A stretch of 63,862 bases of DNA, the filler included, from Folioceros fuciformis (lineage: Eukaryota): the NCBI GenBank assembly GCA_049999805.1. It is 5 parts of 4 records of this genome, joined end to end, with 100 filler letters (N's around TTAATTAATTAA, not from the genome) between each part and the next. Parts side by side here need not be neighbours in the genome. Positions count along the whole stretch, not along the records: positions 45,043 to 61,120 come from JBNGIO010005393.1; 4 more parts are not named here. One strand, given 5' to 3'. Both the position numbers and the translations under genes were made by a program. The notes under the pieces are model-generated. The model made no database searches, was not told the DNA's origin, and worked only from the letters and a program-made list of their open reading frames with translations. Shown here piece after piece: positions 1-63,862 of the stretch. Every line of letters begins with the position of its first letter. Positions within the stretch are counted from its first letter, which is position 1.

Positions 1-1309
1 GGCCCCGTCTCGCGTCCCACCACCCTGGATGATCCCACGAGAGCACGAGGCGATGAGGCCGAGTCTGGACGGAGCGAAGAGCAGAGCAGCAGCAGGAGGC
101 AGGGCCCAGCCACGCAGCGGGCTCCTGAGGAAGGGAAGAAGCCGAGCCCAGCCTACCCGAGGCAGGCGAGGGAAGGAAAGAGAAAGGCTTGAGAGAGAAT
201 AGAGAACACACATAAGAACATCAGGGAAGAAAGAAGGTCCATCCTCCAGCCTGCAGCCTCCAGCTCCACGGTTCCATCCACCCCAACTGACCCAACGCTT
301 GGGTCACCAGTTTTTTTTATTTTTTCCTGTTAATGACTCAATCCGTACACTTCGAATTTCCCCATTCATTATCTTTACTTTATTTCCAGTCGATCCGCTT
401 AGTACTTCTGTCACCGACAGAAGTCCCTATTCCCCGAGATTCACAACCTTCCCCTCCCTTCCCTTCCCTCTGCCACCTTCCTTCCATACATTCACCCAGT
501 CATGGGAAGTCACCCACCCATGAGAAGAAAGCTGTATTAAAATCCAGGCAGGCCCGGATTGGAAGACGCTGTGTGGAGGTGGCCGTGCTGGTGCCGGTCA
601 TGGCAAGGCAACCATACCCGTCCATGCACAACATCCCACCACAAACAAACCATCTACCCAACAAAAGACCTCACCGCACGACGAGAGGAGGAAGACGAGT
701 GCAGCACAACAACGACCTCACCCAGTGCGGTTTTAGGAATCTCAAAATCCGCTGCGCCATAGGACCCCACAGAGACGTGCTCGTTGCACACCACTGGGCA
801 CCCCCCACCGAGAGAATCACACGGACCTAGAACCCTTCACAACGTGCACGACAAAGGGGAAGGGGCCTCTCTAGAAACCTTCACTCTCCAAGAAAAGAGT
901 GGAAAGAAAAAATGGAAACAAGGCAAGCAGGTAACATCTATGCAGTCTAGCGAGTGTAGTAGTACATACCATCTCTGGCACGGCTGTGAGTGTCATACAT
1001 CCACTCTCTGGCATGGATGTGAGTCGTGCGCCTTTAATAATAGTAAACTGTCCCTAATAAACCGAGAGGTGACTGGAGAGGCAGCGTCTATAATTGGGGG
1101 CGAAGCGCTTTTATTGCATCGGGCCCGCGCAGTAATCATTAGGGGCCAGCGTGAGGCTGGTCCATCGCTGGTGAGCCTGGTTAAGCGGCTCTGCCATGGC
1201 CTTTCACGTGACACAGCCGCGGCAGTTACGCTGTTGGACACGGCACGGCGGGCGTTAGAGCAAGCCGAGGCGGGGGAGAGCGTGACTTCCTTCCTCTCTG
1301 TCCTTTGTT

Positions 1310-2060
1310 AGCACGCTCCTCTTGTTACCCTAATCTGGTAGGGGCCCTATTTCTTGTCCATCTCGATCCCTGACACGAGAACGAGGATTTCATCACGGAC
1401 AAGATGACGGAAAGGAATCCACAAGGCATGCAAGCATAACATGCACCTTCACTAGCACGCTCCCTCACCCTAATCTGGGAGAGGCCTATCTCAATCCCTG
1501 ACACGAGAATGGAGATTCTATCGAAGAAAACTCATGCTCAAAACCTTCAAACACGTACCTTCTTCGCTCTCACCCTAATCTGGTAGAGGCCTTCCTGCTC
1601 TCTATCCCAATCCCTGACACACGCGATCACAAATGGTACCATTACAAAAAGATGACATGAAATCATCCACAAGGAATGCAAACATGCATCTTCCTCAGCA
1701 CGCTCAACTTGCCCTAATCTGGTAGAGGCCTTTCTGCTCTCTATCCCAATCCCTGACACACGAGATCACAGATGGTACCATCAAAAAGATGACAATGAAA
1801 TCATCCACAAGGAATGCAAACATGCATCTTCCTCAGCCCGCTCCTCTTGCCCTAATCTGGTAAGGCCTTCCATCTCAATCCCTGACACGAGAACGGAGAT
1901 TTCAAGGCATGCAACATAACATGCACCTGCATTAGCACGCGCCGCTTACCCCAATGTGATAGAGAGGCCTGTCCGTTCTCCATCTCAACCCCTGACGCAA
2001 CAACAGAAGATGTTATACCACAGAACAAGATCATCCACAAGGCATGCAAACAATGCACCG
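1310..2060. repeat. Diverged tandem array of six ~100-145 bp units
   Basis: Units start near 1310, 1455, 1565, 1698, 1836 and 1935. Each carries CCCTAATCTGGTAGAGGCC-like and CAATCCCTGACAC blocks, and most carry ATCCACAAGG(C/A)ATGCAA, separated by variable-length linkers. Confidence 0.85.
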
Positions 2061-2824
2061 AAGAGTGGATCCAGGAGGAAGATTTTATCACGAAAAAGAT
2101 GGGAAAAAATCATCCACCCGGCCACCCGGCCACCCGGCATGCGAGCATCCAACGGAAAGGGAACGGAACGACATGCGGGGACGTCAGGAGAACATGGAGG
2201 CTGACATGGAGTGCTCGATGACCTGATGCCTGACAGGCCAGGCCAGGCCGGGTTGGGCAGCCGGGAGTTACCGTGATCCACCCGATGCGCGGGCTGGGGC
2301 GGAATAATTCAAAAGCTGTCCGCCAGCGGTTCCGCCTACTATGTATGTGCGGGACAAGGGAGGTGGCGGGCGAAACGTGAGACACGTCTCGCGTTTGCAT
2401 ATAATACCTGGCTGTCGGACCTGACGACGTAAATCAGCAGGATGATGGTGCGGGAGCAACAAGGACGGGAGAAAAGAAGCCTTCTTGCGCGCCTTTTAAT
2501 AGCGACATGCTCCAGCTGCCCGGCGCAGATGGAGGGAAAGGAGGGCTGTAAAGGAGGCATCGGATACCATTCTGCGTATCGTATCGTAGCGGAGCGGGGC
2601 CTGGTGTTGCTACCAAGACGAGCCTGGACGCGAGTCGGACATGGAGCCGGAACCGAGCCGGGCACCCGGGCAGGCCTCCCGAAACCCTAGACGGACATGG
2701 GAGCCGGCAAGAGGCGGGGAACAAGTGTGAACGAGGGCACAGGGTTCCCCGGTGGCCAACCTTTCCTTCTCCTGCTCTGCGTGCGAGCCACCCAGGGAAG
2801 CGAAACAATAATATCTGGAGTGGT

Positions 2825-2924
2825 NNNNNNNNNNNNNNNNNNNNNNNNNNNNNNNNNNNNNNNNNNNNNNNNNNNNNNNNNNNNNNNNNNNNNNNNNNNN
2901 NNNNNNNNNNNNNNNNNNNNNNNN
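2825..2924. other. Assembly gap (100 N)
   Basis: Run of N. Confidence 0.99.
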
Positions 2925-3680
2925 GCCATGGATGAGGCTCCGAGGCCCGGCGCCGGCGCCAGGGAGCGAGCCCGTGTCCTCAAGACGCCTTTCGAGATGC
3001 CGCTCCTGCTGGCTGGCACAGGAGACACGCCTGCTAACCTGCACGTCAACGTTGATTGCGTTTTCGAGGAGGTTGTCTTCTCTCTGCGCTTCCCTCTGGG
3101 CTCCGTCAGACAGCGGCACTATAGTTTGGCAGCCCGGCCTTCTGGGCCTTCACGCCCCACTCGTACGCTGCTGCCGATCTCGTCTTCGGGACAAAGGGAA
3201 CAAGGCACCGGCCATTGGCCGACTGCCAGGACCAGGGTACCGTGGGCCGCTTTCACACGCCCCATTACGTACCCCCAATAGTATTCAACGCTTATCCTCA
3301 CCAGTTCCCGGATCTGGAAAGACGTGGAGTAGCCCCAGCGTCCTCGCGAAACCAGTGCTGCTTTGCTACGGATGGGCCCCTCGCACACTTTCCTCGCCCA
3401 CAGCCTACAACCTCTCAAAGATGGAAGGGCACCCCATCGTGGGGAACGGGCAAGGTGTGGAAAGCACTTACTAGTAGTAGTAGAAGCTTTTCAATGAGAA
3501 ACATACTGACCAATGGCCAGAGGAACAGCCGATGAAAAGAGGGGCAACCTTGCGGGCAATGGCCTCAGTTGCAAGTTTTGCTCCTCCATATGTAATACGG
3601 GGATTGGCCACCACCGGTAATGACATGGCACACTACTTAGCATGTAACATATTGCATGGGTGTTGTGGATGTGCAAAGCA

Positions 3681-5109
3681 TCACTGTCTCTTGATGCGGA
3701 GCGTCCAATCACGCAGGGACTGGATCAGGTTTTTGATCTGCTCCTTAACCCCGTTGTCGACGACATCTCCGTTTTGGTCGAACTTGACTGGGGGAGCGAA
3801 GGCCTGAACGAACACCTCGGGTTTGTTGATGAAGTGGAGGTCTATGTAGACACCGACCTGACGAAGGTGGTAAGAAGATCTGCCTCCTCCCCACCCTCCT
3901 CCAGAGCTCAGGATGGCTGCCGGTTTGTCAGCCCACTGATTAGGGGGGCGTGAGGCCCAGTCGATGGCATTCTTCAACACGGCTGTGAAAATGGCAGTGC
4001 ATGTGTACTTAGGGTAAGCTTCATGTACTAAGGGGACCTGAGGTCGGTGCTGCACAGCCGTGAACGATCACCACTCTTCGCGGCAACACGCTAAGGACTG
4101 CCAACTGCTGCACCCAAGGCTAGGACGGTACCTGGGAGAGAGTAGTTGTACTCGGCTGTAGCAAAGATCACACCGTCTGCTGCCTGTACCTTGGCCCTAA
4201 GCTGGGTCACATCCTCAGGAAACGTGTTGTTCACCTCAAGATCCGTATTTACAAACGGTAGGTGATCGATTCGCAGGATCTCGACGTCCACATCAGGGAA
4301 GTGCTCCTTGGCAATCTCAGCGGCTACACAAACCGACATGCGCCGGCCACAGCAGTACATTACAGTCAGTACGCTGCAAAACCACCGTGAAGCAGACAAA
4401 TTCTTCCCTTAACCGACGCGTTTCTCAGGTACTAAGGTCAAGTATGGCACAAAAGTAGAGGCTGGGATGCTCATCATTAGCAAATGGTTCAGCTGTCGCT
4501 GTTGGATGGTGACCAGACAAAGCCTCTTCGTATCCTTCAAAGACACAAAACGAACATGCATGCGCATCTCACAAGGCTTTCACTTTCTTACCTACCAAGC
4601 ATTGCTAAGCAAAATCCAAGCCACAAAATAATGCATACAAACAAGTCATACTCCGGCAACATGTGAGTCAAGCCACTTCTTTCTTGCCACAACTGCAGCA
4701 CCGAGGCTGTTCGGTTGTCACAACAACACCGAGATCTCCCAGCATCACATTCACATGCAACAACCTCAACTGCACAGCAAAAGCAACACTGCCAACATGC
4801 AAGAATCACGATGCAAAGCACGTTCTTCAACAGATCCTCCTCTCAGCAACATATGTACAAAACTTCCCAAGGCGATTCAAATTCTTCAAACCATCACGCT
4901 CTCAACAACCTGATGTAAGAGCGCAGTAGACTCTGAGTCAACACGATCGACCCTGAGCCGGGAGCAAGATCCACATGCCGCTGCATGAGGCGCCATCAAC
5001 CAGACGCGAACTGCCACTTGACGATTCTCTTACCTGCTCGAAGCAAGCCCAAATTGGTGGACGCCCTGCGAAAAGAACCAGCGAGCGCCACAAACTTCAG
5101 ACCCGCCAT
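3681..5109 (-). CDS. NQR: NAD(P)H:quinone oxidoreductase (FMN-dependent, flavodoxin-like); exons 5109-5034, 4323-4132, 3982-3681
   Basis: The spliced product reads MAGLKFVALAGSFRRASTNLGLLRAAAEIA...LPFVNTDLE...ATAEYNYSLPAVLKNAIDWASRPPNQWADKPAAI...GGGRSSYHLRQVGVYIDLHFINKPE. Both introns are GT-AG, phase 1, and keep the frame. Confidence 0.95.
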
Positions 5110-6663
5110 GGCGACGCCCGCACCTTGTTCCCACCTCCCACTGACAAGGCGAGCCGGGGCAGCCCGAGTCCGCCGGAATGCCACCAAACAGCTAGGTCCT
5201 GTCTCGGCTCTGGACCGATCAAGGTGCCGGGAGAGAAATGCACGTGGGACTGGAAACGCTTGGTAGTCCACACTATTTCTTGCTACATATGTTCATGCAC
5301 CAACATTACAGCGAAACAGCGTCTGAAACATATTGAAACCACACAATGTGCCGACAAATCGAGAGAAAGATCTAATTTCTTCAATCGAATTTCTTCAACA
5401 TAATTCTGGAAGTGAGAAAAGAGATTGCTTGAAACACTGAGCTGCGCAACAAGAAACTAGACATAAGAAAGAGCTGATTGGAACGAACAGGCCTGCCACT
5501 CCTACACCCTTTTAGTCTCCAAACCTCTGCAAACCCTAAAGCTCTCCCCGATGAGATATCCGCACTTTGTTCAAGGACAGCTCAACACTGGGATGGGGAA
5601 CATGGGCCCAAAAAAACTCGGATGTATGGGGTTTTTTTGCCCCATACTCCTAAACCAAGGGTGTCTAAGGCATTAGGGTAAAAAAATTCCTGAATCCCAA
5701 TAAAACATAAAAACGTGCGGGACCTTAGGCTAAAAAAAACCTCGGATGTCCGATTCAACCCACACCTCTATTGAACTACAAGCTTGACAGCCTTGAAGCC
5801 AAGGTGCAATGCATGCACCCCTTAGATGGGCCGACCTTGCACTAGTCAAACTCCCCTTCACCACAGGCTATACACAACACACTTATGGAAAACTGCTCCT
5901 CCTCCATTAGATGACACACGATTCCCTAGAGTATAGGGTTCATAATTCTCATGAGGCAAACTTCCGTTACACATATGTTACCTCAATTCTCAAACCTCTA
6001 ATACCACTAACACGGTCGCCTAGCAATAATGGCCCCCACTTATCGCAAAAGGAATATTGAGGAACACTGAATGCAGCTACATACACATCAGTCGTGTAAG
6101 GGCTCGCCTTGTACTACTAGTTGCGAAGCTCATGAAAATGCACTCTCCTTTTCCCCTCTTGCCCACCCGGCCCTCTAACATTGCACCCTCCCCTTGCTCC
6201 TCCCTCGTATAGTGGCAAACCCTTTCCTACAAATCGACAACCCACACCATGCTACCCTCGAGAGAAACCTATGGGATGTTACCATCTAAGCCATGGGCTG
6301 CTACTAGAAACTGCAACATGTTAGGGCATATTATAGCACATGCAATCACTTTGCTCACCAATTGGCATCCAGCCACTACCCTAAATCTCCCCTTCATCCA
6401 TCTAAGTGTTTGTATATTAGTTTATTATGAAATAATACACCAATGAACATGCACCTATGTATAGCAAGGGGCATGGATACAATATTCGACCTATATGCCT
6501 ACATCATTGTGTATTCATCCTTCATTCCATACTTGTGTTAATTAAAGCTTCCCAACTAAAATAACACAATAGAAGTCCATTCCATGTCCTAGAATGAACC
6601 TTGTGCTATGGAGAATATTCCCTAGGACTACGCACTGGCTACAATCTCATATGCTGATCTCTG

Positions 6664-6885
6664 CAATGGGGATATTGATCAAAACAGCACTTGCACAACT
6701 GGAACTCAATATCGATGAACAATATTATAATGGTATTCAACACTCTCCCACATGTTCCTCATGACCTTAAAAAGATTATCCCTACAATGGGGATATTGAT
6801 CAAAACAGCACTTGCACAGCCAGAACTTAATATCGATGAACAATATTGTAATGGTATTCAATACTCTCACACATGTTCCTCATGA
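6664..6885. repeat. Direct duplication, ~121 bp period
   Basis: CAATGGGGATATTGATCAAAACAGCACTTGCACA...CATGTTCCTCATGA occurs at 6664 and 6785. Confidence 0.85.
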
Positions 6886-7635
6886 ACTTAAAAAATAGGG
6901 AACCCGAAGCTCCGACTTATGTAGCATCCTTGCTACATAAACCTCGTAAGGGCTTATGCAAGTGTATTCTCCTTTTATAGTATGCTATATGCAAGGAGAC
7001 CTCAATATAGATAACTCGTGCGTGTCCTAGCCACAAGAGGTTAACATGTACTAGCTCCTTCATACATAGTTTTTGTTCTTAGATGTATGTATATTTGATG
7101 AATTGGAGTTTGAGGACAACACCCTTGCCAAGAGCCCACACCTACTACGTTGTGCTGAGCGTTGGAAGGCCCTTGCTCTCTCCTCAGTTTTCACGGGTGG
7201 ACTAGCGTATGATTTTTGTAAGAAAACCAAGGAACATGTGCCATGTGTGTCCATAGATGAGAATAGTAACAGCCATTATTGTCTTCATGTAGGCAAACGT
7301 GCACAATGTCTAGAAGCATACAATGCAGGCTAAATTGATTTGGGTCTTTCTAGAGAAATGATGCTTTGCTTTAGATCCAAGTAATTTATGCACCTTTTTG
7401 CCTAGTTCACACTTATTTGCATGTGTTGGGACGGGTGAATTGCTCTCGACGAACCTAGCCATCAAAGGTTCCATATGTTTGTGTACAACAATTTTTTCAT
7501 AAACAGGATGCATACGTTGATTTTGCCTGCATGATAAGGTCGCTGCTTTTAGACTTTGAAAGGCTGCAGGAGTAATGGCGCTCCGAGCTAGATGTATAAG
7601 GGTCCTTGTTGCATCTCTTCCATTACACAATTTCA

Positions 7636-8756
7636 TGTGTGAGCTCCCGTGTGCTAAATTTGTACATAGAGGGTTGGAGTTATCTAATCAATGACGGCCT
7701 GATTTGGTGTGTTGTCCTCTCGTCACGAGAGGATCGGGGAGATCCCTAGGTGGTCAAGAGCTGTGTGACCAAACTCTGCGACTGGGGTGACTAGTGGAGA
7801 AGGGTGTTGTACACCGGTAACGAAGGGAAATTCCTGCAAAAGGCTAGGGTGGAAATGTGATTTCGCAAAACACCTGGGAAGACGGGAGGGAACGCGATTT
7901 CGTGAAAATCCTGTGGAGCTGTCTGGCTACTCATTTTTCCTTTCCCACTCTACTATCTAACAAGGCCGTGTTTGATCTTGAAGAGAGGCTTGTGTGGCTT
8001 GTGACGGGTCTGTGTGACCCAAGAAGAGGCATGTGTGGCCCATGAGGGGACTATGTGTTGTGACCCAAGGAGAGGCCTGTGTGGCTCGTGAGAGGACTAT
8101 GTGTGACCCAAAGAGAGGCTTGTGTGGCCCATGAGGGGACTATGTGTAACCCAAGGAGAGAGGCCTTTGGGGCTCGTGACGAGACTATGTGTTCCTAGGG
8201 GGAGGATTATGAGGAAATTCTTTGCAAGTTGAAGTGTGAGTGTTTGGAATCGTGAAGTGCTACGAACGACTGGTTATAGATTATGTGGAGAATCAGTGTG
8301 GATTAGTGATGGAGGGAGGTGTTGTGATGTATGTGACCCTAGGGTGCATCTACCAATGAGAATTGGATATAAAATTACATGAGTGTGGCTTGTTGTGTAT
8401 GGGAATCGCCATGCACAGACCATGGCTCCCTACCGACCGTGGCAGGAAAACCCGCACCATCCAGACGTCGTGATGCACACGTGCATTGAACGAGTGGGTC
8501 CCACCATGGTGACTGAATCCACTACCGTGTTGGTTGGATCCGCTATGGTGGCGCAGCTAGGTTCAATGGTGGTGGACTTAGGTACAGTGGTTGATTACGT
8601 CTGGATAAGAACCGATTGTAGAAAGACTAGAATCCATAGATTTAGAACAACTTGACACAAACCATTCCCTTGGGATCGAATCCTACAACTACAACAACAT
8701 AAGAGGGTGAATATGGACCTCCTTGTGTCCCTAGACATAAAACTTCATTCCACACA
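7636..8756. mobile_element. LTR-like repeat (TG...CA), shorter relative of 61266-63288
   Basis: Ends are TGTGTG...CACACA. It shares CCCGTGTGCT, GGGGAGATCC and a 33-nt block (8651-8683 vs 63186-63218, 3 mismatches) in the same order as the element at 61266-63288. No TSD found. Confidence 0.55.
7980..8192. repeat. ~43-bp tandem repeat (about 5 copies) inside the LTR-like element
   Basis: GTGTGACCCAAGGAGAGGCCTGTGTGGCTCGTGAGAGGACTAT-like units. Confidence 0.8.
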
Positions 8757-9731
8757 TATGCAAACAAAAGCATATTCTTGTTTTGTTGGCCAGTGTTGTC
8801 TAACTGTAGATAAAAAGTCTTGGTAATACCCCTGTATACTTAGAGATGATGTCTTGTATAATATGATTTGTCAAGTTTGCATCGGTTCAGATGTTTGGGA
8901 AATTGAGGACAACCTTCATCCAAACTCCAGTGTTGTAGACAAGTTAGCCAACAACATGGATGTAGATGAGCCCATCAACAAAATCTCTGGGCGGTCCACT
9001 TAACTGCGGAAGTTCCGTTTTTCTCTTATCCATTCCATCTATCGCCATTCCAATATATTGGCTTGGCCGGCCTTGACATTTCAGTCAATGCTTCCCTAGC
9101 CTTGCTCTCTCCTCTTTAATCTGTTCCCTATGAACACGAAGCTTGTCTTTGTAGAACTTTAGCATTGCACAAGTTGGAAGACAGTCAAGTCATGGAAGTC
9201 AATCTATGTACAGGACGCTCGTGTCCGACCTCATGTGGTGGCGCGCCAGCATCCAGTCGCCCATAGATTCACTAAACGCGATCAAGGTGGCGCGCCACCT
9301 CCCCATTGACTTTGGCTCTTAACAAAGGCACTAGAAATGTGGGAGATAACATACCTTGTTGTCACTGATCACTAGTGTTCTCAATCGCAGACTTCAAAGT
9401 TTCATATTCAACACACTTGGAAAATTGGCTGCTCTTTGGAATTTTGACCTTCCAAAAGTACATGATTTCTTTTGGTGTAGCCTAGAGTTTGAGGTTGGGT
9501 GCCAACATCCCAACACCTTATGGCTCTCCTTCCTTCTCCTCCCTATCCCAAGGGGCCTCTTGGGGGGTTTCGGAGGGGGGGTAAGGGTGTAGCCTAAAGG
9601 GTCTTTTAAGGGGTTATGAGGGAAGGGTGTAGCCCCAAGAGACCTCTTGGGGTGCATCCTATCATCATATGGCTCTCCTCCTTACCCCAAGGGGCCTTGT
9701 GGGGGGGTTTAGGAAAGGGAAGGGTGTATGC

Positions 9732-9936
9732 TGTTGAAGACCTAGCTGACACCTGAATAGTTCACACCAATCATGAATAGTCACATCCCATCACCACCCC
9801 TGAATCGTCGCACCTCCTCAATGATCTCCTGCACCCACACACATATGACCACATGAACCTAAATGTAATATGTAAGAAATCTGCAATAAGAGAAAAACAG
9901 TCATACCTGCCATGTACTTCCTTATGGTATTAGAGC
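9732..9936 (+). mobile_element. Copia-type 5' LTR (9732-9924) plus tRNA-Met PBS, truncated
   Basis: Starts TGTTGAAG. PBS TGGTATTAGAGC at 9925-9936 has one mismatch to the canonical TGGTATCAGAGC. Confidence 0.65.
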
Positions 9937-9950
9937 CGGAGCATTAGACA

Positions 9951-12900
9951 TGCCATTGAAAGGACCGTCACCTCATGGCTCGTGGAAGGGGAGCCCGCTC
10001 GTGGGCAAAACCGGCTCATGAGGAACACCGGACTCCCCAATTAACCTATTCCCCTTCTCACGGTTTAGAGCTAAGGACATGCCTCACATTGAGGGCAAAC
10101 AGACATGAGGGCAGGGACATGCGAGAGCACACAAGTGGCTTTGGAAGAGAATTAGTGTTGAGGTTTAGAAGAACATTATGAACAAAATTGTCTGTGTGTG
10201 TGTGACGGTTCATCCAAGGGACACCTAACTACGCTAGGTTAACAATCTCCTAACACACCCCTTAACCTCGCTGGTTAGGCGTTGACTGGAGGCAAGCCCC
10301 AAACTTTAGATAAGCAGCCCATGTGCTGCAAAATAACGAGCTGCACAAGCTAAGGAGCCGATTGAAAACACCTATGGCGTAGCCGTGTCCGTATGACGAG
10401 GGAGAACAACTGGCGATTGGAAAGATCGATAAGCTTCATCCGACATGTTCAAATAAGTCAGTTTTGAGACGTTGATGACAGCAGAGAAGTAAAATCTCGT
10501 AGGCCCAAGGATTACATATGTTGAAAATGTTTATGCTTGGGCAAGTTCTTGGTAAGCAAGTCTGCAGAATTCATGTCGGTGGATACATAAGCAATCTTTA
10601 CGATACCTGTTTCAACGAATTGTCGGACATAGTGCTGCCTAATCTCGATGTGCTTGGTCCTCGAATGGAAACGAGGATTGCTGGTCAAGGCAATGGTGGA
10701 TTGTTATCACAGAGTATTAAAGTCGGAGAGTCATGTGTGTAGGTCAATCCTTGGAGGAAGGTCCTCTCCCATGCTGCCTCCTTAGCAGCATCCGTTAAAG
10801 CAGTATATTCAGCTTTAGTGGATGAAAGAGCCACATAGGTTTGTTTCTTAGACTTCCAATTCACTATACCATTGGATAGCATGAAGCAATAGGCTGAAAT
10901 GTTTTTTCTACTATCTGGGTTAGATGCCCAATCGGCATTTGCATAGCCTGTTATAGAAACATGTGGGCTGTTGTCTTGAAACCATAAACCATAAGAGATT
11001 GTTCCCTTTAAATACCTAAAGACCTGTTTGACAGCTGACCAATGTGGAGGTCCCGGATTCTCCAAAAACTGTGACAAAGTGCTGATAGTATATTGCAGAT
11101 TGGGACGGGTCCATGTACATAAGTAGTTTAGACATCCAATGACATGCCTACAGGGGATATGGGACATAGTAGACTTTTCTTCAGGAGTTTAAGGAGACTG
11201 ATATGAGGTAAGTTTAGAAGCAACAACACCAGGTGTGCTTACTGGTCTTGCTTGGTCTATATTAAACTTATGCAAAATCTCATTGATATATTTTGTTTGA
11301 TGCAGGATGAGGATGCCTTGGCTTCTGTCTCTAAGCAATTGGACACCTAGTACAAAGGTAAGTTCACCTATATCTTTCATGTCAAACCTTTGATGTAACA
11401 TGCTTTTTACGTACTCTAGTAGCTTATTATCATTAGAGACTAAAATGGCATCGTCTACAGATAGGGCGAGGACTATAAAGTGTGATCCCTCTTGCAATAG
11501 GTAAACGTTAGCATCAGCAGGATTCTGGACAAAGTCAAGACTTTAAGGTAATGATCTATGACTTTATACCATTCTCGGGCGTTTTGTTTTAGCCCATACA
11601 ACGTTTTCTTAAGTCTACAGACCCACTCAGGGTGTTCTGGGTCCACAAAGCCTTTGGGCTAAGCCATATTAGTTTCCTCATCTAGGTCTCCATATAGAAA
11701 TGCTGTATTTACATCCATCTAATTAAGATCCGAATTATGTTTAGCTGCAAGAGCCAAAAGCGTCCTGATAGATTGTGTCTTGACAACAGGAGAGAAAGTT
11801 TTGTTAAAGTCGATTCCCTGTACTTAAGAGAATCCGCGTGCCACTAGCCGGGACTTATATTTGGCTATTTCTCTAGCAACATTCAACTTATGCTTAAATA
11901 CCAATTTGCAGCTCACAGTTTTTCTGCCTGCAAGTAAAGGACATAACTCCCAGGTTTCGTTTCTCATTAGCGACTGATGCTCATCCTGGATGGAAGGTAT
12001 CCAATGCTTTTTGTCTTTCCCTTGAATAGCTTCTCGGTAGGACTGGGGTTCTAAACCTGGAGTTATGACTGCAGAATAGATGGTGTGTTCTGTATCATCA
12101 GGAGGTGCAGAGTTATCTACTTGCAGTTGTGCCAGTGAACGGGTACGAGTTCGATGAGAGGGTGGTTCAGGTGACCATCTATCGGAAGCTCGATGTTCTC
12201 TTGTGGGGTACCTGTGTTTTGGCTGAGCTAGGGAATATTCAGGAGCTGCAGGAGCTGGCCTAGGTACCAGCACGGGTTGTGGTGGAGGGATAGTATCACC
12301 AAATGGCTGATCTAATGTGTCCTCAAAATCTGACTCAACTGCTAAAAGTTGCTGGTATTGTATTTATGAGTCTGCTTGTGAAGAGTGGTCGGACATGGTA
12401 TCAAACTCTTGAACATTGACTGCATCTCCAACATCTGTATCACCTTGAGCAGCATCAGTAGCTGCGGGATCAGCATCTGTGCCTTGAGTGGCTTCAATAT
12501 TCGGTAGCAGGTCAACATCGTTGTCACTCCCTGGTGGACCATCATCGTCATCACCAGCTGAATCTAAATCTTGAGCATCACCCCCTACAAGGCCATATGG
12601 TGGAAGACCATCTTGAGGATATGTAATAGGAAGATCATCAAAGTCATCAGCAGGAGGTGCCAGATCGGAGGTTGAAACTGAGGAGAAAGGGAAGTGCTCC
12701 AAAGCAGGCTAGATGAGTTCCTTGAAAGTAATGCTGCAGGCAAATATGGAACTATTCGTAGGAGGGTCATATAGTTTGTAGGCCTTGGCCTCTTCTTCGT
12801 ATCTGACAAAGATAAGTGGGCGGGCACGATCCTTGAGTTTCCTACGCTTCTCAGAGGGAATATAAGCAAAGGCCAGACTGCCAAAGACACGCATGTGAAG

Positions 12901-14424
12901 GATACTAGGTTTCTTCTTCCAAATGACTTCAAATGGCATCTTTCCTTCCACAGCGCTGGTAAGCACCCTATTGAGAATGTAGGTGGCTGTGACTACACAT
13001 TCTGCCCAATATGCCTTGTCAAGACCACTCCATGCTAACATGCTCCTGGTCATTCCAAGCAGGGTTTGATTTCTTCTCTCCGCAACACCATTTTGTTGTT
13101 GCGTGTACGAAACAATGAGTTGCCTCAAAATGCCTTGTGACTCCAAAAGGTGATTGAAATTTGCATTTACAAACTCGGAACCGTTGTCTGTCCGAATGCA
13201 TTTCAGTAGAAGACATGTCTGTCGTTGGATCATAGGAAGCCATTCACTGAACGAGGAAAAGGGGTTAGATTTGTGCTTCAACGAATATGTCTTGGAATAC
13301 AGGCTGAAGTCGTCGGTAATGGTAAGGTAGTACTTAGCCCCTCAAAGGGAGGGTACATGTATCTTCCTTGAGATGTCCTTGTGAACCAAGTCTAGGACTG
13401 AAGAGACACGGTAACCTACCTGTCTACGAAAAGGTAATTCTTTCTGTTTTGCTACGATGCAGGATTCACAGAGTGCAAGGTCCTTAAAACACTTAGGGAG
13501 TGGTTCCATGTAGCAATCAGTGTTTGCCATCTTGACAAGCTTGTTTTTGTTCACGTGCCCCAACCGAGCATGCCATAACTGTGCCAGAGCCCCGTGAGCC
13601 AATGCAACAACATGTGATATAGGGAGGGGAAAACACTGAATGTTCAACTTATACAAATGGTTTGTTAAGAGACCTTAAGCTACCACTACACTGTGACACT
13701 CATCATCTAACTCTTGTCTAGTGATGAAACAACCATCTGAGGAGAAATGAAGTTGATATCCGGGAGTTTTGAGGAGCTGACTGACCGACAAGAGGTTTTT
13801 GGCCATGTCAGGTACGTACAAAACACTATCAAGAAATAGAAATGTGTTATCCTGCAGCTTGAAACGACAAGTACCTATTCCATGTATGGTGAGACCTGCC
13901 AGTTGATGTTAATCTCCCAGCAACACTCGATCAGGTGTGTGGGATGCAACCAAGTTACTAAGCATCCATCTGTCGTTGCAGATATGGGAAGTAGCACCCG
14001 AGTCAAGGTACCTCGAGTTGGAGTCGTTGGCCATAGCTGATAGGCAAACAGTCATAACCACCGGTTGCTTGGAAGAGGAGCTGGATGTTAAAGATTTATC
14101 CTTGGAAACTGTATGGACCTCTGTCGACTTGTTCGGCTTCTCAGTCCATTTAGGTTCTCTTGATTTCTTCTTTCGACATTCACGCTCCCAGTGGCCTTCG
14201 ATGCCACACCAGTTGCAGGAGCCGCCACGCTTCTGTTGATTAGGCTGTGACGTTTTTGAAGCTTTGTTTTTTGCTCTAAATGGAGACTTTCCCTTAGATG
14301 CATAGAGCACTTTGTCTGCTCTAGTCTTTCCTGAAGAACCATGAACTGCCCGCCCTTGTTCCTCTTGAAAAAGGGCACCCACTACATCTGTGAAGGAGAT
14401 TGGCGAAGGGTTGCCAACGGCTAC
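9951..14424 (-). mobile_element. Ty1/Copia retrotransposon, degenerate, 5' part displaced by the LTR at 14425
   Basis: Domains in Copia order on the minus strand: zinc knuckle CNWCGIEGHWEREC, protease YLDSGATSHIC, LWHARLGH, integrase IRTDNGSEF...QQNGVAERRNQTL, RT EPQSYREA...KSRLVARGFS...VDDAIL, RNase H YANADWAS...KAEY. PPT at ~10256-10264 then LTR starting TGTTAGG at 10255. The LTR outer end (9951) is approximate. Many stops and frameshifts. Confidence 0.93.
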
Positions 14425-16714
14425 TGATGAAATATGACCTATTTAGGGCACTCTTCACTAGGGCACCTAAGACTATTAATTAATTTAGTTCTTAGGGCTT
14501 TAGTTAGTTTATTGAGTAGTTAGTTGTTACAACCACTTAGAGGTTAGAACTACTTATGGTTATAACCACTTAGAGGTTAAAACTACTTGTGGTTGTAACC
14601 ACTTAGCCTATATAAAGGCTTTGTACTTTCTATTATAATCAATGCATACAACTCTTTTTGTGCAAAGCTTTCTTTTATCTGCTTGCTATGTTTTGCTACC
14701 TAGAGCAGCTATGATTCTCATCATGGTATCAGAGCATTGCTGCTCTCTATTTGCATTGGGCAACTCGACATGCTGATTTACACTTCTTCTTCATTTCTTT
14801 TTAGAAGATGGATAGATTCTTTAGATTGCATGTCATAGATTGCTGCCATGTTTGCAGGTTCCCTAATCTTCAATAATGCACACTCAGTCCATCCAATCCT
14901 TGCTCCAACGCAAAGGATTCCTTCAATCCTCGCAAGTAAGGCTATTGGAAGAAGATTAAGGCTGCAAGACAAGATATAGAATATAGGAATGCAAAGATTA
15001 GAATTGCTAGGAAGTATAGCCAAATAGTAGGAGATTTCATACTTATTGCTAACTTTATTGGCTCTATTCTAATCAAAGTAGAAGATCAAGGGAGGCAAAT
15101 AGAAATTGCTAGAAGAAACTTGCTTACTATCTTTAGTTTAAGTCAAGTGAAGGCAATAGAACTCGCTCTTGATCATACCCCAAATCTACAAGCAGTTCCT
15201 CTTTCTTCTGTCTCCAATGTAGGTTCACAACAACGCAAGCAAGAAACCTTCAGTTCGATAAAGACTCTCACCAAAGAACCATGCCATCAACACACCCTAT
15301 GCAGAACAAGCATAGAGGAGTTAGTAAGAGAAGTGCGTGATCTCAATAAGCGCCTCCTTGAGCATACTGATCCACACATGCTGAGCTGTCTTCATCACAA
15401 ACCTTCTCTTACTCCTACTTGTCATCCCAACAAACACGCTACAACAGAAAAGGTTTCTCCTTGCCTTGTTCCTTGCGCCCAGTATTTCCTGCATGATGAT
15501 GAGGAAATGCGTAGGCTTTTCGAAGCTCTCTAAGCTGCAGTAGTGACCACCTGCGATGGCTGGTTCCGACGTGGAGGAACAAGAGAAGAAACAACAACAT
15601 GACGATAGGAGAGAGAGAGAGGAGAGGAAGGATCCACCCAAAGATGAAGTACGACCTTCCGTGGTGAATCACAACTATGGTGACAGTTTTAAGGAGAAGG
15701 ACAGATTCAATGGGTAGGCGTACGACGTTTGGCACTTGCGAATGCGTGCACTTTTCCGCCATCGAGATCTATGGGATGTTGTAAGTGGGTCCACACCTAG
15801 ACCACAATGGGGCTCCGAGAGCAAAGAAACTTGGAACGCTAGGGATGAAAAAGCTCAAGACCTCCTGATCAGTGGACTAGCACTAAACATGGTAAGACAA
15901 TGCAGTCAAGCAAAAACTTCTAAACAAATGTGGGATCACCTTGCTCAGTTATATTCTTCAAGAGGTGTGATGAGTATGATGACCGCGATGCGCAACCTCT
16001 TCAATCTAAAGATGAAGGAATCTGACTCCGTCGAACATCATATCAACACTTTCCAGCAAGCTAGATCTCAATATGAAGTTGCCACCAACACCTCCGTTTC
16101 CGAACTTGTTGCATTCCTTGTTCTCTTGATATCCCTCCCACCCTCCTACAGACCATTTCTCACCACCCAGAACGCTGTGGTTAGAAAAGCCCAAAAGAAT
16201 TCGGGCGGCTTCGATGTAGACGACAACCTCGACATCAGTGTCGCTGAACTCATCGGAGCTATGATTCCGGAGGAGTCCAATCGCCGCCATGAGCCCAAGT
16301 CCAGCCGATAGCAGGTGATGTACGCTGGAAGAGGCAAAGGAAGAGGACGCGGCAAAAGTTCTCCTTCCAATCGACCTGCTTATTCCACACCAAACAAATC
16401 TCATGGCGAATCCAGCTCTTCCATACCTTTTAGGGGTACCAAAAAGAGTGGAATTATTTGTAATTGGTGCAGAATTCCTAATCACATGGAAAAGGACTGT
16501 AGAAAGAAGAAGAATGGGGAACCCAGATCAGAGGCCCCGCCTGCCGCTCACGTTGCTTCGAAGAAGCACTCTTCCTCAACAGCACGTGTGCTCACTATTT
16601 GCCTTGCATCCTCTAAGCCGGCCACCGCTTATTGGTACCTGGACAGTGGAGCAACATCACATATCTGCTACAACAAAGACTCCTTCGAGTCATATACCCC
16701 AGCCACAGGCCATC
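14425..16714 (+). mobile_element. Ty1/Copia 5' part: LTR 14425-14723, PBS 14724-14735, extra ORF, gag-protease; runs into a gap
   Basis: LTR TGATGA...TCATCA is followed by a perfect PBS TGGTATCAGAGC. Gag reads RMRALFRHRDLWDVVSG...SKQMWDHL...LLISLPPSYRPF, with knuckle CNWCRIPNHMEKDC and protease WYLDSGATSHIC. Confidence 0.9.
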
Positions 16715-16814
16715 NNNNNNNNNNNNNNNNNNNNNNNNNNNNNNNNNNNNNNNNNNNNTTAATTAATTAANNNNNNNNNNNNNNNNNNNNNNNNNNNNNN
16801 NNNNNNNNNNNNNN
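16715..16814. other. Artificial contig linker (N-TTAATTAATTAA-N); also at 33877-33976, 44943-45042 and 61121-61220
   Basis: An identical 12-mer with stops in all six frames sits at the centre of each 100-nt N block. Confidence 0.95.
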
Positions 16815-18619
16815 TACAATAACTTTGTATGTATGTGCCCTCATCAATTTCTATATAACTTAGCCACGATTTGTTGTAACCTAGAACTCCAACAATGCTT
16901 GTCTTTGTTCGATGCCCACTCGTTGAAGTTGCTCCTCTATGACATTCTCCAAATAAAATGGTTGATGTTGCATGAGATAAGGGTCTGGATTTTCTCACAC
17001 ATTAGCCACATCACGCTCCCTGTGCATGATGCAAAAATTATGTAGCATTTTGCAAGCTACTACAGTTTGCACAACATAAGGAAGAGCCATATTTATATCC
17101 CTCAAAATATGCCACATGTTTTTCAAATTTCCAAACGCATTTTCAATTTTTACCCTTCCTTTGCGAAGATTTCTATTGAACCTTCGCTTGTCTGATGAGC
17201 ATGGTGTATCATATGGCTTCATAAGAAAAGACATAATTGGATAAGCACTATCACCAACAATAAAAGGCCGAACATTAGTGTTTCTAATCAATATTGTTGA
17301 CTCTGTCAAAGTATAATGTTGATGCAATCTAGCCCACACACTACTCTTCCAGAGCACAGCAGAGTCATGGACGCCTCTTGGAGGAATGCAACTTACAACC
17401 AACAAAATTTGATTATAGTCACAAACTCCTTGAAGAATAACATTGTGCATATCATGGCGTGACCAATATGCAACTGGAGTGTACTTGTTAACAGGCCTAG
17501 CAGCTAATTTGATATATGAAACATCGATTGCACCCACCATATTTGGAATTCATGTAACTGCAAAAAACTTATTTGCGCATGCTATTTGTCTTTGGCCACT
17601 TGGCATGCTAATGAACTTTGAAGCCAACTTGGATTGCTAAGGATGCTAGTAATCAGCTTGGTGTACTCTGTCACAGTGGACAGTCCAACTCCATAAGTGT
17701 TAGTGACAACTTTAGGAAATGCTCCATAAGCTAGCCTGTGCAAGACCATAGCAACTCCAAGCTCAAGTTGTAGAGGTGGCCTGTTAGACTTCTTTTGAAT
17801 GTAAGGACGCAATTCTTCCACCAAAAGCTTGAAAGTTGTGTAGCCCATCCTATACTCCCTCCTCCATTGAACATTCAACTGTTCTTGCCCCATAAGGTGC
17901 CAAGCATGCATATGTAACGGACTCCAAGTTGTATTTTGGCGTAGAAACTTCCACCAGAAGCTCATAAGGTTCCAAGCATGCATATGTAACGAACTCCAAG
18001 TTGTATTTTGGCATGGAAACTTCCGCCATAATCTCGCTGAAGAATGTTGCTCAATATCCAAATCAAAGAAATAAGCTCCAACCAATGAAAGTACTAAAGG
18101 AATAACAAAAACATGCATCATTACTCATCACAACAATGTCCCATTATGAGCTCCGAACTATAGGTTGGTCCATACATTCTACACAAAATTTCATGAGAAA
18201 GCCAAATAACATATTAAATAACATGAGATCCATGGTCTCAAGCAAATGAAGACAAGACCCAACACTAGGATTAGCGCTAGGGACACGATCACATGGGCTA
18301 GCGCTAGGCACACGCTGACAAGAGTGAAGAAGCAGCAAGGCATACAAATGAAAATGAAGAAGCAGCAAGGCATACAAACGAAAATGAAGAGGACAAGTGG
18401 AGACGAGGGTATGCATCATCTAGAAAACGAGGAGACGCTATTTTTATAGTAGATTCTTAAGATCATAAAATCACGGGTCATGGGACCACGGCTCGCCCAC
18501 CACCCAGTCCTGGGCCTTGCTGCGCAGTACAGCAACCAAAAGATACAAAAAAAGGCGGAATGTGCCCGTTCTTCACGGTGAGCCTACGTAGAACGCCGGG
18601 TTCCTATGTGAACAGCCCT
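16815..18619 (-). mobile_element. PIF/Harbinger family A, partial copy (decayed transposase plus one TIR)
   Basis: MVGAIDVSYIKL...VILQGVCD...GDSAYP...KIENAFG motifs. It is the reverse complement of 37660-39420. The TIR GGGTTCCTATGTGAACAGCCCT ends at 18619, followed by TGA. Confidence 0.92.
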
Positions 18620-18620
18620 T

Positions 18621-19060
18621 GAGACCAGCACCAAGACCTATGATCTTCTCTACGAGCCCTACTTAACGGCGGCGGCAATGAGGTTCCTGATCAAGGCGCA
18701 CGAAGGTGGACTCTAACTGTACTCGGACGGGATTGAGGTGCTGCAGATGACACACCCCAACGCGGTGGGCTATAACAAAGCCGTATGGGAGTTAGAGGAA
18801 TGATTCACTGGTGTAAGAAGTTTGGACAATGCTTTTGCAATCAAAAACTCTGCCACGAGAGAACAACTCATGTACAACGGTGAATTCTCTATTGAAGAAG
18901 TGCTAGGATTGGCTTGCATTCGTGTCCCTTACCATGGCCTCTGTACCCGTGTTCAAGCTGAATTACCTAGGCATGCAGACCTCTGGCTTCATCCCAGGAG
19001 AATGGACCTTGATCAAGGTTGATTCCATCACTGCTACAGCTTCTGCTGCACTAGGCATAG
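18621..19060 (+). pseudogene. Diverged pseudogene of the secreted beta-rich protein family, 5' end cut by the Harbinger insertion
   Basis: ETSTKT...AVWELEE*...NAFAIKNSATREQLMYNGEF...PVFKLNYL...ITATASAA aligns with the protein at 31585-32184. It has stops and a frameshift. Confidence 0.8.
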
Positions 19061-19414
19061 GTGTAGCTGTAGCTTTATCGCCAACAGGTTTTGCGTACCC
19101 TGCTAGTGCTACCAACTTGAAGCCACTGATGTATCGCAGTGGATGCACTTGCTGTCGTGTCGCAAGGTTTCTGGTTCTCACTTCAACACATTGCATATTT
19201 TGGTATGTGCTCCACAGAACTTATAACTCTTCAAGTACTGTTTTTTTAGTATTTACATTTATTCGTATTTAATTATATTTTTATTTCATGCCAATTTAAT
19301 GGTGAATATATCTTAGATATGTACAATGTGTCGACATAGGCAGAGTTCCTCTGCTCAGTGGGTGAGACCAATGAAACAACCCACTTAGAACACCCCAAGC
19401 TATACAGTTGTATT

Positions 19415-19844
19415 TGAAGGATCGCTCCAGGAGCTACATGGTGAAGGAGGAGAGGAGGAGGCAAGGAGGAGAGGAGAAAAGAGAGGTCACACTCTCACAC
19501 AGAGTCACGCAATATGCAAGGGAGCTCAAGGGGGTATTTATACCCTCTAGAAGAGCTCCCTAGGAAGCATCACAAGAAGCGCACAGGAAGTTGCGCAAGA
19601 AGCTTCGTACAGATTAGCTTAAGCTAATCTAAACTAATGGTACTTAACTAGACACTAATCTTAGACTAAACACATTAGTCTAAGCACATTGGGCTTTAAT
19701 AACCCTACAACCTCCCACTTAAAGGCCAATTTACCTTCTTAGGAGAGTGGTCTACCTCATGCCTATGAGTGTCCGAGCTTGTGCGAATTGTTCCGTAGAG
19801 AGCCCCTTGGTAAGAACATCTGCAGGGTTCTGACTGGTGTGAAC
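19415..19844 (-). mobile_element. Copia 3' end (RNase H tail, PPT, LTR 19415-19709), inverted copy of 21600-22026
   Basis: Reverse-complement match to 21600-22026 over ~430 bp, including the perfect palindrome AGATTAGCTTAAGCTAATCT at 19611-19630. Confidence 0.88.
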
Positions 19845-20454
19845 TGACAAGTATCGAGTACGCTGGTGAGCGATAGCGTAGGAAGAGATAGATTGATGAA
19901 CGCGTTACACGCCGCTGTCTTGTGCACGTGGCAGACGGTTACTAACCGTTAGGGTATTCCACTAACCTACGACCTGGACACCTAACCTACCTCAGGGTTA
20001 GATGCCCCTATATTAACACTCCCACTCAGGTCTAGAGTTAGGATGTATAATGTTTTATAGTTGTTTATCGTTTATTAGCTAAAGAAACGCAAAACCTAAC
20101 TAAAGAAACTTGCATGCTAGTAAGAGACTCGTCAGACCTAACTAGAAAGAAGCTCTTCAGTCTTCAGTCTTCGGCTTCCCAGCTCGCTCTTCGTTCCACC
20201 GCTGTGCTCCATCATAGCTCCTTGCCTGCTGATCGCATCCCCATTCCACTTGCATGCTCATAGTGCTTGATGCGCCCGAGTGCCTTCGTCAGAATGTCAG
20301 CTGTCATCGACTCAGTGGGGCAGTACAGGATCCTTACCAGGTCTTGAGCTACGGATTCGCGGATGTAGTGGTGCTCAATTCTGATCTGTTTGGTCCTGGC
20401 GTGGAAGCGTGGATTCATTGTCAGCGCTATTGCGCTTTGATTGTCGCATAGCAG
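19845..20454 (-). mobile_element. 3' end of a different Copia element (RNase H tail, PPT, LTR 19845-20018)
   Basis: LLCDNQSAIALTMNPRFHARTKQIRIEHHYIRE...ADILTKAL, then PPT GAGTGGGAG and an LTR reading TGTTAAT...TTGTCA. Confidence 0.85.
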
Positions 20455-22026
20455 GGACGAGATGGAACTTGTCCAGATGGATGTGAAGTCAGCATTTCTG
20501 CATGGTGATCTCTAGGAAGAGGTATACATGCAGCAACCAGAGGGTTTCATTGAGAAGGGCAAAGAGAATCAGGTGTGCGGGTTAAAGAAGAGACTTTCTG
20601 ATCTGAAGCAGGCACCCGGGGAGTGGTATTACAAGTTCCACTCGTTCATGCTTTCTCAAGGCTACAAGCGTAGCGATGAGGATCATTGCCTCTATACGAA
20701 GCAAGCTAAGGATGGAAGCTTGCTCATTCTGGTCCTCTATGTGGATGATATGCTAATTGCTGGGACTAACAGTGATGAGATTTCAGCGTTGAAGTCAGAG
20801 TTGAATGCTCGCTTTGACATGATAGACTTGGGAGAGGCAAGCCATATTCTTGGCATGCATATTCATCAAGACAGACAAAAGCGTTTGCTTTACTTGTCTT
20901 AGACTGAATACATTAACAAGGTGCTTCAACGTTTCAACATAGAGAACGGGAAGGTATTGAGCACTCCATTGCCTCCATATGTGAAACTTTCGAGCAAGGA
21001 TTGCCCAAGTTCTACGGAGGACAAAGCGGTAATGGAGAAGGTTCCATACTCATCAGCTGTAGGGAGTTTGATGTATGCAATGATTGTTACACGTCCTGAG
21101 ATTGCCTTTGCAGTGGGAGTGGTTGGCAGGTTTATGTCAAACCCTGGCAAGAAGCATTGGGAGGCAGTGAAAGGAGTTATGAGGTACTTGAATGGAACGA
21201 AAGCTTTGTGCTTATGTTTTGGTAGTGAAGATGCATCTGTCGTGGGATATACGGATGTTGATTATGTAGGGGATATGGACAAAAGGAGGTCCACATCAGG
21301 TTATGTCTTCATGTGCACTGGCAGTCTCATGGCGATCTCGTTTGCAATCGTGCATAACGTTATCTACTATAGAAGCCAAGTATGTTGTAGCGACTAAGGC
21401 TTGTAAGGAAGCCATGTGGCTTGCTCGTTCAGTGGGATATTTGGGGATCAAGGTTGAGCTGCCAGTGTTGCATTGCAATAGCCAGAGTGCTATCCAATTG
21501 GCGAAGAATCTGGTGTTTCATGCGAAGACCAAACATGTGGAAGTGAAGTATCACTTCATTCGAGAGGTGTTGGAAGACAAGAGGGTACAGCTTGTCAAAG
21601 TTCACACCAGTCAGAACCCTGTAGATGTTCTTACCAAGGGGCTCTCTACGAAGCAATTCGCACAAGCTCGGACACTCATGGGCATGAGGTAGACCACTCT
21701 CCTATGAAGGTAAATTGGCCTTTACGAGGGAGGTTGTAGGGTTATTAAAGCCCAATGTGCTTAGACTAACATGTTTAGTCTAAAATTAGTGTATAATTAA
21801 GTACCATTAGTTTAGATTAGCTTAAGCTAATCTGTAGGAAGCTTCTTGCACAGCTTCCTATGTGATTCTTGTGAAGCTTCCTAGGGAGCTCTTCTAGAGG
21901 GTATAAATACCCCCTTGAGCTCCCTTGCATATTGAGACTCTGTGTGAGAGTGTTACCTCTCTTTCTCCTCTCCTCCTTGCCTCCTCCTCTCCTCCTTCAC
22001 CATGTAGCTCCTGTAGAGATCCTACA
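20455..22026 (+). mobile_element. Ty1/Copia RT-RNase H remnant with PPT and 3' LTR (21735-22026)
   Basis: QMDVKSAFLHGDL...LYVDDMLIAG...VGSLMYAM...AKTKHVEVKYHFIRE, then PPT GAGGGAGG and an LTR reading TGTAGG...CCTACA. Confidence 0.93.
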
Positions 22027-22460
22027 AGGCTTTCGAGTGTAGGCTTCTTATTGTCACGTCAGGCTCACGAGTGTAGGCTTCTAAGTGTCACTTCAGCGTA
22101 CTCCAGGCTTTTTATGTGGGCACCGTCAGGCTCTTGAGTGTAGGCTTTTGAGTGTCACTTCAACGTACTGCAGGCTTTTATGTGGGCACCATCAGGCTGT
22201 CGAGTGTCTCGAGTGTAGGCTTTTGAGTGTGGGCATCGTAAAGCTCATACCTTATGTGCTGAGATTCTGAACATCATTAGGCTGTAAAGTATTTATGTTG
22301 GCCTAGATTCTGCAGAGCTATGTGCTTAGATTCTGAACATCATTAGGCTCTAAAGTGTTTATGTTGGCCTAGATTCTGCAGAGCTATGTGCTTAGATTCT
22401 GAACATCATTAGGTTCTCAAGTGTTTATGTTGGCATAGATTCTGCAAAGCTATGTGCTTG
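22027..22460. repeat. Two adjacent tandem arrays (~64 bp units, then 66 bp x3)
   Basis: GAGTGTAGGCTT...GTCACTTCA units are followed by TATGTGCTTAGATTCTGAACATCATTAGG...AGATTCTGCAGAGC x3. Confidence 0.8.
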
Positions 22461-24048
22461 AGTGTTTATGTTTGCCTAGCTTCGGCAGAGAGCTATGTTT
22501 GTGGGTTTGTCTAGGCTTTCCAGTCTCAAGCGTTTATGTTTTCCTAGCTTCTTATATTTTATGAGTCTTATTCCACAGGGGTCGATAAATAGCAGAGTGT
22601 CTTGATAAAGCTAGTAGAAGCCTGTCCCGACTTCGACAAGGATGCTCAAGCATGTCTCCAGAAGTGGAAGGACGTACACAATGATTACCAGACTGATTGT
22701 GTGCAAAACGTGTCTGAGCTGCAACCCAAGATAAGTGTCAATTTTTTGATATAGTTGATATGTACATGCATGATAGGCCCCATGTGCAATGTGAGGCCCA
22801 TGCTAATTCTTGTGGTGAGAGTCTTGTGGGTTCTAGATCCAGTGCTCGTGGTACGGTGCTAGACCATGATGTTGAGGCATCAGGTGCTGCAAGAAAACAA
22901 GCACATGGAGGCGGGAAGGCAAACGAGCTCATTGAAGATATGAACAACTAGGGGGGCAAAATTCTAGAGATAGTGAAGGAGATAGAGAATAAAAAAATGT
23001 CTTTCATGGAAAGCATGGCATAGACCATGTCATCTATTGCAATTGTTTTGCAAAGCCACTTGGCATCGTTAAAAGACAATGGAAATTGAGTTTTAGGAGT
23101 CTAAGGACTCTAGTGAATCGGAATCATGTGGGAATGCATCTCTTATCTTTCGTTTACAATGTGCCTCATATAGAGCAAAACTAAGAGCCAAAATTCTGGC
23201 ACGTCCTTCCTTGTAGCCTTGCATTCCTAGCTCTGTTCTATCCTCCAACTCATCATTGCCGTGCACAATACTCGAAGTTTGTCTAGCATGTCCACTCTTA
23301 CTTGAACTTGCTAGGCCAACTTCAAGTAAAGCTTGACGAACAGCTTTGCTTGCCTCTCGTGTTACATTTTGTTCGGAAAGACTTTGCCCAAGGTCCTCCA
23401 TGCCAACATCATCATTCAAAGCATCTTCGGCTTGCAAGACCCACTCTTCTCGGAACTTGAGCTTATGTACCAAACATATTCTATGTAGCACAAGACAGGT
23501 AGACACCATGGAAGGCATGTTCTTCAAAGCCATGTCACACCCTTTTAGTAGAATCCGGAACCAGCACTGCAACATTCCAAAGGCCCTTTCGACACACATC
23601 TTGTTACTAGATTGTATAAAATTCCAATGAGCTTGCTTCATAGAAAACCCATCTTTGCTTCCATGGAAGGGAGTGAACATGTATAGCCGGGTCCAGTACC
23701 CAGCATCTCCAAGTAAGGCGTATTCTCCCAGAGCACCTTGCTCACACATCTCTCCTATACGTGATCGCTTGAAAAGATTCCAGTCATTACAACTCCCACA
23801 CCAACCATAATCATAATTCCAAATGAAGCCCTTAGCATTGACCACTAGCTGAAGCAAGAAGGAATAATAGTCCTTTCGGTTATAATAATCAGCAGCATTA
23901 CGTTTTGGGCCAAGTATGGGTATATGAGAACCATTAATAGCACTAACTACATACGGAATGCCACAAACATCTTGCAGAAGGAAACTTAATGTAGTCATTA
24001 TGCAACTCCTTTCGCACAGCTTTGCAAAAGTCTAACACAACCCTGTGC

Positions 24049-24437
24049 ATAGTGGGGACACCAATTGAAAACACATCAACAACGACTATCAAATGATCAC
24101 TACCAACCAATAGTGGGGACACCAATTGAAAACACATCAGCAACGACTATCAAATGATCTCTACCAACCAATAGTGGGGACACCAATTGAAAACACATTA
24201 GCAACGACTATCAAATGATCACCACCAACCAACCTGTATAATGCCATGGTCACCCTCTTGTCCATTGGTGTGGCTTGGCAGAACTTGGTGTCTTGTTTCT
24301 TCATGTGGCGGGCAACATATCTTGTTTCTTCATGTGGCGGGCAACATATCTTGTTTCTTCATGTGGCGGGCAACATATCTNNNNNNNNNNGTGGCGGGCA
24401 ACATATCTTGTTTCTTCATGTGGCGGGCAACATATCT
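24049..24437. repeat. Tandem repeats inside the Harbinger C transposase (~61 bp x3 and 29 bp x5 or more)
   Basis: ATAGTGGGGACACCAATTGAAAACACATC... x3, and TCTTGTTTCTTCATGTGGCGGGCAACATA repeated across a 10-N gap. Confidence 0.85.
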
Positions 24438-25159
24438 GCACTAGTACTCAAATGACTACCAATTTACTCGCATACGAGAGATGAACATGTCCTCCGTATA
24501 TGAGCCCAACAATGTGTTCCCAAAGAAGTTGTTAGGTCTTGGAAATGCCCAAGCTCGAGGTGCCCTCCGCAACCCAAACTGTCGCCCATCCATAAGTAAC
24601 AATTGCAAGCCAAACACATAACGCAGCTAATATGCATGAAGTAGAAGTAAAGACAGGGTTGTGAAAGCTTCTAAAAAACAGTACCTTGCATAGCCATGAG
24701 AAGAGAGAGGACCAAATAAAATGTGAAGTCATTCATCACAAGCACGCTAAAGAAACCCTAAAAAGTACCAAGCCTCTAGACAAAAACCCCAACTTGCAAA
24801 TGCCTCATGTGGAAACTCATTATATAGGAGGTGGCCCGCTCAAAATAGTGTGGTCCCTAGTAAATATCTGCAGTTATTTTCTTAAAATAATTATATAGTA
24901 AAAACAAATAGGCCAGACTAAATAGATTAGGTGGGCCATGGCAAGTGAAGTAATGGAAAAGGTGGGTGGTACAAACATGGTACAAACGTGGACCGCTTAC
25001 ACCCGCGTGGACGACGAGCACGCGGTACAAACCGGTCTGACACCCGTTTGTACCACCGCTAGATGGAAACGCAGCCTTAGAACACCCCAAGCTATACAGT
25101 TGTATCATCTGAAACGGGATTTAGGGTCACACGAATGTCTTTGTGGCAGACCTTCCGAC

Positions 25160-26810
25160 CGAGCCTTGCGAAACTGAAGGGATGCATGCTCAAGTGTTGG
25201 GTCGTGACGCTGAGCCTCATTGTCATTTGTGGAATCTGCTTGGGACATTGTATGCACGGCGCGTGGTGGCTTGGAAAACGCTGAGAGAGTGTTGGACAGT
25301 CTTAAGCGAACGCACGTTGTGATGTCCGTGTAATGCTTTGGTAATAAGACCGTATTTTCAGCCGGACATTCTGAGGATAGCAATCCCTTCGGATGCACAA
25401 GGTGCGTTTGCAAGAAGGAGCCCTGGGTTCACCAGATTCCGTGGGATTTTTGTGCCTACTAAAGCTTGTGCCAGTGTGGGAGCCACGTCAAATTGGAGGA
25501 GAGCAAGCAGGGAATTCGTGGACAGATTAGAGATCAACGACATAAAGCTGATGTGTCTATTTGCGTAGAATGAAACATCAATTTCTAGAGACCAAGAAGA
25601 TTACAACTTGTCACGAACCACAGTCAGAGCCAAGACAGGCACAGCCTGAAGCAGAAGGGATCAAGCAGGAGAAGAGAAAGAGCCTAAGGTGGAGCAGACA
25701 CCCGAAACACGAACATGGGCCAAGAAAGCAGAAGCGATCACACAGGAAGAGAGAAAGAACCTAGGTTGGAGCAGACGCCCGAAACACGACCATGGGCCAC
25801 GAAGTAACGGCAACACAGGGCTAGGGAGGTTAAAACTCCTGTAGCCAAATTTGTGCGCCAGTGGAGCAAAGAGAGGCCCGGAGAGGGTTGACCACACCAG
25901 AATTGTGTTCCATCGGCATTGGGGGGTTCCAGTACGTAAGAGGAACGGGCAGTGGTAGCACCACCGTATCCGATCCTGACGGTAAGCGCCCGCCCATAGG
26001 AAGTTGCATTCCTCACCATCGGAGGCCTGCCTCATAAGACCTGCCTTTTCCCAATGTGCCGACTTGAATTTCTGTGGCCTGTCCTTGAACAGGCCACAGG
26101 CACTGTAGATGGTTGACTCCCAAATAAGGCAAAGGAGCTTGTTTCTTGTAGCAGTGTCGTCGCCATTGGACATCACCGACGTCAAATGAACCCATAGAGT
26201 GTGGATGGTTGCAGCCCATAATATGAGCCACCATTGAAGAGGCCTCGAGCCCGAACAGGGCAGGGACCTCTTTGAGGTGCAAGTTCGGGTTGCCTAACAC
26301 TCTGCAAATCCAGACCTGCATATAGTTCCAAACGCATTTGGCCACAGGACACCTGTACCACAAGTTACAGGTGTTCATTCGTTTGTTCTCGCTCCAAGTC
26401 ACAGGATGCAGGTCAGGTGCCCCACAGCCTCAAACAAGCCATTGTGTCTAAAGCCCACAAGGTGTTTGCAACTGGTGAACTTTAATAAACAAAATGCTAT
26501 GGGGATAAGGCATTTCTGTACCCAATTCTGTGACATTTGTGTCTCTTCTGGAAGCATACGCAAGTATGGGCACAGCTACTTTGGAAAGCGGTTAGCCAAT
26601 GCATGTCCCAGTTAACGCCGATAGCCACTGCCTGTTCTGGTTAGAGAATCACGTAGATGTTTTAGGCTGCAGCTTGGTAGACATGAAAGCGAAGTGTGGG
26701 AGGTCCGAAGAGGCTGAAAGAATGTTGGACAGTCTTGGTCTTCCAAAAACCTGGCGACGTGCAATGCCATGGTTGCATCATAATGATGCAAAGTGCGGCA
26801 AGAACTGGAA
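25160..26810 (+). pseudogene. PLS-class pentatricopeptide-repeat (PPR) pseudogene fragments (~25160-25565 and ~26600-26810)
   Basis: Degenerate GLENAERVLDSL, SPDSVGFLCLL/KACASVGA and GCSLVDMKAKCGRSEEAERMLDSL motifs, with many frameshifts. Confidence 0.7.
25566..26410 (-). mobile_element. Non-LTR retrotransposon (LINE) 3' end
   Basis: zf-RVT-like NLWYRCPVAKCVW...LFG and RNKLL..IWE C-terminal motifs followed by UTR-like sequence. Boundaries are approximate. Confidence 0.55.
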
Positions 26811-27391
26811 ATAGCTTAATTGAAAACAAAATTTTGGACAAACTTGGTGATAGAGAACTCCTCCGGCTACTTACCCGAATGATCAGTCTGAATGAACATG
26901 ACTGCCTATTCAGCCCCTGGATCCCCGTGAGTACGGGAAGGAGCCCTTTCTTCGGATCCTCATCACACTGCTCCTGCGTAGGCGGTATGTACATACACAG
27001 AAGGGATGGAGAGTAGAAAATGACTGCTGGCCATGGCGTGCAGTCCTCTTCTGCTTTCCAGGTGGGTACATACCTGCGTCCTCGCGGTGCTGAGCCATCA
27101 CTCGCACCTGGTCCAGCATTACATATTGCATCCAGTGTCACACCCCCGAGCAGAAACGCTAGTACACAAATCCGACGGCCACTTCTCCAGGTGCCCCATA
27201 AACATTTGCTCCTTCAATTGCGACCACATCATGAAATGGGTAGCAGTGTGCAGGTTCATGCTCCCATCTTGGTGCATAAAAGCCGACGAAACTGGAGCGC
27301 ATTCTGGATCCGCTTCCAGCCACAAGTCCCTCTGCCTACACCATTTTCCTAGCCCTGGAGATCGAGTGTCCAGTGTGGAGAAGGGTTCCCC

Positions 27392-27991
27392 ATGGCCAAC
27401 CTCGTCTTACTCGCTGTGCTCCTGTGGGGAGTGGCACTGTGCGTGGCCAGCGTCTTCACCCAGGTGGATGCACGCCACGTGGACGTGGGTGCCGTGAGCA
27501 GGCATGGCGACCATGCTGCCGATGTCGAGACTAGCACTAAGACCAGCACCCAGCTCAACGGTGCTCTCTACGTCCCCTAAATAGTGCCGGGGGGACCAGG
27601 TTCCAGCTCATCTTGAACGAAGGTTCACTCTTTCCGTTCGCGAACGGGCTTGACGTGAGCTGGACGCCAACCCCTACTTGGTGTAGGCATCAAGAACACC
27701 ATATGGGAGGCAGTAGAGGGATACGCTCCTAGTTCATTCGAGTTTATCAACGCTTTCGCGATTAGAAACTCTGTCACGGGAGTAGTGCTCGTCTACAACG
27801 GTGGATTCGCTGCCGAGGTGCATGAATCGATCCCACTTGCAGGCTGGGTTGTGTTTCGGTCCGTTAGCTTGCTCTCCAAACCCGTGCTCAAGCTCAACTA
27901 CCTGCTCTACCAGACCAACGGCTACATCGAGGGAGACATTACCTTCGTCCAGGTCGGCAATTCCATCACTGCTACTGCTTCTGCTACATAG
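27392..27991 (+). pseudogene. Near-identical pseudogene of the secreted beta-rich protein
   Basis: MANLVLLAVLLWGVALCVASVFTQVDARH...ETSTKT. Premature TAA at 27578-27580 (TAC in the intact copy), plus frameshifts. The C-terminus PVLKLNYLLYQTNGYIEGD is retained. Confidence 0.88.
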
Positions 27992-29748
27992 GCAATGGCG
28001 TCCAGCTGCTTATTCTATCAAGCCATTTATGTATGGACATATCGCACTCTATCCAGTTGTGTTGCAAGGTTTTAACGCCACCTCTCCACCCTCTAATACC
28101 ACCTCTCCTCTCATCGTCCTCTAGGGCAACGAAGCCTCTACCCAAACAAACACTACAGTATACGAAAGAGGAAGACCAAGAAAAAATAGAGATGTGGATT
28201 ATTGTGAAAATGATATGCAAGATTGTGACGGGTGTGGAAGAGTAAAAGATTGCTAGAAGTTTGGGTAGCTAATGACAAGCTCAACTCCTAAAGCAACAGG
28301 CATGTTCGAAATTGGCAGGTGAGGGTATGGTCGGCGGTGTTCATGATCCAGGCAACCGGATCTGCCAGTTGGGGGCAGCAGCAGGAATATCTTGCGAAGC
28401 TAAGGAAGCACCAGAGGCTGCTCAGTGGCAGACGGAGCAACAGGAGCTCTTGTGCCAAGAGCCAGGCTTCTTCTTAGATCCCAGTCATTGGTTGGATACA
28501 AACTGAGCGGCTGCCATAAGTTTAAGCCCCCGGGCCCAATGCCCTGACTTCAGGCCTGCACAAGACCTCGAATTCACAGCCCTACTTTCCACAAGGCTGA
28601 GCGGGTGGATGAGCAGCCGGCCAGGAGAGGTGCTGGCTTGTAGACCACATTCACGTCTGCTAAGAGTCAAACCCAGACCAAACACAGCTGAACGGAGCGG
28701 TTCGCGAGGTTGTCGAAGTGTTAGAGCTCCCGGTCCAGAGAGTGTTTTCTTGTAAGCCCATCCGGTACTCGCCTGGACATTTCGTTGCAGAATTTTACAG
28801 TAACTGCTGCCATCTTCAAAATCCTGTTCCGATAGAAAGTTGGGACAGAAGAAGTCGTCGGTTGAAGGCGGCGAAGTGGTGACGACTGCACCCACAAGTT
28901 ACAACCGTTTCATGGACTCCCCAGTTGCCGACAGATTGCAGGTTCTTGCTTTTCAGACGAAGTAAGAGGTGACACATGTGAAACCAGGAGTGGTGGGACT
29001 TGGCGGTGGTGATAGCCAGGTAACGGGGGGAATCCTGAACGCTCGCGCTCCACACGCAAGGCCAAAAAGTGGCACTACCAACTTTTAGAGATATCTAGGG
29101 AGTAAACTCGTAGGCTACGATGACGGGTAGATAATAACACCACCTCAGCACGGATCCCATCCCATCCAATGGTCCTTAACGTCGAAATTCCACTGCAGCA
29201 CCGCCATGTTAGAAGAAGAAATTGTTTTTATTTAAGTCCAGAAAATGCGATTTGTATCATGATAAAATAATTTAGATTAATATAAAGGTAAAATTAATAC
29301 AAGATAGATAAATATCAATCTACATATTTATTAAAACAGTGCATGGAAAAGGCTAAACTCCACCAATTCATCCCACAAAAAGTAAACCATTTCACTTCGG
29401 GAATTGGCACCTCTAAAACAGCAAGTAACTAACTTCTCCTTGCAATGATTACATGTATGAAATATAATAATTTTATTATTATTAAAAATATATAGAAAAT
29501 CCCACCTACCTCAAAGGCCAAAAGGGCACTTACGTAAGGAGAGGTTTAAAGTTCTCTTCTTTCGGCAGCTTTTCCATGCTCTCCCTTCTGCAAAGGCTAT
29601 CATATATGCAACGATCATATTGAACACTCAATTGAGTCAACGTCAGCTATTGGTATATAATGACATTGGTGGGAGGAAGCTAGTACACTGAACTCCGCGT
29701 CCGGGACGATTCCCCGGGACCTGGTTGACCGTGGGCAGCACTCTGAAA

Positions 29749-30637
29749 ATGGCCCTTCCCTTGCTCATCCTCGCTTGCTTCGCGTTGAGCTTGTTGGCTT
29801 CAGGTAAGAGCACTCGTGAATTGTACAACACTTCCTGGACTGATATTCATGGACTCAAGCCCTGGCCAGCCAAGGCTGGCATCAGTTCGCTCACATCTTT
29901 GAACACAATCGCTATTGCTATTGCTGCAGGGGTGGTGGAGGCCCAGCTCCCCGGTAGCACGAATGTGCTGATGCTCCAAGTGCTGTATCCCGCCGGTTTG
30001 AACTATCAATGCGTGGGCAACACCGTAACCGCCACAGGGCAGGCGTATGGGCTTGTAGCCCCTGACCTGTCGACAGTAAGCACTCCAACTCAGAGCGGGC
30101 ATTCCAACATTTGATTGCATCCGCTTCTAAACTCAAGCGCTTACATCACGTGGTTGCCGTGGGCGCGCTGTGCAGTTGTTTTTGAGGCCGGTTGCTTCCA
30201 CGACATCCAATGCACGGGAAATCTTCCGAGTCTTCGAGTACCCGCCAGGATCGCTCTCTGCCGACATCGCCGAGGCCGTGGTCCAAGTCAAGAATGACCA
30301 AACGGGCTTGTGCTGGACAAGTGGACCGCAGGAGAGCACGTTCGAGCAGGTGCCCTGCGCCACAGACAAGTCCACCATTGGCACCGCGACCACTCGCCGC
30401 CAGTTGTTTCAACTCTCCCTGCAACAGGTTACTGCCTCATGTGGAGAGCCGGACGGCGTGTACCGGATCATCTCCATATTCGACACCTTCACCAACCCTG
30501 CAAACCAGCAGCTATACCGGCTGGTTCTCACTCCGTCTGTGACAAACACTGACGGCGTTCTTGGAACTCTACAGTGGATGCTGCCCACTCCTACTGTGCC
30601 CGATTTCTTCCTCACCTCCAGGGCCTTCACGGTGTAG
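29749..30637 (+). CDS. Secreted ricin-B/beta-trefoil lectin-like protein, 220 aa; exons 29749-29803, 29930-30075, 30176-30637
   Basis: Signal peptide MALPLLILACFALSLLASGVVEA. GT-AG introns (phase 1, then phase 0) give an open 663-nt CDS. Contains the ricin-B-like repeat VQVKNDQTGLCWTS...EQVPC...RQLF. Confidence 0.8.
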
Positions 30638-31584
30638 AGTGTAGTTACTTGGGACGGGTTCCTAGGCGCTATCACGAAGTCCATTTCTAGGCATGTCTGC
30701 AAGTGGATTTCAAGGCATGTCTGCAAATGCGATGCGACGACTCCAAGCGGTTGCTCTCACGATAGCTGTCCAAGCGGTTGCTCTTCTATTACATGCCGTA
30801 TCAAGGTGCATTTCAATCTCAGAAAGCAGTAAAATGCTTCAGACATATAATGTACTATGTGACATGGCATGCCCCATCTCCCTCTTTTGTACTTGTATGG
30901 CCACGCTTGTATGCAAGTCGAGTTTCGCCACTAACAAACCGTGGTATAACCTCTCAATACAACCAGCCTGGTGGGTTTAAAATTGTGCACGGGTCTAAGA
31001 ATATGTGTGCCATAAGCTGGTAGGTAGTGAAGCTTGCTTACATCCCTTGGAGTAGAGTGGATGACCACATGTATGGAGAAGGCTAGACTAGAGATATGTT
31101 GCAAGCTTCTATCGAAAGGATTCAAAGAGTCAAAATCCCCTCTCTATACCAATTGTGTGTCTCTCGAGACTGCATGCACATACATAAGATATTTTTGTCT
31201 TCCCCTTCACATTGTTTTCTACTATGAAGCGGTTTCACACTAATTTATTAGTACTTAGTGCAGTCGAATATACAAGATTGTCTGTGGTATATGTTAGAGT
31301 TTTTATATACTTTAATGAAAACATTTTTATTTTTATTTTATTAATATAACGAAGTCTTCAATTTTACAGATTTAAAACGGCTGGGACCACTTTCATCACA
31401 CGGCCTTGTAAAGCTAATTCAAGTTATGAAGCATATACGAAAACCACTGATGCATCTAAAAGTGCAACAGTTGAAGTGACTCTAGGAAGAAGGCTAAGGC
31501 TTTAACCTTGCAACGCTACAGGATATACTGCCCATATGCACATACATGAGTGGCTTGGTAGAATAAGGAGCTGAACGCCATTGC

Positions 31585-32184
31585 CTATGCAGCCGAAGCT
31601 GTAACGGTGATGGGATTGCCGACCTCGACGAAGGTAAAGTCTCCCTCGATGTAGCCGTCGGTCTGGTAGAGCAGGTAGTTGAGCTTGAACACGGGTGTGG
31701 AGAGCAAGCTAACGGACCGGAACACAACCCAGCCTGCAGGTGGGATCGATTCCAGCACCTCGGCAGCGAATCCACCGTTGTAGACGAGAACTACTCCCGT
31801 GAAAGCGTTTCTGATCGCGAAAGCGTTGATGAATTCGAGTGAACGAGGAGCGTATCCCTCTACTGCCTCCCATATGGTGTTCTGGACGCCCACCAAGTAG
31901 GGGTTTGCCGTCCAGCTCACGTCATCCCCGTTCGCGAACAGAAAGACTGCACCTGGGTTCAAGATGAGCTGGAACCTGGTTCCCACGGGCACGATGTAGG
32001 GGAGGTAGATAGCACTGTTGAGCTGGGTGTTGGTCTTAGTGCTAGTCTCGACATCGGCAGCATGGTCCCTATGCCTGCCTACAGCACCCACTTCTACGTG
32101 GCGTGCATCCACCTGGGTGAAGACGCTGGCCACGCACAGTGTCACGGCCCACAGAAGCACAGCGAGTAAGACGCGGCTGGCCAT
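31585..32184 (-). CDS. Intronless secreted 199-aa beta-strand-rich protein of unknown family
   Basis: Signal peptide MASRVLLAVLLWAVTLCVASVFTQVDA, open frame, Cys-free mature region. Two paralogs in the window conserve the protein motifs. Confidence 0.82.
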   Translation of the reverse strand: MASRVLLAVLLWAVTLCVASVFTQVDARHVEVGAVGRHRDHAADVETSTKTNTQLNSAIYLPYIVPVGTRFQLILNPGAVFLFANGDDVSWTANPYLVGVQNTIWEAVEGYAPRSLEFINAFAIRNAFTGVVLVYNGGFAAEVLESIPPAGWVVFRSVSLLSTPVFKLNYLLYQTDGYIEGDFTFVEVGNPITVTASAA

Positions 32185-32601
32185 GGGGAACACGTCTCCG
32201 CACTGGATGCTCGATCTCCAAGGCTGGGAAAATGCTTCAGGCAGAGGGACTTGTGGCTGGAAGCGGATCCGAATTGCGCTCCAGCTTCCTTGGCTTTTAT
32301 TCCCCAAGATGGGTGCATGAATCTGTACTCTGTTATCCATTTGATGAGTTGGCGCAATTGAAGCAGCAAACTGTTATTGGGCACGTGGAGAAGTGGCCGT
32401 AGGATCTATGGACTAGCGTGTCTGCACGGGGGTGTGACACTGGATGCATTATTTGATGTTGGACCAGGTGCGAGCGATGCCTCAGCACCGCAGGTGCCCA
32501 CCTGGAAAGCAGAAGAGGACTGTTGGAGTGGCGCACTCATCACATCCAAAGTTAGGGTACGTTTCGACATTTTATTAATTAGGCCTATAGATGAAGGGGC
32601 A

Positions 32602-33876
32602 TGTTAAGTTACAGGGTAACGAAAGTTCAGTTCATATATGTCCCCTGCACAGTGTCTAACTCAGCGTTTCAGCGTGAACTGAACTGACCCTGTAACGCGC
32701 CCGTGAACTGAAAACTGGTACAATCTTCTCTCTTGTGGCTTTGTTCAAAGCCCATCTGATTCGAATGTGTATAGACTCCACACCAGTAATGGCTATGTGC
32801 TCTTGTGCCTATACGTGGATGATTGTATCTTGGCCAGTAGCAGACAGACAGCACTAGAAACGGTTAAAAACATCCTCAGGAAAGAAAACGATATGAAAGA
32901 TGTAGGGGAATTGAAATCTGTGTTAGGAGTACAAGTCGAAAGAAACTTACCACAACATGAACTCTGCATACACCAGGAGAAATACAGAGGTGATATTCTG
33001 AAGAGAATGCACCTTGAAAATGCTCGCCCTGTTGACACACCTATGGTGACCAACCAACCGTTGACTGTCATGGATTGACCACAATCTGAACAAGATAAAG
33101 GCAGAAATGCAATCAATTCCATACTGTCAGACAGTTGGCTCACTTACATACGTGGCTAACTGGACAAGACCGGAGATACAGTACTCTGTGAGTCAGGTCA
33201 GCCAGTTCTTACACAATCCAGGAAAAACTCATTGGGTAGCTGTGAAGCGGTAATAGAGATACCTGAAAGGCTCAGCAAGAATGGGAATTCACTATACAGG
33301 AAAAGCGAAAATACCACATACCTTGACAGATTCCTCAGAGGCTGATTGGGGCAGAAACCCCGACGATCGTAGGAGCGTTGCTGCCTATGTATTTCTATTG
33401 AATGGCAGTGCAGTAAGCTGGTCAAATAAAAAGATCACTTCCATATGCACCTCTACAGCCGAAAGTGAATACAATGCACTCTCCATGCCTGCCAAAGACC
33501 TACTTTGGGGACGTTTTTTCCTTGAGAGCATAGACTGCCCACAAAGCCAACCTACACAATTATACACAGACAGTCAAGCTGCAATAGCTATGGTGGCTAA
33601 TCCAAGATTTCACGGACGGACAAAACACATCGAGCTTAATCATCACTTCATTCGTGAAGTGGCGGCAAAGAATAAGGCCAAGCTGATATACATTCCAACA
33701 GATTTGAATGTAGCGGATGTTCTTACAAAGCCTCTGCCTAAATACCAGCACTATAAGCACGCAGAGGGCATGGGTATACTCCCATGCTTCAATCAGAAGC
33801 CTTTGGTGCCGGCAACATCTGGCTCTGCGACTGGGTGATCCTCGTGCTCCTAATGTGCCTTGTTAGGAAGGATTGA
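32602..33876 (+). mobile_element. Ty1/Copia remnant (possible LTR start fused to RT-RNase H)
   Basis: LCLYVDDCIL...MKDVGELKSVLGVQV, ADWGRNPDDRRSV...STAESEY...RTKHIELNHHFIRE...ADVLTKPL. Confidence 0.88.
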
Positions 33877-33976
33877 NNNNNNNNNNNNNNNNNNNNNNNN
33901 NNNNNNNNNNNNNNNNNNNNTTAATTAATTAANNNNNNNNNNNNNNNNNNNNNNNNNNNNNNNNNNNNNNNNNNNN

Positions 33977-34184
33977 GCCTTCACCTGCGACACCCGACCC
34001 AGTGCCTTCTGCGTCCCCGCCTGGTCCTGCTCATCACTGGAAAGAAAATGCGGGAATTAGCGTGGGGTGCATCGTGGGTGTTGCCTCCTTAGTTGGAGGA
34101 GATGGATGCTTGCCGAGAAGGGGAGAGTGGCACCTCTTCCTCCTCTTCGTCAGCTTCCTCCTCCTCCTGCTCCAAATCTTTAGA
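33977..34184 (+). pseudogene. Frameshifted 3' end of a paralog of the Pro-rich membrane protein at 44677-45812
   Basis: PSPATPDPVPSASPPGP...NAGISVGCIVGVASLVGG/(W)MLAEKGRVAPLPP matches AGISIGAIVGAACLIGAGWMVAKKRRAAPPPP, with a 1-nt deletion in the TM segment. Confidence 0.7.
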
Positions 34185-34479
34185 TAGTATGCGTGCGCCT
34201 GCCTACACCAGCAGTATTTTAAGATGTATGTTTGTCTTTCACTGTGAAAGCACGGACGCCATGGTAAGATAACTAGTTACTTCACCTAATATTGACAAGA
34301 CTTGAATTCATTCCTGAAGCTAATCAATAGCTAGGATCAGTCCCTTTCACCATGGGCAAACATCCTTTCAATGCCTTTTGAATTTGTTACTCTTCAAGTT
34401 ATTTGTATTCTAATGTTATGTCTCATGGCAACCTTGCTAGCTCTATGATTTCTAGCATTTTTCTTGATATGTGAGCATG

Positions 34480-37400
34480 GTACCTAGCACAAGGGAATGT
34501 AGGGATAGGCCACTTGGTCTTCTTACTTCGAAAGCCGGTCTTCTTTGACACATACCATGAGATGCATTTGTGCGTCTCACAGCTGGAAATTTGGGGAACA
34601 AGCAGTGGTCTGAAATAGCCAAAGAGGTGGCTAGTACTTGTCACATGAATGGTCTATGTGGCAAGAAGTGCAAGCAGAAGCTAGAGAATTTGAAAAAAAC
34701 AATACCGCACGGAGAAGGAGACAAAGTCAAGCATAGGTTTGGTGAATTCTACTTGGCCTCATTTTCAAGCTATGGCTTCTGTTTGTGAAGGCAACCCCAA
34801 GTTTGTAGGTATTCCTAACACTCAAGATCCAAGGAGTGGGGTTGGCATCCTTCCAAAGAGTGATTCCAGCAATTTCAGCTCTCCACTATTTGACTTACAC
34901 TGTGGGCACTAAGGACAACTCTAAGGTGCCACCTTCTTGTCCAAGCTCTCCATTTCTTGCATCCTTGAGTTTACCAAGGCCACTACCAACAATCCCTCCT
35001 CTTAGGTATAGGCTATACACCTTGTATTTTTGTGGGACCCTTCATGTGTGATCCCTTTTGCATGCATGTGATGTAGATTGATGTGAACTTGTTTTGGCAG
35101 TGAATCTGAAGAAGAAGATAGAAGGAATCCCCTAGTCAAGATAGCAAGGAGTTCCTTGACTCTATGCAAGGAAGAAGGATGAAGAGAAGACGGTCTTCTA
35201 CAAGCCTTGGAAACCAATTGATCAACGGGCTTACTTCTTTTGCTCAAAGTTTAGCTGCTATTGAGTCTGCCAAAATGTCAAATCAATTGCAGTTGCAGAA
35301 GCTACTCTTGGAACATGAGAGGAAGAATCAATTGGAGATGCAGAAGCTCATGTTAGAACATGAGATTAGGAGAGAGCAAATTCGGATGGAGAACCAGGTT
35401 TGCATGGCAGAACCCTTAGCTGCAAGGAGGTCTCCTAAGAAAGCGAGGGCAAGACAAAGAGAACCTTGATGACAAGAACTTGTATTCGATTTTGAGGTTT
35501 GCATGCATGCCTGTGAAGCCTTCTAATTTCTCCCTACGAGTATATGCCTGTGTGCTTCCGTTTTGAAGTTTACATGCATGTCTATCTATCACAATTTCTA
35601 CTTACAAGTTTATACCAGCCTTGTCTATGCGTGTTTGCGTTTTGAAATTTGTATGCATGCTTATGGAAGCCTTCCAATTCCTACTTGCGAATATATGCCA
35701 TCCCTGATTATGCTCGTTTCCATTTTGAAGTCTGCACACATATTTGTGAGAGCCTTTCAATTTCTACTTATCAGTACATTGAGAGCACTTAAGAGGCTTT
35801 AGCTTGTGGGTCTGTAATAGACACGAGAGTTTTGTATCTTAGAAAATATCCATGTATTCATGAATATTATTATTAAATCAAATATTCATAACAAAAATAG
35901 CTTAAATCTATAGCAAACTTAAATTCTTTATAAACTTAATTTCTCTCAATATTTGAGGCTTTCCAGTGGTCAAACAATGCATTCCTCCGTTCCTTGGCTT
36001 CATTGTACAATATTCAATTGAAGACACCTTGCCACAAATTGACATGTCCCTCTTCATGTAATGGATATGGATCTGCATCAATGTCCCTAGGTTGTGGCTC
36101 TTTCACCATAATGCAAAAGTTGTGTAGAGCGCAGCATATAATCACAATTTGAGAAGCATACTTTAAATGCACATTCAAGTTCTTCAAAATTCTTCACTTG
36201 TTCTTCAACAAGGCATATGCATTTTCAATCTTCACCCGCCCTCGACACAGGTTCCTGTTGAACACGACCTTGTCTTCCTGCCTACTTGTTGAATTATAAG
36301 GTTTCAATAAAAATTGCATAAGTGGATATGCGCTATCCCCGACTGTATAAGGGGCCACAATCCTTCCTTCAACTTGTAATCTTAGCTCCGTCAAAATTCT
36401 ACCATCCATCATCCTTTTTCATACACTACTTTCCTTCAATCTTGTTGCATCAAGTACTCCTTCAGGACGTGTGCAACACACATCTAGAAAGAGTTTGTTT
36501 ACATCACAAATACCTTGCAACACAATAGAATGTATTTCATGTCGACACCAATATGCAACTGCGTTATCTTTCTTATCTAGTTGTTGGGCTAACTTGATAT
36601 GAGATCCATCAATACACCCCACCATGTTAGGTAACCCTACAAGAGTTTGGAACTTGGCTGAAATAACCAGTTGCCTATGTTGGGAAGGCTATGTGATAAA
36701 ATGTAAGAATCATTTTTGTGGATTGCTCAACATTTCAGTAATGTATAAAGTGTATTGTACCACTATAGCTGTACCAACTCCATACATATCAGCAATAATA
36801 TGTGGCGACAAACCATGAGCAAGGCAGTAAAGCACCATTGCCACTGCATGATCTAGTTGTAAAGGTTCCCGTAAAGAAGACAAAATAATGTAAGGTTGTA
36901 CTAAACTAACCAATGAAATGAAATTGGGATAAGACATTCCATAAGCAAATCGCCATTGAGCATCACCAACTCTCACCCAATCCCTATGCCAAGGTGTCAT
37001 GTGCACATCCCTCCATAATGCTATTTGACGAGGATATTTCCACGGAGGTCTATGTTGGAGCCACGTATTCTCCTCTTCAGTTGCTATAGTAATCATAGAT
37101 ATAAAAATAACAATAATAACACAATTCAAAATGAAGGGATCATTGGAAAAAAAAAAAATGTTCAAATAGGGAAGAAGATGACATCATTCTAGATAATTGT
37201 AAATGAGGAGGAGTGTATCTTATAGAAAATAAAGAAGTTATCCATAACTATATGCATTAAAATCCTATACTATTGCACACCAAAATACAAAGAGGGAAGA
37301 GAAAGGTGGCATACCAAAATGCAAAGAGGGAAGGAAAGGCTGCACACCAAAGTGAAAAGAGGAAAGGGAAACTCTATTGACCTAAAATGTGTGTGAGAAG

Positions 37401-37656
37401 GTGGCCTTATATAAGTGCCGGCCGTATTATAAAAAGGTATTTAAAATTAAATCCATATTACCAATACCGGGCTTGGACGAGACGCCTGTCCCGGGTTTGG
37501 TGCCTGACCATGAAATGTAGGCCTGCGCAAGTTAAATTGTGAGACCCTGCGCCGTGAAAGCCTAACAGCAATCCATCACTGCGCTAGCGCAGTTTTTCTT
37601 TGTTAGCCTTAATAATAGTAACTGTAACCACACTGTTCTTTTTGTCGCAAGGTGTG
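34480..37656. mobile_element. PIF/Harbinger family B, decayed: Myb/SANT gene (+, ~34520-35469) convergent with transposase (-, ~37165-35950)
   Basis: Myb-like GNLGNKQWSEIAKEV...CKQKLENLKK. Transposase MVGCIDGSHIKL, IVLQGICD, VGDSAYPL, RVKIENAY. Ends are not securely defined; the element may continue to ~41133. Confidence 0.82.
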
Positions 37657-38083
37657 TCAAGGGCTGTTCACATAGGAACCCAGCATTTTGTGTAGGCTCA
37701 CTGTAAAGAACAGGCACATTTTGCCTTTTTCGGTATCTTTTGGTTGCCATACTACGCAGCAAGGCCCAGGACCGGGTGATGGCCGAGCTGTGGTCTCATG
37801 ACCTGCGTATTTTATGATCTTAAGAATCTACTACAAAAATAGCATCTCCTTGTTTTCTTGATGATACATAGCCTCGTCTCCTCTTGTCCTCTTCATTTTC
37901 GTTTGTATGCCTTGCTGCTTCTTCACGTCCGCTCTTGTGAGCGTGTGTCTAGCGCTAGCCCATGTGATCCTGTGCCTAGCGCTAGCCCATGCGACCGTGT
38001 GCCTAGCGCTAGCCCATGTGACCGTGTACACGCTTAGCGTTAACCCTAGTGTTATGTCTAAGAGTCTTCATTTGCTTGAGGCC

Positions 38084-39366
38084 ATGGATCTCATGTTATT
38101 TAATATGTTATTTGGCTTTCTCATGAAATCTTATGTAGAATGTATGGACCAACCTATGGTTTGGAGCTCACAATGGGATGCTGTTGTGATGAGTAATGAT
38201 GGATGTTTTGTTATTCCTTTAGTACTTTCATTGGTTGGAGCTTATTTCTTTGATTTGCATATTGAGCAGCATTCTTCAGCGAGATTCTGGTGGAAGTTTC
38301 CAAGCCAAAATACAACTTGGAGTTCGTTACATATGCATGCTTGGCACCCTATGGGGCAAGAACACTTGAATGTTCAATGGAGGAGGGAGTACAGGATGGC
38401 CTACACAACTTTCAAGGTTTTGGTGGAAGAATTACGTCCTTACATTCAAAAGAAGTCTAACAAGCCACCTCTACAACTTGAGCTTGGAGTTGCCATGGTC
38501 TTGCACAGGCTAGCTTATGGAGCATCTCCTAAAGTTGTCGCTAACACTTATGGAGTTGGACCGTCCACTGTGACAAAGTACACCAAGCTGATTACTAGCA
38601 TCCTTAGTAATCCAAGGAAGTTGGCTTCAAAGTTCATCAACATGCCAAGTGGCCAAAGACAAACAGCATGTACAGATAAGTTTTTTGCAATTATAAGAAT
38701 TCCAAATATGGTGGGTGCAATCGATGGTTCACATATCAAATTAGTTGCTAGGACTGCTAACAAGTACACTCCAGCTGTGTATTGGTCACGCCATGATATG
38801 CACAGTGTTATTCTTCAAGGAGTTTGTGACTATAATCATTTTTTTTTTAATGTAAGTTGCATTGCTCCAAGAGGCGTCCATGACTCTGTTGTGCTCTGGA
38901 AGAGTAGTGTGTGGGCCAAATTGCATCGACATGATATTTTGACAAAGCCAACAATACTGATTAAGAACACTAATGTTCGGTCTTTTATTGTTGGTGATAG
39001 TGTTTATCCAATTATGCCTTTTCTTATGAAGCCATATGATACACCAAGCTCATCAGATAAGCGAAGGTTCAATAAAAATCTTCGCAAAGGAAGGGTGAAA
39101 ATTGAAAACGCCTTTGGATATTTGAAAAACAATGGCGTATTTTGAGGGACATAAATGTGGCTCTTCCTAATGTTGCGCAAACTGTAGTAGCTTGCATAAT
39201 GCTACATAATTTTTGCATCATGCATAGGGAGCCTGATGTGGCTAATGTGTGGGAAAATCCAGACCCTTATCCCATGCAACATCAACCATTTTATTTGGAG
39301 AATGCCGTAGAGGAACAACTTCAACGAGTGGGCATCGAACAAAGACAAGCATTGTTGGAGTTTTGA
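38084..39366 (+). pseudogene. Harbinger DDE transposase (frameshift near 39140)
   Basis: GAIDGSHI, HDSVVL, GDSVYP, IENAFG and ACIMLHNFCI motifs. The start codon is uncertain. Confidence 0.85.
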
Positions 39367-39589
39367 GTTATAACAAATCGTGGCTAGGTTGTATAGAATT
39401 TGATGAGGGTACATACAAAGTTATTGTATGTTGGGTACTTGTTTGTTACACTAACAAACAAGCGCTATTGTTTGTTACACTAAATATAAAGTTATCTTAC
39501 TCACTTAGAATAACACATAAAAAAAACAATGAGCTCCACAAACTCAAAAACAAATATGCAAAATCACTTCTCATCATCAAAGTCTGAAG

Positions 39590-40711
39590 TAGGCCTACTC
39601 CGTTTTGTTCGTGCTCAAGAACTAGCAAACAATTCTGCTATTTTCAGTTGGACTTCGGCTTGCATTTGTTGACTTTGTAAGTCATGAAGACTCTAGCATG
39701 TTCCACACTCTGCATGAACTCAAGTCTTTGTCTCTCTAACTCCCATGCATGAAGCAACTTAGCTTCCTCAATCTGCACATAACTTTGAGCAAAAGCTTGC
39801 ATACCTTCACGAAAATCTAACTTGTTACTAAAAGATAACTTCTTGGTCTTTCCTTTGCCTTGACTTCGTTGTGCATACACCCCAGCAGGCTTCTCTATTT
39901 GTGATAGAGGAGTATCTGGCGTCCTTTGCCCATCATCGGCACAAGAATCTGCAGCTGGCTATGAGGACGGAATTGGAGGTGGTGTGGTGTTCTTGCCATC
40001 AAGTTTAGGTAGGGAGGTTGCAGTATCTTCGTTGAGGTCTTCATTCTCAAGGTCGATGACATGTAGAGTGGTTGGGTCCTCATGAACTATAGAAGTACCA
40101 TCAACTATAAAAATCCCCACATCAATTGCACGTGGAATGCCACAAAACTTAGGATTTGTGCCCAAGAAGGAGTCCAATTGCTCAAGGAAAGGCCAAGAGC
40201 TTGGTGTTCCCCTTGTTGCATGCTTTGCCTTTTCTCCCTCTTGCTTATATTTCTTCTTCATTGCCTCTACCTTCTGCTCACGTTGCTTCCGACAAACACT
40301 CTAAGTGCAATATGAGGAAACCAAGCTGCAAATTTCCTGCCAATGCTTTACCTCTAGATTTCCTTTGTTGACTTGAAAATACTTCTCTTGATATAGCGTG
40401 ATCAACCTCCCTGTCCCTTCATCTATCCAGGTCGCCTTTTCTTGACCAACTAAACGGCTGCAATGGTGAAGGTGCCCTTGAGGAAACTCAGAAACCGAGC
40501 GCGGCATGTCGTAAACTAAGCGTGGCAAATCCGAAGCTGAGTGTGGCAAGTTGGAAGTTGAGTGCGGGATAGCAGAGACCAAGTCGGAAGCAGAGCGTGG
40601 CAGGTTGGAAGTTGAGCGCGGGAGAGTGGAGACCGAACATGGCAGGGCAGAGGCAGAGCGTGGCAAGTCAGAATGTGGCAAGTCCAAAACGGAGTGGGGT
40701 AGATCAACCAT
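39590..40711 (-). pseudogene. Harbinger Myb/SANT-like accessory protein
   Basis: KATWIDEGTGRLITLYQEKY...HWQEIC...KVEAMKKKYKQE...SSWPFLEQLD, with N-terminal 21-bp DLPRSAS-type repeats and internal stops. Confidence 0.8.
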
Positions 40712-41140
40712 GGCTTCCTAGGGCGCAAAATAAGCTGGTACGAGGCATACGAGGCAGCTAGAAGATCAAGAGGGAAGGGCGAGAGCCATCAAGTACGTAA
40801 TCTACCATAAACCATCAACATCCCGGGCGATAAAATACACTTGGGATGGAGCACGGGTGCAGACATTGTGGTATGGAGACACTCCGACTGCAGACATTGT
40901 GGTATGGAGACACTCCGACTGCAGGGTGTGGTCGCAGTCGCAGTGATGCTGGCAGGACGTTAGCTTTTTTTTAGGTGAGCCTGGCGAGTAGGGAAGCTGC
41001 CGCATATCGTTCTGCTCTCTGAATTTCTTATGTGAACATGCCATCAGTTTTCGTGCAGTTTCCCTAAAATACAATAAGCCAAAACGAACTGCGCAGTGAC
41101 GGGCCACTTGTCGCATGCATTGTGAACGGCGCTTGTGAGG

Positions 41141-41409
41141 GTATTGCATCGATATCATATCCCGTTCACATGAATATTGTAGCATATTCTGGAGCAAAAT
41201 TGGGAGCTTGGCGTTTCTTAGGCCAAGGACGGCCCACTCACAACCCGGGCTTTCCCCTTGGGTCAAGAAACAAGAGGTGGTATTCCATCGATATCATATC
41301 CCGTATTGTAGCATATTCTGGAGCAAAATTGGGAGCTTGGCGTTTCTTCGGCCAAGGACGGCCCACTCACAACCCGAGCTTTCCCCTTGGGTCAAGAAAC
41401 AAGAGGTGG
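41141..41409. repeat. Tandem duplication (~130-140 bp x2)
   Basis: TATTGTAGCATATTCTGGAGCAAAATTGGGAGC...GGTCAAGAAACAAGAGGTGG occurs twice. Confidence 0.85.
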
Positions 41410-44400
41410 GCCTCCTGGTGTACGTACATTGCCGATCGTTGAACTGATCTCCAACCGTGGAAATTATTCGCACGTGATTTCATTCGATTCTCAGGGGCTG
41501 TGCATAGCAGGATTTCAGGACCGACATATCATTCACGCGCCTCAGTTACTTCTTCCTAGTGGATAGGACAGGTCCACAACTGGAGAAGTTATCTGGTGTG
41601 GTGTGCGCGTGAAGAAAACAGCAGCCATCGCAGGTAGGAGAGCTGTTTCCTCTCAAGCATTGCATGTGGAGAGCCTACTATGACATTTTGGGTGGAGACT
41701 AAACCCGGTGGAGTTGAACAGCTTGGATGAATTTGCACTGGCCACCGCGTGGGGGAGATGGACGCCAAGAGGTAGAAAGAGAGAGATCTGTGTCCATTTG
41801 GTTACTGGGAAATCCTTATCCACGTGTTGCTTTCTGCACAAGAAAGGATACTGACATGAACGTTGAGAGTTATGATGTTGTGCTGCCAGTTGGAGGTCCG
41901 AGTAGCTTGAAATGTGGCTTTGTCAACCGAGTCTGCCCACATTGTGAAGAGTCGGCGACTCGGCCCCTCATCACGGCCCAAATCACATGCGCATCTGGAC
42001 ATGAAATCTAGCAGAAGTGGCCTTCAGACTCGTGAACTCCGCCCAGCAGCTTGGACAATTGCTGCAGGCACACCACATTCGAACACTGTGTCCTCGCGGC
42101 TGGAGAAAGCGGTGACGACATGGAGTCCTCTGATTGGCTGGTTGCTGGGAATGCAAAATGTGGCCATCAGCGGGACGTGTAAGCAACCGGAACTCCAGAC
42201 GCTGGCCATGAGGGATGGATGTGTTGCGGTTGCCAATGCTGGGTCTGGTGCTTTCTTCTTTGGAACAAGCAGTACTGGTACTCGAGCAGAAGGGGAGGAT
42301 CGGTGCACTAAACAAGAGTGGGACGAGGACTGCAAATTGGGATGCTACTGGGAGGCAGGTGTGGTAGGCGTGCATCCGAATTGTGAGGAATTGATCGAGA
42401 TGAGATGTAAGCGGGATTGTTGATCGCTCGGCCACAACAGATGAAGTGGCACGGCCGCCCTCGTTGACGGGGATGCATCGCATGATCAGCGAGTGAAACG
42501 CCAAACACGCGCTTTCGCTTCAGTTTCACGCAGGGGAGTCGCCGGCAACGTTCTTCCACCGACATTCTGGAAGACCTGGATTTCGTGAAGGGAGCGACCT
42601 GGTATGATTCTGTGGCAGCTGGCAACAGAAGTGTCAGTACGGTCCGCAGGCTTGCTGTTGTCTCATATTGCCCACATGTTAAAATTTTGAGAGGCTGAAA
42701 CCTTCGAATATTAACAGCTCTACACACAAGGAAAGCCGATGAGTATGACGTTTTACTCTGTTGTCCCGTCCAGTGCAGCATCTCCGCTGGATGCTGTCCA
42801 GTGACGTTGTCCGCTTTACCGTTGACGGCAGAAAAGCCACTTTCAATACGAAAACGCGCTCCCTTCACTTCCCAGACAATCCTTGAGGAAGGGGAGAAGA
42901 CTGTAGACAAAGCCGATGCTGATGAAGTGTGAAGGCAGGTATGTCGTTTGGATTTCACTCTGCATAGCTAAAAACTTAAAGGGACAGGGTTGACGTCATC
43001 ACCTCTGACGCCTGCAAGTGGCTCCTGCAACCGAGACACCCCGCCTACCTCGAACCCACCAAAAGACCGAGAACATACATACGTTGTGGGCAAAATGATA
43101 GTGGCAGTAGTTCCAAAGCGTCTGGATCGTGTGAAAGCCTGACTGACCTGTGAGGAGGCGTGCAAGGCAAGCGCGGAAAGCTAGCGACGGCGATGTCGGT
43201 GCACTGCGTGATGCGTTTGTGTCAGTCCCAGAGTGTCGTATGTAATACTCTGGATTTGAGCCGGCACCATACAGGTACGTATGTATACACCATTTCTGCA
43301 GCAGTCGGCCCGCGTGTTGCAGCGATGGTGTCACGCTGTCGTATCCTATTCCACGTCTTCTGCTCCTGGGACTGGGCCTGGGCCCTGCCCTGTTGCACAA
43401 TTATCAGTCTCCACGTTTCTTGACGACGATACTGTATTACTGCGCGGTCCGAGGATTGGGAGCGTCCAACGTGAAGTAATTTTCATCACAGATTCACAAC
43501 CACGGGTCGGCGGGGCGTCCAGCTTACGCATTCGGCCGCAGCTGGAGGCTCTTCCGCGCAGTCAGGGAAGGAGGAGCTACTTTTCTCTGGTGCCTTGCAC
43601 GACACACGTGCCAGGAGGAAGCGAAACGTGAAACGTTACCTCGTGCAGTGCAAGTTGTGTCGGCGACTCCAACTTTGGACAAGAGCATCCGGGAAACGAG
43701 CAGGAGGAGCGGATACGAATACGCGAATCACAGCTATCCGCTGGAGACGTTAAGGGATATGTTTGTTGGAGCGGATGGTGGAGATGTGAGTAGGCTAGGT
43801 TGCAGTGTAGAGGCAGGCGCGTGCGCACCAAACCTGGCTGGGTTGGTCACCACACTGCACGACTCGCCACGTTACGCCGTCGGAACAGCGCTTGCCAGGC
43901 AGGCCGACAACGCTGGAACCGAGAATGATTGGCTGGGACCCGGTGCGCTGCATCACACTGCGTCGGCTGGCACAGATGTGGGAAGTCAGTAGGTGAGCTT
44001 GGAAGGCTGGTGATCTGGGAGGGAGAGTGGTGAGATTTTGGCATAGGTAAAGGTGGATGGATGATGATCGTCTCCTGACCCAGCAACGTCCTCCCCCCAT
44101 CTCCGCCAGGGAAATGCATTACGCGCAACAGCGCAAGGCCGTAGCGCTGTCACCTTGTGGTGGACCCGGACCGGCACCAGACCCCCGCAACCACATCCCC
44201 ATCCCGCTGCTGTGCCACTGCTGCCACGCCCACAAGTATAATCTTTCGGTTCCGTCCGCTCCGGGATCAAACGATCGCAGCCCACATTGCCTGTAGCCCC
44301 AGCCTGCCCTTTATCACTCCCGCTGCTGCTGTCTCCTCCCGCCATTGCAGCAGCGAGCTCCCGAGTCGCTCCTGACTCCCGGATTCGAGCTCGCCTGGAG

Positions 44401-44676
44401 CAGGTCTTAGATCAGTCGGCCTGCGATGCTCCATCGTCGGCATGGATCCTTGGTCGACTCTCAGCCCAGCTCCTGCATCGCCCGAGTCGGGCTTGCTGTC
44501 ATATTCTGCTGTCAAGCATTGTAGTTGTTGGTCGCTGACGGGAAGGATCGTGTTGTGATGGTGCCGTGTTCGTGTTGCAGGTAGCTTCCAGCTTGCGACT
44601 GAGTGTGGACGTGTGTTTGGATTGAGCGTGATTGAGCACTACTGGAAGTCGTGGGTTTGCTTATAGCGCGGGAACC

Positions 44677-45812
44677 ATGGGGACTCGAAACATACAGGTT
44701 GCGAGGGTCGCATGGGTAGCGTGCCTCCTGCTTCTGTCAGTGCTATCTGCGCAGGCTGGGTTGCAGTCGGTTCATAGCGGAAGCCGGAAGGAGCTGAAGG
44801 AGGAGACCCCAGCACCACCATCTCGCAGACACCGGCCGCATCATGAAAGCGGGAAACCTCGGCGTGGCCACCACACCAAGCATCCGACTCCTCCCTCCCC
44901 CGGGCATCATGAGCCCCCTCACAAGGGCCATAAGCCCAAACANNNNNNNNNNNNNNNNNNNNNNNNNNNNNNNNNNNNNNNNNNNNTTAATTAATTAANN
45001 NNNNNNNNNNNNNNNNNNNNNNNNNNNNNNNNNNNNNNNNNNCAGGCTCGCCTTACGGCTCCCCACCATTGCCAGGCTCGCCTTACGGCCCCCCACCATT
45101 GCCAGGCTCGCCTTACGGCTCACCACCATTGCCAGGCTCGCCTTACGGCTCACCACCATTGCCAGGCTCTCCTTACGGCTCCCCACCATTGCCAGGCTCT
45201 CCTTACGGCTCGCCACCATTGCCAGGCTCGCCTTACGGCTCACCACCGTTGCCAGGCTCTCCTTACGGCTCCCCACCATTGCCAGGCTCTCCTTACGGCT
45301 CCCCACCATTGCCAGGCTCGCCTTACGGCTCCCCACCGTTGCCAGGCTCGCCTTACGGCTCCCCACCGTTGCCAGGCTCTCCTTACGGCTCCCCACCATT
45401 GCCAGGCTCTCCTTACGGCTCCCCACCATTGCCAGGCTCTCCTTACGGCTCCCCCCCATTGCCAGGCTCCCCTTACGGCTCCCCACCGTTGCCAGGCTCG
45501 CCTAACGGCTCCCCGCCATCGCCAGGCTCTGGTCCCGGCCTTTCGCCACGTTCTCACAATGGTCCGGCTCCCTCACCAGGCTCTCTTCCCGTCTCATCCA
45601 CGCCCGGTGGTGAGGGATCACCAGCTCCTCAGCCTTCGTCGGGGGGTGGAGACAAGAACGGGTTGTCACCGGGTGCCAAGGCAGGAATTAGCATTGGTGC
45701 CATTGTCGGTGCTGCTTGCCTAATCGGAGCAGGATGGATGGTGGCCAAAAAGAGAAGGGCGGCCCCTCCTCCTCCTGCGCCTGCTGCTGCTGTCGCCCAC
45801 ACATATGGCTAG
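44677..45812 (+). CDS. Pro/His-rich type-I membrane glycoprotein (HRGP-like); spans a linker gap
   Basis: Signal peptide ..VAWVACLLLLSVLSAQA, a His/Lys/Pro-rich segment, (PGSPYGSPPL)n repeats, then GLSPGAKAGISIGAIVGAACLIGAGWMVAKKRR (TM plus basic stop-transfer). Continuity across the gap is inferred. Confidence 0.75.
45043..45530 (+). repeat. 30-bp coding tandem repeat, ~16 copies
   Basis: CCAGGCTCGCCTTACGGCTCCCCACCATTG units; variation is mostly synonymous. Confidence 0.95.
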
Positions 45813-46890
45813 TCCAAGTCTTCGTTCCGACCTACGCCATCCTTGAAACCATGACCAGTTGTGTTGGACAGATTTGTTGTGTAAACTATTAATTCACGAT
45901 TAATTTGTATAGAATGCTATGCCACGATTTGCCTCGATTGCTGACAACTTTCTTGTGGGTGAGTCAATGTGAGCTTGCTCAACGTCCAGTGTTTGCTGAA
46001 GACCTCATGGTCTAGCTTTCGCTCTTAAAGGAGGGGCTCACTGTTCTCTTTTCCAGTATGTGTTGAGATGGTTTCAAGTTCAGTTCTAAATAGCTCAGCC
46101 ATTTTTCCCACAAGTTTGAGTGCGCCGCCAGAACTCGTTGTGATTCCTTTGCTCACGGTTGTACAAGCATAGACTTGCCCAAATCGACACACAATTCTAA
46201 CCGTTCACATCACTCAATACGTCAGGTAAGTGCGCGTAACTGCGTGTGATGCAACTATTAAGCACGGTGAACGCATTCCGGACGTCCCTTCCTTCCATAC
46301 GAACGGGAGGTGGACACAACCCCTTCGAATTCGACAGCAACACCACGTCCGGACTGTGCGTTAGTTGCCGGCTACGACATCAGCTTGAAAATTCCCAGCA
46401 CTCCGGGAAGGCGGAGCTCGCACATGAACGACGACAGATAGTTGTCCCCTTTAACAAATTCCACACGAGAACACCACCAAAGCCTTGAAGGCCCTTTCCC
46501 GACATTTTCATGTCCCATCCCCACTGTACATAATAAACCTCACAGAAACACCCTTGAGGTGTTTTTAAGTCCGTCCAGCACCGTGGCTAGGAGCAGGTAG
46601 ATCACATTGGGGCACCTTCTCCGTAGCCTTGCCTAGCGACCTGGTAGTAGATAGCTGCCGTGATCTCCAGAATTTCGCGTGCCCTTAGGGCTTCCAACAT
46701 TTCAGGGCCGAATAGCTCTTGCATGTATTCTCGGTTCTCAGGACAGAGACGCACTTGAACACCACAAACCCCTCCATCGTCACTCTACTCTGCGTTCAGA
46801 GGCTACCTACGTTCAACAAACCACACATCCATGCTCCATCCGCCAAACCTTGGGCTTCTCACACGTCGGTCCAGACATTGTTCCAACGTG

Positions 46891-47268
46891 CTAATATTCC
46901 TTCGGAGGCGCCTGAGTTGGTAGCAGCCCAAACCTCTTCTTCAAGGTGATGCGCTGCTTGGAGAACTTGTCATCAGGGGAGAACCGCGCTGCAGCCACCC
47001 AGAATCAAAGTGCAAGCAACCCATTAGCAGCCAGAAATTCCCGCCAGATCCATGGCAATGCAAAACCAACAGAACGAGGACTTTGCATACCAGGATGTGC
47101 CGACTGACTTGGCGTCCCAGCTGGGTCTTCCTTCTGCAGTACAGCACGAGAAGAATTGAAAATAATTCACAATGCGAGTTCTCGGAACCCCAGGTGCAAT
47201 CCAGTGAGACTTACCTTCAGAGTATAAACCTTGTCACCGTTGTCGTTAATATAGAACATGAGATACAT
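46891..47268 (-). CDS. NOP10: H/ACA snoRNP subunit NOP10, 64 aa; exons 47268-47215, 47133-47091, 46988-46891
   Basis: The spliced product is [64 protein letters not shown], with canonical GT-AG introns. Confidence 0.96.
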
Positions 47269-47415
47269 GGTGGGAGGAAAGGTTTTCGGGTTGGGCAGAA
47301 AGAGGGAGATGCCAGGAGGGGTAAGGTAGAGGAGAGCAGAGCCTGGATAGCAAATGTAGAGCGATCCCCAGAAGGGCGACACGAAGAGACCCACGGCCCA
47401 ACACGCAGCCTCCGT

Positions 47416-47593
47416 CTAGGGTTTCTCCCCTCAAGTTGCAATTTGGTCGTCCCTTTCCGCAACGACGGGCGGCGTGAACTGAAGTCTCTTCCGGTCTCTT
47501 GCGGTCTCTTCCGTAAAACTGAAGTCCAAGCAGACTGTCACTTGGAAAGAGTTCCATCTAGACTCCCTCCAAAGCTGCAAAAAAAACCCTAAA
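47416..47593. promoter_or_regulatory. Telo-boxes upstream of NOP10
   Basis: TAGGGTTT at ~47417 and AAACCCTAA at ~47585. Telo-boxes are typical of plant ribosome-biogenesis gene promoters. Confidence 0.55.
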
Positions 47594-47752
47594 ATGCTCT
47601 GCGTTAGGAAGTTACCTTTGTAAGAGGAAGTTACCTCTCTAACACGAAGTTATCTCGTTTGAAGACAAAGTTACCTCTTTGGGAGGTCTCTAACCCATAA
47701 TGACGAACTGCGAGGCATTCTTTACTTTGCTTGAGAGTCGTTCGTTTGTGTG

Positions 47753-48141
47753 TATGGCATACCAAAGGGGACACTCTTTCACTATACTGTTTTTAATGGT
47801 TTCCCATGGGGTATCTAATCTAATATTTTCTTTTGATGCCTATATTTTTCCGATCTTTTTGGTAAACCAACCTAGCTGGATGCCGCACCAAAGGGGACAT
47901 GGCTCAACCGTTACAGCCCGTTATGGGCTGGATGTTGGTAACCTTAGGGCAGAAAGCCCAAACACCCCCCCTAACCATAGTGGGGGTGCGCCCGTGCTTG
48001 GGCAAGATATGCTTGCGAAGTGCAAGCATGTCTGGTTTGGTTTTGGCCTTCAAACTCGCGCACGCGCCAAAGCAGATGCATAACCCATGTGTCTCTAAAA
48101 AAACCTAGAGAGAAGGGGCTTGTCCCCTTTGGTATGCCATA
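47753..48141. mobile_element. MITE with TIR (TA)TGGCATACCAAAGGGGACA
   Basis: Perfect 21-bp inverted termini including TA; non-coding. Confidence 0.8.
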
Positions 48142-48482
48142 TGTGTGCCTGAAAGGGTTGCACTAAAGAACGACCCTCCAAGGGAAAAGTAGTCTTGTAC
48201 ATGGTACGGCATGCCAGAAGGGAAAGAGCATATCACCTTTTTTTTTCACACATTTGTCCCGTTCACTGCCAAGACGGACGTGAAAGCTCAAAGCCAAAGT
48301 GGAAAGTGGACATACCGTCGGTCCAATCCAAAAACCCAAACGGAACATGACACCCTTAGTTTATCACTTTATGTATGGAAAAGAAAAACATGACACTCCA
48401 AGGGTGACGCACCTTGCCAAAATGGTCATTCACTTCCTTGCTCTTTTCCGCAGAAAAATGGTGGCTTTCTTAACGGGAAGGC

Positions 48483-49047
48483 TATGGCATACCAAAGGGG
48501 ACACGCCCCCTCTCTCTAGGATTTTTTACAAACACACCAGTTATGCTATGAGCATCCCCTTTGGGGCGTAGGTCAGTTTGACGGCCAAAATATGAGCATC
48601 CCCTTTGGGGTGTGGGTCAGTTTGACGGCCAAAACTAAACTGGACAGCATGAATTCCATGCACGAGAACCCCTAAGCAAGGGCTCATGCACTCAGCCTCC
48701 TTGCCTCCCCCCTTCCTACCATCTAGCCTAATACCATACCAATGCCCTCCACCTCCAACGGGGTCACAAAGAATATTCTTTGAAGATCCAACCCTAAAAG
48801 AGAATATTCTGTAAAGATCCAACTCTAGGGAACATGAAACCTATATAACAAGTTTTCAAAGTGTGAACATGAAAACGAAGAGTTGTGGTGTTTTTTCTGT
48901 GTACCCTTTGGTGCGGAGTTCAGTTTGGTTGGTTTACCAAAACGGATAGGAAAAATATAGCCATCTAAATGGAATATTCGAGTAGATACCCCATGGGAAA
49001 CCCTTGAAAAATGTATAGTGAGAGTGTGTCCCCTTTGGTATGCCATA
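48483..49047. mobile_element. Second MITE of the same family, opposite orientation
   Basis: Same TIRs. 48899-49047 is the inverted match of 47753-47899, and 48483-48560 matches 48065-48141. Confidence 0.8.
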
Positions 49048-50214
49048 TAAGGCACACCATGTTTATACTCCACAAAGATCCCATTATGTGAATCTATGCA
49101 ATACCAAGCTTCTTTACTCCACATCAACCTATAAATTTGTAGTCCAAAGCACTAATTTCCTATGGTAGCCTACAAAGGCCATTTTATAGCTTTCCAAATA
49201 AATTTGCATAGTGCGTTTCTCCACAATCTCTTTCAGTTGTAGGGCAGCATGCCCAACCCTACAAAGAGGCAACCTTCATTATCCAACCTACTCTTAACCC
49301 TCCCCACACTGCTCTCTATCAAAAGTGCCCCACTCCTGCCTACAAGCCTCTTCCTTGATTCTTCTCATATAAATATGGTTTGAAGAAGGTTGATAGCTCT
49401 CCATGTTCATAAGGTGGACTCTTCTTTAGTCCCCATCCACAATTGGTCTTCAACTCTTAAGCCCCCATGCTTGCAATACAAGAAAGGATTGCATCTTGGA
49501 AAGGATTGTGAAGAGTTGTAGTACATGTTTGGATACTAAGTCGCAACACGTGATACTTCCCTACAACTCGACTAGGCAGGGTTATGTACAATGCGGTTGC
49601 AAAAGGCTTTTGTGGTGGCAAAACCCTGGGCAACTGTTTGTCAAAGGGTTCGACCTTTAGTGTCCACACTTATCCCACTGTCATTGAGACATTGGGTTTC
49701 GTTCCCACGAAGGAGCAATGGGGTTCCTTGCTGCTATGGATGGAAGGTCGGACTCAATCAACTTGATGACGGATTCAAGGGCTCCCCTCCAGCTGCTATC
49801 AGGCATGGGACAGCCCTCGCTGCCCAGGGGTCGAATGCACCCCTCTCGGTGCCTACAAGTTCACTCCAGCCACTACAATGACACTAACCTCTAAGGTCTG
49901 CAACTTCCCTCACTCTCTTCACTCACTCACTCACTCCAGCACCAACAACAACACCACTACCTTCTACACTTCTCTATGTCATGACTCCCCGACTCAGCAA
50001 GAGTCACTAAACTAACCCCAAGGTAGAGAAAGAGGGAAACACACTCCCCTCTCGGATTCCTCCTTCCCACAACCTTACCAAACACCATGAAACATGGCCG
50101 GCATATAGCACTTGTCCAATCAGGAAACAAGAGTGTATAGGTCAAGAGAAAGACACATCCTTTACAATAAGAGCTAGGAGCAAGCCCCTTCACCCTAGCC
50201 ATCACACCTCATGA

Positions 50215-50412
50215 TCCTACCAGATGCTGTACAACTGGCAACATGCTGCTCACGATTCTACCAGATGCTATACAGCTAGCAACACGCTACTTGCGATTCT
50301 ACTAGACATTGTACAGCTAGCAACACGCTGCTTGCGATTCTACCAGACACTGCACAGCCGGCAACACACTGCTGGCAATTCTACTAGACGCTGTATAGCC
50401 GGCAACACGTTG
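50215..50412. repeat. 41-bp tandem repeat, ~5 copies
   Basis: GATTCTACCAGATGCTATACAGCTAGCAACACGCTACTTGC-like units. Confidence 0.85.
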
Positions 50413-50438
50413 TTCGTCTTGAACTAAGCAAGGTCATA

Positions 50439-50773
50439 CCACAAGAGCATGAGATGACAATCTGCCTCCTTTAAGCTCACTCTATCTTATAGGATCCTCT
50501 CTCTCTTACCTCACCTCTCTCTAATTCGACCATTATTATTTTAATAAGACAACTAGTCTAGCCGACTGTCACCAACCACTTATTTAGACTTTCCTAGCAC
50601 GTCCTGCCACAAGAGCAGAACATGACAATCTGCCTCCTTCAAGCTCACTCTATCTTACAAGATCCTCTCTCTCTTACCCCATCTCTCTCTAATTCGACCA
50701 TTATTATTTTAATAAGACAACTAGCCTAGCCGACTATCACCAACCACTTATTTAGACTTTCCTAACACGTCCT
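50439..50773. repeat. ~168-bp direct tandem duplication
   Basis: CCACAAGAGCA..ATGACAATCTGCCTCC...TTAGACTTTCCTA.CACGTCCT occurs twice. Confidence 0.88.
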
Positions 50774-51157
50774 ATCATCAATATTGTTCACATTCTTCAA
50801 CGCTTGCACACAAACATGATCCTCAAAAGCACACACATTCATTGCATAGTGATTGATACAGAAACGCTCATAAAGCATGCAACCGCCATAACCCCTAAAA
50901 CAACCAAACAAACTATGTAACCTAACTAAGTAATAATGTTGGTAATGTATAGTATTTAAATGACATTAAATACTTTAATACTCCCACTCATTACTAACAT
51001 TTACTTTGCACAATATATGTAACTCAACCCTTGCTTAACCAAGGGTTGTCTGAACAGTGAAACCCTAACTTCCATTACGACTTTCTTTGTGAAACCTTGT
51101 GTCGTGCTTAGTCTCTGTGGCTGAGCCAAGGCCAACCGCCACCAGCTAAGCTGAACC

Positions 51158-52090
51158 TTGCCGTGTGCTCCAATCTACTCCAGCACGTCTTTGCGTGACA
51201 ATCCTGTGATCCTGGACGAAGATGAAGTCAGGGAAGACCTGATCCATGTGTGCAACGCCATAAGACCCAAGCGCTTCAGTCGTATCTGCTCCACAACTGC
51301 AAACAATCCGTCTTCTTCAGCTGCTCCAAATCTTGCAGGTGCTTCTGTTTCATAGTCTCCCACTATTGCTGCTGTTGTGGCAACTAATCAGCCTTCCACG
51401 CTCATCTGCAACTGTTACATTCGTGGTGGAGAGAGCTGATGAAGAAGCTGGAGAACGAGCTGCTAAAGCTCAGAAGACCTCAGATTCTCAGAGTCCTCTT
51501 CACCAGGAGAATCAGGCCACCACACCTGCAGCCTCAAACATTGAAGGACCAAGAGTGGAACCTGCTCACCTAATGCGAAGGGAGCTTATACCTTTCTCAA
51601 CGGAGAACTAACTGTTTTCTTCCCTTCTGATTACAGGCCTAGACACTTCAACCTGCCTAAGGGGAGCCACGCTAAGAGTGTACAGATTTTCTCAAATAGT
51701 GACGGTATGAATGACCCTCTAATCTCATATGTGTTTGTGTGTTCAATGACCACGATTCATGATACTTGGCACAGATGGGGAGGAAAGAAGGGTAATTTAG
51801 TTTCATTCTACAGTGAGCAACCAGACTCTAATCTATCTTTCACTATTTATGTGGTTTGAGTTGTTGCTAGTGCTGACTTTATTACTAACACTCTCACTTG
51901 AATGTGCAGGATCCAGCGATATTATGTGTGACGAAGGTGGTGTGTTATACAACTTTGAAGAGGACAGTTAAGTTTCTGAACCCGACAATGACAGAAGGTT
52001 CCTTGCTTGCCTGAGAGGGGATAAGGATGAGAGGACCAAGTTCTTTAGCCAACTCAACAGCTCTAGTGATTCTGAGAGCTCTAGTTGCTA
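51158..52090 (+). pseudogene. Decayed multi-exon gene of unknown product, convergent with the methyltransferase gene
   Basis: Protein-like frames (DNPVILDEDEVREDLIHVCNAIRPKRF) and several GT..AG intron-like segments (acceptors TTACAG ~51636, GTGCAG ~51909). Confidence 0.35.
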
Positions 52091-52579
52091 GACATCTTCA
52101 AACTTTGCTATCACTACACAGCTAATCTTTCTGAGCAGACAATTTGGGGGACTCATGTACCCCAAGAGACTCCTTAAGCTGATAGTGTTTAACTTTTAGA
52201 AGTGCCTTTGTTAATATGTCTGTTGTGTTCATATTAGTCGGTATATACTCCAGTTTGATTTGCCCAGTTACTGGGCAAATCTAAACGGGCGGATTCCACA
52301 AAGCCCGTTTTACACATTTCACATTTGTCATGATCCGTGCTTCTTATCTACTTTTGATCTAACTTGACAAACAATCACGCCACCGGCATGTATCCGAATA
52401 TTTTTGTTGCTGCAACGGTCAATAAAACCAAAATTACTAAAAAAAATAGTTTGAGTCTTCTATGCGAAACTTGATATTCGCAACCCTAAACATATGGTGC
52501 GCCGGTCAACCGGCGCACACCTTTTTCAAAGTACTTCAAGTTAAGATTATACCAATTTCAAATTAAGTCAAGTGTATTC

Positions 52580-55500
52580 TCAAACGAAAATAGGGTTGTC
52601 CTGGTTGGCTTCGGAGTCCACAACTACATCTAAATCATTCAAGCGTTGTACATCTGTATCGCCGAAGTCATTGGCACACACTCGAAGTACCGAGAAGTTG
52701 GAGTCCTCTGTAGTTTGAGGCGGCAGGGTGCAATTCTCATCCCAGACAGTGATGGTGTAAAGATCTTCCGCAGGCCTATTATCAATCTGGTGTATGACCT
52801 CTCCTTTCTTACCCAACATACTGAACACCATCAGTTTGCGCTCCACGCTCCCATCACTGCACACTTCCTTCACCCAAAACTTTGATGGGCCTCGCGTAAA
52901 CGACTCTATAGTAATCTCCTCATTTGCGTCAGGCAAAGACCCTAGCCCGATAATCCGCTGCATGATATATGATGTGCACCTGACATCCACATTGATTGCA
53001 ACCGCATGCCTTCCCTGCTGAATTGCACTTTGGAGAAGAGATCCAGAGCCTACGCATGCATCAACCACCCAGTCCCCCTCACACGAAAACATTTTAATCA
53101 GCATACGCATCAACCCTAATGGTTTTTGGTAAGGGGAGACGACATGTGCATCTGCTTAATGAAAGAGGTGCTTCTTCACCACTGCTCCATGCCTTATAAC
53201 CCTTGGGAGTAGAAATCCATGATTCGCAAATAGTGCAGCCTTCAATTCCTGAGCCTATGTTTGAACTACACTCCCAACAGTGACATACTCAACTATTTCC
53301 ATTGCTCCTGCGTTTGCAGGTATGTTCGTCTTCTCCCATACCAGTGTCTGGATGCTGCCCTTCTTGCACCATGGCCGCAGTGCCTCCCTTGCTTCCGAAA
53401 TCATGTCTACTCCATGCATTAGAATAACCCTAAAAATATTGCTCGAGGTGCATTCACTGAACGCTCGGAGCATTTCATCCAAATCTTCCACCTTCTTCTG
53501 CCTATCATACTCATGACGTTGTAAGCCCCGAGGCAGGTCTGCAAATAGTAGAGTGTAGGGTCGTTTGACAAGAAATGCCTTCATTTCCAGTACATTCCTT
53601 TGAAAAACCTGGTATTTTACCTTTGAGTTACTCGCCAAAACCCGAAAATCCAACAGCCTCGCGTCCATATCCGCTGCCGCTAACTTCTGTTTCTCCTCTT
53701 CCACCCTTTTCCAGTTTTTTGCTGAATAAATGAAATCCTGAATAGGCTTCGGGAGGGACTCCAAGTTCGCTATCTCTGAGGGTTTCTACGACCAAAATGG
53801 TAAACGTTAGTCTGGCTATCGATATAGCTACTTTAGCATGAACATACATGAGTGCGCCGATCGACACGCGCACTTGAGACCGCTGGAGCTCCAGAGTGCC
53901 GGTAGACCAGTGCACTCTTGCCTACAGCTGCCCTAGTGTGCCGGTAGATCGGCGCACTCCTGCTTAAGGAACCGGATCAGTAACACGAGAAATGAACCGA
54001 AACACTTACCACTTTGGCGAAGGCAGTCTGGAATTTTAAGAGATGCCCATCTTCTGTGTGCTTCGGGTACATCGCTTCAGCCTCCTCAAATGGTTCACAC
54101 TTCATTACCAGTCGGAAGGCATGTTGGATTAAGTGTATCTTCTTCTTCTTCCCCACTTCAGTGTCCATGTCCCGCAGTTGAAGCTTCCCCTGGATGACCT
54201 TCTGTGTCATTGCTATCAACATCTTCTCTCCCTTGACACGCGTTGGGACGCCTTGAAAGGCTCTCCATGGCCTGCCTTGCATAGCTCCTAGCACCCTGCT
54301 GCTGTCTTCGGTAACCTGGGTAAAAGAACTTTGCAAGGCAGAATCTCTTGTCTTCCTTTTTGCCTTGGCCCTCTTTGTTGTCCCGGCTGTTACCATGCTC
54401 TTCTGCTCTAGGAGCTCACCCTGTTCCCACATTCTGAAGATCCTATCCACATTGTCCCACAAAACACCTGTGCATCTGGCTACCCGATATGGCAAGGTCT
54501 GCCTGACCACCATCTTCTACACCCAGTCTAAGTCGTGGGGATCTCCACCTTCGTCAGTCATCCCCGGCAACCTGTACAGGTTGAACTTCCACTTGACTGG
54601 TGGCTTCTCTTCTCTTGAATGATTCCCGAGGAAAATGCTGCACCTGCTGCACTGCTCCCCCTTTCCGTCTCTTCTGATTCGCTGCCTGCCCTCTTGTTGC
54701 AGTGCCTGCTGCTTTTCGCCGTTTCGGCTGTGGAGATGAGGCTGTGGAGAAATACAGGAGGAGGAACATTGGGGTCAGCGGTCAGTGTTTTAGCAACAGA
54801 ATCCTCCTAGGAAGCCACAAACAAATCCAAGGCAAAATACTCAACTTGCACACAACGGCCTCACCAGATGTCATTTTCCACTATTTTGCAAGAGACGTTG
54901 ATGCTTTCCTCTTCCACTGCCTTGGTGTGCTGGTACACCGGCGCCCCTTGGTCACCCTCTTCCGCGGTGGAGTGATCTCCACAGGAGACTCCTTAGATGC
55001 ATCACCCTCGCAGGAATTGCGGGGCGTCTCCAGAGCATCATTCAAACTGTCTTCAGCTGAGGAGTATTGAGCCATCTCCTCGGCTTCCTCCTCTTCGCTG
55101 TGTTCTTGAACGTAGGGTGCCTCTTCTTCCGAAATCTCAGGTTGCATACGAAACATGTCTTGATTGTCTTTCACGAATCCTACTGCACGAGTGTTGACGA
55201 CTCCGAATTCTGCTTGCACCGTCTTCCGCTGTCGCTCCCCTGCAAACCACGCCACAAGAGCCCTAAACTTCAGCACCGCATCCCCTACACACCGCAAAAC
55301 TGTTCGACAAAACTGCTCTCCACCCTAATTAGCGAAAAACAAACACAAAAGTTAGGGTTTACGATAATTCTCAGTAATGACATTTTAACCTTTTAAGTTG
55401 ATAAGACCACTTACGTCCTTCAATAACAGACAATCTCTTAGCCGTTTTTCATCCATAGCGGTTCGCATCGGTGAGGTATGGCTTTCGCAACATTCACAAC

Positions 55501-56127
55501 CACTAAACTGTGACTGTCGTAGTCATCCGTAATGTGGCTTGGTGGGTGACAGGTGAGGATGAGATTCAAGTGAGTTTCGTCGTCTTCACTGTCCACATAC
55601 ACACAAAGAATCCATCCTACTCTTCCTGCTTCGTCCTCCACCAAACCTTGAAACTCATTCACCCACAGAGCAACAAGAGGAATCCACGACAAGTTCAAGT
55701 CATCAAGCTCATCTTCAGCTATCAAAAACCATTCCCTATCAGTGTTGAATCTTTTGGCCAGAGTGTCTTCTAACTTCTTCAGTCTCAATCCCTCTACAAA
55801 GTTGTAGGCATTCGGAATGTTGTAATTCTGACTGCCACCGTGATTCACAGTCAACGGAATGTGGTTCAGAGGTCCTTCACTTGCTTTTGAATTGGACGCT
55901 CTCACGCTTCCACCTAAGTTATCCTTCCTTCCTCCGGCGGTCTGGGCAATGGGAGTAGCCTCTTCGCCAGAGGGTGGTGCAGGTCGGTGTCCATCTCTGT
56001 CGGTGTTGTGACCAGACGACGCTTGCGTAGTTGCTTTCCCGACAAACCTTTGCTTTCATACTCGTGGAAGCGCCTTAACGACCCTGTTCACAAGTTGAAG
56101 TTTGTTGCTACGACGACCATATGCCAT
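52580..56127 (-). pseudogene. Large intron-containing gene ending in a beta-class N4-cytosine/N6-adenine DNA methyltransferase domain
   Basis: The last exon 53785-52580 is one frame with two premature stops. It contains motif-IV-like LLFADLPRG (DLPRG at 53525-53539), LVWEKTN, SPYQKPLGLMRMLIKMFSCEGDWVVDACVGSGS (motifs X/I) and GRHAVAINVD. An in-frame phase-0 intron lies at 53786-54009, with another intron at ~55300-55414. Linkage of the 5' exons is less certain. Confidence 0.82.
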
Positions 56128-56176
56128 TGGTGTCCACCCAACAAGGGAAGAGTCGCACAGCACGTAGTCTTTTCTC

Positions 56177-58966
56177 ATGACGGAAGTAGTTGGAGAAGAG
56201 GTGCCCATGCACCGGATTTGTACAAGAAAGAATTCGAAAACGAACTGTTTAGTTGAAACCGAATATCCACTATTACCGACCGCCAATGCATCGCCGGCGT
56301 TGGAGTCGACCTTTAATCGGAAGCTGGCTTCAGAGTCAATGATTGAAACACCCTTAGATCATCGACGATGTCGGCGGAAGAGACCTTCAACAATACCAGA
56401 GGCTAAGTGTTCAGAGCTTCGCATTTCCCTTAATTATAGAAAGATATGCTGTGCGAGACAATGTCTGAGATTGCTTGGCAAACCAGGATTCAGAGAGTTG
56501 CGATATCGTTTTTTGAAGATGAGTAGGACACAACAAGAAACCTTTTTGCAGGCACATTTTGATGTCGAATAGACTGAGAGCGCATGTCCAATCGCGAAGC
56601 CATTCTTACTTGGGTTGGGGAAAATAAGGTGTTGTCAAGACGCTTTCAGAAGAGTGTATTATATTGGTTCAAATAGCTATGAGGGAGCGAAAGAACGTGC
56701 TTGTGGGAACATTGTTTGGTCCAGAGCTATCCGCTCACCGCCTTAGGCTCCAGGGTATGCCGCTGCTGCGTGCATATGGATGGATCAATTGTTTCTCCTA
56801 ATTGCAGAGCGTATGCCAAATGTTGAACTGTACCATTTGCCCGACTCTTACACAAAGGAGGAAATTTTCATGGACTACTAGGGGCAAATGAGCAGAGCAG
56901 GACAATACAACATTTTGTACTCTTACTTATGTCAGCTATGGGCCTTGCACTTCCCGAAAGTGTGCATTCCAAAAATGAACAGATTTTCCTTGTGTACTAC
57001 GTGCGATTATTTGAAGAGAAACATTCGCTCTGAAACAAATAAACAAAAACAAGGTACGAATTTGTTCTTAGGGTTATGTTTTTTAATTCCATGCTGTTTC
57101 TTGCATATGTTTCTAGTCTGGTGCTGGTTTGGGTGACACATGGAGTGCGCCGGTCCCGGCGGGTCTGGACCAGTGCGCTGGTCTACCGGCACACTTGTCC
57201 AGATGCATGAGAAAAGTGCGCCAGTACACCGGCGCACACCCGCAGACCAAAGGTAGTGAACGCCGACTGTTGTTCCCGTTCCTGGCAAAGGGTTTTGAAA
57301 GCGACTTAAAAGTACATCGACAGGGACTGAAGGCAGAGAGGGAGAAGAGTGTCAAGCATCGTGTAAAATGCTATAGCGATCCGGCTCAATATCTCGGGTT
57401 ATCTATAGATGGTATGGATCAGCAAAAAACTTAGATTCCTCATTTTGTGCGGCTTCCAAAAGACTTGGCGGACGTTGACCTTATTGACGTCCATGTCGTG
57501 GGCTGCATGGTGTACAATAGCACAATGTCACTTGAGCTCTTCATAGAGTATGGAAATATACGGAACGACGCAAACTTAACGATTTCTACTATTCAGAGTG
57601 TGATTCACGCGTGCGTTAGACTTCTTCTAGGCGATATGTACTTGCAGCTGGACTACACAGCAAGAGAGAACAAAAATGCTTTGCTGTTTTTATATCTAAA
57701 TATGTTAGTTAGTGAAGAAAGGAATCTTCAAGAAGGTAAAGGTGGGGTTTTTACTGGTGGGCCACACGCACGACTAGGTGGACCATATGTTCTCTTGGTT
57801 TTTTACGGCTCTGGGAAGGAAAGAAGCACTGACTTTACCTGCACTTATCGCTGTTATGCAAAGTTCTTATACACCTACGCCAGAAGTGCATGAAGTGAAG
57901 GAGGTGCCAGACTTTCGGCGATTTGTGTGGCCTGTACCTTACGGAAAAGCCGATTATCAGCTGTTCACCTACTGCACAATATTTCGTTCCAACACCAGTT
58001 CAAGATCACAAGGGAGAGCCGAGGTGAACGGGGCTTTATAACAATGATGCGCGGGAACCAATATTGTACAGACGATTTTTAGTCACCAGATGAGGGTATC
58101 GAGTTTCTGAAGCATATTCTAGACACAGATATCAAACCTGCTCCATTTTTACATCTACAATCCAGGAGCAAAAAACAAAGGACAGTTTCGAACAATGTTG
58201 TTAAATATCATCTGGCACAAATCAGATCAAAATTGGAGATGCGATTACGACAACACTTAGGACCATTCAAGAACTTGTGGTGGGATGGGTTTTAGGCAGA
58301 GCAAGAGGTTATCGTGCATTCTATAAACTCCAATGTAGACAGAGAACTTGATTCTCCTTGGCGGTGGTATAATTGGGAGGCGGCAGAAATATTGAACACA
58401 CCCATTAGTGTACCAGACGAAATGGTTGTTCACAATCCACGCATCCGCGAGATTCCCAGAAGAAACATGTATGTGGGGCATACCGTAGGGAGACGGACCT
58501 CAATGACAACCGCGACAGTTTGAACGGGGATATAACTGAAATAGAAAAAGGGCATATGATTGCAGTCCCTTGCAAGACTGAGGAAGACAATAGGCCGTTT
58601 TGGATTGCCAAAGTCTTAGAGGCAGATATTACATGTGAGACACTATGTGTCAAAGTGGACTGGTGGGTTACCAAATGTTCAGATGCCTTTGAGGGTCGTT
58701 ACCAAGAAGAGATTATTTTACCACATGAAGCTCCGCCAAGAGGGTTACTTGGTGGTCGCAGACCCAAGTCAAGCAGAAGACTTCGGAAGCACATAGATAC
58801 ATTATTCATTGAAGACACATTTATTCTAGCATATGGATTTAACTTGACACGCCAAAAACAGCTACCCTCCCAAACGAGGACTCTCATTCGCAGAAACCTA
58901 TATGTCCTCAATCGTGACCAGGATACACTGCCGCCTGAAAATAATGAAAACTTGTCAGACATTTAG
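56177..58966 (+). pseudogene. DDE-type transposase (Sola/DUF7869-like), decayed, intron ~57054-57288
   Basis: CCARQCL, RFSLCTTC, LSIDGMDQQKT*IPHF, NDANLTISTI, YLQLDYTARENKN and FLLVGHTHD*VDHMFS motifs, with stops and frameshifts. Confidence 0.8.
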
Positions 58967-59527
58967 ATAAAAGTATTAAGGACAAACTGGTATGATAATT
59001 ATTGTATGTAGCGCCAGTCAAGTTTCGTTTTCGACTTGACATACATGTGCCATAAGCGGGAGTGCGCCGGTAGACCGGTGCACTCTTGCTTGTTCCGCGC
59101 CGAGTCAATGGTGTTATGTTTTGCCACCGTTTCTGAAAAATGCAAATAGATATCGATAGGTGATAATTTTGAGGAATAGGGTCACCTGATATGAGGTATC
59201 GCTCAAACACCTATGACTTTACATGGAATCCGATAACACGTGAATTACGTGATACCCGCCATATTACGAGGTTTTGTCATGTATTTGATTGCAATGACAC
59301 CCGCAAATTTGCTAGTACTTAGGAAACAATTCATGATTAAGTTTATACTCAACACTCTTTTAGGCCACATTTTAGGTTCTCCTGACAAGAACATTGGAAA
59401 ATGCGGATATCTATAAATGTTGCGGGGAGCAAGTTTGCTATGTTTCACTTGAACATTATTCAGAAAAGAATTAGAAAAAATGAATCATAAAAACGTTTGA
59501 GTAAAACTGTTTATATACTAAACCCCA

Positions 59528-61120
59528 TGTCGTTTCACATAACCCTAACTTAACTTAATGAATGTTGGCTTTAACTCCAACACTCCCTCTAAAGCAACAT
59601 TAGGTTATCAGACTAAGGGTTTAGGTGATGCGTGCCCGTTGCCATGGAACAGTTGTCAATAGGATCGACTCCAGTCTACGTGCAAGTGTAGGAGAGGAGA
59701 GGAGAGAAGAGAGGGTGGTATTGGTGATCAAAACCATGAAAACAATACACATCACCACTGTCTTACTATGGAGGTCCGAGGTCTCCATTTAAGTAGTACA
59801 TTTAGGGCTACACAACTTCCAGGTTCAATATGGGATAATCTACACTATCCTAAGTTCACTAATAACTAGAACTTGTCTAGTATGAACCCAACTGGGATAA
59901 CTAACACCACATGAGTTTAGCTCATATAAAGCTCGATAACTCAACACTCCCCCTCGAGCTCAACATAGCATCTGTACGCCTAACATAGCTCGGAATTTCT
60001 TCAGCTTCTCTGCTCCCATTGGCTTAGTAAATATATCGGCTATCTGCTCGTCTGTATTGACATACACAAGATCAATAGCTCCAGATAAAATCCTTTCGCG
60101 AAGAAAATGATAATGTATTTCAATGTGTTTTGTCCTGGCATGAAACACTGGGTTTCGCGCCAACTGTATGCTGCTAAGATTGTCACAGTAGATAACAACC
60201 TTGTCGTTGACCTGCAATCCAAAATCTCCGAGTAACTGACAAATCCAAGTCACTTCACACGCTGCCATTGCTGCGCCTCTGTATTCAGCTTCTGTACTAG
60301 ACAAAGCCACTGTAGGCTGCTTCTTGCTACTCCATGTAATTGCTGCACTCCCAAGTGAAAAAGTGAATCCACTTGTAGATCTACGATCAGTAACACTGCC
60401 TGCCCAATCTGCATCTGTGTACCCACACAGGTTTATTTCTAAATCTGCAACATAAAAGAGAGCATGATCCATAGTTGCCTTCACATAGCGCAACGTTCGC
60501 CTTACTGCATCCAAATGTGGCTTTCTTGGCGCCTGCATAAACTGACTTTGCAATCCCACTGTATAGTTCAAATCTGGTCGGGATAGAGTGAGATATATCA
60601 AGCTACCCACAATCTTCCTGTACATTGTTGGATCTTCAAGTGCTTCACCATCATGAGCACTGAGCTTTAGATTTTGATCCAAAGGAATCGAGATTGGCTT
60701 GCACTCAACCATACCATACTTAGTTAGTACATCCGACGCATACTTCCGCTGTGACAGCCAAATGCCTGTGTTGGTTCGTATAATTTCAATGCCCAAGAAG
60801 AACCTCAGTTCACCTAGGTCCGCCATCTTGAACTCTTGTTGTAGAAGTTCCTTGATCTGCTCCACTTGATCCAACTGATTACCTCCAATGATTAGATCAT
60901 CCACATAAATGGTCACAAAGACCAGTCGTTTTGTACTTTTGCACACATACAACGAATGATCCGCATCTGCCATGTTGAATCCGATGTGAATCAGATGCTG
61001 AGCAAGACGCTCATGCCAAGCCCTCGGGGCTTGCTTCAGTCCGTACAACGTTTTTTTCAGCTTGCACACATGATTTGGATGATCCAAATCCTCATAACCT
61101 GGTGGCTGGTCCATGTATAC
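59528..61120 (-). mobile_element. Ty1/Copia 3' half: uninterrupted RT-RNase H frame (61114-59960), PPT, 3' LTR (~59528-59946)
   Basis: LYGLKQAPRAW...IYVDDLII...YTDADWAG...SSTEAEY...ARTKHIEIHYHFLRE...ADIFTKP, then PPT GAGGGGGAG followed by TGTTGAG. The LTR outer end is approximate. Confidence 0.93.
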
Positions 61121-61265
61121 NNNNNNNNNNNNNNNNNNNNNNNNNNNNNNNNNNNNNNNNNNNNTTAATTAATTAANNNNNNNNNNNNNNNNNNNNNNNN
61201 NNNNNNNNNNNNNNNNNNNNTATGTTGCACTACCCAAAGGAGGACACTTATGTCCCCGTCCTCTA

Positions 61266-63288
61266 TGTGGATGGAACCCGTGTGCTGAAGTTGACTGTAC
61301 ATGTGCGTGTGGGCCTAGGAGGGACAAGGGGCTACTGCTTGCAGCTAAGGACCCGCAGGGGGTCCTTCTTCCATTGCTGTCGGGTATGGGGACTGCCACA
61401 CTACTACGCTAAAGCTGTCCTGGAAGGGCTAACGGAGGAGGGGGCGTAAGCGTGGGTTGACAGGGAGCCGGTCCTTGTCCTCAGCAATAGGTCCCGGGAG
61501 GTAAGGAGAAGTCCGCTGCGACGGGACCCACTTGCACTGCCGCCGCCAAAGGTAAAGAGTGACAACGAGGGGGAGATCCTCTAGGAGGACCTGCCCGATC
61601 AGAGGAGGGGAAGAAGAGCCAGAGGTGGCTCGGCAGGAGGAAGAGCGAGAGGAGGGAGAGCGAGGGGAGCGGAAGGAAGGCGGCTGCGGGGGTGAAAATA
61701 GGTAGTAGTAATTGCATCCTAGATCCGTATCATAGACAATCTCTAGGAAATGCTTTTTGACGGACTTGACACTGTGCGCCATTAATAGCGCCTCCCTGTC
61801 CGCAAGACTAGACTTTAATTGGCAGACGAGGACCCGCCAAAGGTGATGTATAAGGGGCATGAGGACGCCTTGCAAGTTAGCAAAGCAAAGATCAACACTT
61901 CGACTTGCAGGCCTGGCGATGACCGCTGTTGGATAGGGAGATCCAAGTAGGCGAGTGCACGTAGGGTACTTGAGCGGGGTTGTCGAGGTTGCATTGTTCC
62001 GTAACAGCAATCCGAGGGACGAATCGGGAGGAGGGACCTCATCGAGTGGAAGCTTGCTTCCCTACTACCCCGAGTATTTCCCTGTTGCGAGAGTTGGTGG
62101 GAATGTGAGGGAACGAATCCGCTGGCTGCGGAGTGAAGCGGGCAACCATGTTCCTTATTCCCTGGCACCCTTCAGCTCCTCTAAAACTAGAGAAGGAGTA
62201 GACATGAGTGAAAGAGGAGGAGGCCCGGTGGAGGGTGAAGCGAGAAGGAAGAACCAAGAATGGCGAATTGAGTGTATCGAGTGTAAGAAGGAAATCGTGG
62301 ACAGTGCAAGAGAGGGGGAAGAGTAGATGGGAGTGAAACGCGTTGGTGAAACTGAGTGAAAGTCGCGACGGAAATCGGGCGTGCGCCTGAGAATCGCGGT
62401 GGTGGCGACGGAAGGAAGTCTAAGGTACAAGAGGGTCCGTGAGGAGCGGATGCAAGTTTGAGAGTTGAGGGTGTGACTGTTTGTATGGGTGACTGACGAG
62501 TGGGGAGACGGAAGGTAAGAAAACTGTAAGTGGGGGTTCTACCTGGGATTGTGGCGAGATTGGATGTGTAAACATAAGCGGGATGTGAAGGCGCTCCGGT
62601 CTGAGTGCTTGGCTGAAGCGTGAGTCTAAGGGGTGTTGCGATGGTTAGCCTGCGCACGGGCGCCGTGATAGTAGTGGGCCGGGGGCAGTTGTGTGTGTGT
62701 GGATGATGCTGAGTAAGTGTGGCCGTGAGTGAGTGTGATGGCGGTGAAGAAGCCCCTAACGTAAATTGGCGGCGACGAGAGTGGATGGTGGTATTTGGGA
62801 AGTGAGTCCGTGGAGTCGTAAGGTCTTGGGCAGTAGGGAACCCCGTGACACTAAGTAAGATCTAGGGTTACTGGAGAGGTAAGTCGCCCAAAGTAGAGAG
62901 GGAGAGAGAGAGGGGAGTGGGACCCACCGGGATAGCCGGGTTCCCGACCGTTGTGGAGTGTCCACGGGGGTTGCCGAGGGCTGAGGTTTACCAGGACCAA
63001 TAGTTGAGGAGGCCTCCGGGTAGTGGAGTGGGCCGGTAGGAAAGTTCTGGTCTAAGGTAGTGTGGTCGCAACGGAAGTAGCTGAACGATAACGGAGGTAG
63101 AGGTAGTTGAACCTGTAGGTAGTGAAGCTGGGGTAGTTGAAGTCCGACCTAGGTAGTAGCTGACTTTTAGAAGAAACCTGTGTTACTTGGCACAAATCAT
63201 TCCATTGGGATCGAATCCCAGTGCTATAATGACATAGAGGGTTTGTATGGACCTCGCAGCACCCCCGGGTGCAATATTTTCCCCCACA
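61266..63288. mobile_element. ~2-kb LTR-like element (TGTGG...CCACA) abutting the SWIM-type transposase
   Basis: Terminal TGTGG/CCACA and colinear shared blocks with 7636-8756. No TSD seen. Confidence 0.55.
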
Positions 63289-63862
63289 TGCACAAAGGCC
63301 AATTAGTAGAGGCATGTTTCACCTCATATACCAACAAGTGATTTTGTTTTTCGCTTCGGACATAGGCGGAAGAATTGGTCTCTATAGGCAAAACAACATT
63401 TCCATCACTGATTTTTGAGGCCTTTGTCATGGCATGTTGTACTATTCTCTCCAATTTAACATTTCCTATAATACCTTGTTTTTTGCACTCCACTTGGAAC
63501 CAAAAATGTGTATCTTCCACCAGCATATGGATTAACCAATCAACTCGCCATCCCTCCATTCTTCTCTTGGTCATGCTACATCGCATTTTCAAATGATTGT
63601 CATAAGATTCAATAGTGCTGTTACAATCTTGCCTTGCATGAGGTAATGTGCAAACAGCTCGTATCAACATGTGCATATTTTCCCCCCATTGATCTTTGAA
63701 ATATTGCACAAATGTAGGTTAATAAACCTCATATGTGTTGTAGAACAATTGTAGCTTTGCCTCAGCATCATGAATGCTATACCCTTTTGTGTCAATATAC
63801 ATAATTTCAGCAAGCATTGACATCATATCACCTTGTGTTTGAGCATTCTTCACCTTCCTCAA
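63289..63862 (-). pseudogene. MULE-like/SWIM zinc-finger transposase fragment
   Basis: YFKDQW...NSTIESYDNHLK...RVDWLIHML...VRSEK...YEV...WPLC, cut where the SWIM CxC motif should begin. Confidence 0.7.

Follow-up and report, generated by a model that had tools for sequence, protein, structure and literature searches.

The DNA analysed here, called the window, is a stretch of 63,862 nt from Folioceros fuciformis (assembly GCA_049999805.1), of which positions 45,043-61,120 come from record JBNGIO010005393.1. Within that record lies a dead copy of a DNA transposon of about 7.2 kb that is multi-copy in the same organism. It carries two divergent genes, one for a DUF7869 DDE/D transposase and the other for a beta-class amino-methyltransferase (MTase)-like protein, along with a family of short palindromes. 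The features are as follows.

52283..59503, no strand: repeated (multi-copy) unit, approximate, with ends from contig depth and a contig joint
52497..52521, no strand: palindrome copy, 62 nt past the MTase stop codon
52580..53785, minus strand: beta-class amino-MTase-like domain in one frame, with in-frame stops at 53252-53254 and 53156-53158
53525..53539, minus strand: motif IV position, with DLPRG in place of DPPY (alignment A1; hhalign)
53786..54009, minus strand: GT..AG intron of 224 nt, whose removal restores the frame (..QTAFAKV joined to KPSEIANLE..); the flanking exons are in frames -2 and -1
53852, 53894 and 53936, no strand: three palindromes in the 224-nt intron, with a period of 42 nt
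53977..54516, minus strand: helical middle-region exon, common to ParB-MTase relatives, where it follows the ParB-like core
54517..56125, minus strand: upstream ORFs 54881-55324 and 55438-56055 and a candidate ATG at 56125, at the same depth as elsewhere in the unit
54925..54949, no strand: degenerate palindrome copy within minus-strand ORF 54881-55324
56177..58966, plus strand: DUF7869 DDE/D transposase pseudogene, matching residues 77-838 of the intact 890-aa transposase of metagenome locus L014
57054..57245, plus strand: candidate GT..AG intron of 192 nt, with a palindrome array inside it at 57145, 57173 and 57216
59062..59086, no strand: palindrome copy, 96 nt past the transposase stop and 88% complementary to the copy at 52497

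The extent of the unit was read from the depth of same-organism contigs (runs X1-X3, which are one sample, and X5) matched at 80% likeness or more. In run X1, summed contig depth is 50-66 over the left flank (51020-52231), 172-565 across all bins of 52232-59503, and above 5900 beyond 59503, where the sequence is copia. The two genes are repeated to the same degree, with depths of 257-565 in the MTase bins and 281-546 in the transposase bins, and variant sites in both are present in 13-23 contigs of that run. The left breakpoint at 52283 is set by one contig joint. A search of the window copy for terminal inverted repeats or a target-site duplication found none recognisable, the flanks sharing a 25-nt palindrome only, and so its ends are placed by contig depth alone. 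A preliminary description had put the element at 52497-59083; the location stands, and the span proves slightly too narrow, multi-copy depth extending from about 52283 to at least 59503.

The transposase gene is recovered by tblastn in three segments (56342-57016, 57288-58478 and 58526-58900) that contain seven in-frame stops, and the ORF at 57435-57893(+) matches Pfam DUF7869 (PF25273) at E 3.9e-13 and 49.9 bits, the cut-off being 26. The three transposase motifs quoted in the preliminary description are all present: DGMDQQKT at 57408-57431, LQLDYTARENKN at 57642-57677 and FLLVGHTHD at 57748-57774, the last followed by an in-frame TAG; a frameshift lies between 57678 and 57747. Around the candidate intron at 57054..57245 the exon phases are off by 1 nt in this decayed copy, and the transposase ORF runs unbroken past the intron site in the intact metagenome relatives L013, L014 and L024. 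None of the papers searched mentions DUF7869. The window holds one other DUF7869 remnant, at 8645-9165 (minus strand), with no MTase-like remnant near it; its short length of about 0.5 kb and its place on another contig of the joined window make it uninformative about the pairing of the two genes.

The second gene was correctly assigned to the beta-class N6/N4 MTases. The ORF at 52580-53155(-) matches PF01555 (N6_N4_Mtase) at E 8.4e-10 and 39.4 bits, above the curated cut-off of 26.7, as do all 10 homologues scanned, and a profile of the family matches beta-class MTases in the PDB. The match in the window spans motifs X and I only (profile positions 163-212 of 221), and the N-terminal half of the domain, 53255-53785(-), has no Pfam match though it can be aligned to homologues. 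Motif order is permuted as in the beta class, DLPRG (53539-53525) being followed by SPYQKP and CVGSGS in 52580-53155(-). Alignments of the homologues P0002 and P0104 by tblastn run continuously through the domain in frame -1, across its two stops; the segment between those stops (AVVKKHLFH*ADAHVVSPYQKP) still aligns to homologues and is therefore coding sequence rather than an intron. Homologue searches started from these two proteins returned three proteins (P0002) and two (P0104), and a search for longer homologues of the N-terminal MTase ORF returned none of 517 candidates at E <= 1e-3.

Further upstream, the middle exon matches the A4 profile at E 1.9e-21 and is matched by P0006, P0026 and P0104 in tblastn. 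The 1.6 kb or so beyond it (54517..56125) has no Pfam match and no recognisable family, and a search of the window copy for a ParB core detected none (A4 HMM E > 0.2; hhalign probability 0.1-0.3%). The two genes had been described as head-to-head, with ATGs about 50 bp apart. Their divergent layout is clear and the ATGs are at 56125(-) and 56177(+), but the minus-strand ATG opens a frame of just 23 codons and is therefore a candidate start only. Both genes are decayed, the tblastn alignments against intact relatives containing in-frame stops in both (seven in the transposase and two in the MTase domain).

Intact relatives come from a metagenome scan (alignment A3) that retained 80 loci, 34 of which match either the N-terminal MTase piece of the window or its middle exon. 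Identity to the window proteins is about 27-31% over long alignments. Only two of these 34 loci, L013 and L014, include at least 4 kb of upstream sequence, and both have an intact 890-aa DUF7869 ORF (E 1.7e-52) head-to-head with the MTase gene. At L024 a transposase 60% identical to theirs lies downstream of the MTase gene on the same strand, and thus in another gene order; the DUF7869 profile scores 178 bits at L014 and 176 bits at L024. The two genes occur together at these three loci, but not everywhere: no DUF7869 is present in the 2.8-2.9 kb of upstream sequence at L006 and L030, and of the five loci with at least 3 kb downstream (L002, L003, L006, L020 and L024) the first four lack it there.

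At L014 both genes lie between two 37-nt inverted repeats (180-216 and 7737-7773) that are 97% complementary. The same terminus (...CCCGGTGTT) is present in 11 contigs, at 0.75-1.1 kb downstream of their MTase gene, and in each it runs on into a different flank. No clear target-site duplication was seen at L014, and the metagenome assembly may be chimeric. A blastn-short search for the L014 inverted repeat in the window found it absent, and a 25-nt subterminal match (window 59115-59139 against L014 288-312, 92%) has a score within the shuffle range. The earlier claim of one mobile unit is nevertheless supported by the equal multi-copy depth of the two genes in the window, the L014 inverted repeats that enclose both, and the terminus with its 11 flanks: a single element carries both genes as cargo.

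The full-length relatives also supply the region that precedes the middle exon. An AF2 model of the N-terminal region of the L014 protein (15-sequence alignment) has pLDDT 81 and pTM 0.71, and Foldseek with this model ranks ParB, Noc and KorB first (E 3e-5, probability 1.00, TM-target 0.40-0.53), followed by sulfiredoxin. As judged from this predicted structure, the MTase of full-length relatives is joined in one protein to a DNA-binding module of ParB-like type. The Pfam ParB_N profile matches none of six eukaryote-type homologues at E <= 1, and matches the bacterial-type P0089 below the cut-off.

Does the accessory protein methylate DNA, as the preliminary description proposed in suggesting that the element writes 4mC or 6mA? 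The proposal is not supported: the window copy is a pseudogene, and where a (D/S)PP(Y/F) motif would be expected it has DLPRG. The catalytic tetrapeptide (D/N/S)PP(Y/F/W) is absent, the window reading DLPR. DLPRG is found in the window and in P0001, P0002, P0007 and P0071, and the 40 readable locus pieces have DIPYG (20), DIPHG (16), DIPRG (1), DIPSG (1), DPPYG (1) or DPPFG (1). In an hhalign comparison (probability 98.8%), the DiPyG of family profile A2 pairs with the DPPYG of P0089. By profile scores, the family would be closer to N6-adenine than to N4-cytosine enzymes: the family profile matches N6-adenine enzymes (DpnA-type, CcrM, MboIIA and RsrI MTases) at E 1.6e-15 to 1e-10, the PDB entry "DNA cytosine-N4 methyltransferase" at 2.9e-9 and PvuII at 1e-3.

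Perhaps the MTase-like domain of the window's subclade is catalytically inactive and acts as a DNA- or SAM-binding module, with no 4mC or 6mA written. METTL14 and the MTase-like domains of DIRS1 are MTase-like modules with a binding role. That transposons may retain dead MTase domains has a precedent in Iyer et al. (PMC4738411). Loss of activity would fit the DLPRG that stands in DPPY's place at the aligned motif IV and the variation of the fourth motif IV position among Y, H, R and S across the family. Against it, almost no variation is seen in motif I (CVGSGS), in the QKP motif or at the D and P of motif IV, and DLPR recurs in four proteins that share 35-58% identity with the window or with one another, a recurrence that argues that it is under constraint; moreover, His or Arg might still contact the flipped base. 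We regard an inactive domain as a serious contender, but not as the probable answer.

The palindromes raise a similar question. A palindrome of 22-29 nt, GTGCGCCGGTNNACCGGCGCAC, has seven matches at up to three mismatches, all within 52497-59083, as compared with none in 100 shuffles; a repeat listing gives eight copies, confined to the element within the 64-kb window. The reported placement is correct: a single copy follows each of the two stop codons, and each gene has a triple array in a GT..AG interval. These arrays could be secondary insertions (a small MITE, an introner-like unit or a hairpin satellite) that are spliced out or tolerated, rather than sites for the accessory protein. Both triple arrays lie in GT..AG intervals that are absent from intact relatives, the transposases of L013, L014 and L024 being single ORFs; contig joints at 53854>53935, 53916>53943 and 53960>59059 indicate that copy number and arrangement differ between copies of the element; and the window's palindrome sequence is missing from L014. 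Against this, all seven or eight copies in 64 kb are inside the element, and some of them occupy symmetric positions directly past both stop codons. Palindromes also lie close to either end of L014, and a conserved one of 41 nt lies between its genes. Inverted-repeat arrays also adjoin ParB-like accessory genes in the Plavaka transposons of Bostrychia, as reported in bioRxiv 10.1101/2025.02.11.637652. We consider secondary insertion less likely than not.

A third alternative is that the MTase-like gene has no connection with the transposase remnant beside it, the two being neighbours through a nested insertion or because, in this genome only, a host gene lies next to a transposon or was captured by one. 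It draws on the window copy, where neither inverted repeats nor a target-site duplication could be placed around the two genes, and on some related MTase genes with no transposase within 2.8-5 kb. It is largely refuted, and now very improbable, given the equal multi-copy depth over both genes, the pairing in two or more divergent metagenome lineages (L013/L014 and L024, with transposases 60% identical), the single inverted-repeat pair around the L014 genes and the 11 distinct insertion flanks of its terminus.

The reading that we prefer, with a probability of roughly 0.8, is that the window holds a dead member of a cut-and-paste family of about 7.2 kb in which a DUF7869 transposase gene and a divergent gene for a ParB-like/MTase-like accessory protein lie between inverted repeats, and in which the accessory protein would act on the DNA of its own element and modulate transposition or silencing. 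Autonomous members would have the two divergent genes between terminal inverted repeats, one of them encoding the DUF7869-type DDE/D transposase. The accessory protein, of probable prokaryotic or phage ancestry, would join a ParB-like DNA-binding module, through a helical linker, to a beta-class (DpnA/CcrM-like) amino-methyltransferase-like domain. In live copies this protein may bind the element's own DNA, the obvious candidate sites being the palindromes specific to the element, which lie close to its two ends and within the two introns. There it might methylate adenine at N6 or, considering the DLPRG and DIPHG motifs, be a regulator that binds SAM or DNA. In both cases it would influence the transposition of the element that encodes it, or the host's silencing of that element.

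A bolder version of this reading, which we put forward as a speculation with little chance of being right in full, is that a lineage of plant-type cut-and-paste transposons possesses a self-recognition system derived from phage ParB-MTase proteins. The ParB module would be loaded onto palindromes of its own element, just inside both ends and in one intron per gene; the domain, altered from DPPY to DIPY, DIPH or DLPR, would write or read a non-canonical mark that distinguishes self from host; and the palindrome-containing introns would have been gained in an introner-like manner.

Eukaryotic N6A and N4C DNA methyltransferases are rare and disputed. Transposons with a DNA-modifying enzyme of their own are relevant to the ways in which mobile elements evade silencing by the host or turn it to use, and also to the entry of bacterial or phage enzymes into eukaryotic genomes. 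The case in the window extends reports from algae (Ectocarpus, and red and green algae) to a plant-like genome and links this cargo to the uncharacterised DUF7869 transposase family, and L014-type intact relatives with defined ends are now at hand. A dead copy, a non-canonical catalytic motif and the lack of anything tying the family to the Marchantia enzyme DN4MT1 set limits on the first reading of the locus.

How does the element compare with known systems? The bdelloid N4CMT is reportedly a eukaryotic beta-class amino-MTase of prokaryotic origin. Such elements had been suggested as a possible vehicle for plant N4/N6 methyltransferases. A link to DN4MT1 or N4CMT is not supported: DN4MT1 has TSPPY where the window has ADLPR, and N6-adenine enzymes score better against the family profile. 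MpDN4MT1a/b of Marchantia are host genes expressed in sperm, with the TSPPY motif of N4C enzymes (bioRxiv 10.1101/2021.02.12.428880). They resemble the element family in being eukaryotic beta-class amino-MTases of prokaryotic origin, but their motif is of the S type whereas the element family has D at that position, and there is no evidence that the family was the source of DN4MT1.

Prokaryotic and phage ParB-MTase fusions such as P0089 have the same architecture, with ParB N-terminal and a beta-class MTase C-terminal, and hhalign of the family with P0089 over the MTase domain gives a probability of 98.8% and E 8.7e-17. As a lead only, look-alikes of P0104 include phage clusters with ParB_N and N6_N4_Mtase, at scores of 0.86-0.87; phage ParB-Tls loci are discussed by Iyer et al. 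2016 (PMC4738411). The prokaryotic proteins differ in that DPPY is kept and Pfam ParB_N is matched (by P0089 below the cut-off), whereas in the eukaryotic family the motif is D[IL]P[YHR]G, introns and low-complexity tails are present, and the ParB module is recognisable by fold only.

Sola1 transposons, which reportedly make a 4-bp target-site duplication, and Plavaka transposons are the closest parallels among mobile elements; related cargo is also in print for red and green algae. In the Plavaka (KDZ) elements of Bostrychia, PAG2 and PAG3 comprise a PF01555 DNA-methylase gene and a ParB-like gene, as also in Chondrus, and the tandem inverted-repeat arrays that adjoin the ParB-like gene are proposed self-binding sites (bioRxiv 10.1101/2025.02.11.637652). 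These are likewise DNA transposons with a PF01555 gene, a ParB-like gene and inverted-repeat arrays. In Plavaka, however, the MTase is fused to SET and the ParB-like protein to a 2OG oxygenase, as separate genes of KDZ transposons, whereas the present family has the ParB-like and MTase parts in one protein beside a DUF7869 transposase.

Sola1-1_Ec32 of Ectocarpus is a giant DNA transposon of 21.5 kb with a 1104-aa protein and an accessory gene for a ParB-like part plus an N4/N6 DNA-MTase; the authors of the report propose that the accessory gene's product binds and modifies its own transposon (PMC12477816). The preliminary description knew of no described family with this pairing, but an accessory gene for ParB plus an N4/N6 MTase opposite a transposase was already on record. 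In both cases the accessory gene lies inside the transposon on the strand opposite the transposase, as seen in the layout of the window and within the L014 inverted repeats, a likeness drawn from the description of the Ectocarpus element. The differences are in size (21.5 kb, as against about 7.2 kb for the window unit and 7.6 kb in L014), in the accessory protein (the window copy has DLPRG and no ParB core was detected in it) and in the host, which is a brown alga for Sola1-1_Ec32 and plant-like, with copia neighbours, for the window. The locus in the window is a real element, and it belongs to an already known class of MTase-carrying transposons.

The proposal that the transposase and the methyltransferase (MTase)-like gene form one mobile unit, made in the preliminary description, is well supported. 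The decisive case is the intact relative L014, a metagenome locus in which 37-nt inverted repeats (180-216 and 7737-7773, 97% complementary) enclose both an intact 890-aa DUF7869 ORF (E 1.7e-52) and a divergent multi-exon accessory gene. The L014-type terminus after the MTase gene is present in 11 contigs with a different flank beyond it in each, and one terminus with 11 different flanks is a transposition signature. Further support comes from the equal depth of the two genes in DNA of the same organism.

Logan contigs from four runs, all assigned by their labels to the same organism and three of them from one sample, were mapped to 49000-61100 with a minimum likeness of 80%. In one run, X1, the summed contig depth, which does not equal copy number, is 50-66 at 51020-52231 (left of the unit), 172-565 in every bin of 52232-59503, with MTase bins similar to transposase bins, and above 5900 in the copia DNA to the right. 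Variant positions of both genes are each represented by 13-23 different X1 contigs. The depth pattern indicates that the MTase-like gene lies in repeated DNA, with a multiplicity close to that of the transposase, and this repeat-level depth rules out a single-copy host gene. The location first given for the unit, 52497-59083, holds, and its extent was slightly too small: the unit starts near 52283 and reaches 59503 or beyond. C>T and G>A predominate among the differences between copies in 52232-59503; these changes account for 554 of the 1440 variant places in X1 over the whole covered stretch; such an excess is the pattern expected of 5-methylcytosine deamination in silenced repeats.

The unit sits in a eukaryotic window rich in transposable elements, with the following landmarks:

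52122-52280, 59960-61168 and 10685-13341, all minus strand: Ty1/copia polyprotein fragments (RT-RNase H, integrase)
16715-16814, 33877-33976, 44943-45042 and 61121-61220: N44-TTAATTAATTAA-N44 spacers that carry stop codons in each of the six frames

The spacers mean that the window is a concatenation of contigs, so that the feature lies within a single contig of ~16 kb (45043-61120) and features of different segments are not necessarily neighbours in the genome. Copia fragments flank the region on both sides, at 52122-52280(-) and 59960-61168(-), the second of them very high-copy (depth 4,000-16,000). Also very high-copy is 49404-50768 (summed contig depth 19,000-67,000 in X1), a probable satellite or LTR segment, which contains four 82-nt units 41 nt apart (50213-50417) and two copies of a 168-nt repeat (50433-50768). 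A second DUF7869-type transposase remnant, short and strongly decayed (38-44% identity to L014 residues 314-451), lies on another contig segment at 8645-9165(-); no MTase-like remnant was found in the window besides the main feature.

How general is the pairing? A representative protein search with the C-terminal MTase ORF returned 298 proteins at E <= 1e-3, the best of them a eukaryote-like family (P0001, P0002, P0006, P0007, P0104 and others), with PF01555 in all 10 members scanned. Scanning metagenomes with an alignment of six sequences gave 259 relatives and 80 retained loci; in 34 of these, the N-terminal MTase piece or the middle exon of the window has a match. Transposase queries (window pieces, intact L014 and L024) match three of the 80, namely L013, L014 and L024. 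Among the family loci, only L013 and L014 offer at least 4 kb of sequence on the upstream side of the MTase gene; each of them carries a head-to-head transposase. In L024 (1043-5964) the DUF7869 transposase is not head-to-head; it lies downstream of the ParB-MTase gene, in the same orientation, so either the family is genuinely rearranged or the assembly is chimeric. No transposase was found in the 2.8-2.9 kb upstream in L006 and L030, or in the stretches of at least 3 kb downstream in L002, L003, L006 and L020. Ten flank ORFs of transposase-less loci were scanned; two are retrotransposon gag or integrase and eight have no family. Because three loci have the transposase and others lack it in the available flanks, the pairing is recurrent, not universal.

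A Pfam scan of nine ORFs of the region identified 57435-57893(+) as DUF7869 (E 3.9e-13) and 52580-53155(-) as N6_N4_Mtase PF01555 (E 8.4e-10, a match spanning motifs X and I only), which agrees with placement among the N4/N6 MTases; none of the other seven scored above the cut-off. The DNA contains all three of the transposase motifs that were quoted earlier. The two MTase ORFs share one frame, and the 33 codons between them align with homologues, which makes both stops nonsense mutations and rules out an intervening intron. Compared with the intact L014 transposase, the window transposase covers residues 77-838 and is interrupted by seven in-frame stops as well as one or more frameshifts. Both genes of the window copy are dead, and to a similar degree, in line with the similar decay described earlier. 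The transposase C-terminal region (..PFWIAKV..V.W..; window 58409-58966(+), L014 residues ~740-865) is conserved, matches no Pfam family, and may form a small domain that binds chromatin or DNA.

The palindrome GTGCGCCGGTNNACCGGCGCAC occurs seven times at up to three mismatches, always within 52497-59083, and not once in 100 shuffles; a repeat search counts eight copies. They are placed as follows:

62 nt past the MTase stop: single copy
96 nt past the transposase stop: single copy
54009 to 53786, minus strand: triple array in a 224-nt GT..AG intron
57054-57245: array in a GT..AG interval (192 nt) within the transposase gene, exon phases 1 nt apart in the decayed copy
54925: degenerate copy

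Excising the 224-nt intron fuses the middle exon and the MTase exon exactly in frame. Copies lie, as had been described, after both stops and in one intron per gene, and the earlier observation of transposase, MTase-like gene and palindromes is confirmed as a whole. In intact relatives, the intergenic region that separates the divergently oriented transposase and ParB-MTase genes holds a conserved, near-perfect 41-nt palindrome (L014 3629-3669, L011 14-54, L013 3435-3478), which may serve both genes as an operator or promoter element.

The N-terminal region common to the long homologues and the metagenome loci has no Pfam name. An AF2 model of this region of L014 (pLDDT 81, pTM 0.71) has ParB, Noc and KorB as its best Foldseek matches (E 3e-5, probability 1.00), followed by sulfiredoxin; on these top matches, the family is predicted to be a ParB-like module fused to an MTase. 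With hhalign, the family profile aligns to P0089, a ParB-MTase fusion of the prokaryotic and phage type with DPPYG, at 98.8% probability over 210 columns. Within the window the profile matches three segments: both halves of the MTase (C-terminal, E 7e-23; N-terminal, E 1e-7) and the helical stretch that follows the ParB core (E 2e-21). The ParB core itself gave no match there, and comparing the two upstream ORFs with the family by hhalign was likewise negative.

At the DPPY position the window has DLPRG, as do the homologues P0001, P0002, P0007 and P0071. In the 40 locus pieces whose motif can be read, it is DIPYG (20), DIPHG (16), DIPRG, DIPSG, DPPYG or DPPFG (one each); variation in the family hardly touches D, P, QKP or the motif-I glycines. 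Because the aromatic residue of the motif is lost, inactivity of the MTase-like protein is a serious possibility. If it is active, adenine-N6 is the more likely target. The family profile's best matches are N6-adenine enzymes (DpnA-type 1.6e-15, CcrM 6.8e-15, MboIIA 5.7e-14), versus 2.9e-9 for an entry named 'DNA cytosine-N4 methyltransferase' and 1e-3 for PvuII. Marchantia DN4MT1 is defined by TSPPY (bioRxiv 10.1101/2021.02.12.428880). The suggested functions (marking of the element itself, 4mC, an origin of plant N4 MTases) are conjectural, and where the motif evidence bears on them it is contrary.

The literature searched yielded no mention of 'DUF7869'. Bao et al. in 2009 reportedly defined Sola1 by DDD and a 4-bp target-site duplication. 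A study of Ectocarpus (PMC12477816), whose references include Iyer et al. 2011 and Petroll et al., describes Sola1-1_Ec32 with a ParB-like plus N4/N6-MTase accessory gene on the strand opposite the transposase. A preprint on Bostrychia (bioRxiv 10.1101/2025.02.11.637652) reports Plavaka elements in which one gene encodes PF01555+SET and another ParB-like+2OG-oxygenase; inverted-repeat arrays adjoin the ParB-like gene, and the authors propose them as self-binding sites. Chlorophytes with ParB-HTH-fused adenine MTases and DIRS1 elements with inactive MTase domains have been described (Iyer et al. 2016, PMC4738411), and a land-plant review lists a Physcomitrella Sola1. The pairing was not recognised as a described family in the preliminary description, but this kind of element is already published for algae. 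The window element is a new, decayed member of that known algal kind in a plant-like genome, of some interest for its non-canonical motif IV and for the element-specific palindromes filling one intron per gene. Compared with the prokaryotic and phage ParB-MTase fusions, the element family has an equivalent architecture.

Follow-up and report, generated by a model that had tools for sequence, protein, structure and literature searches.

The window analysed in this study, a stretch of 63,862 nucleotides of Folioceros fuciformis DNA, carries on its minus strand all the features of a broken gene for a beta-class N6/N4 amino-methyltransferase (MTase), in which arginine takes the place of the aromatic residue of catalytic motif IV (DLPRG). 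The locus probably represents a decayed copy of a gene with several exons that travels on a repeated mobile element. This element is most likely a DNA transposon and would also carry a transposase-like gene with a DUF7869 domain. The copy in the window is a pseudogene, since it contains three in-frame stops. As judged from alignments with distant relatives, however damaged this copy is, DLPRG itself is not damage; it was fixed long ago in place of the D[IV]P[YF]G motif of a sister group. The features of the locus are listed in Table 1.

Table 1. Features of the methyltransferase locus and of the adjoining gene, in window coordinates
Feature	Position	Strand	Evidence
3' exon, beta-class N6/N4 amino-methyltransferase and C-terminal tail	52583..53785	-	translation, Pfam PF01555, tblastn
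Motif IV DLPRG (GAC CTG CCT CGG GGC)	53525..53539	-	sequence; Arg in place of Tyr/Phe/Trp
In-frame TAG, premature stop 1	53255..53257	-	sequence; relatives align across it (tblastn)
In-frame TAA, premature stop 2	53156..53158	-	sequence; relatives align across it (tblastn)
YQKP motif, counterpart of (H)PTQKP in solved beta-class enzymes	53120..53131	-	phmmer, family conservation
Motif I DACVGSG, SAM-binding loop	53042..53062	-	Pfam, phmmer, family alignment and profile
C-terminal extension, ~110 residues past the conserved domain	52583..52915	-	tblastn homology ends at 52913-52916
TGA stop of the MTase exon	52580..52582	-	sequence
Putative intron GTAAGT...GTCGTAG, 224 nt	53786..54009	-	sequence; splice consensus
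Helical exon preceding the MTase domain	54010..54516	-	BLASTP to P0015, weak tblastn to P0019/P0020
In-frame TAG, third stop, between the helical exon and the upstream open stretch 54520-54774	54517..54519	-	sequence
Two upstream open stretches, 54884-55324 and 55441-56055, possible 5' exons (lead)	54884..56055	-	weak BLASTP; multi-copy DNA
Decayed transposase-like gene, head-to-head with the MTase gene, with in-frame stops and frame changes	56168..58966	+	Pfam PF25273 DUF7869
Span of all window copies of the 22-nt palindrome (GTGCGCCGGTnnACCGGCGCAC-like)	52497..59083	.	pattern scan

The 3' exon translates as one reading frame, interrupted by two in-frame stops. Its C-terminal half, at 52583-53155, matches the Pfam family PF01555 (N6_N4_Mtase) with an E value of 8.4e-10 and 39.4 bits against a gathering cutoff of 26.7, and the ORF bearing DLPRG had no Pfam match when taken alone. 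In tblastn, the intact relative P0002 spans positions 53773-52913 (E = 1.4e-41, 31.7% identity over 303 columns) and aligns across both stops. Since the alignments with relatives continue without a break from one stop to the other, these are nonsense mutations. A second intron between them was considered and is ruled out by the same alignments. Upstream of the third stop, an open stretch of 85 codons continues in the frame of the helical exon. The window contains one copy of the MTase gene.

On the coding strand, DLPRG is N-terminal to DACVGSG, which is the order of a circularly permuted enzyme, and DACVGSG forms the SAM-binding glycine loop of motif I. In phmmer alignments it pairs with DPFAGTG of TTHA0409 (2zie) and DFFAGSG of M.RsrI (1eg2), and the equivalence of YQKP to (H)PTQKP comes from alignments with the same two enzymes. 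The aromatic fourth residue of (D/S/N)PP(Y/F/W) is lacking, with DLPR found in the window and in five relatives. A profile of the family is collinear with CcrM and M.BceJIV, and DLPRG aligns in it with DPPY of CcrM, a short stretch that is weak alone and collinear with the strong match. The sequence-only reading of this locus had listed DLPRG, YQKP, and DACVGSG in this order, with motif IV before motif I, and had assigned the protein to the beta class with arginine at the aromatic position; the positions and the order stand as given, on the minus strand, and the PF01555 match agrees with a permuted amino-methyltransferase. Its C-terminal extension of ~115 residues is close to the ~110 residues that lie beyond the last residues aligning with relatives. 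The equivalent tail of P0002 (residues 334-446) has a pLDDT below 50 in the AlphaFold model.

A full HMMER scan gave 17 matches at E ≤ 0.001, and 16 relatives were left after P0004, a low-complexity repeat, was excluded. DLPRG is present in five of the 16 (P0001, P0002, P0003, P0005, and P0006, intact or partial proteins at ~30% identity), an aromatic residue occupies the position in ten, and P0016 has DIPST. Identity between the window and any relative is 33% at most. Motif IV reads D[IV]P[YF]G in the sister group, to which proteins of the liverwort Riccia sorocarpa belong, such as P0019 with DVPYG. Riccia sorocarpa has at least four annotated paralogues, some of them truncated, on three chromosome-size contigs. 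In a phylogenetic tree rooted on two bacterial-type proteins with DPPY/DPPF, the aromatic group forms one clade of 12 rows with a support of 85/87; the six DLPRG rows lie outside this clade on deep branches that are not resolved as one clade. At ~30% identity, the arginine lineage retains the Asp, Pro, and Gly of motif IV, as well as DxCxGSG, WxKTN, and YQKP. Neither the SAM loop nor YQKP is lost in any of the five DLPRG-lineage rows that cover the region (the window, P0002, P0005, P0006, and P0018), and P0006 matches positions 76-217 of the PF01555 profile. After strand 2, the window copy has Asn where its DLPRG-lineage relatives have Asp (AINVD versus AVDVD).

Decay had been offered earlier as one source of the arginine, with the question whether intact copies would give DLPY or DLPW as a consensus. 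Since DLPRG recurs in five relatives at ~30% identity, and a Tyr codon needs more than one step to become CGG, decay is rejected; the reading that Tyr or Trp mutated to Arg recently in the window copy is rejected too. The motif is DLPRG in these relatives and D[IV]P[YF]G in the sister group. The proposal that the gene was eukaryotised is in agreement with the relatives found, which are only of eukaryote type, i.e. Riccia sorocarpa proteins and sequencing-run assemblies. No relative was found in the metagenome contigs searched with P0002 and the window exon, and a word-indexed search with the DLPRG exon gave no match among longer proteins.

The lineage is predicted to have the Rossmann-like MTase fold, as seen on the model of the intact relative P0002, the window protein being broken. 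The AlphaFold model of P0002 has a mean pLDDT of 66.9, and most of the core (residues 70-320) is above 80. Its best Foldseek match is CcrM (6pbd_A, E = 7.4e-15, probability 1.00), followed by M.BceJIV, M.MboIIA, M.RsrI, M1.HpyAVI, rotifer N4CMT (8s9o, E = 1.7e-11), and M.PvuII, with the METTL3/METTL14 and MTA1/MTA9 pairs lower in the list. The structure prediction that had been suggested as a check of the sequence-only reading thus gave, for this relative, a Rossmann-like MTase fold.

The helical exon is plausibly part of the same gene as the MTase exon, since the protein region that it matches in P0015 continues into the MTase domain: residues 22-87 of P0015 match the helical exon in BLASTP (E = 4e-6) and residues 159-396 match the MTase exon (E = 8e-18). 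Collinear weak tblastn matches to the helical exon were also seen with the Riccia proteins P0019 and P0020 (E = 0.16 and 0.12), and the AlphaFold model of P0020 shows helices, with a pLDDT of 58-76, in the part that matches. Removal of the 224-nt gap joins ...QTAFAKV, at the end of the helical exon, in frame to KPSEIANLES... at the start of the MTase exon. It appears, therefore, that the earlier reading was right to join a helical region to the MTase domain across a GT..AG gap, which starts with GTAAGT, ends with GTCGTAG, and preserves the frame when removed. Splicing of the gap is suggested by its consensus ends, by the frame kept on its removal, and by homology. The gap is present in DNA contigs from the same organism, among which no contig joins 54010 to 53785. 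The same reading had described the gene as expressed, and this part is not supported: no RNA run was listed with the stretch, and the copy has three in-frame stops.

The stretch is repeated in the genome. When 52300-56200, the span covered by the multi-copy contig matching, was compared with DNA contigs of the same organism at ≥ 80% identity, 1024 contigs matched in X1 and 1005 in X2, which are two runs of one sample and possibly the source data of the window assembly. The X1 contigs are distributed across all identity bands (109 / 217 / 335 / 363). Up to 21 contigs share a listed difference at one place, the most frequent changes being C>T and G>A. The transposase-like gene matches PF25273 (DUF7869) at 57435-57890 (E = 3.9e-13) and 57778-58038 (E = 2.8e-8), and the Atlas clusters closest to it consist of animal DUF7869 proteins. 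When 50 ORFs between 46.5 and 63.8 kb were scanned, only two contained a Pfam family, which was DUF7869 in both cases. From their motifs and spread, DUF7869 proteins may be transposases.

A 22-nt palindrome is common to both genes. Seven matches with ≤ 3 mismatches start at 52497, 53852, 53936, 54925, 57173, 57216, and 59062, against 0.00 expected from 100 shuffles, and none was found elsewhere in the 63.9 kb outside 52.5-59.1 kb. The sites fall in both putative introns, once in 54884-55324, and within about 100 nt past both stop codons. The putative intron of the MTase gene contains three palindromic units 42 nt apart (53850-53874, 53892-53916, and 53934-53958), and the MTase and DUF7869 genes are both broken by similar three-unit arrays. 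The head-to-head linkage of the two genes is seen in one copy. Since no convincing terminal inverted repeats or target-site duplication were found between 51.8-52.65 and 58.9-60.1 kb, the internal palindrome aside, we infer both where the element ends and that the two genes are linked as parts of one element. Neighbouring Copia fragments were of no help in placing the insertion ends.

The locus had been read earlier as a eukaryotised and expressed gene; it is not a lone host gene, given multi-copy DNA at ~1000 contigs per run and an adjoining transposase-like gene. A horizontally acquired bacterial methyltransferase that is now an ordinary expressed and spliced host gene, slightly damaged in this copy, would account for the GT..AG gap with its preserved frame and for named relatives that all come from one eukaryote, and there is a parallel in MpDN4MT1, a 4mC methyltransferase of bacterial type recruited by liverworts as described in the available part of a preprint (Walker et al. 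2021). It is nevertheless very improbable in view of the three in-frame stops, the diverged state of the ~1000 matching DNA contigs per run, the transposase-like neighbour, and the element-specific palindromes; moreover, MpDN4MT1 has TSPPY and not D[ILV]P[YR]G, according to that part of the preprint. Algal viruses and phages carry many N6/N4 methyltransferases, and palindromic units lie past the stop codons of both genes, as they might if the stretch were a piece of a large DNA virus, or of a virus-like element, that had integrated and brought a methyltransferase with it. Such an origin is hardly credible, however, as no capsid, packaging ATPase, polymerase, or other viral family was found in the 50 ORFs between 46.5 and 63.8 kb, IMG/VR contigs contained no relative of the C-terminal half encoded in the window, and in phage records the similarity is limited to the SAM-binding part of P0002, over ≤ 41% of its length and at < 60% identity (best E value 7e-6 among the ten listed). 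Another reading concerns the 224-nt gap, which could be a MITE-like insertion of a palindrome array that splits the frame, with the same kind of insertion in the neighbouring gene. The gaps in both genes do contain arrays of the same palindromic unit at a spacing of 42-43 nt, DNA contigs differ in the number of units, with joints that skip 80 nt (53854 to 53935) or 26 nt (53916 to 53943), and the summed contig depth is lowest at 53872-54002. On the other hand, the gap has a consensus GTAAGT donor and a TAG acceptor, and its removal keeps the frame exactly. In addition, P0001 and P0002 start 13-16 residues before the match to the start of the exon and their leading residues are unrelated to each other, as would be expected if the genes of distant relatives were interrupted at this position too. 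An insertion instead of an intron is therefore unlikely, while the two readings are compatible since an inserted element can act as an intron.

For the decayed gene on a DNA transposon that is favoured here, an intact protein of the lineage would begin with an N-terminal region, the fold of which is uncertain, followed by a helical linker, a permuted SAM-dependent amino-methyltransferase domain, and a short tail. Because Asp, Pro, DxCxGSG, WxKTN, and YQKP are kept in the arginine lineage, the best guess is that intact DLPRG members would still bind SAM and a flipped base and would methylate an exocyclic amine of DNA, or possibly of RNA, in a base pocket remodelled by a guanidinium in place of the aromatic stacking residue. 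Any catalytic activity of the lineage is putative, as is any role in transposition or in escape from host silencing. It is doubtful that the intact DLPRG proteins are active with the arginine giving a new target (base, atom, modified base, or RNA), and that bryophyte-type DNA transposons thus mark their own or host nucleic acid and steer transposition or silencing.

The aromatic residue of motif IV is important in solved beta-class enzymes. Mutation of SPPY to APPA abolished the activity of N4CMT, as described in the available text of Rodriguez et al. (2022, PMC8885841), and by analogy the arginine may therefore mean a loss of catalysis. The DLPRG lineage could then be a non-catalytic protein of MTase fold, which serves the element as a DNA-, RNA-, or SAM-binding factor like METTL14 or the DIRS1 domain; this is possible, and we hold it with low confidence. 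The aromatic residue is lost throughout the lineage, as it is in the inactive APPA mutant, and an element that keeps a dead MTase fold has a precedent: in the sections of Iyer et al. (2016, PMC4738411) that were available, METTL14 has disrupted active-site motifs and the MTase domains of DIRS1 are probably inactive. Against it, the retention of the Asp, Pro, and Gly of motif IV, DxCxGSG, WxKTN, and YQKP would be unusual if catalysis and cofactor binding had been abandoned, and no active partner paralogue accompanies the single copy in the window.

Among known systems, the bacterial and phage PF01555 enzymes (CcrM, M.RsrI, M.MboIIA, M1.HpyAVI, and M.PvuII) share the order of motif IV before motif I, the SAM loop, the (H)PTQKP-like YQKP, and WxK, and the predicted fold of P0002 matches them as well. 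They have (D/S/N)PP(Y/F/W) whereas DLPRG is found here, the similarity to most of them is limited to the SAM-binding half, and the gene described here has eukaryote-type gaps and a long N-terminal extension and is located within a repeated element, in a plant-like genome. Rotifer N4CMT and Marchantia MpDN4MT1a/b are also beta-class amino-methyltransferases of eukaryotes and work in nuclei, and the host of MpDN4MT1 is a liverwort, as is that of the named relatives (Riccia sorocarpa). N4CMT is an allelic pair with a chromodomain, according to the available text (PMC8885841), and MpDN4MT1 is a tandem pair with TSPPY that is expressed in sperm, according to the available part of the preprint (Walker et al. 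2021). As far as these partial sources describe them, and with MpDN4MT1 compared by description, they are host genes with (T)SPPY, the motif of eukaryotic 4mC methyltransferases, which is absent in the window and replaced by DLPRG; the family studied here has D[ILV]P[YFR]G, multiple copies, and a transposase-like neighbour. In the available parts of the respective sources, the DIRS1 retrotransposon and giant-virus Mariners are likewise mobile elements that keep a gene of methyltransferase fold: the MTase domain of DIRS1 is thought to be inactive through active-site substitutions (Iyer et al. 2016, PMC4738411), and MTase genes are found in virus-borne Mariners (Bao and Jurka 2013). Theirs are PCIF1-like, Methyltransf_26, and C5 enzymes on other element types, whereas a permuted PF01555 enzyme lies beside DUF7869 here, in a land-plant-type genome. 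METTL3/METTL14 and MTA1/MTA9 of the MT-A70 clade have the same permuted fold, and pairs of the METTL3/METTL14 type, as treated in the available part of PMC4738411, are an earlier case in which a paralogue whose motif IV has degenerated is retained for binding and not for catalysis. Compared with METTL14-type degeneration as outlined there, the SAM loop is intact here and no paired active subunit is seen in the window.

Since the window copy is dead, its value is that of a pointer to the family. To our knowledge, the aromatic residue of (D/N/S)PP(Y/F/W) has been treated as a constant of amino-methyltransferases. An arginine that is kept across ~30% identity with the SAM site intact is a natural experiment: either guanidinium stacking suffices in this lineage, or the fold has turned to a non-catalytic use. 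Few N6-adenine methyltransferases are listed for land plants in the available part of Iyer et al. (2016, PMC4738411). With a PF01555 family borne by mobile elements in genomes of liverwort type, 6mA or 4mC signals in these plants could have one more source beside MpDN4MT1, which is sperm-specific as far as the available preprint text describes it, and an MTase borne by an element would lengthen the short list of eukaryotic transposons with a nucleic-acid-modifying gene. In the open-access full texts searched, no description of this MTase family, DLPRG, or DUF7869 was found.

Very likely, the protein reaches beyond 54516 in the upstream direction. In BLASTP, 55441-56055 gave a single weak, collinear match to residues 138-212 of P0020 (E = 0.19), and the matches of the upstream ORFs to Riccia proteins have E values of 0.19 and 3.8. 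Pfam gave no family in the N-termini of P0020 and P0019 or in the upstream ORFs of the window, the AlphaFold model of P0020 is poor with a mean pLDDT of 41.6, and a phmmer comparison of the N-terminal region with solved structures gave a low-complexity match only. The Atlas lead for this region is fungal DUF3723 (feature score 0.96), with ParB_N matched weakly and under the bar (TM 0.27-0.45). Separately, one contig of run X4, the RNA nature of which is a guess, lies partly on 55250-55504 with 30 differences.

The locus is best read as a beta-class amino-methyltransferase gene of a mobile element, in a copy that is dead. Minus-strand translation and in-frame removal of the gap showed that the coordinates and motifs given by the sequence-only reading, which proposed a spliced methyltransferase with a DLPRG motif, are correct; excision of 53786-54009 fuses ...QTAFAKV in frame to KPSEIANLES.... 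Since two in-frame stops break its frame, the methyltransferase exon (53785-52583) is split in the mechanical ORF list into two ORFs, one 176 and the other 191 codons long. The window copy is a pseudogene, with private damage beyond the stops (AINVD vs AVDVD in DLPRG-lineage relatives). Beyond the adjoining TAG the frame of the helical exon continues for 85 more open codons, and 54516 is not the start of the protein.

Features of the methyltransferase pseudogene and its head-to-head neighbour
Feature	Position	Strand	Basis or location
Methyltransferase reading frame	53785 down to TGA 52580-52582	minus	translation
DLPRG (GAC CTG CCT CGG GGC)	53525-53539	minus	in methyltransferase frame
YQKP	53120-53131	minus	in methyltransferase frame
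DACVGSG	53042-53062	minus	in methyltransferase frame
Premature in-frame TAG, methyltransferase exon	53255-53257	minus	translation
Premature in-frame TAA, methyltransferase exon	53156-53158	minus	translation
Gap, GTAAGT start, GTCGTAG end	53786-54009	minus	sequence
Third in-frame stop, TAG	54517-54519	minus	between helical exon and upstream open codons
Decayed head-to-head gene	56168-58966	plus	two pieces match Pfam DUF7869, E = 3.9e-13 and 2.8e-8

The C-terminal half of the window methyltransferase matches Pfam PF01555 (N6_N4_Mtase; E = 8.4e-10), and phmmer against solved structures matched TTHA0409 and M.RsrI across the stretch from YQKP to motif I. A scan of the DLPRG exon against 1.84 billion representative proteins gave 17 hits at E <= 0.001, leaving 16 usable after exclusion of P0004, a low-complexity repeat. 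The intact relative P0002 (446 residues) aligns by tblastn to 53773-52913 (E = 1.4e-41), and a second intron between the two exon stops was ruled out since this alignment continues through both. The family profile matches CcrM (E = 7.1e-9), with CcrM and M.BceJIV matched along the entire length; family motif IV is aligned by profile to DPPY of CcrM, over a short stretch that is weak by itself and collinear. In the AlphaFold model of P0002 the core is mostly at pLDDT >80 and the tail is disordered, and its structural matches are CcrM, M.BceJIV, M.MboIIA, M.RsrI, M1.HpyAVI, rotifer N4CMT, and M.PvuII (E 7e-15 to 1e-10). Therefore, the objection that no Rossmann methyltransferase fold is predicted fails for this intact DLPRG member.

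DLPRG occurs in five of the 16 usable hits (P0001, P0002, P0003, P0005, and P0006); an aromatic residue stands at the Arg position in ten (DVPYG, DIPYG, DIPFG, and, in P0010, YIPYG), and the remaining one, P0016, has DIPST. The window is at most 33% identical to any of them. A maximum-likelihood tree was built from 20 rows, all retained although six are fragments; the outgroup was a pair of proteins of bacterial type (DPPY, DPPF). The aromatic-motif group, 12 rows in all, is recovered as one clade (support 85/87); outside this clade, on long branches, are the six DLPRG rows, with no supported order among them. The DLPRG rows retain the motif Asp, Pro, and Gly; every such row that extends far enough also has WxKTN, YQKP, and the DxCxGSG loop. 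Decay had been offered as one origin of the Arg; since DLPRG is found in five relatives this distant from the window, and a single-step change from TAY to CGG is impossible, comparison of the sequences indicates that it is not decay. On the best-supported picture, the lineage fixed Arg where a stacking aromatic residue stood.

Whether intact members of the DLPRG lineage are active enzymes can be argued both ways. The retained SAM site and catalytic-lobe motifs argue for activity, whereas the missing aromatic residue argues against it, as do three other cases. According to the available part of Rodriguez et al. (2022, PMC8885841), changing SPPY to APPA abolishes the activity of N4CMT, the rotifer 4mC methyltransferase; in excerpts of Iyer et al. 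(2016, PMC4738411), METTL14 and the DIRS1 methyltransferase domain are precedents of a probably inactive methyltransferase fold. As far as partial accounts go, N4CMT and liverwort MpDN4MT1 have (T)SPPY and are host genes, whereas the DLPRG family differs in motif and probably lies on a mobile element. C5 methyltransferases have reportedly been seen in retrotransposons. A few other forms of transposon-borne methyltransferase are known from the part of Bao and Jurka (2013) available. No description of a DLPRG-type methyltransferase family, the DLPRG motif, or DUF7869 was found in full-text searches of an open literature library.

The proposal that the helical region belongs to the methyltransferase gene is borne out by P0015, residues 22-87 of which match the last 66 residues of the helical exon 54516-54010 (E = 4e-6) and residues 159-396 the methyltransferase exon (E = 8e-18). 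Weaker collinear matches to the helical exon come from the Riccia proteins P0019 and P0020 (E = 0.16 and 0.12); the AlphaFold model of P0020 is poor overall, and the part matching the exon consists of helices (pLDDT 58-76). By homology, the helical exon thus belongs to the gene and encodes a helical linker, and therefore splicing of the putative intron would be the simplest way of joining the two exons. Farther upstream, 55441-56055 weakly matches P0020 residues 138-212 (BLASTP, E = 0.19). The Atlas lead for the N-terminal part of P0020 (residues 130-370) is fungal DUF3723 and, weakly, ParB_N. DUF3723 proteins are conserved cargo of the giant Starship transposons; ParB-methylase fusions are common in bacteria and phages. 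The upstream match and this lead would fit a ParB-methylase fusion; a ParB-like N-terminus was without support from Pfam (P0019 and P0020 N-termini, window upstream ORFs) or phmmer against solved structures. If the link is true, eukaryotic mobile elements of two very different kinds would have a ParB-like module in common. A short VPDS motif recurs in the acidic and otherwise unconserved tails at the C-termini of P0002, P0007, P0015, P0016, and P0019, at or near the tail end in four of the five (window counterpart VVDSE, 52583-52640), and may be a short interaction motif.

The DUF7869 pieces of the head-to-head gene are the only Pfam hits among 50 ORFs scanned at 46.5-63.8 kb, and the Atlas groups this gene with molluscan, arthropod, and rotifer DUF7869 proteins. 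From its DGMDQ, ENKN, and GHTH-type motifs we infer a putative DDE-type transposase. Downstream of these pieces, a 185-codon plus-strand ORF (58409-58966) without a Pfam family has a PFWIAKV...VDWW stretch and may encode the C-terminal domain of this transposase-like protein. When the whole window was scanned, seven copies of a 22-nt palindrome (<=3 mismatches; expected 0.00) were found, all within 52497-59083: in the gaps of both genes, once in the upstream open stretch (54925), and shortly past both stops. Arrays of about three copies (22-24 nt, spacing 42-43 nt) occupy both putative introns (53850-53958 and 57144-57238), and a single small introner-like module, mobile or regulatory, could be the source of both gaps. 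The outer palindromes, 52497-52518 (62 nt past the methyltransferase stop codon) and 59062-59083 (96 nt past the last transposase-like ORF), each have the 10-mer CGAAACTTGA or its complement nearby and may be 3'-end or subterminal element signals. Comparison of 51.8-52.65 kb with 58.9-60.1 kb found no terminal repeats, the internal palindrome aside.

Logan contigs from two DNA runs of one sample of the same organism (X1 and X2) were placed on 52300-56200 at >=80% identity, numbering 1024 and 1005. By identity, the X1 contigs comprise 109 at >=99%, 217 at 95-99%, 335 at 90-95%, and 363 at <90%. At most 21 contigs share a listed difference at any one site, C>T and G>A transitions being commonest; the 224-nt gap is present in the DNA contigs and the number of palindrome units varies. 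The window itself holds one copy of the methyltransferase gene. In Riccia sorocarpa, at least four paralogues are annotated; they are spread over three contigs of chromosome size, and some of them are truncated.

The remainder of the window contains Copia, Harbinger-type, and other transposon remains, recognized by eye in ORF translations. Several transposon ORFs are broken by N runs (2825-2924, 16715-16814, 33877-33976, 44943-45042, and 61121-61220), mostly paired 44s with 12 bases between, which are masked or unresolved stretches. Tandem repeats lie just beyond the element at 50213-50768 (a 41-nt unit four times; a 168-nt unit twice, 92% alike). A long proline-rich plus-strand ORF at 44991-45812, with GSPYGSPPLP more than 15 times, then a hydrophobic stretch and a basic KKRR cluster, resembles a wall-associated or extensin-like protein.
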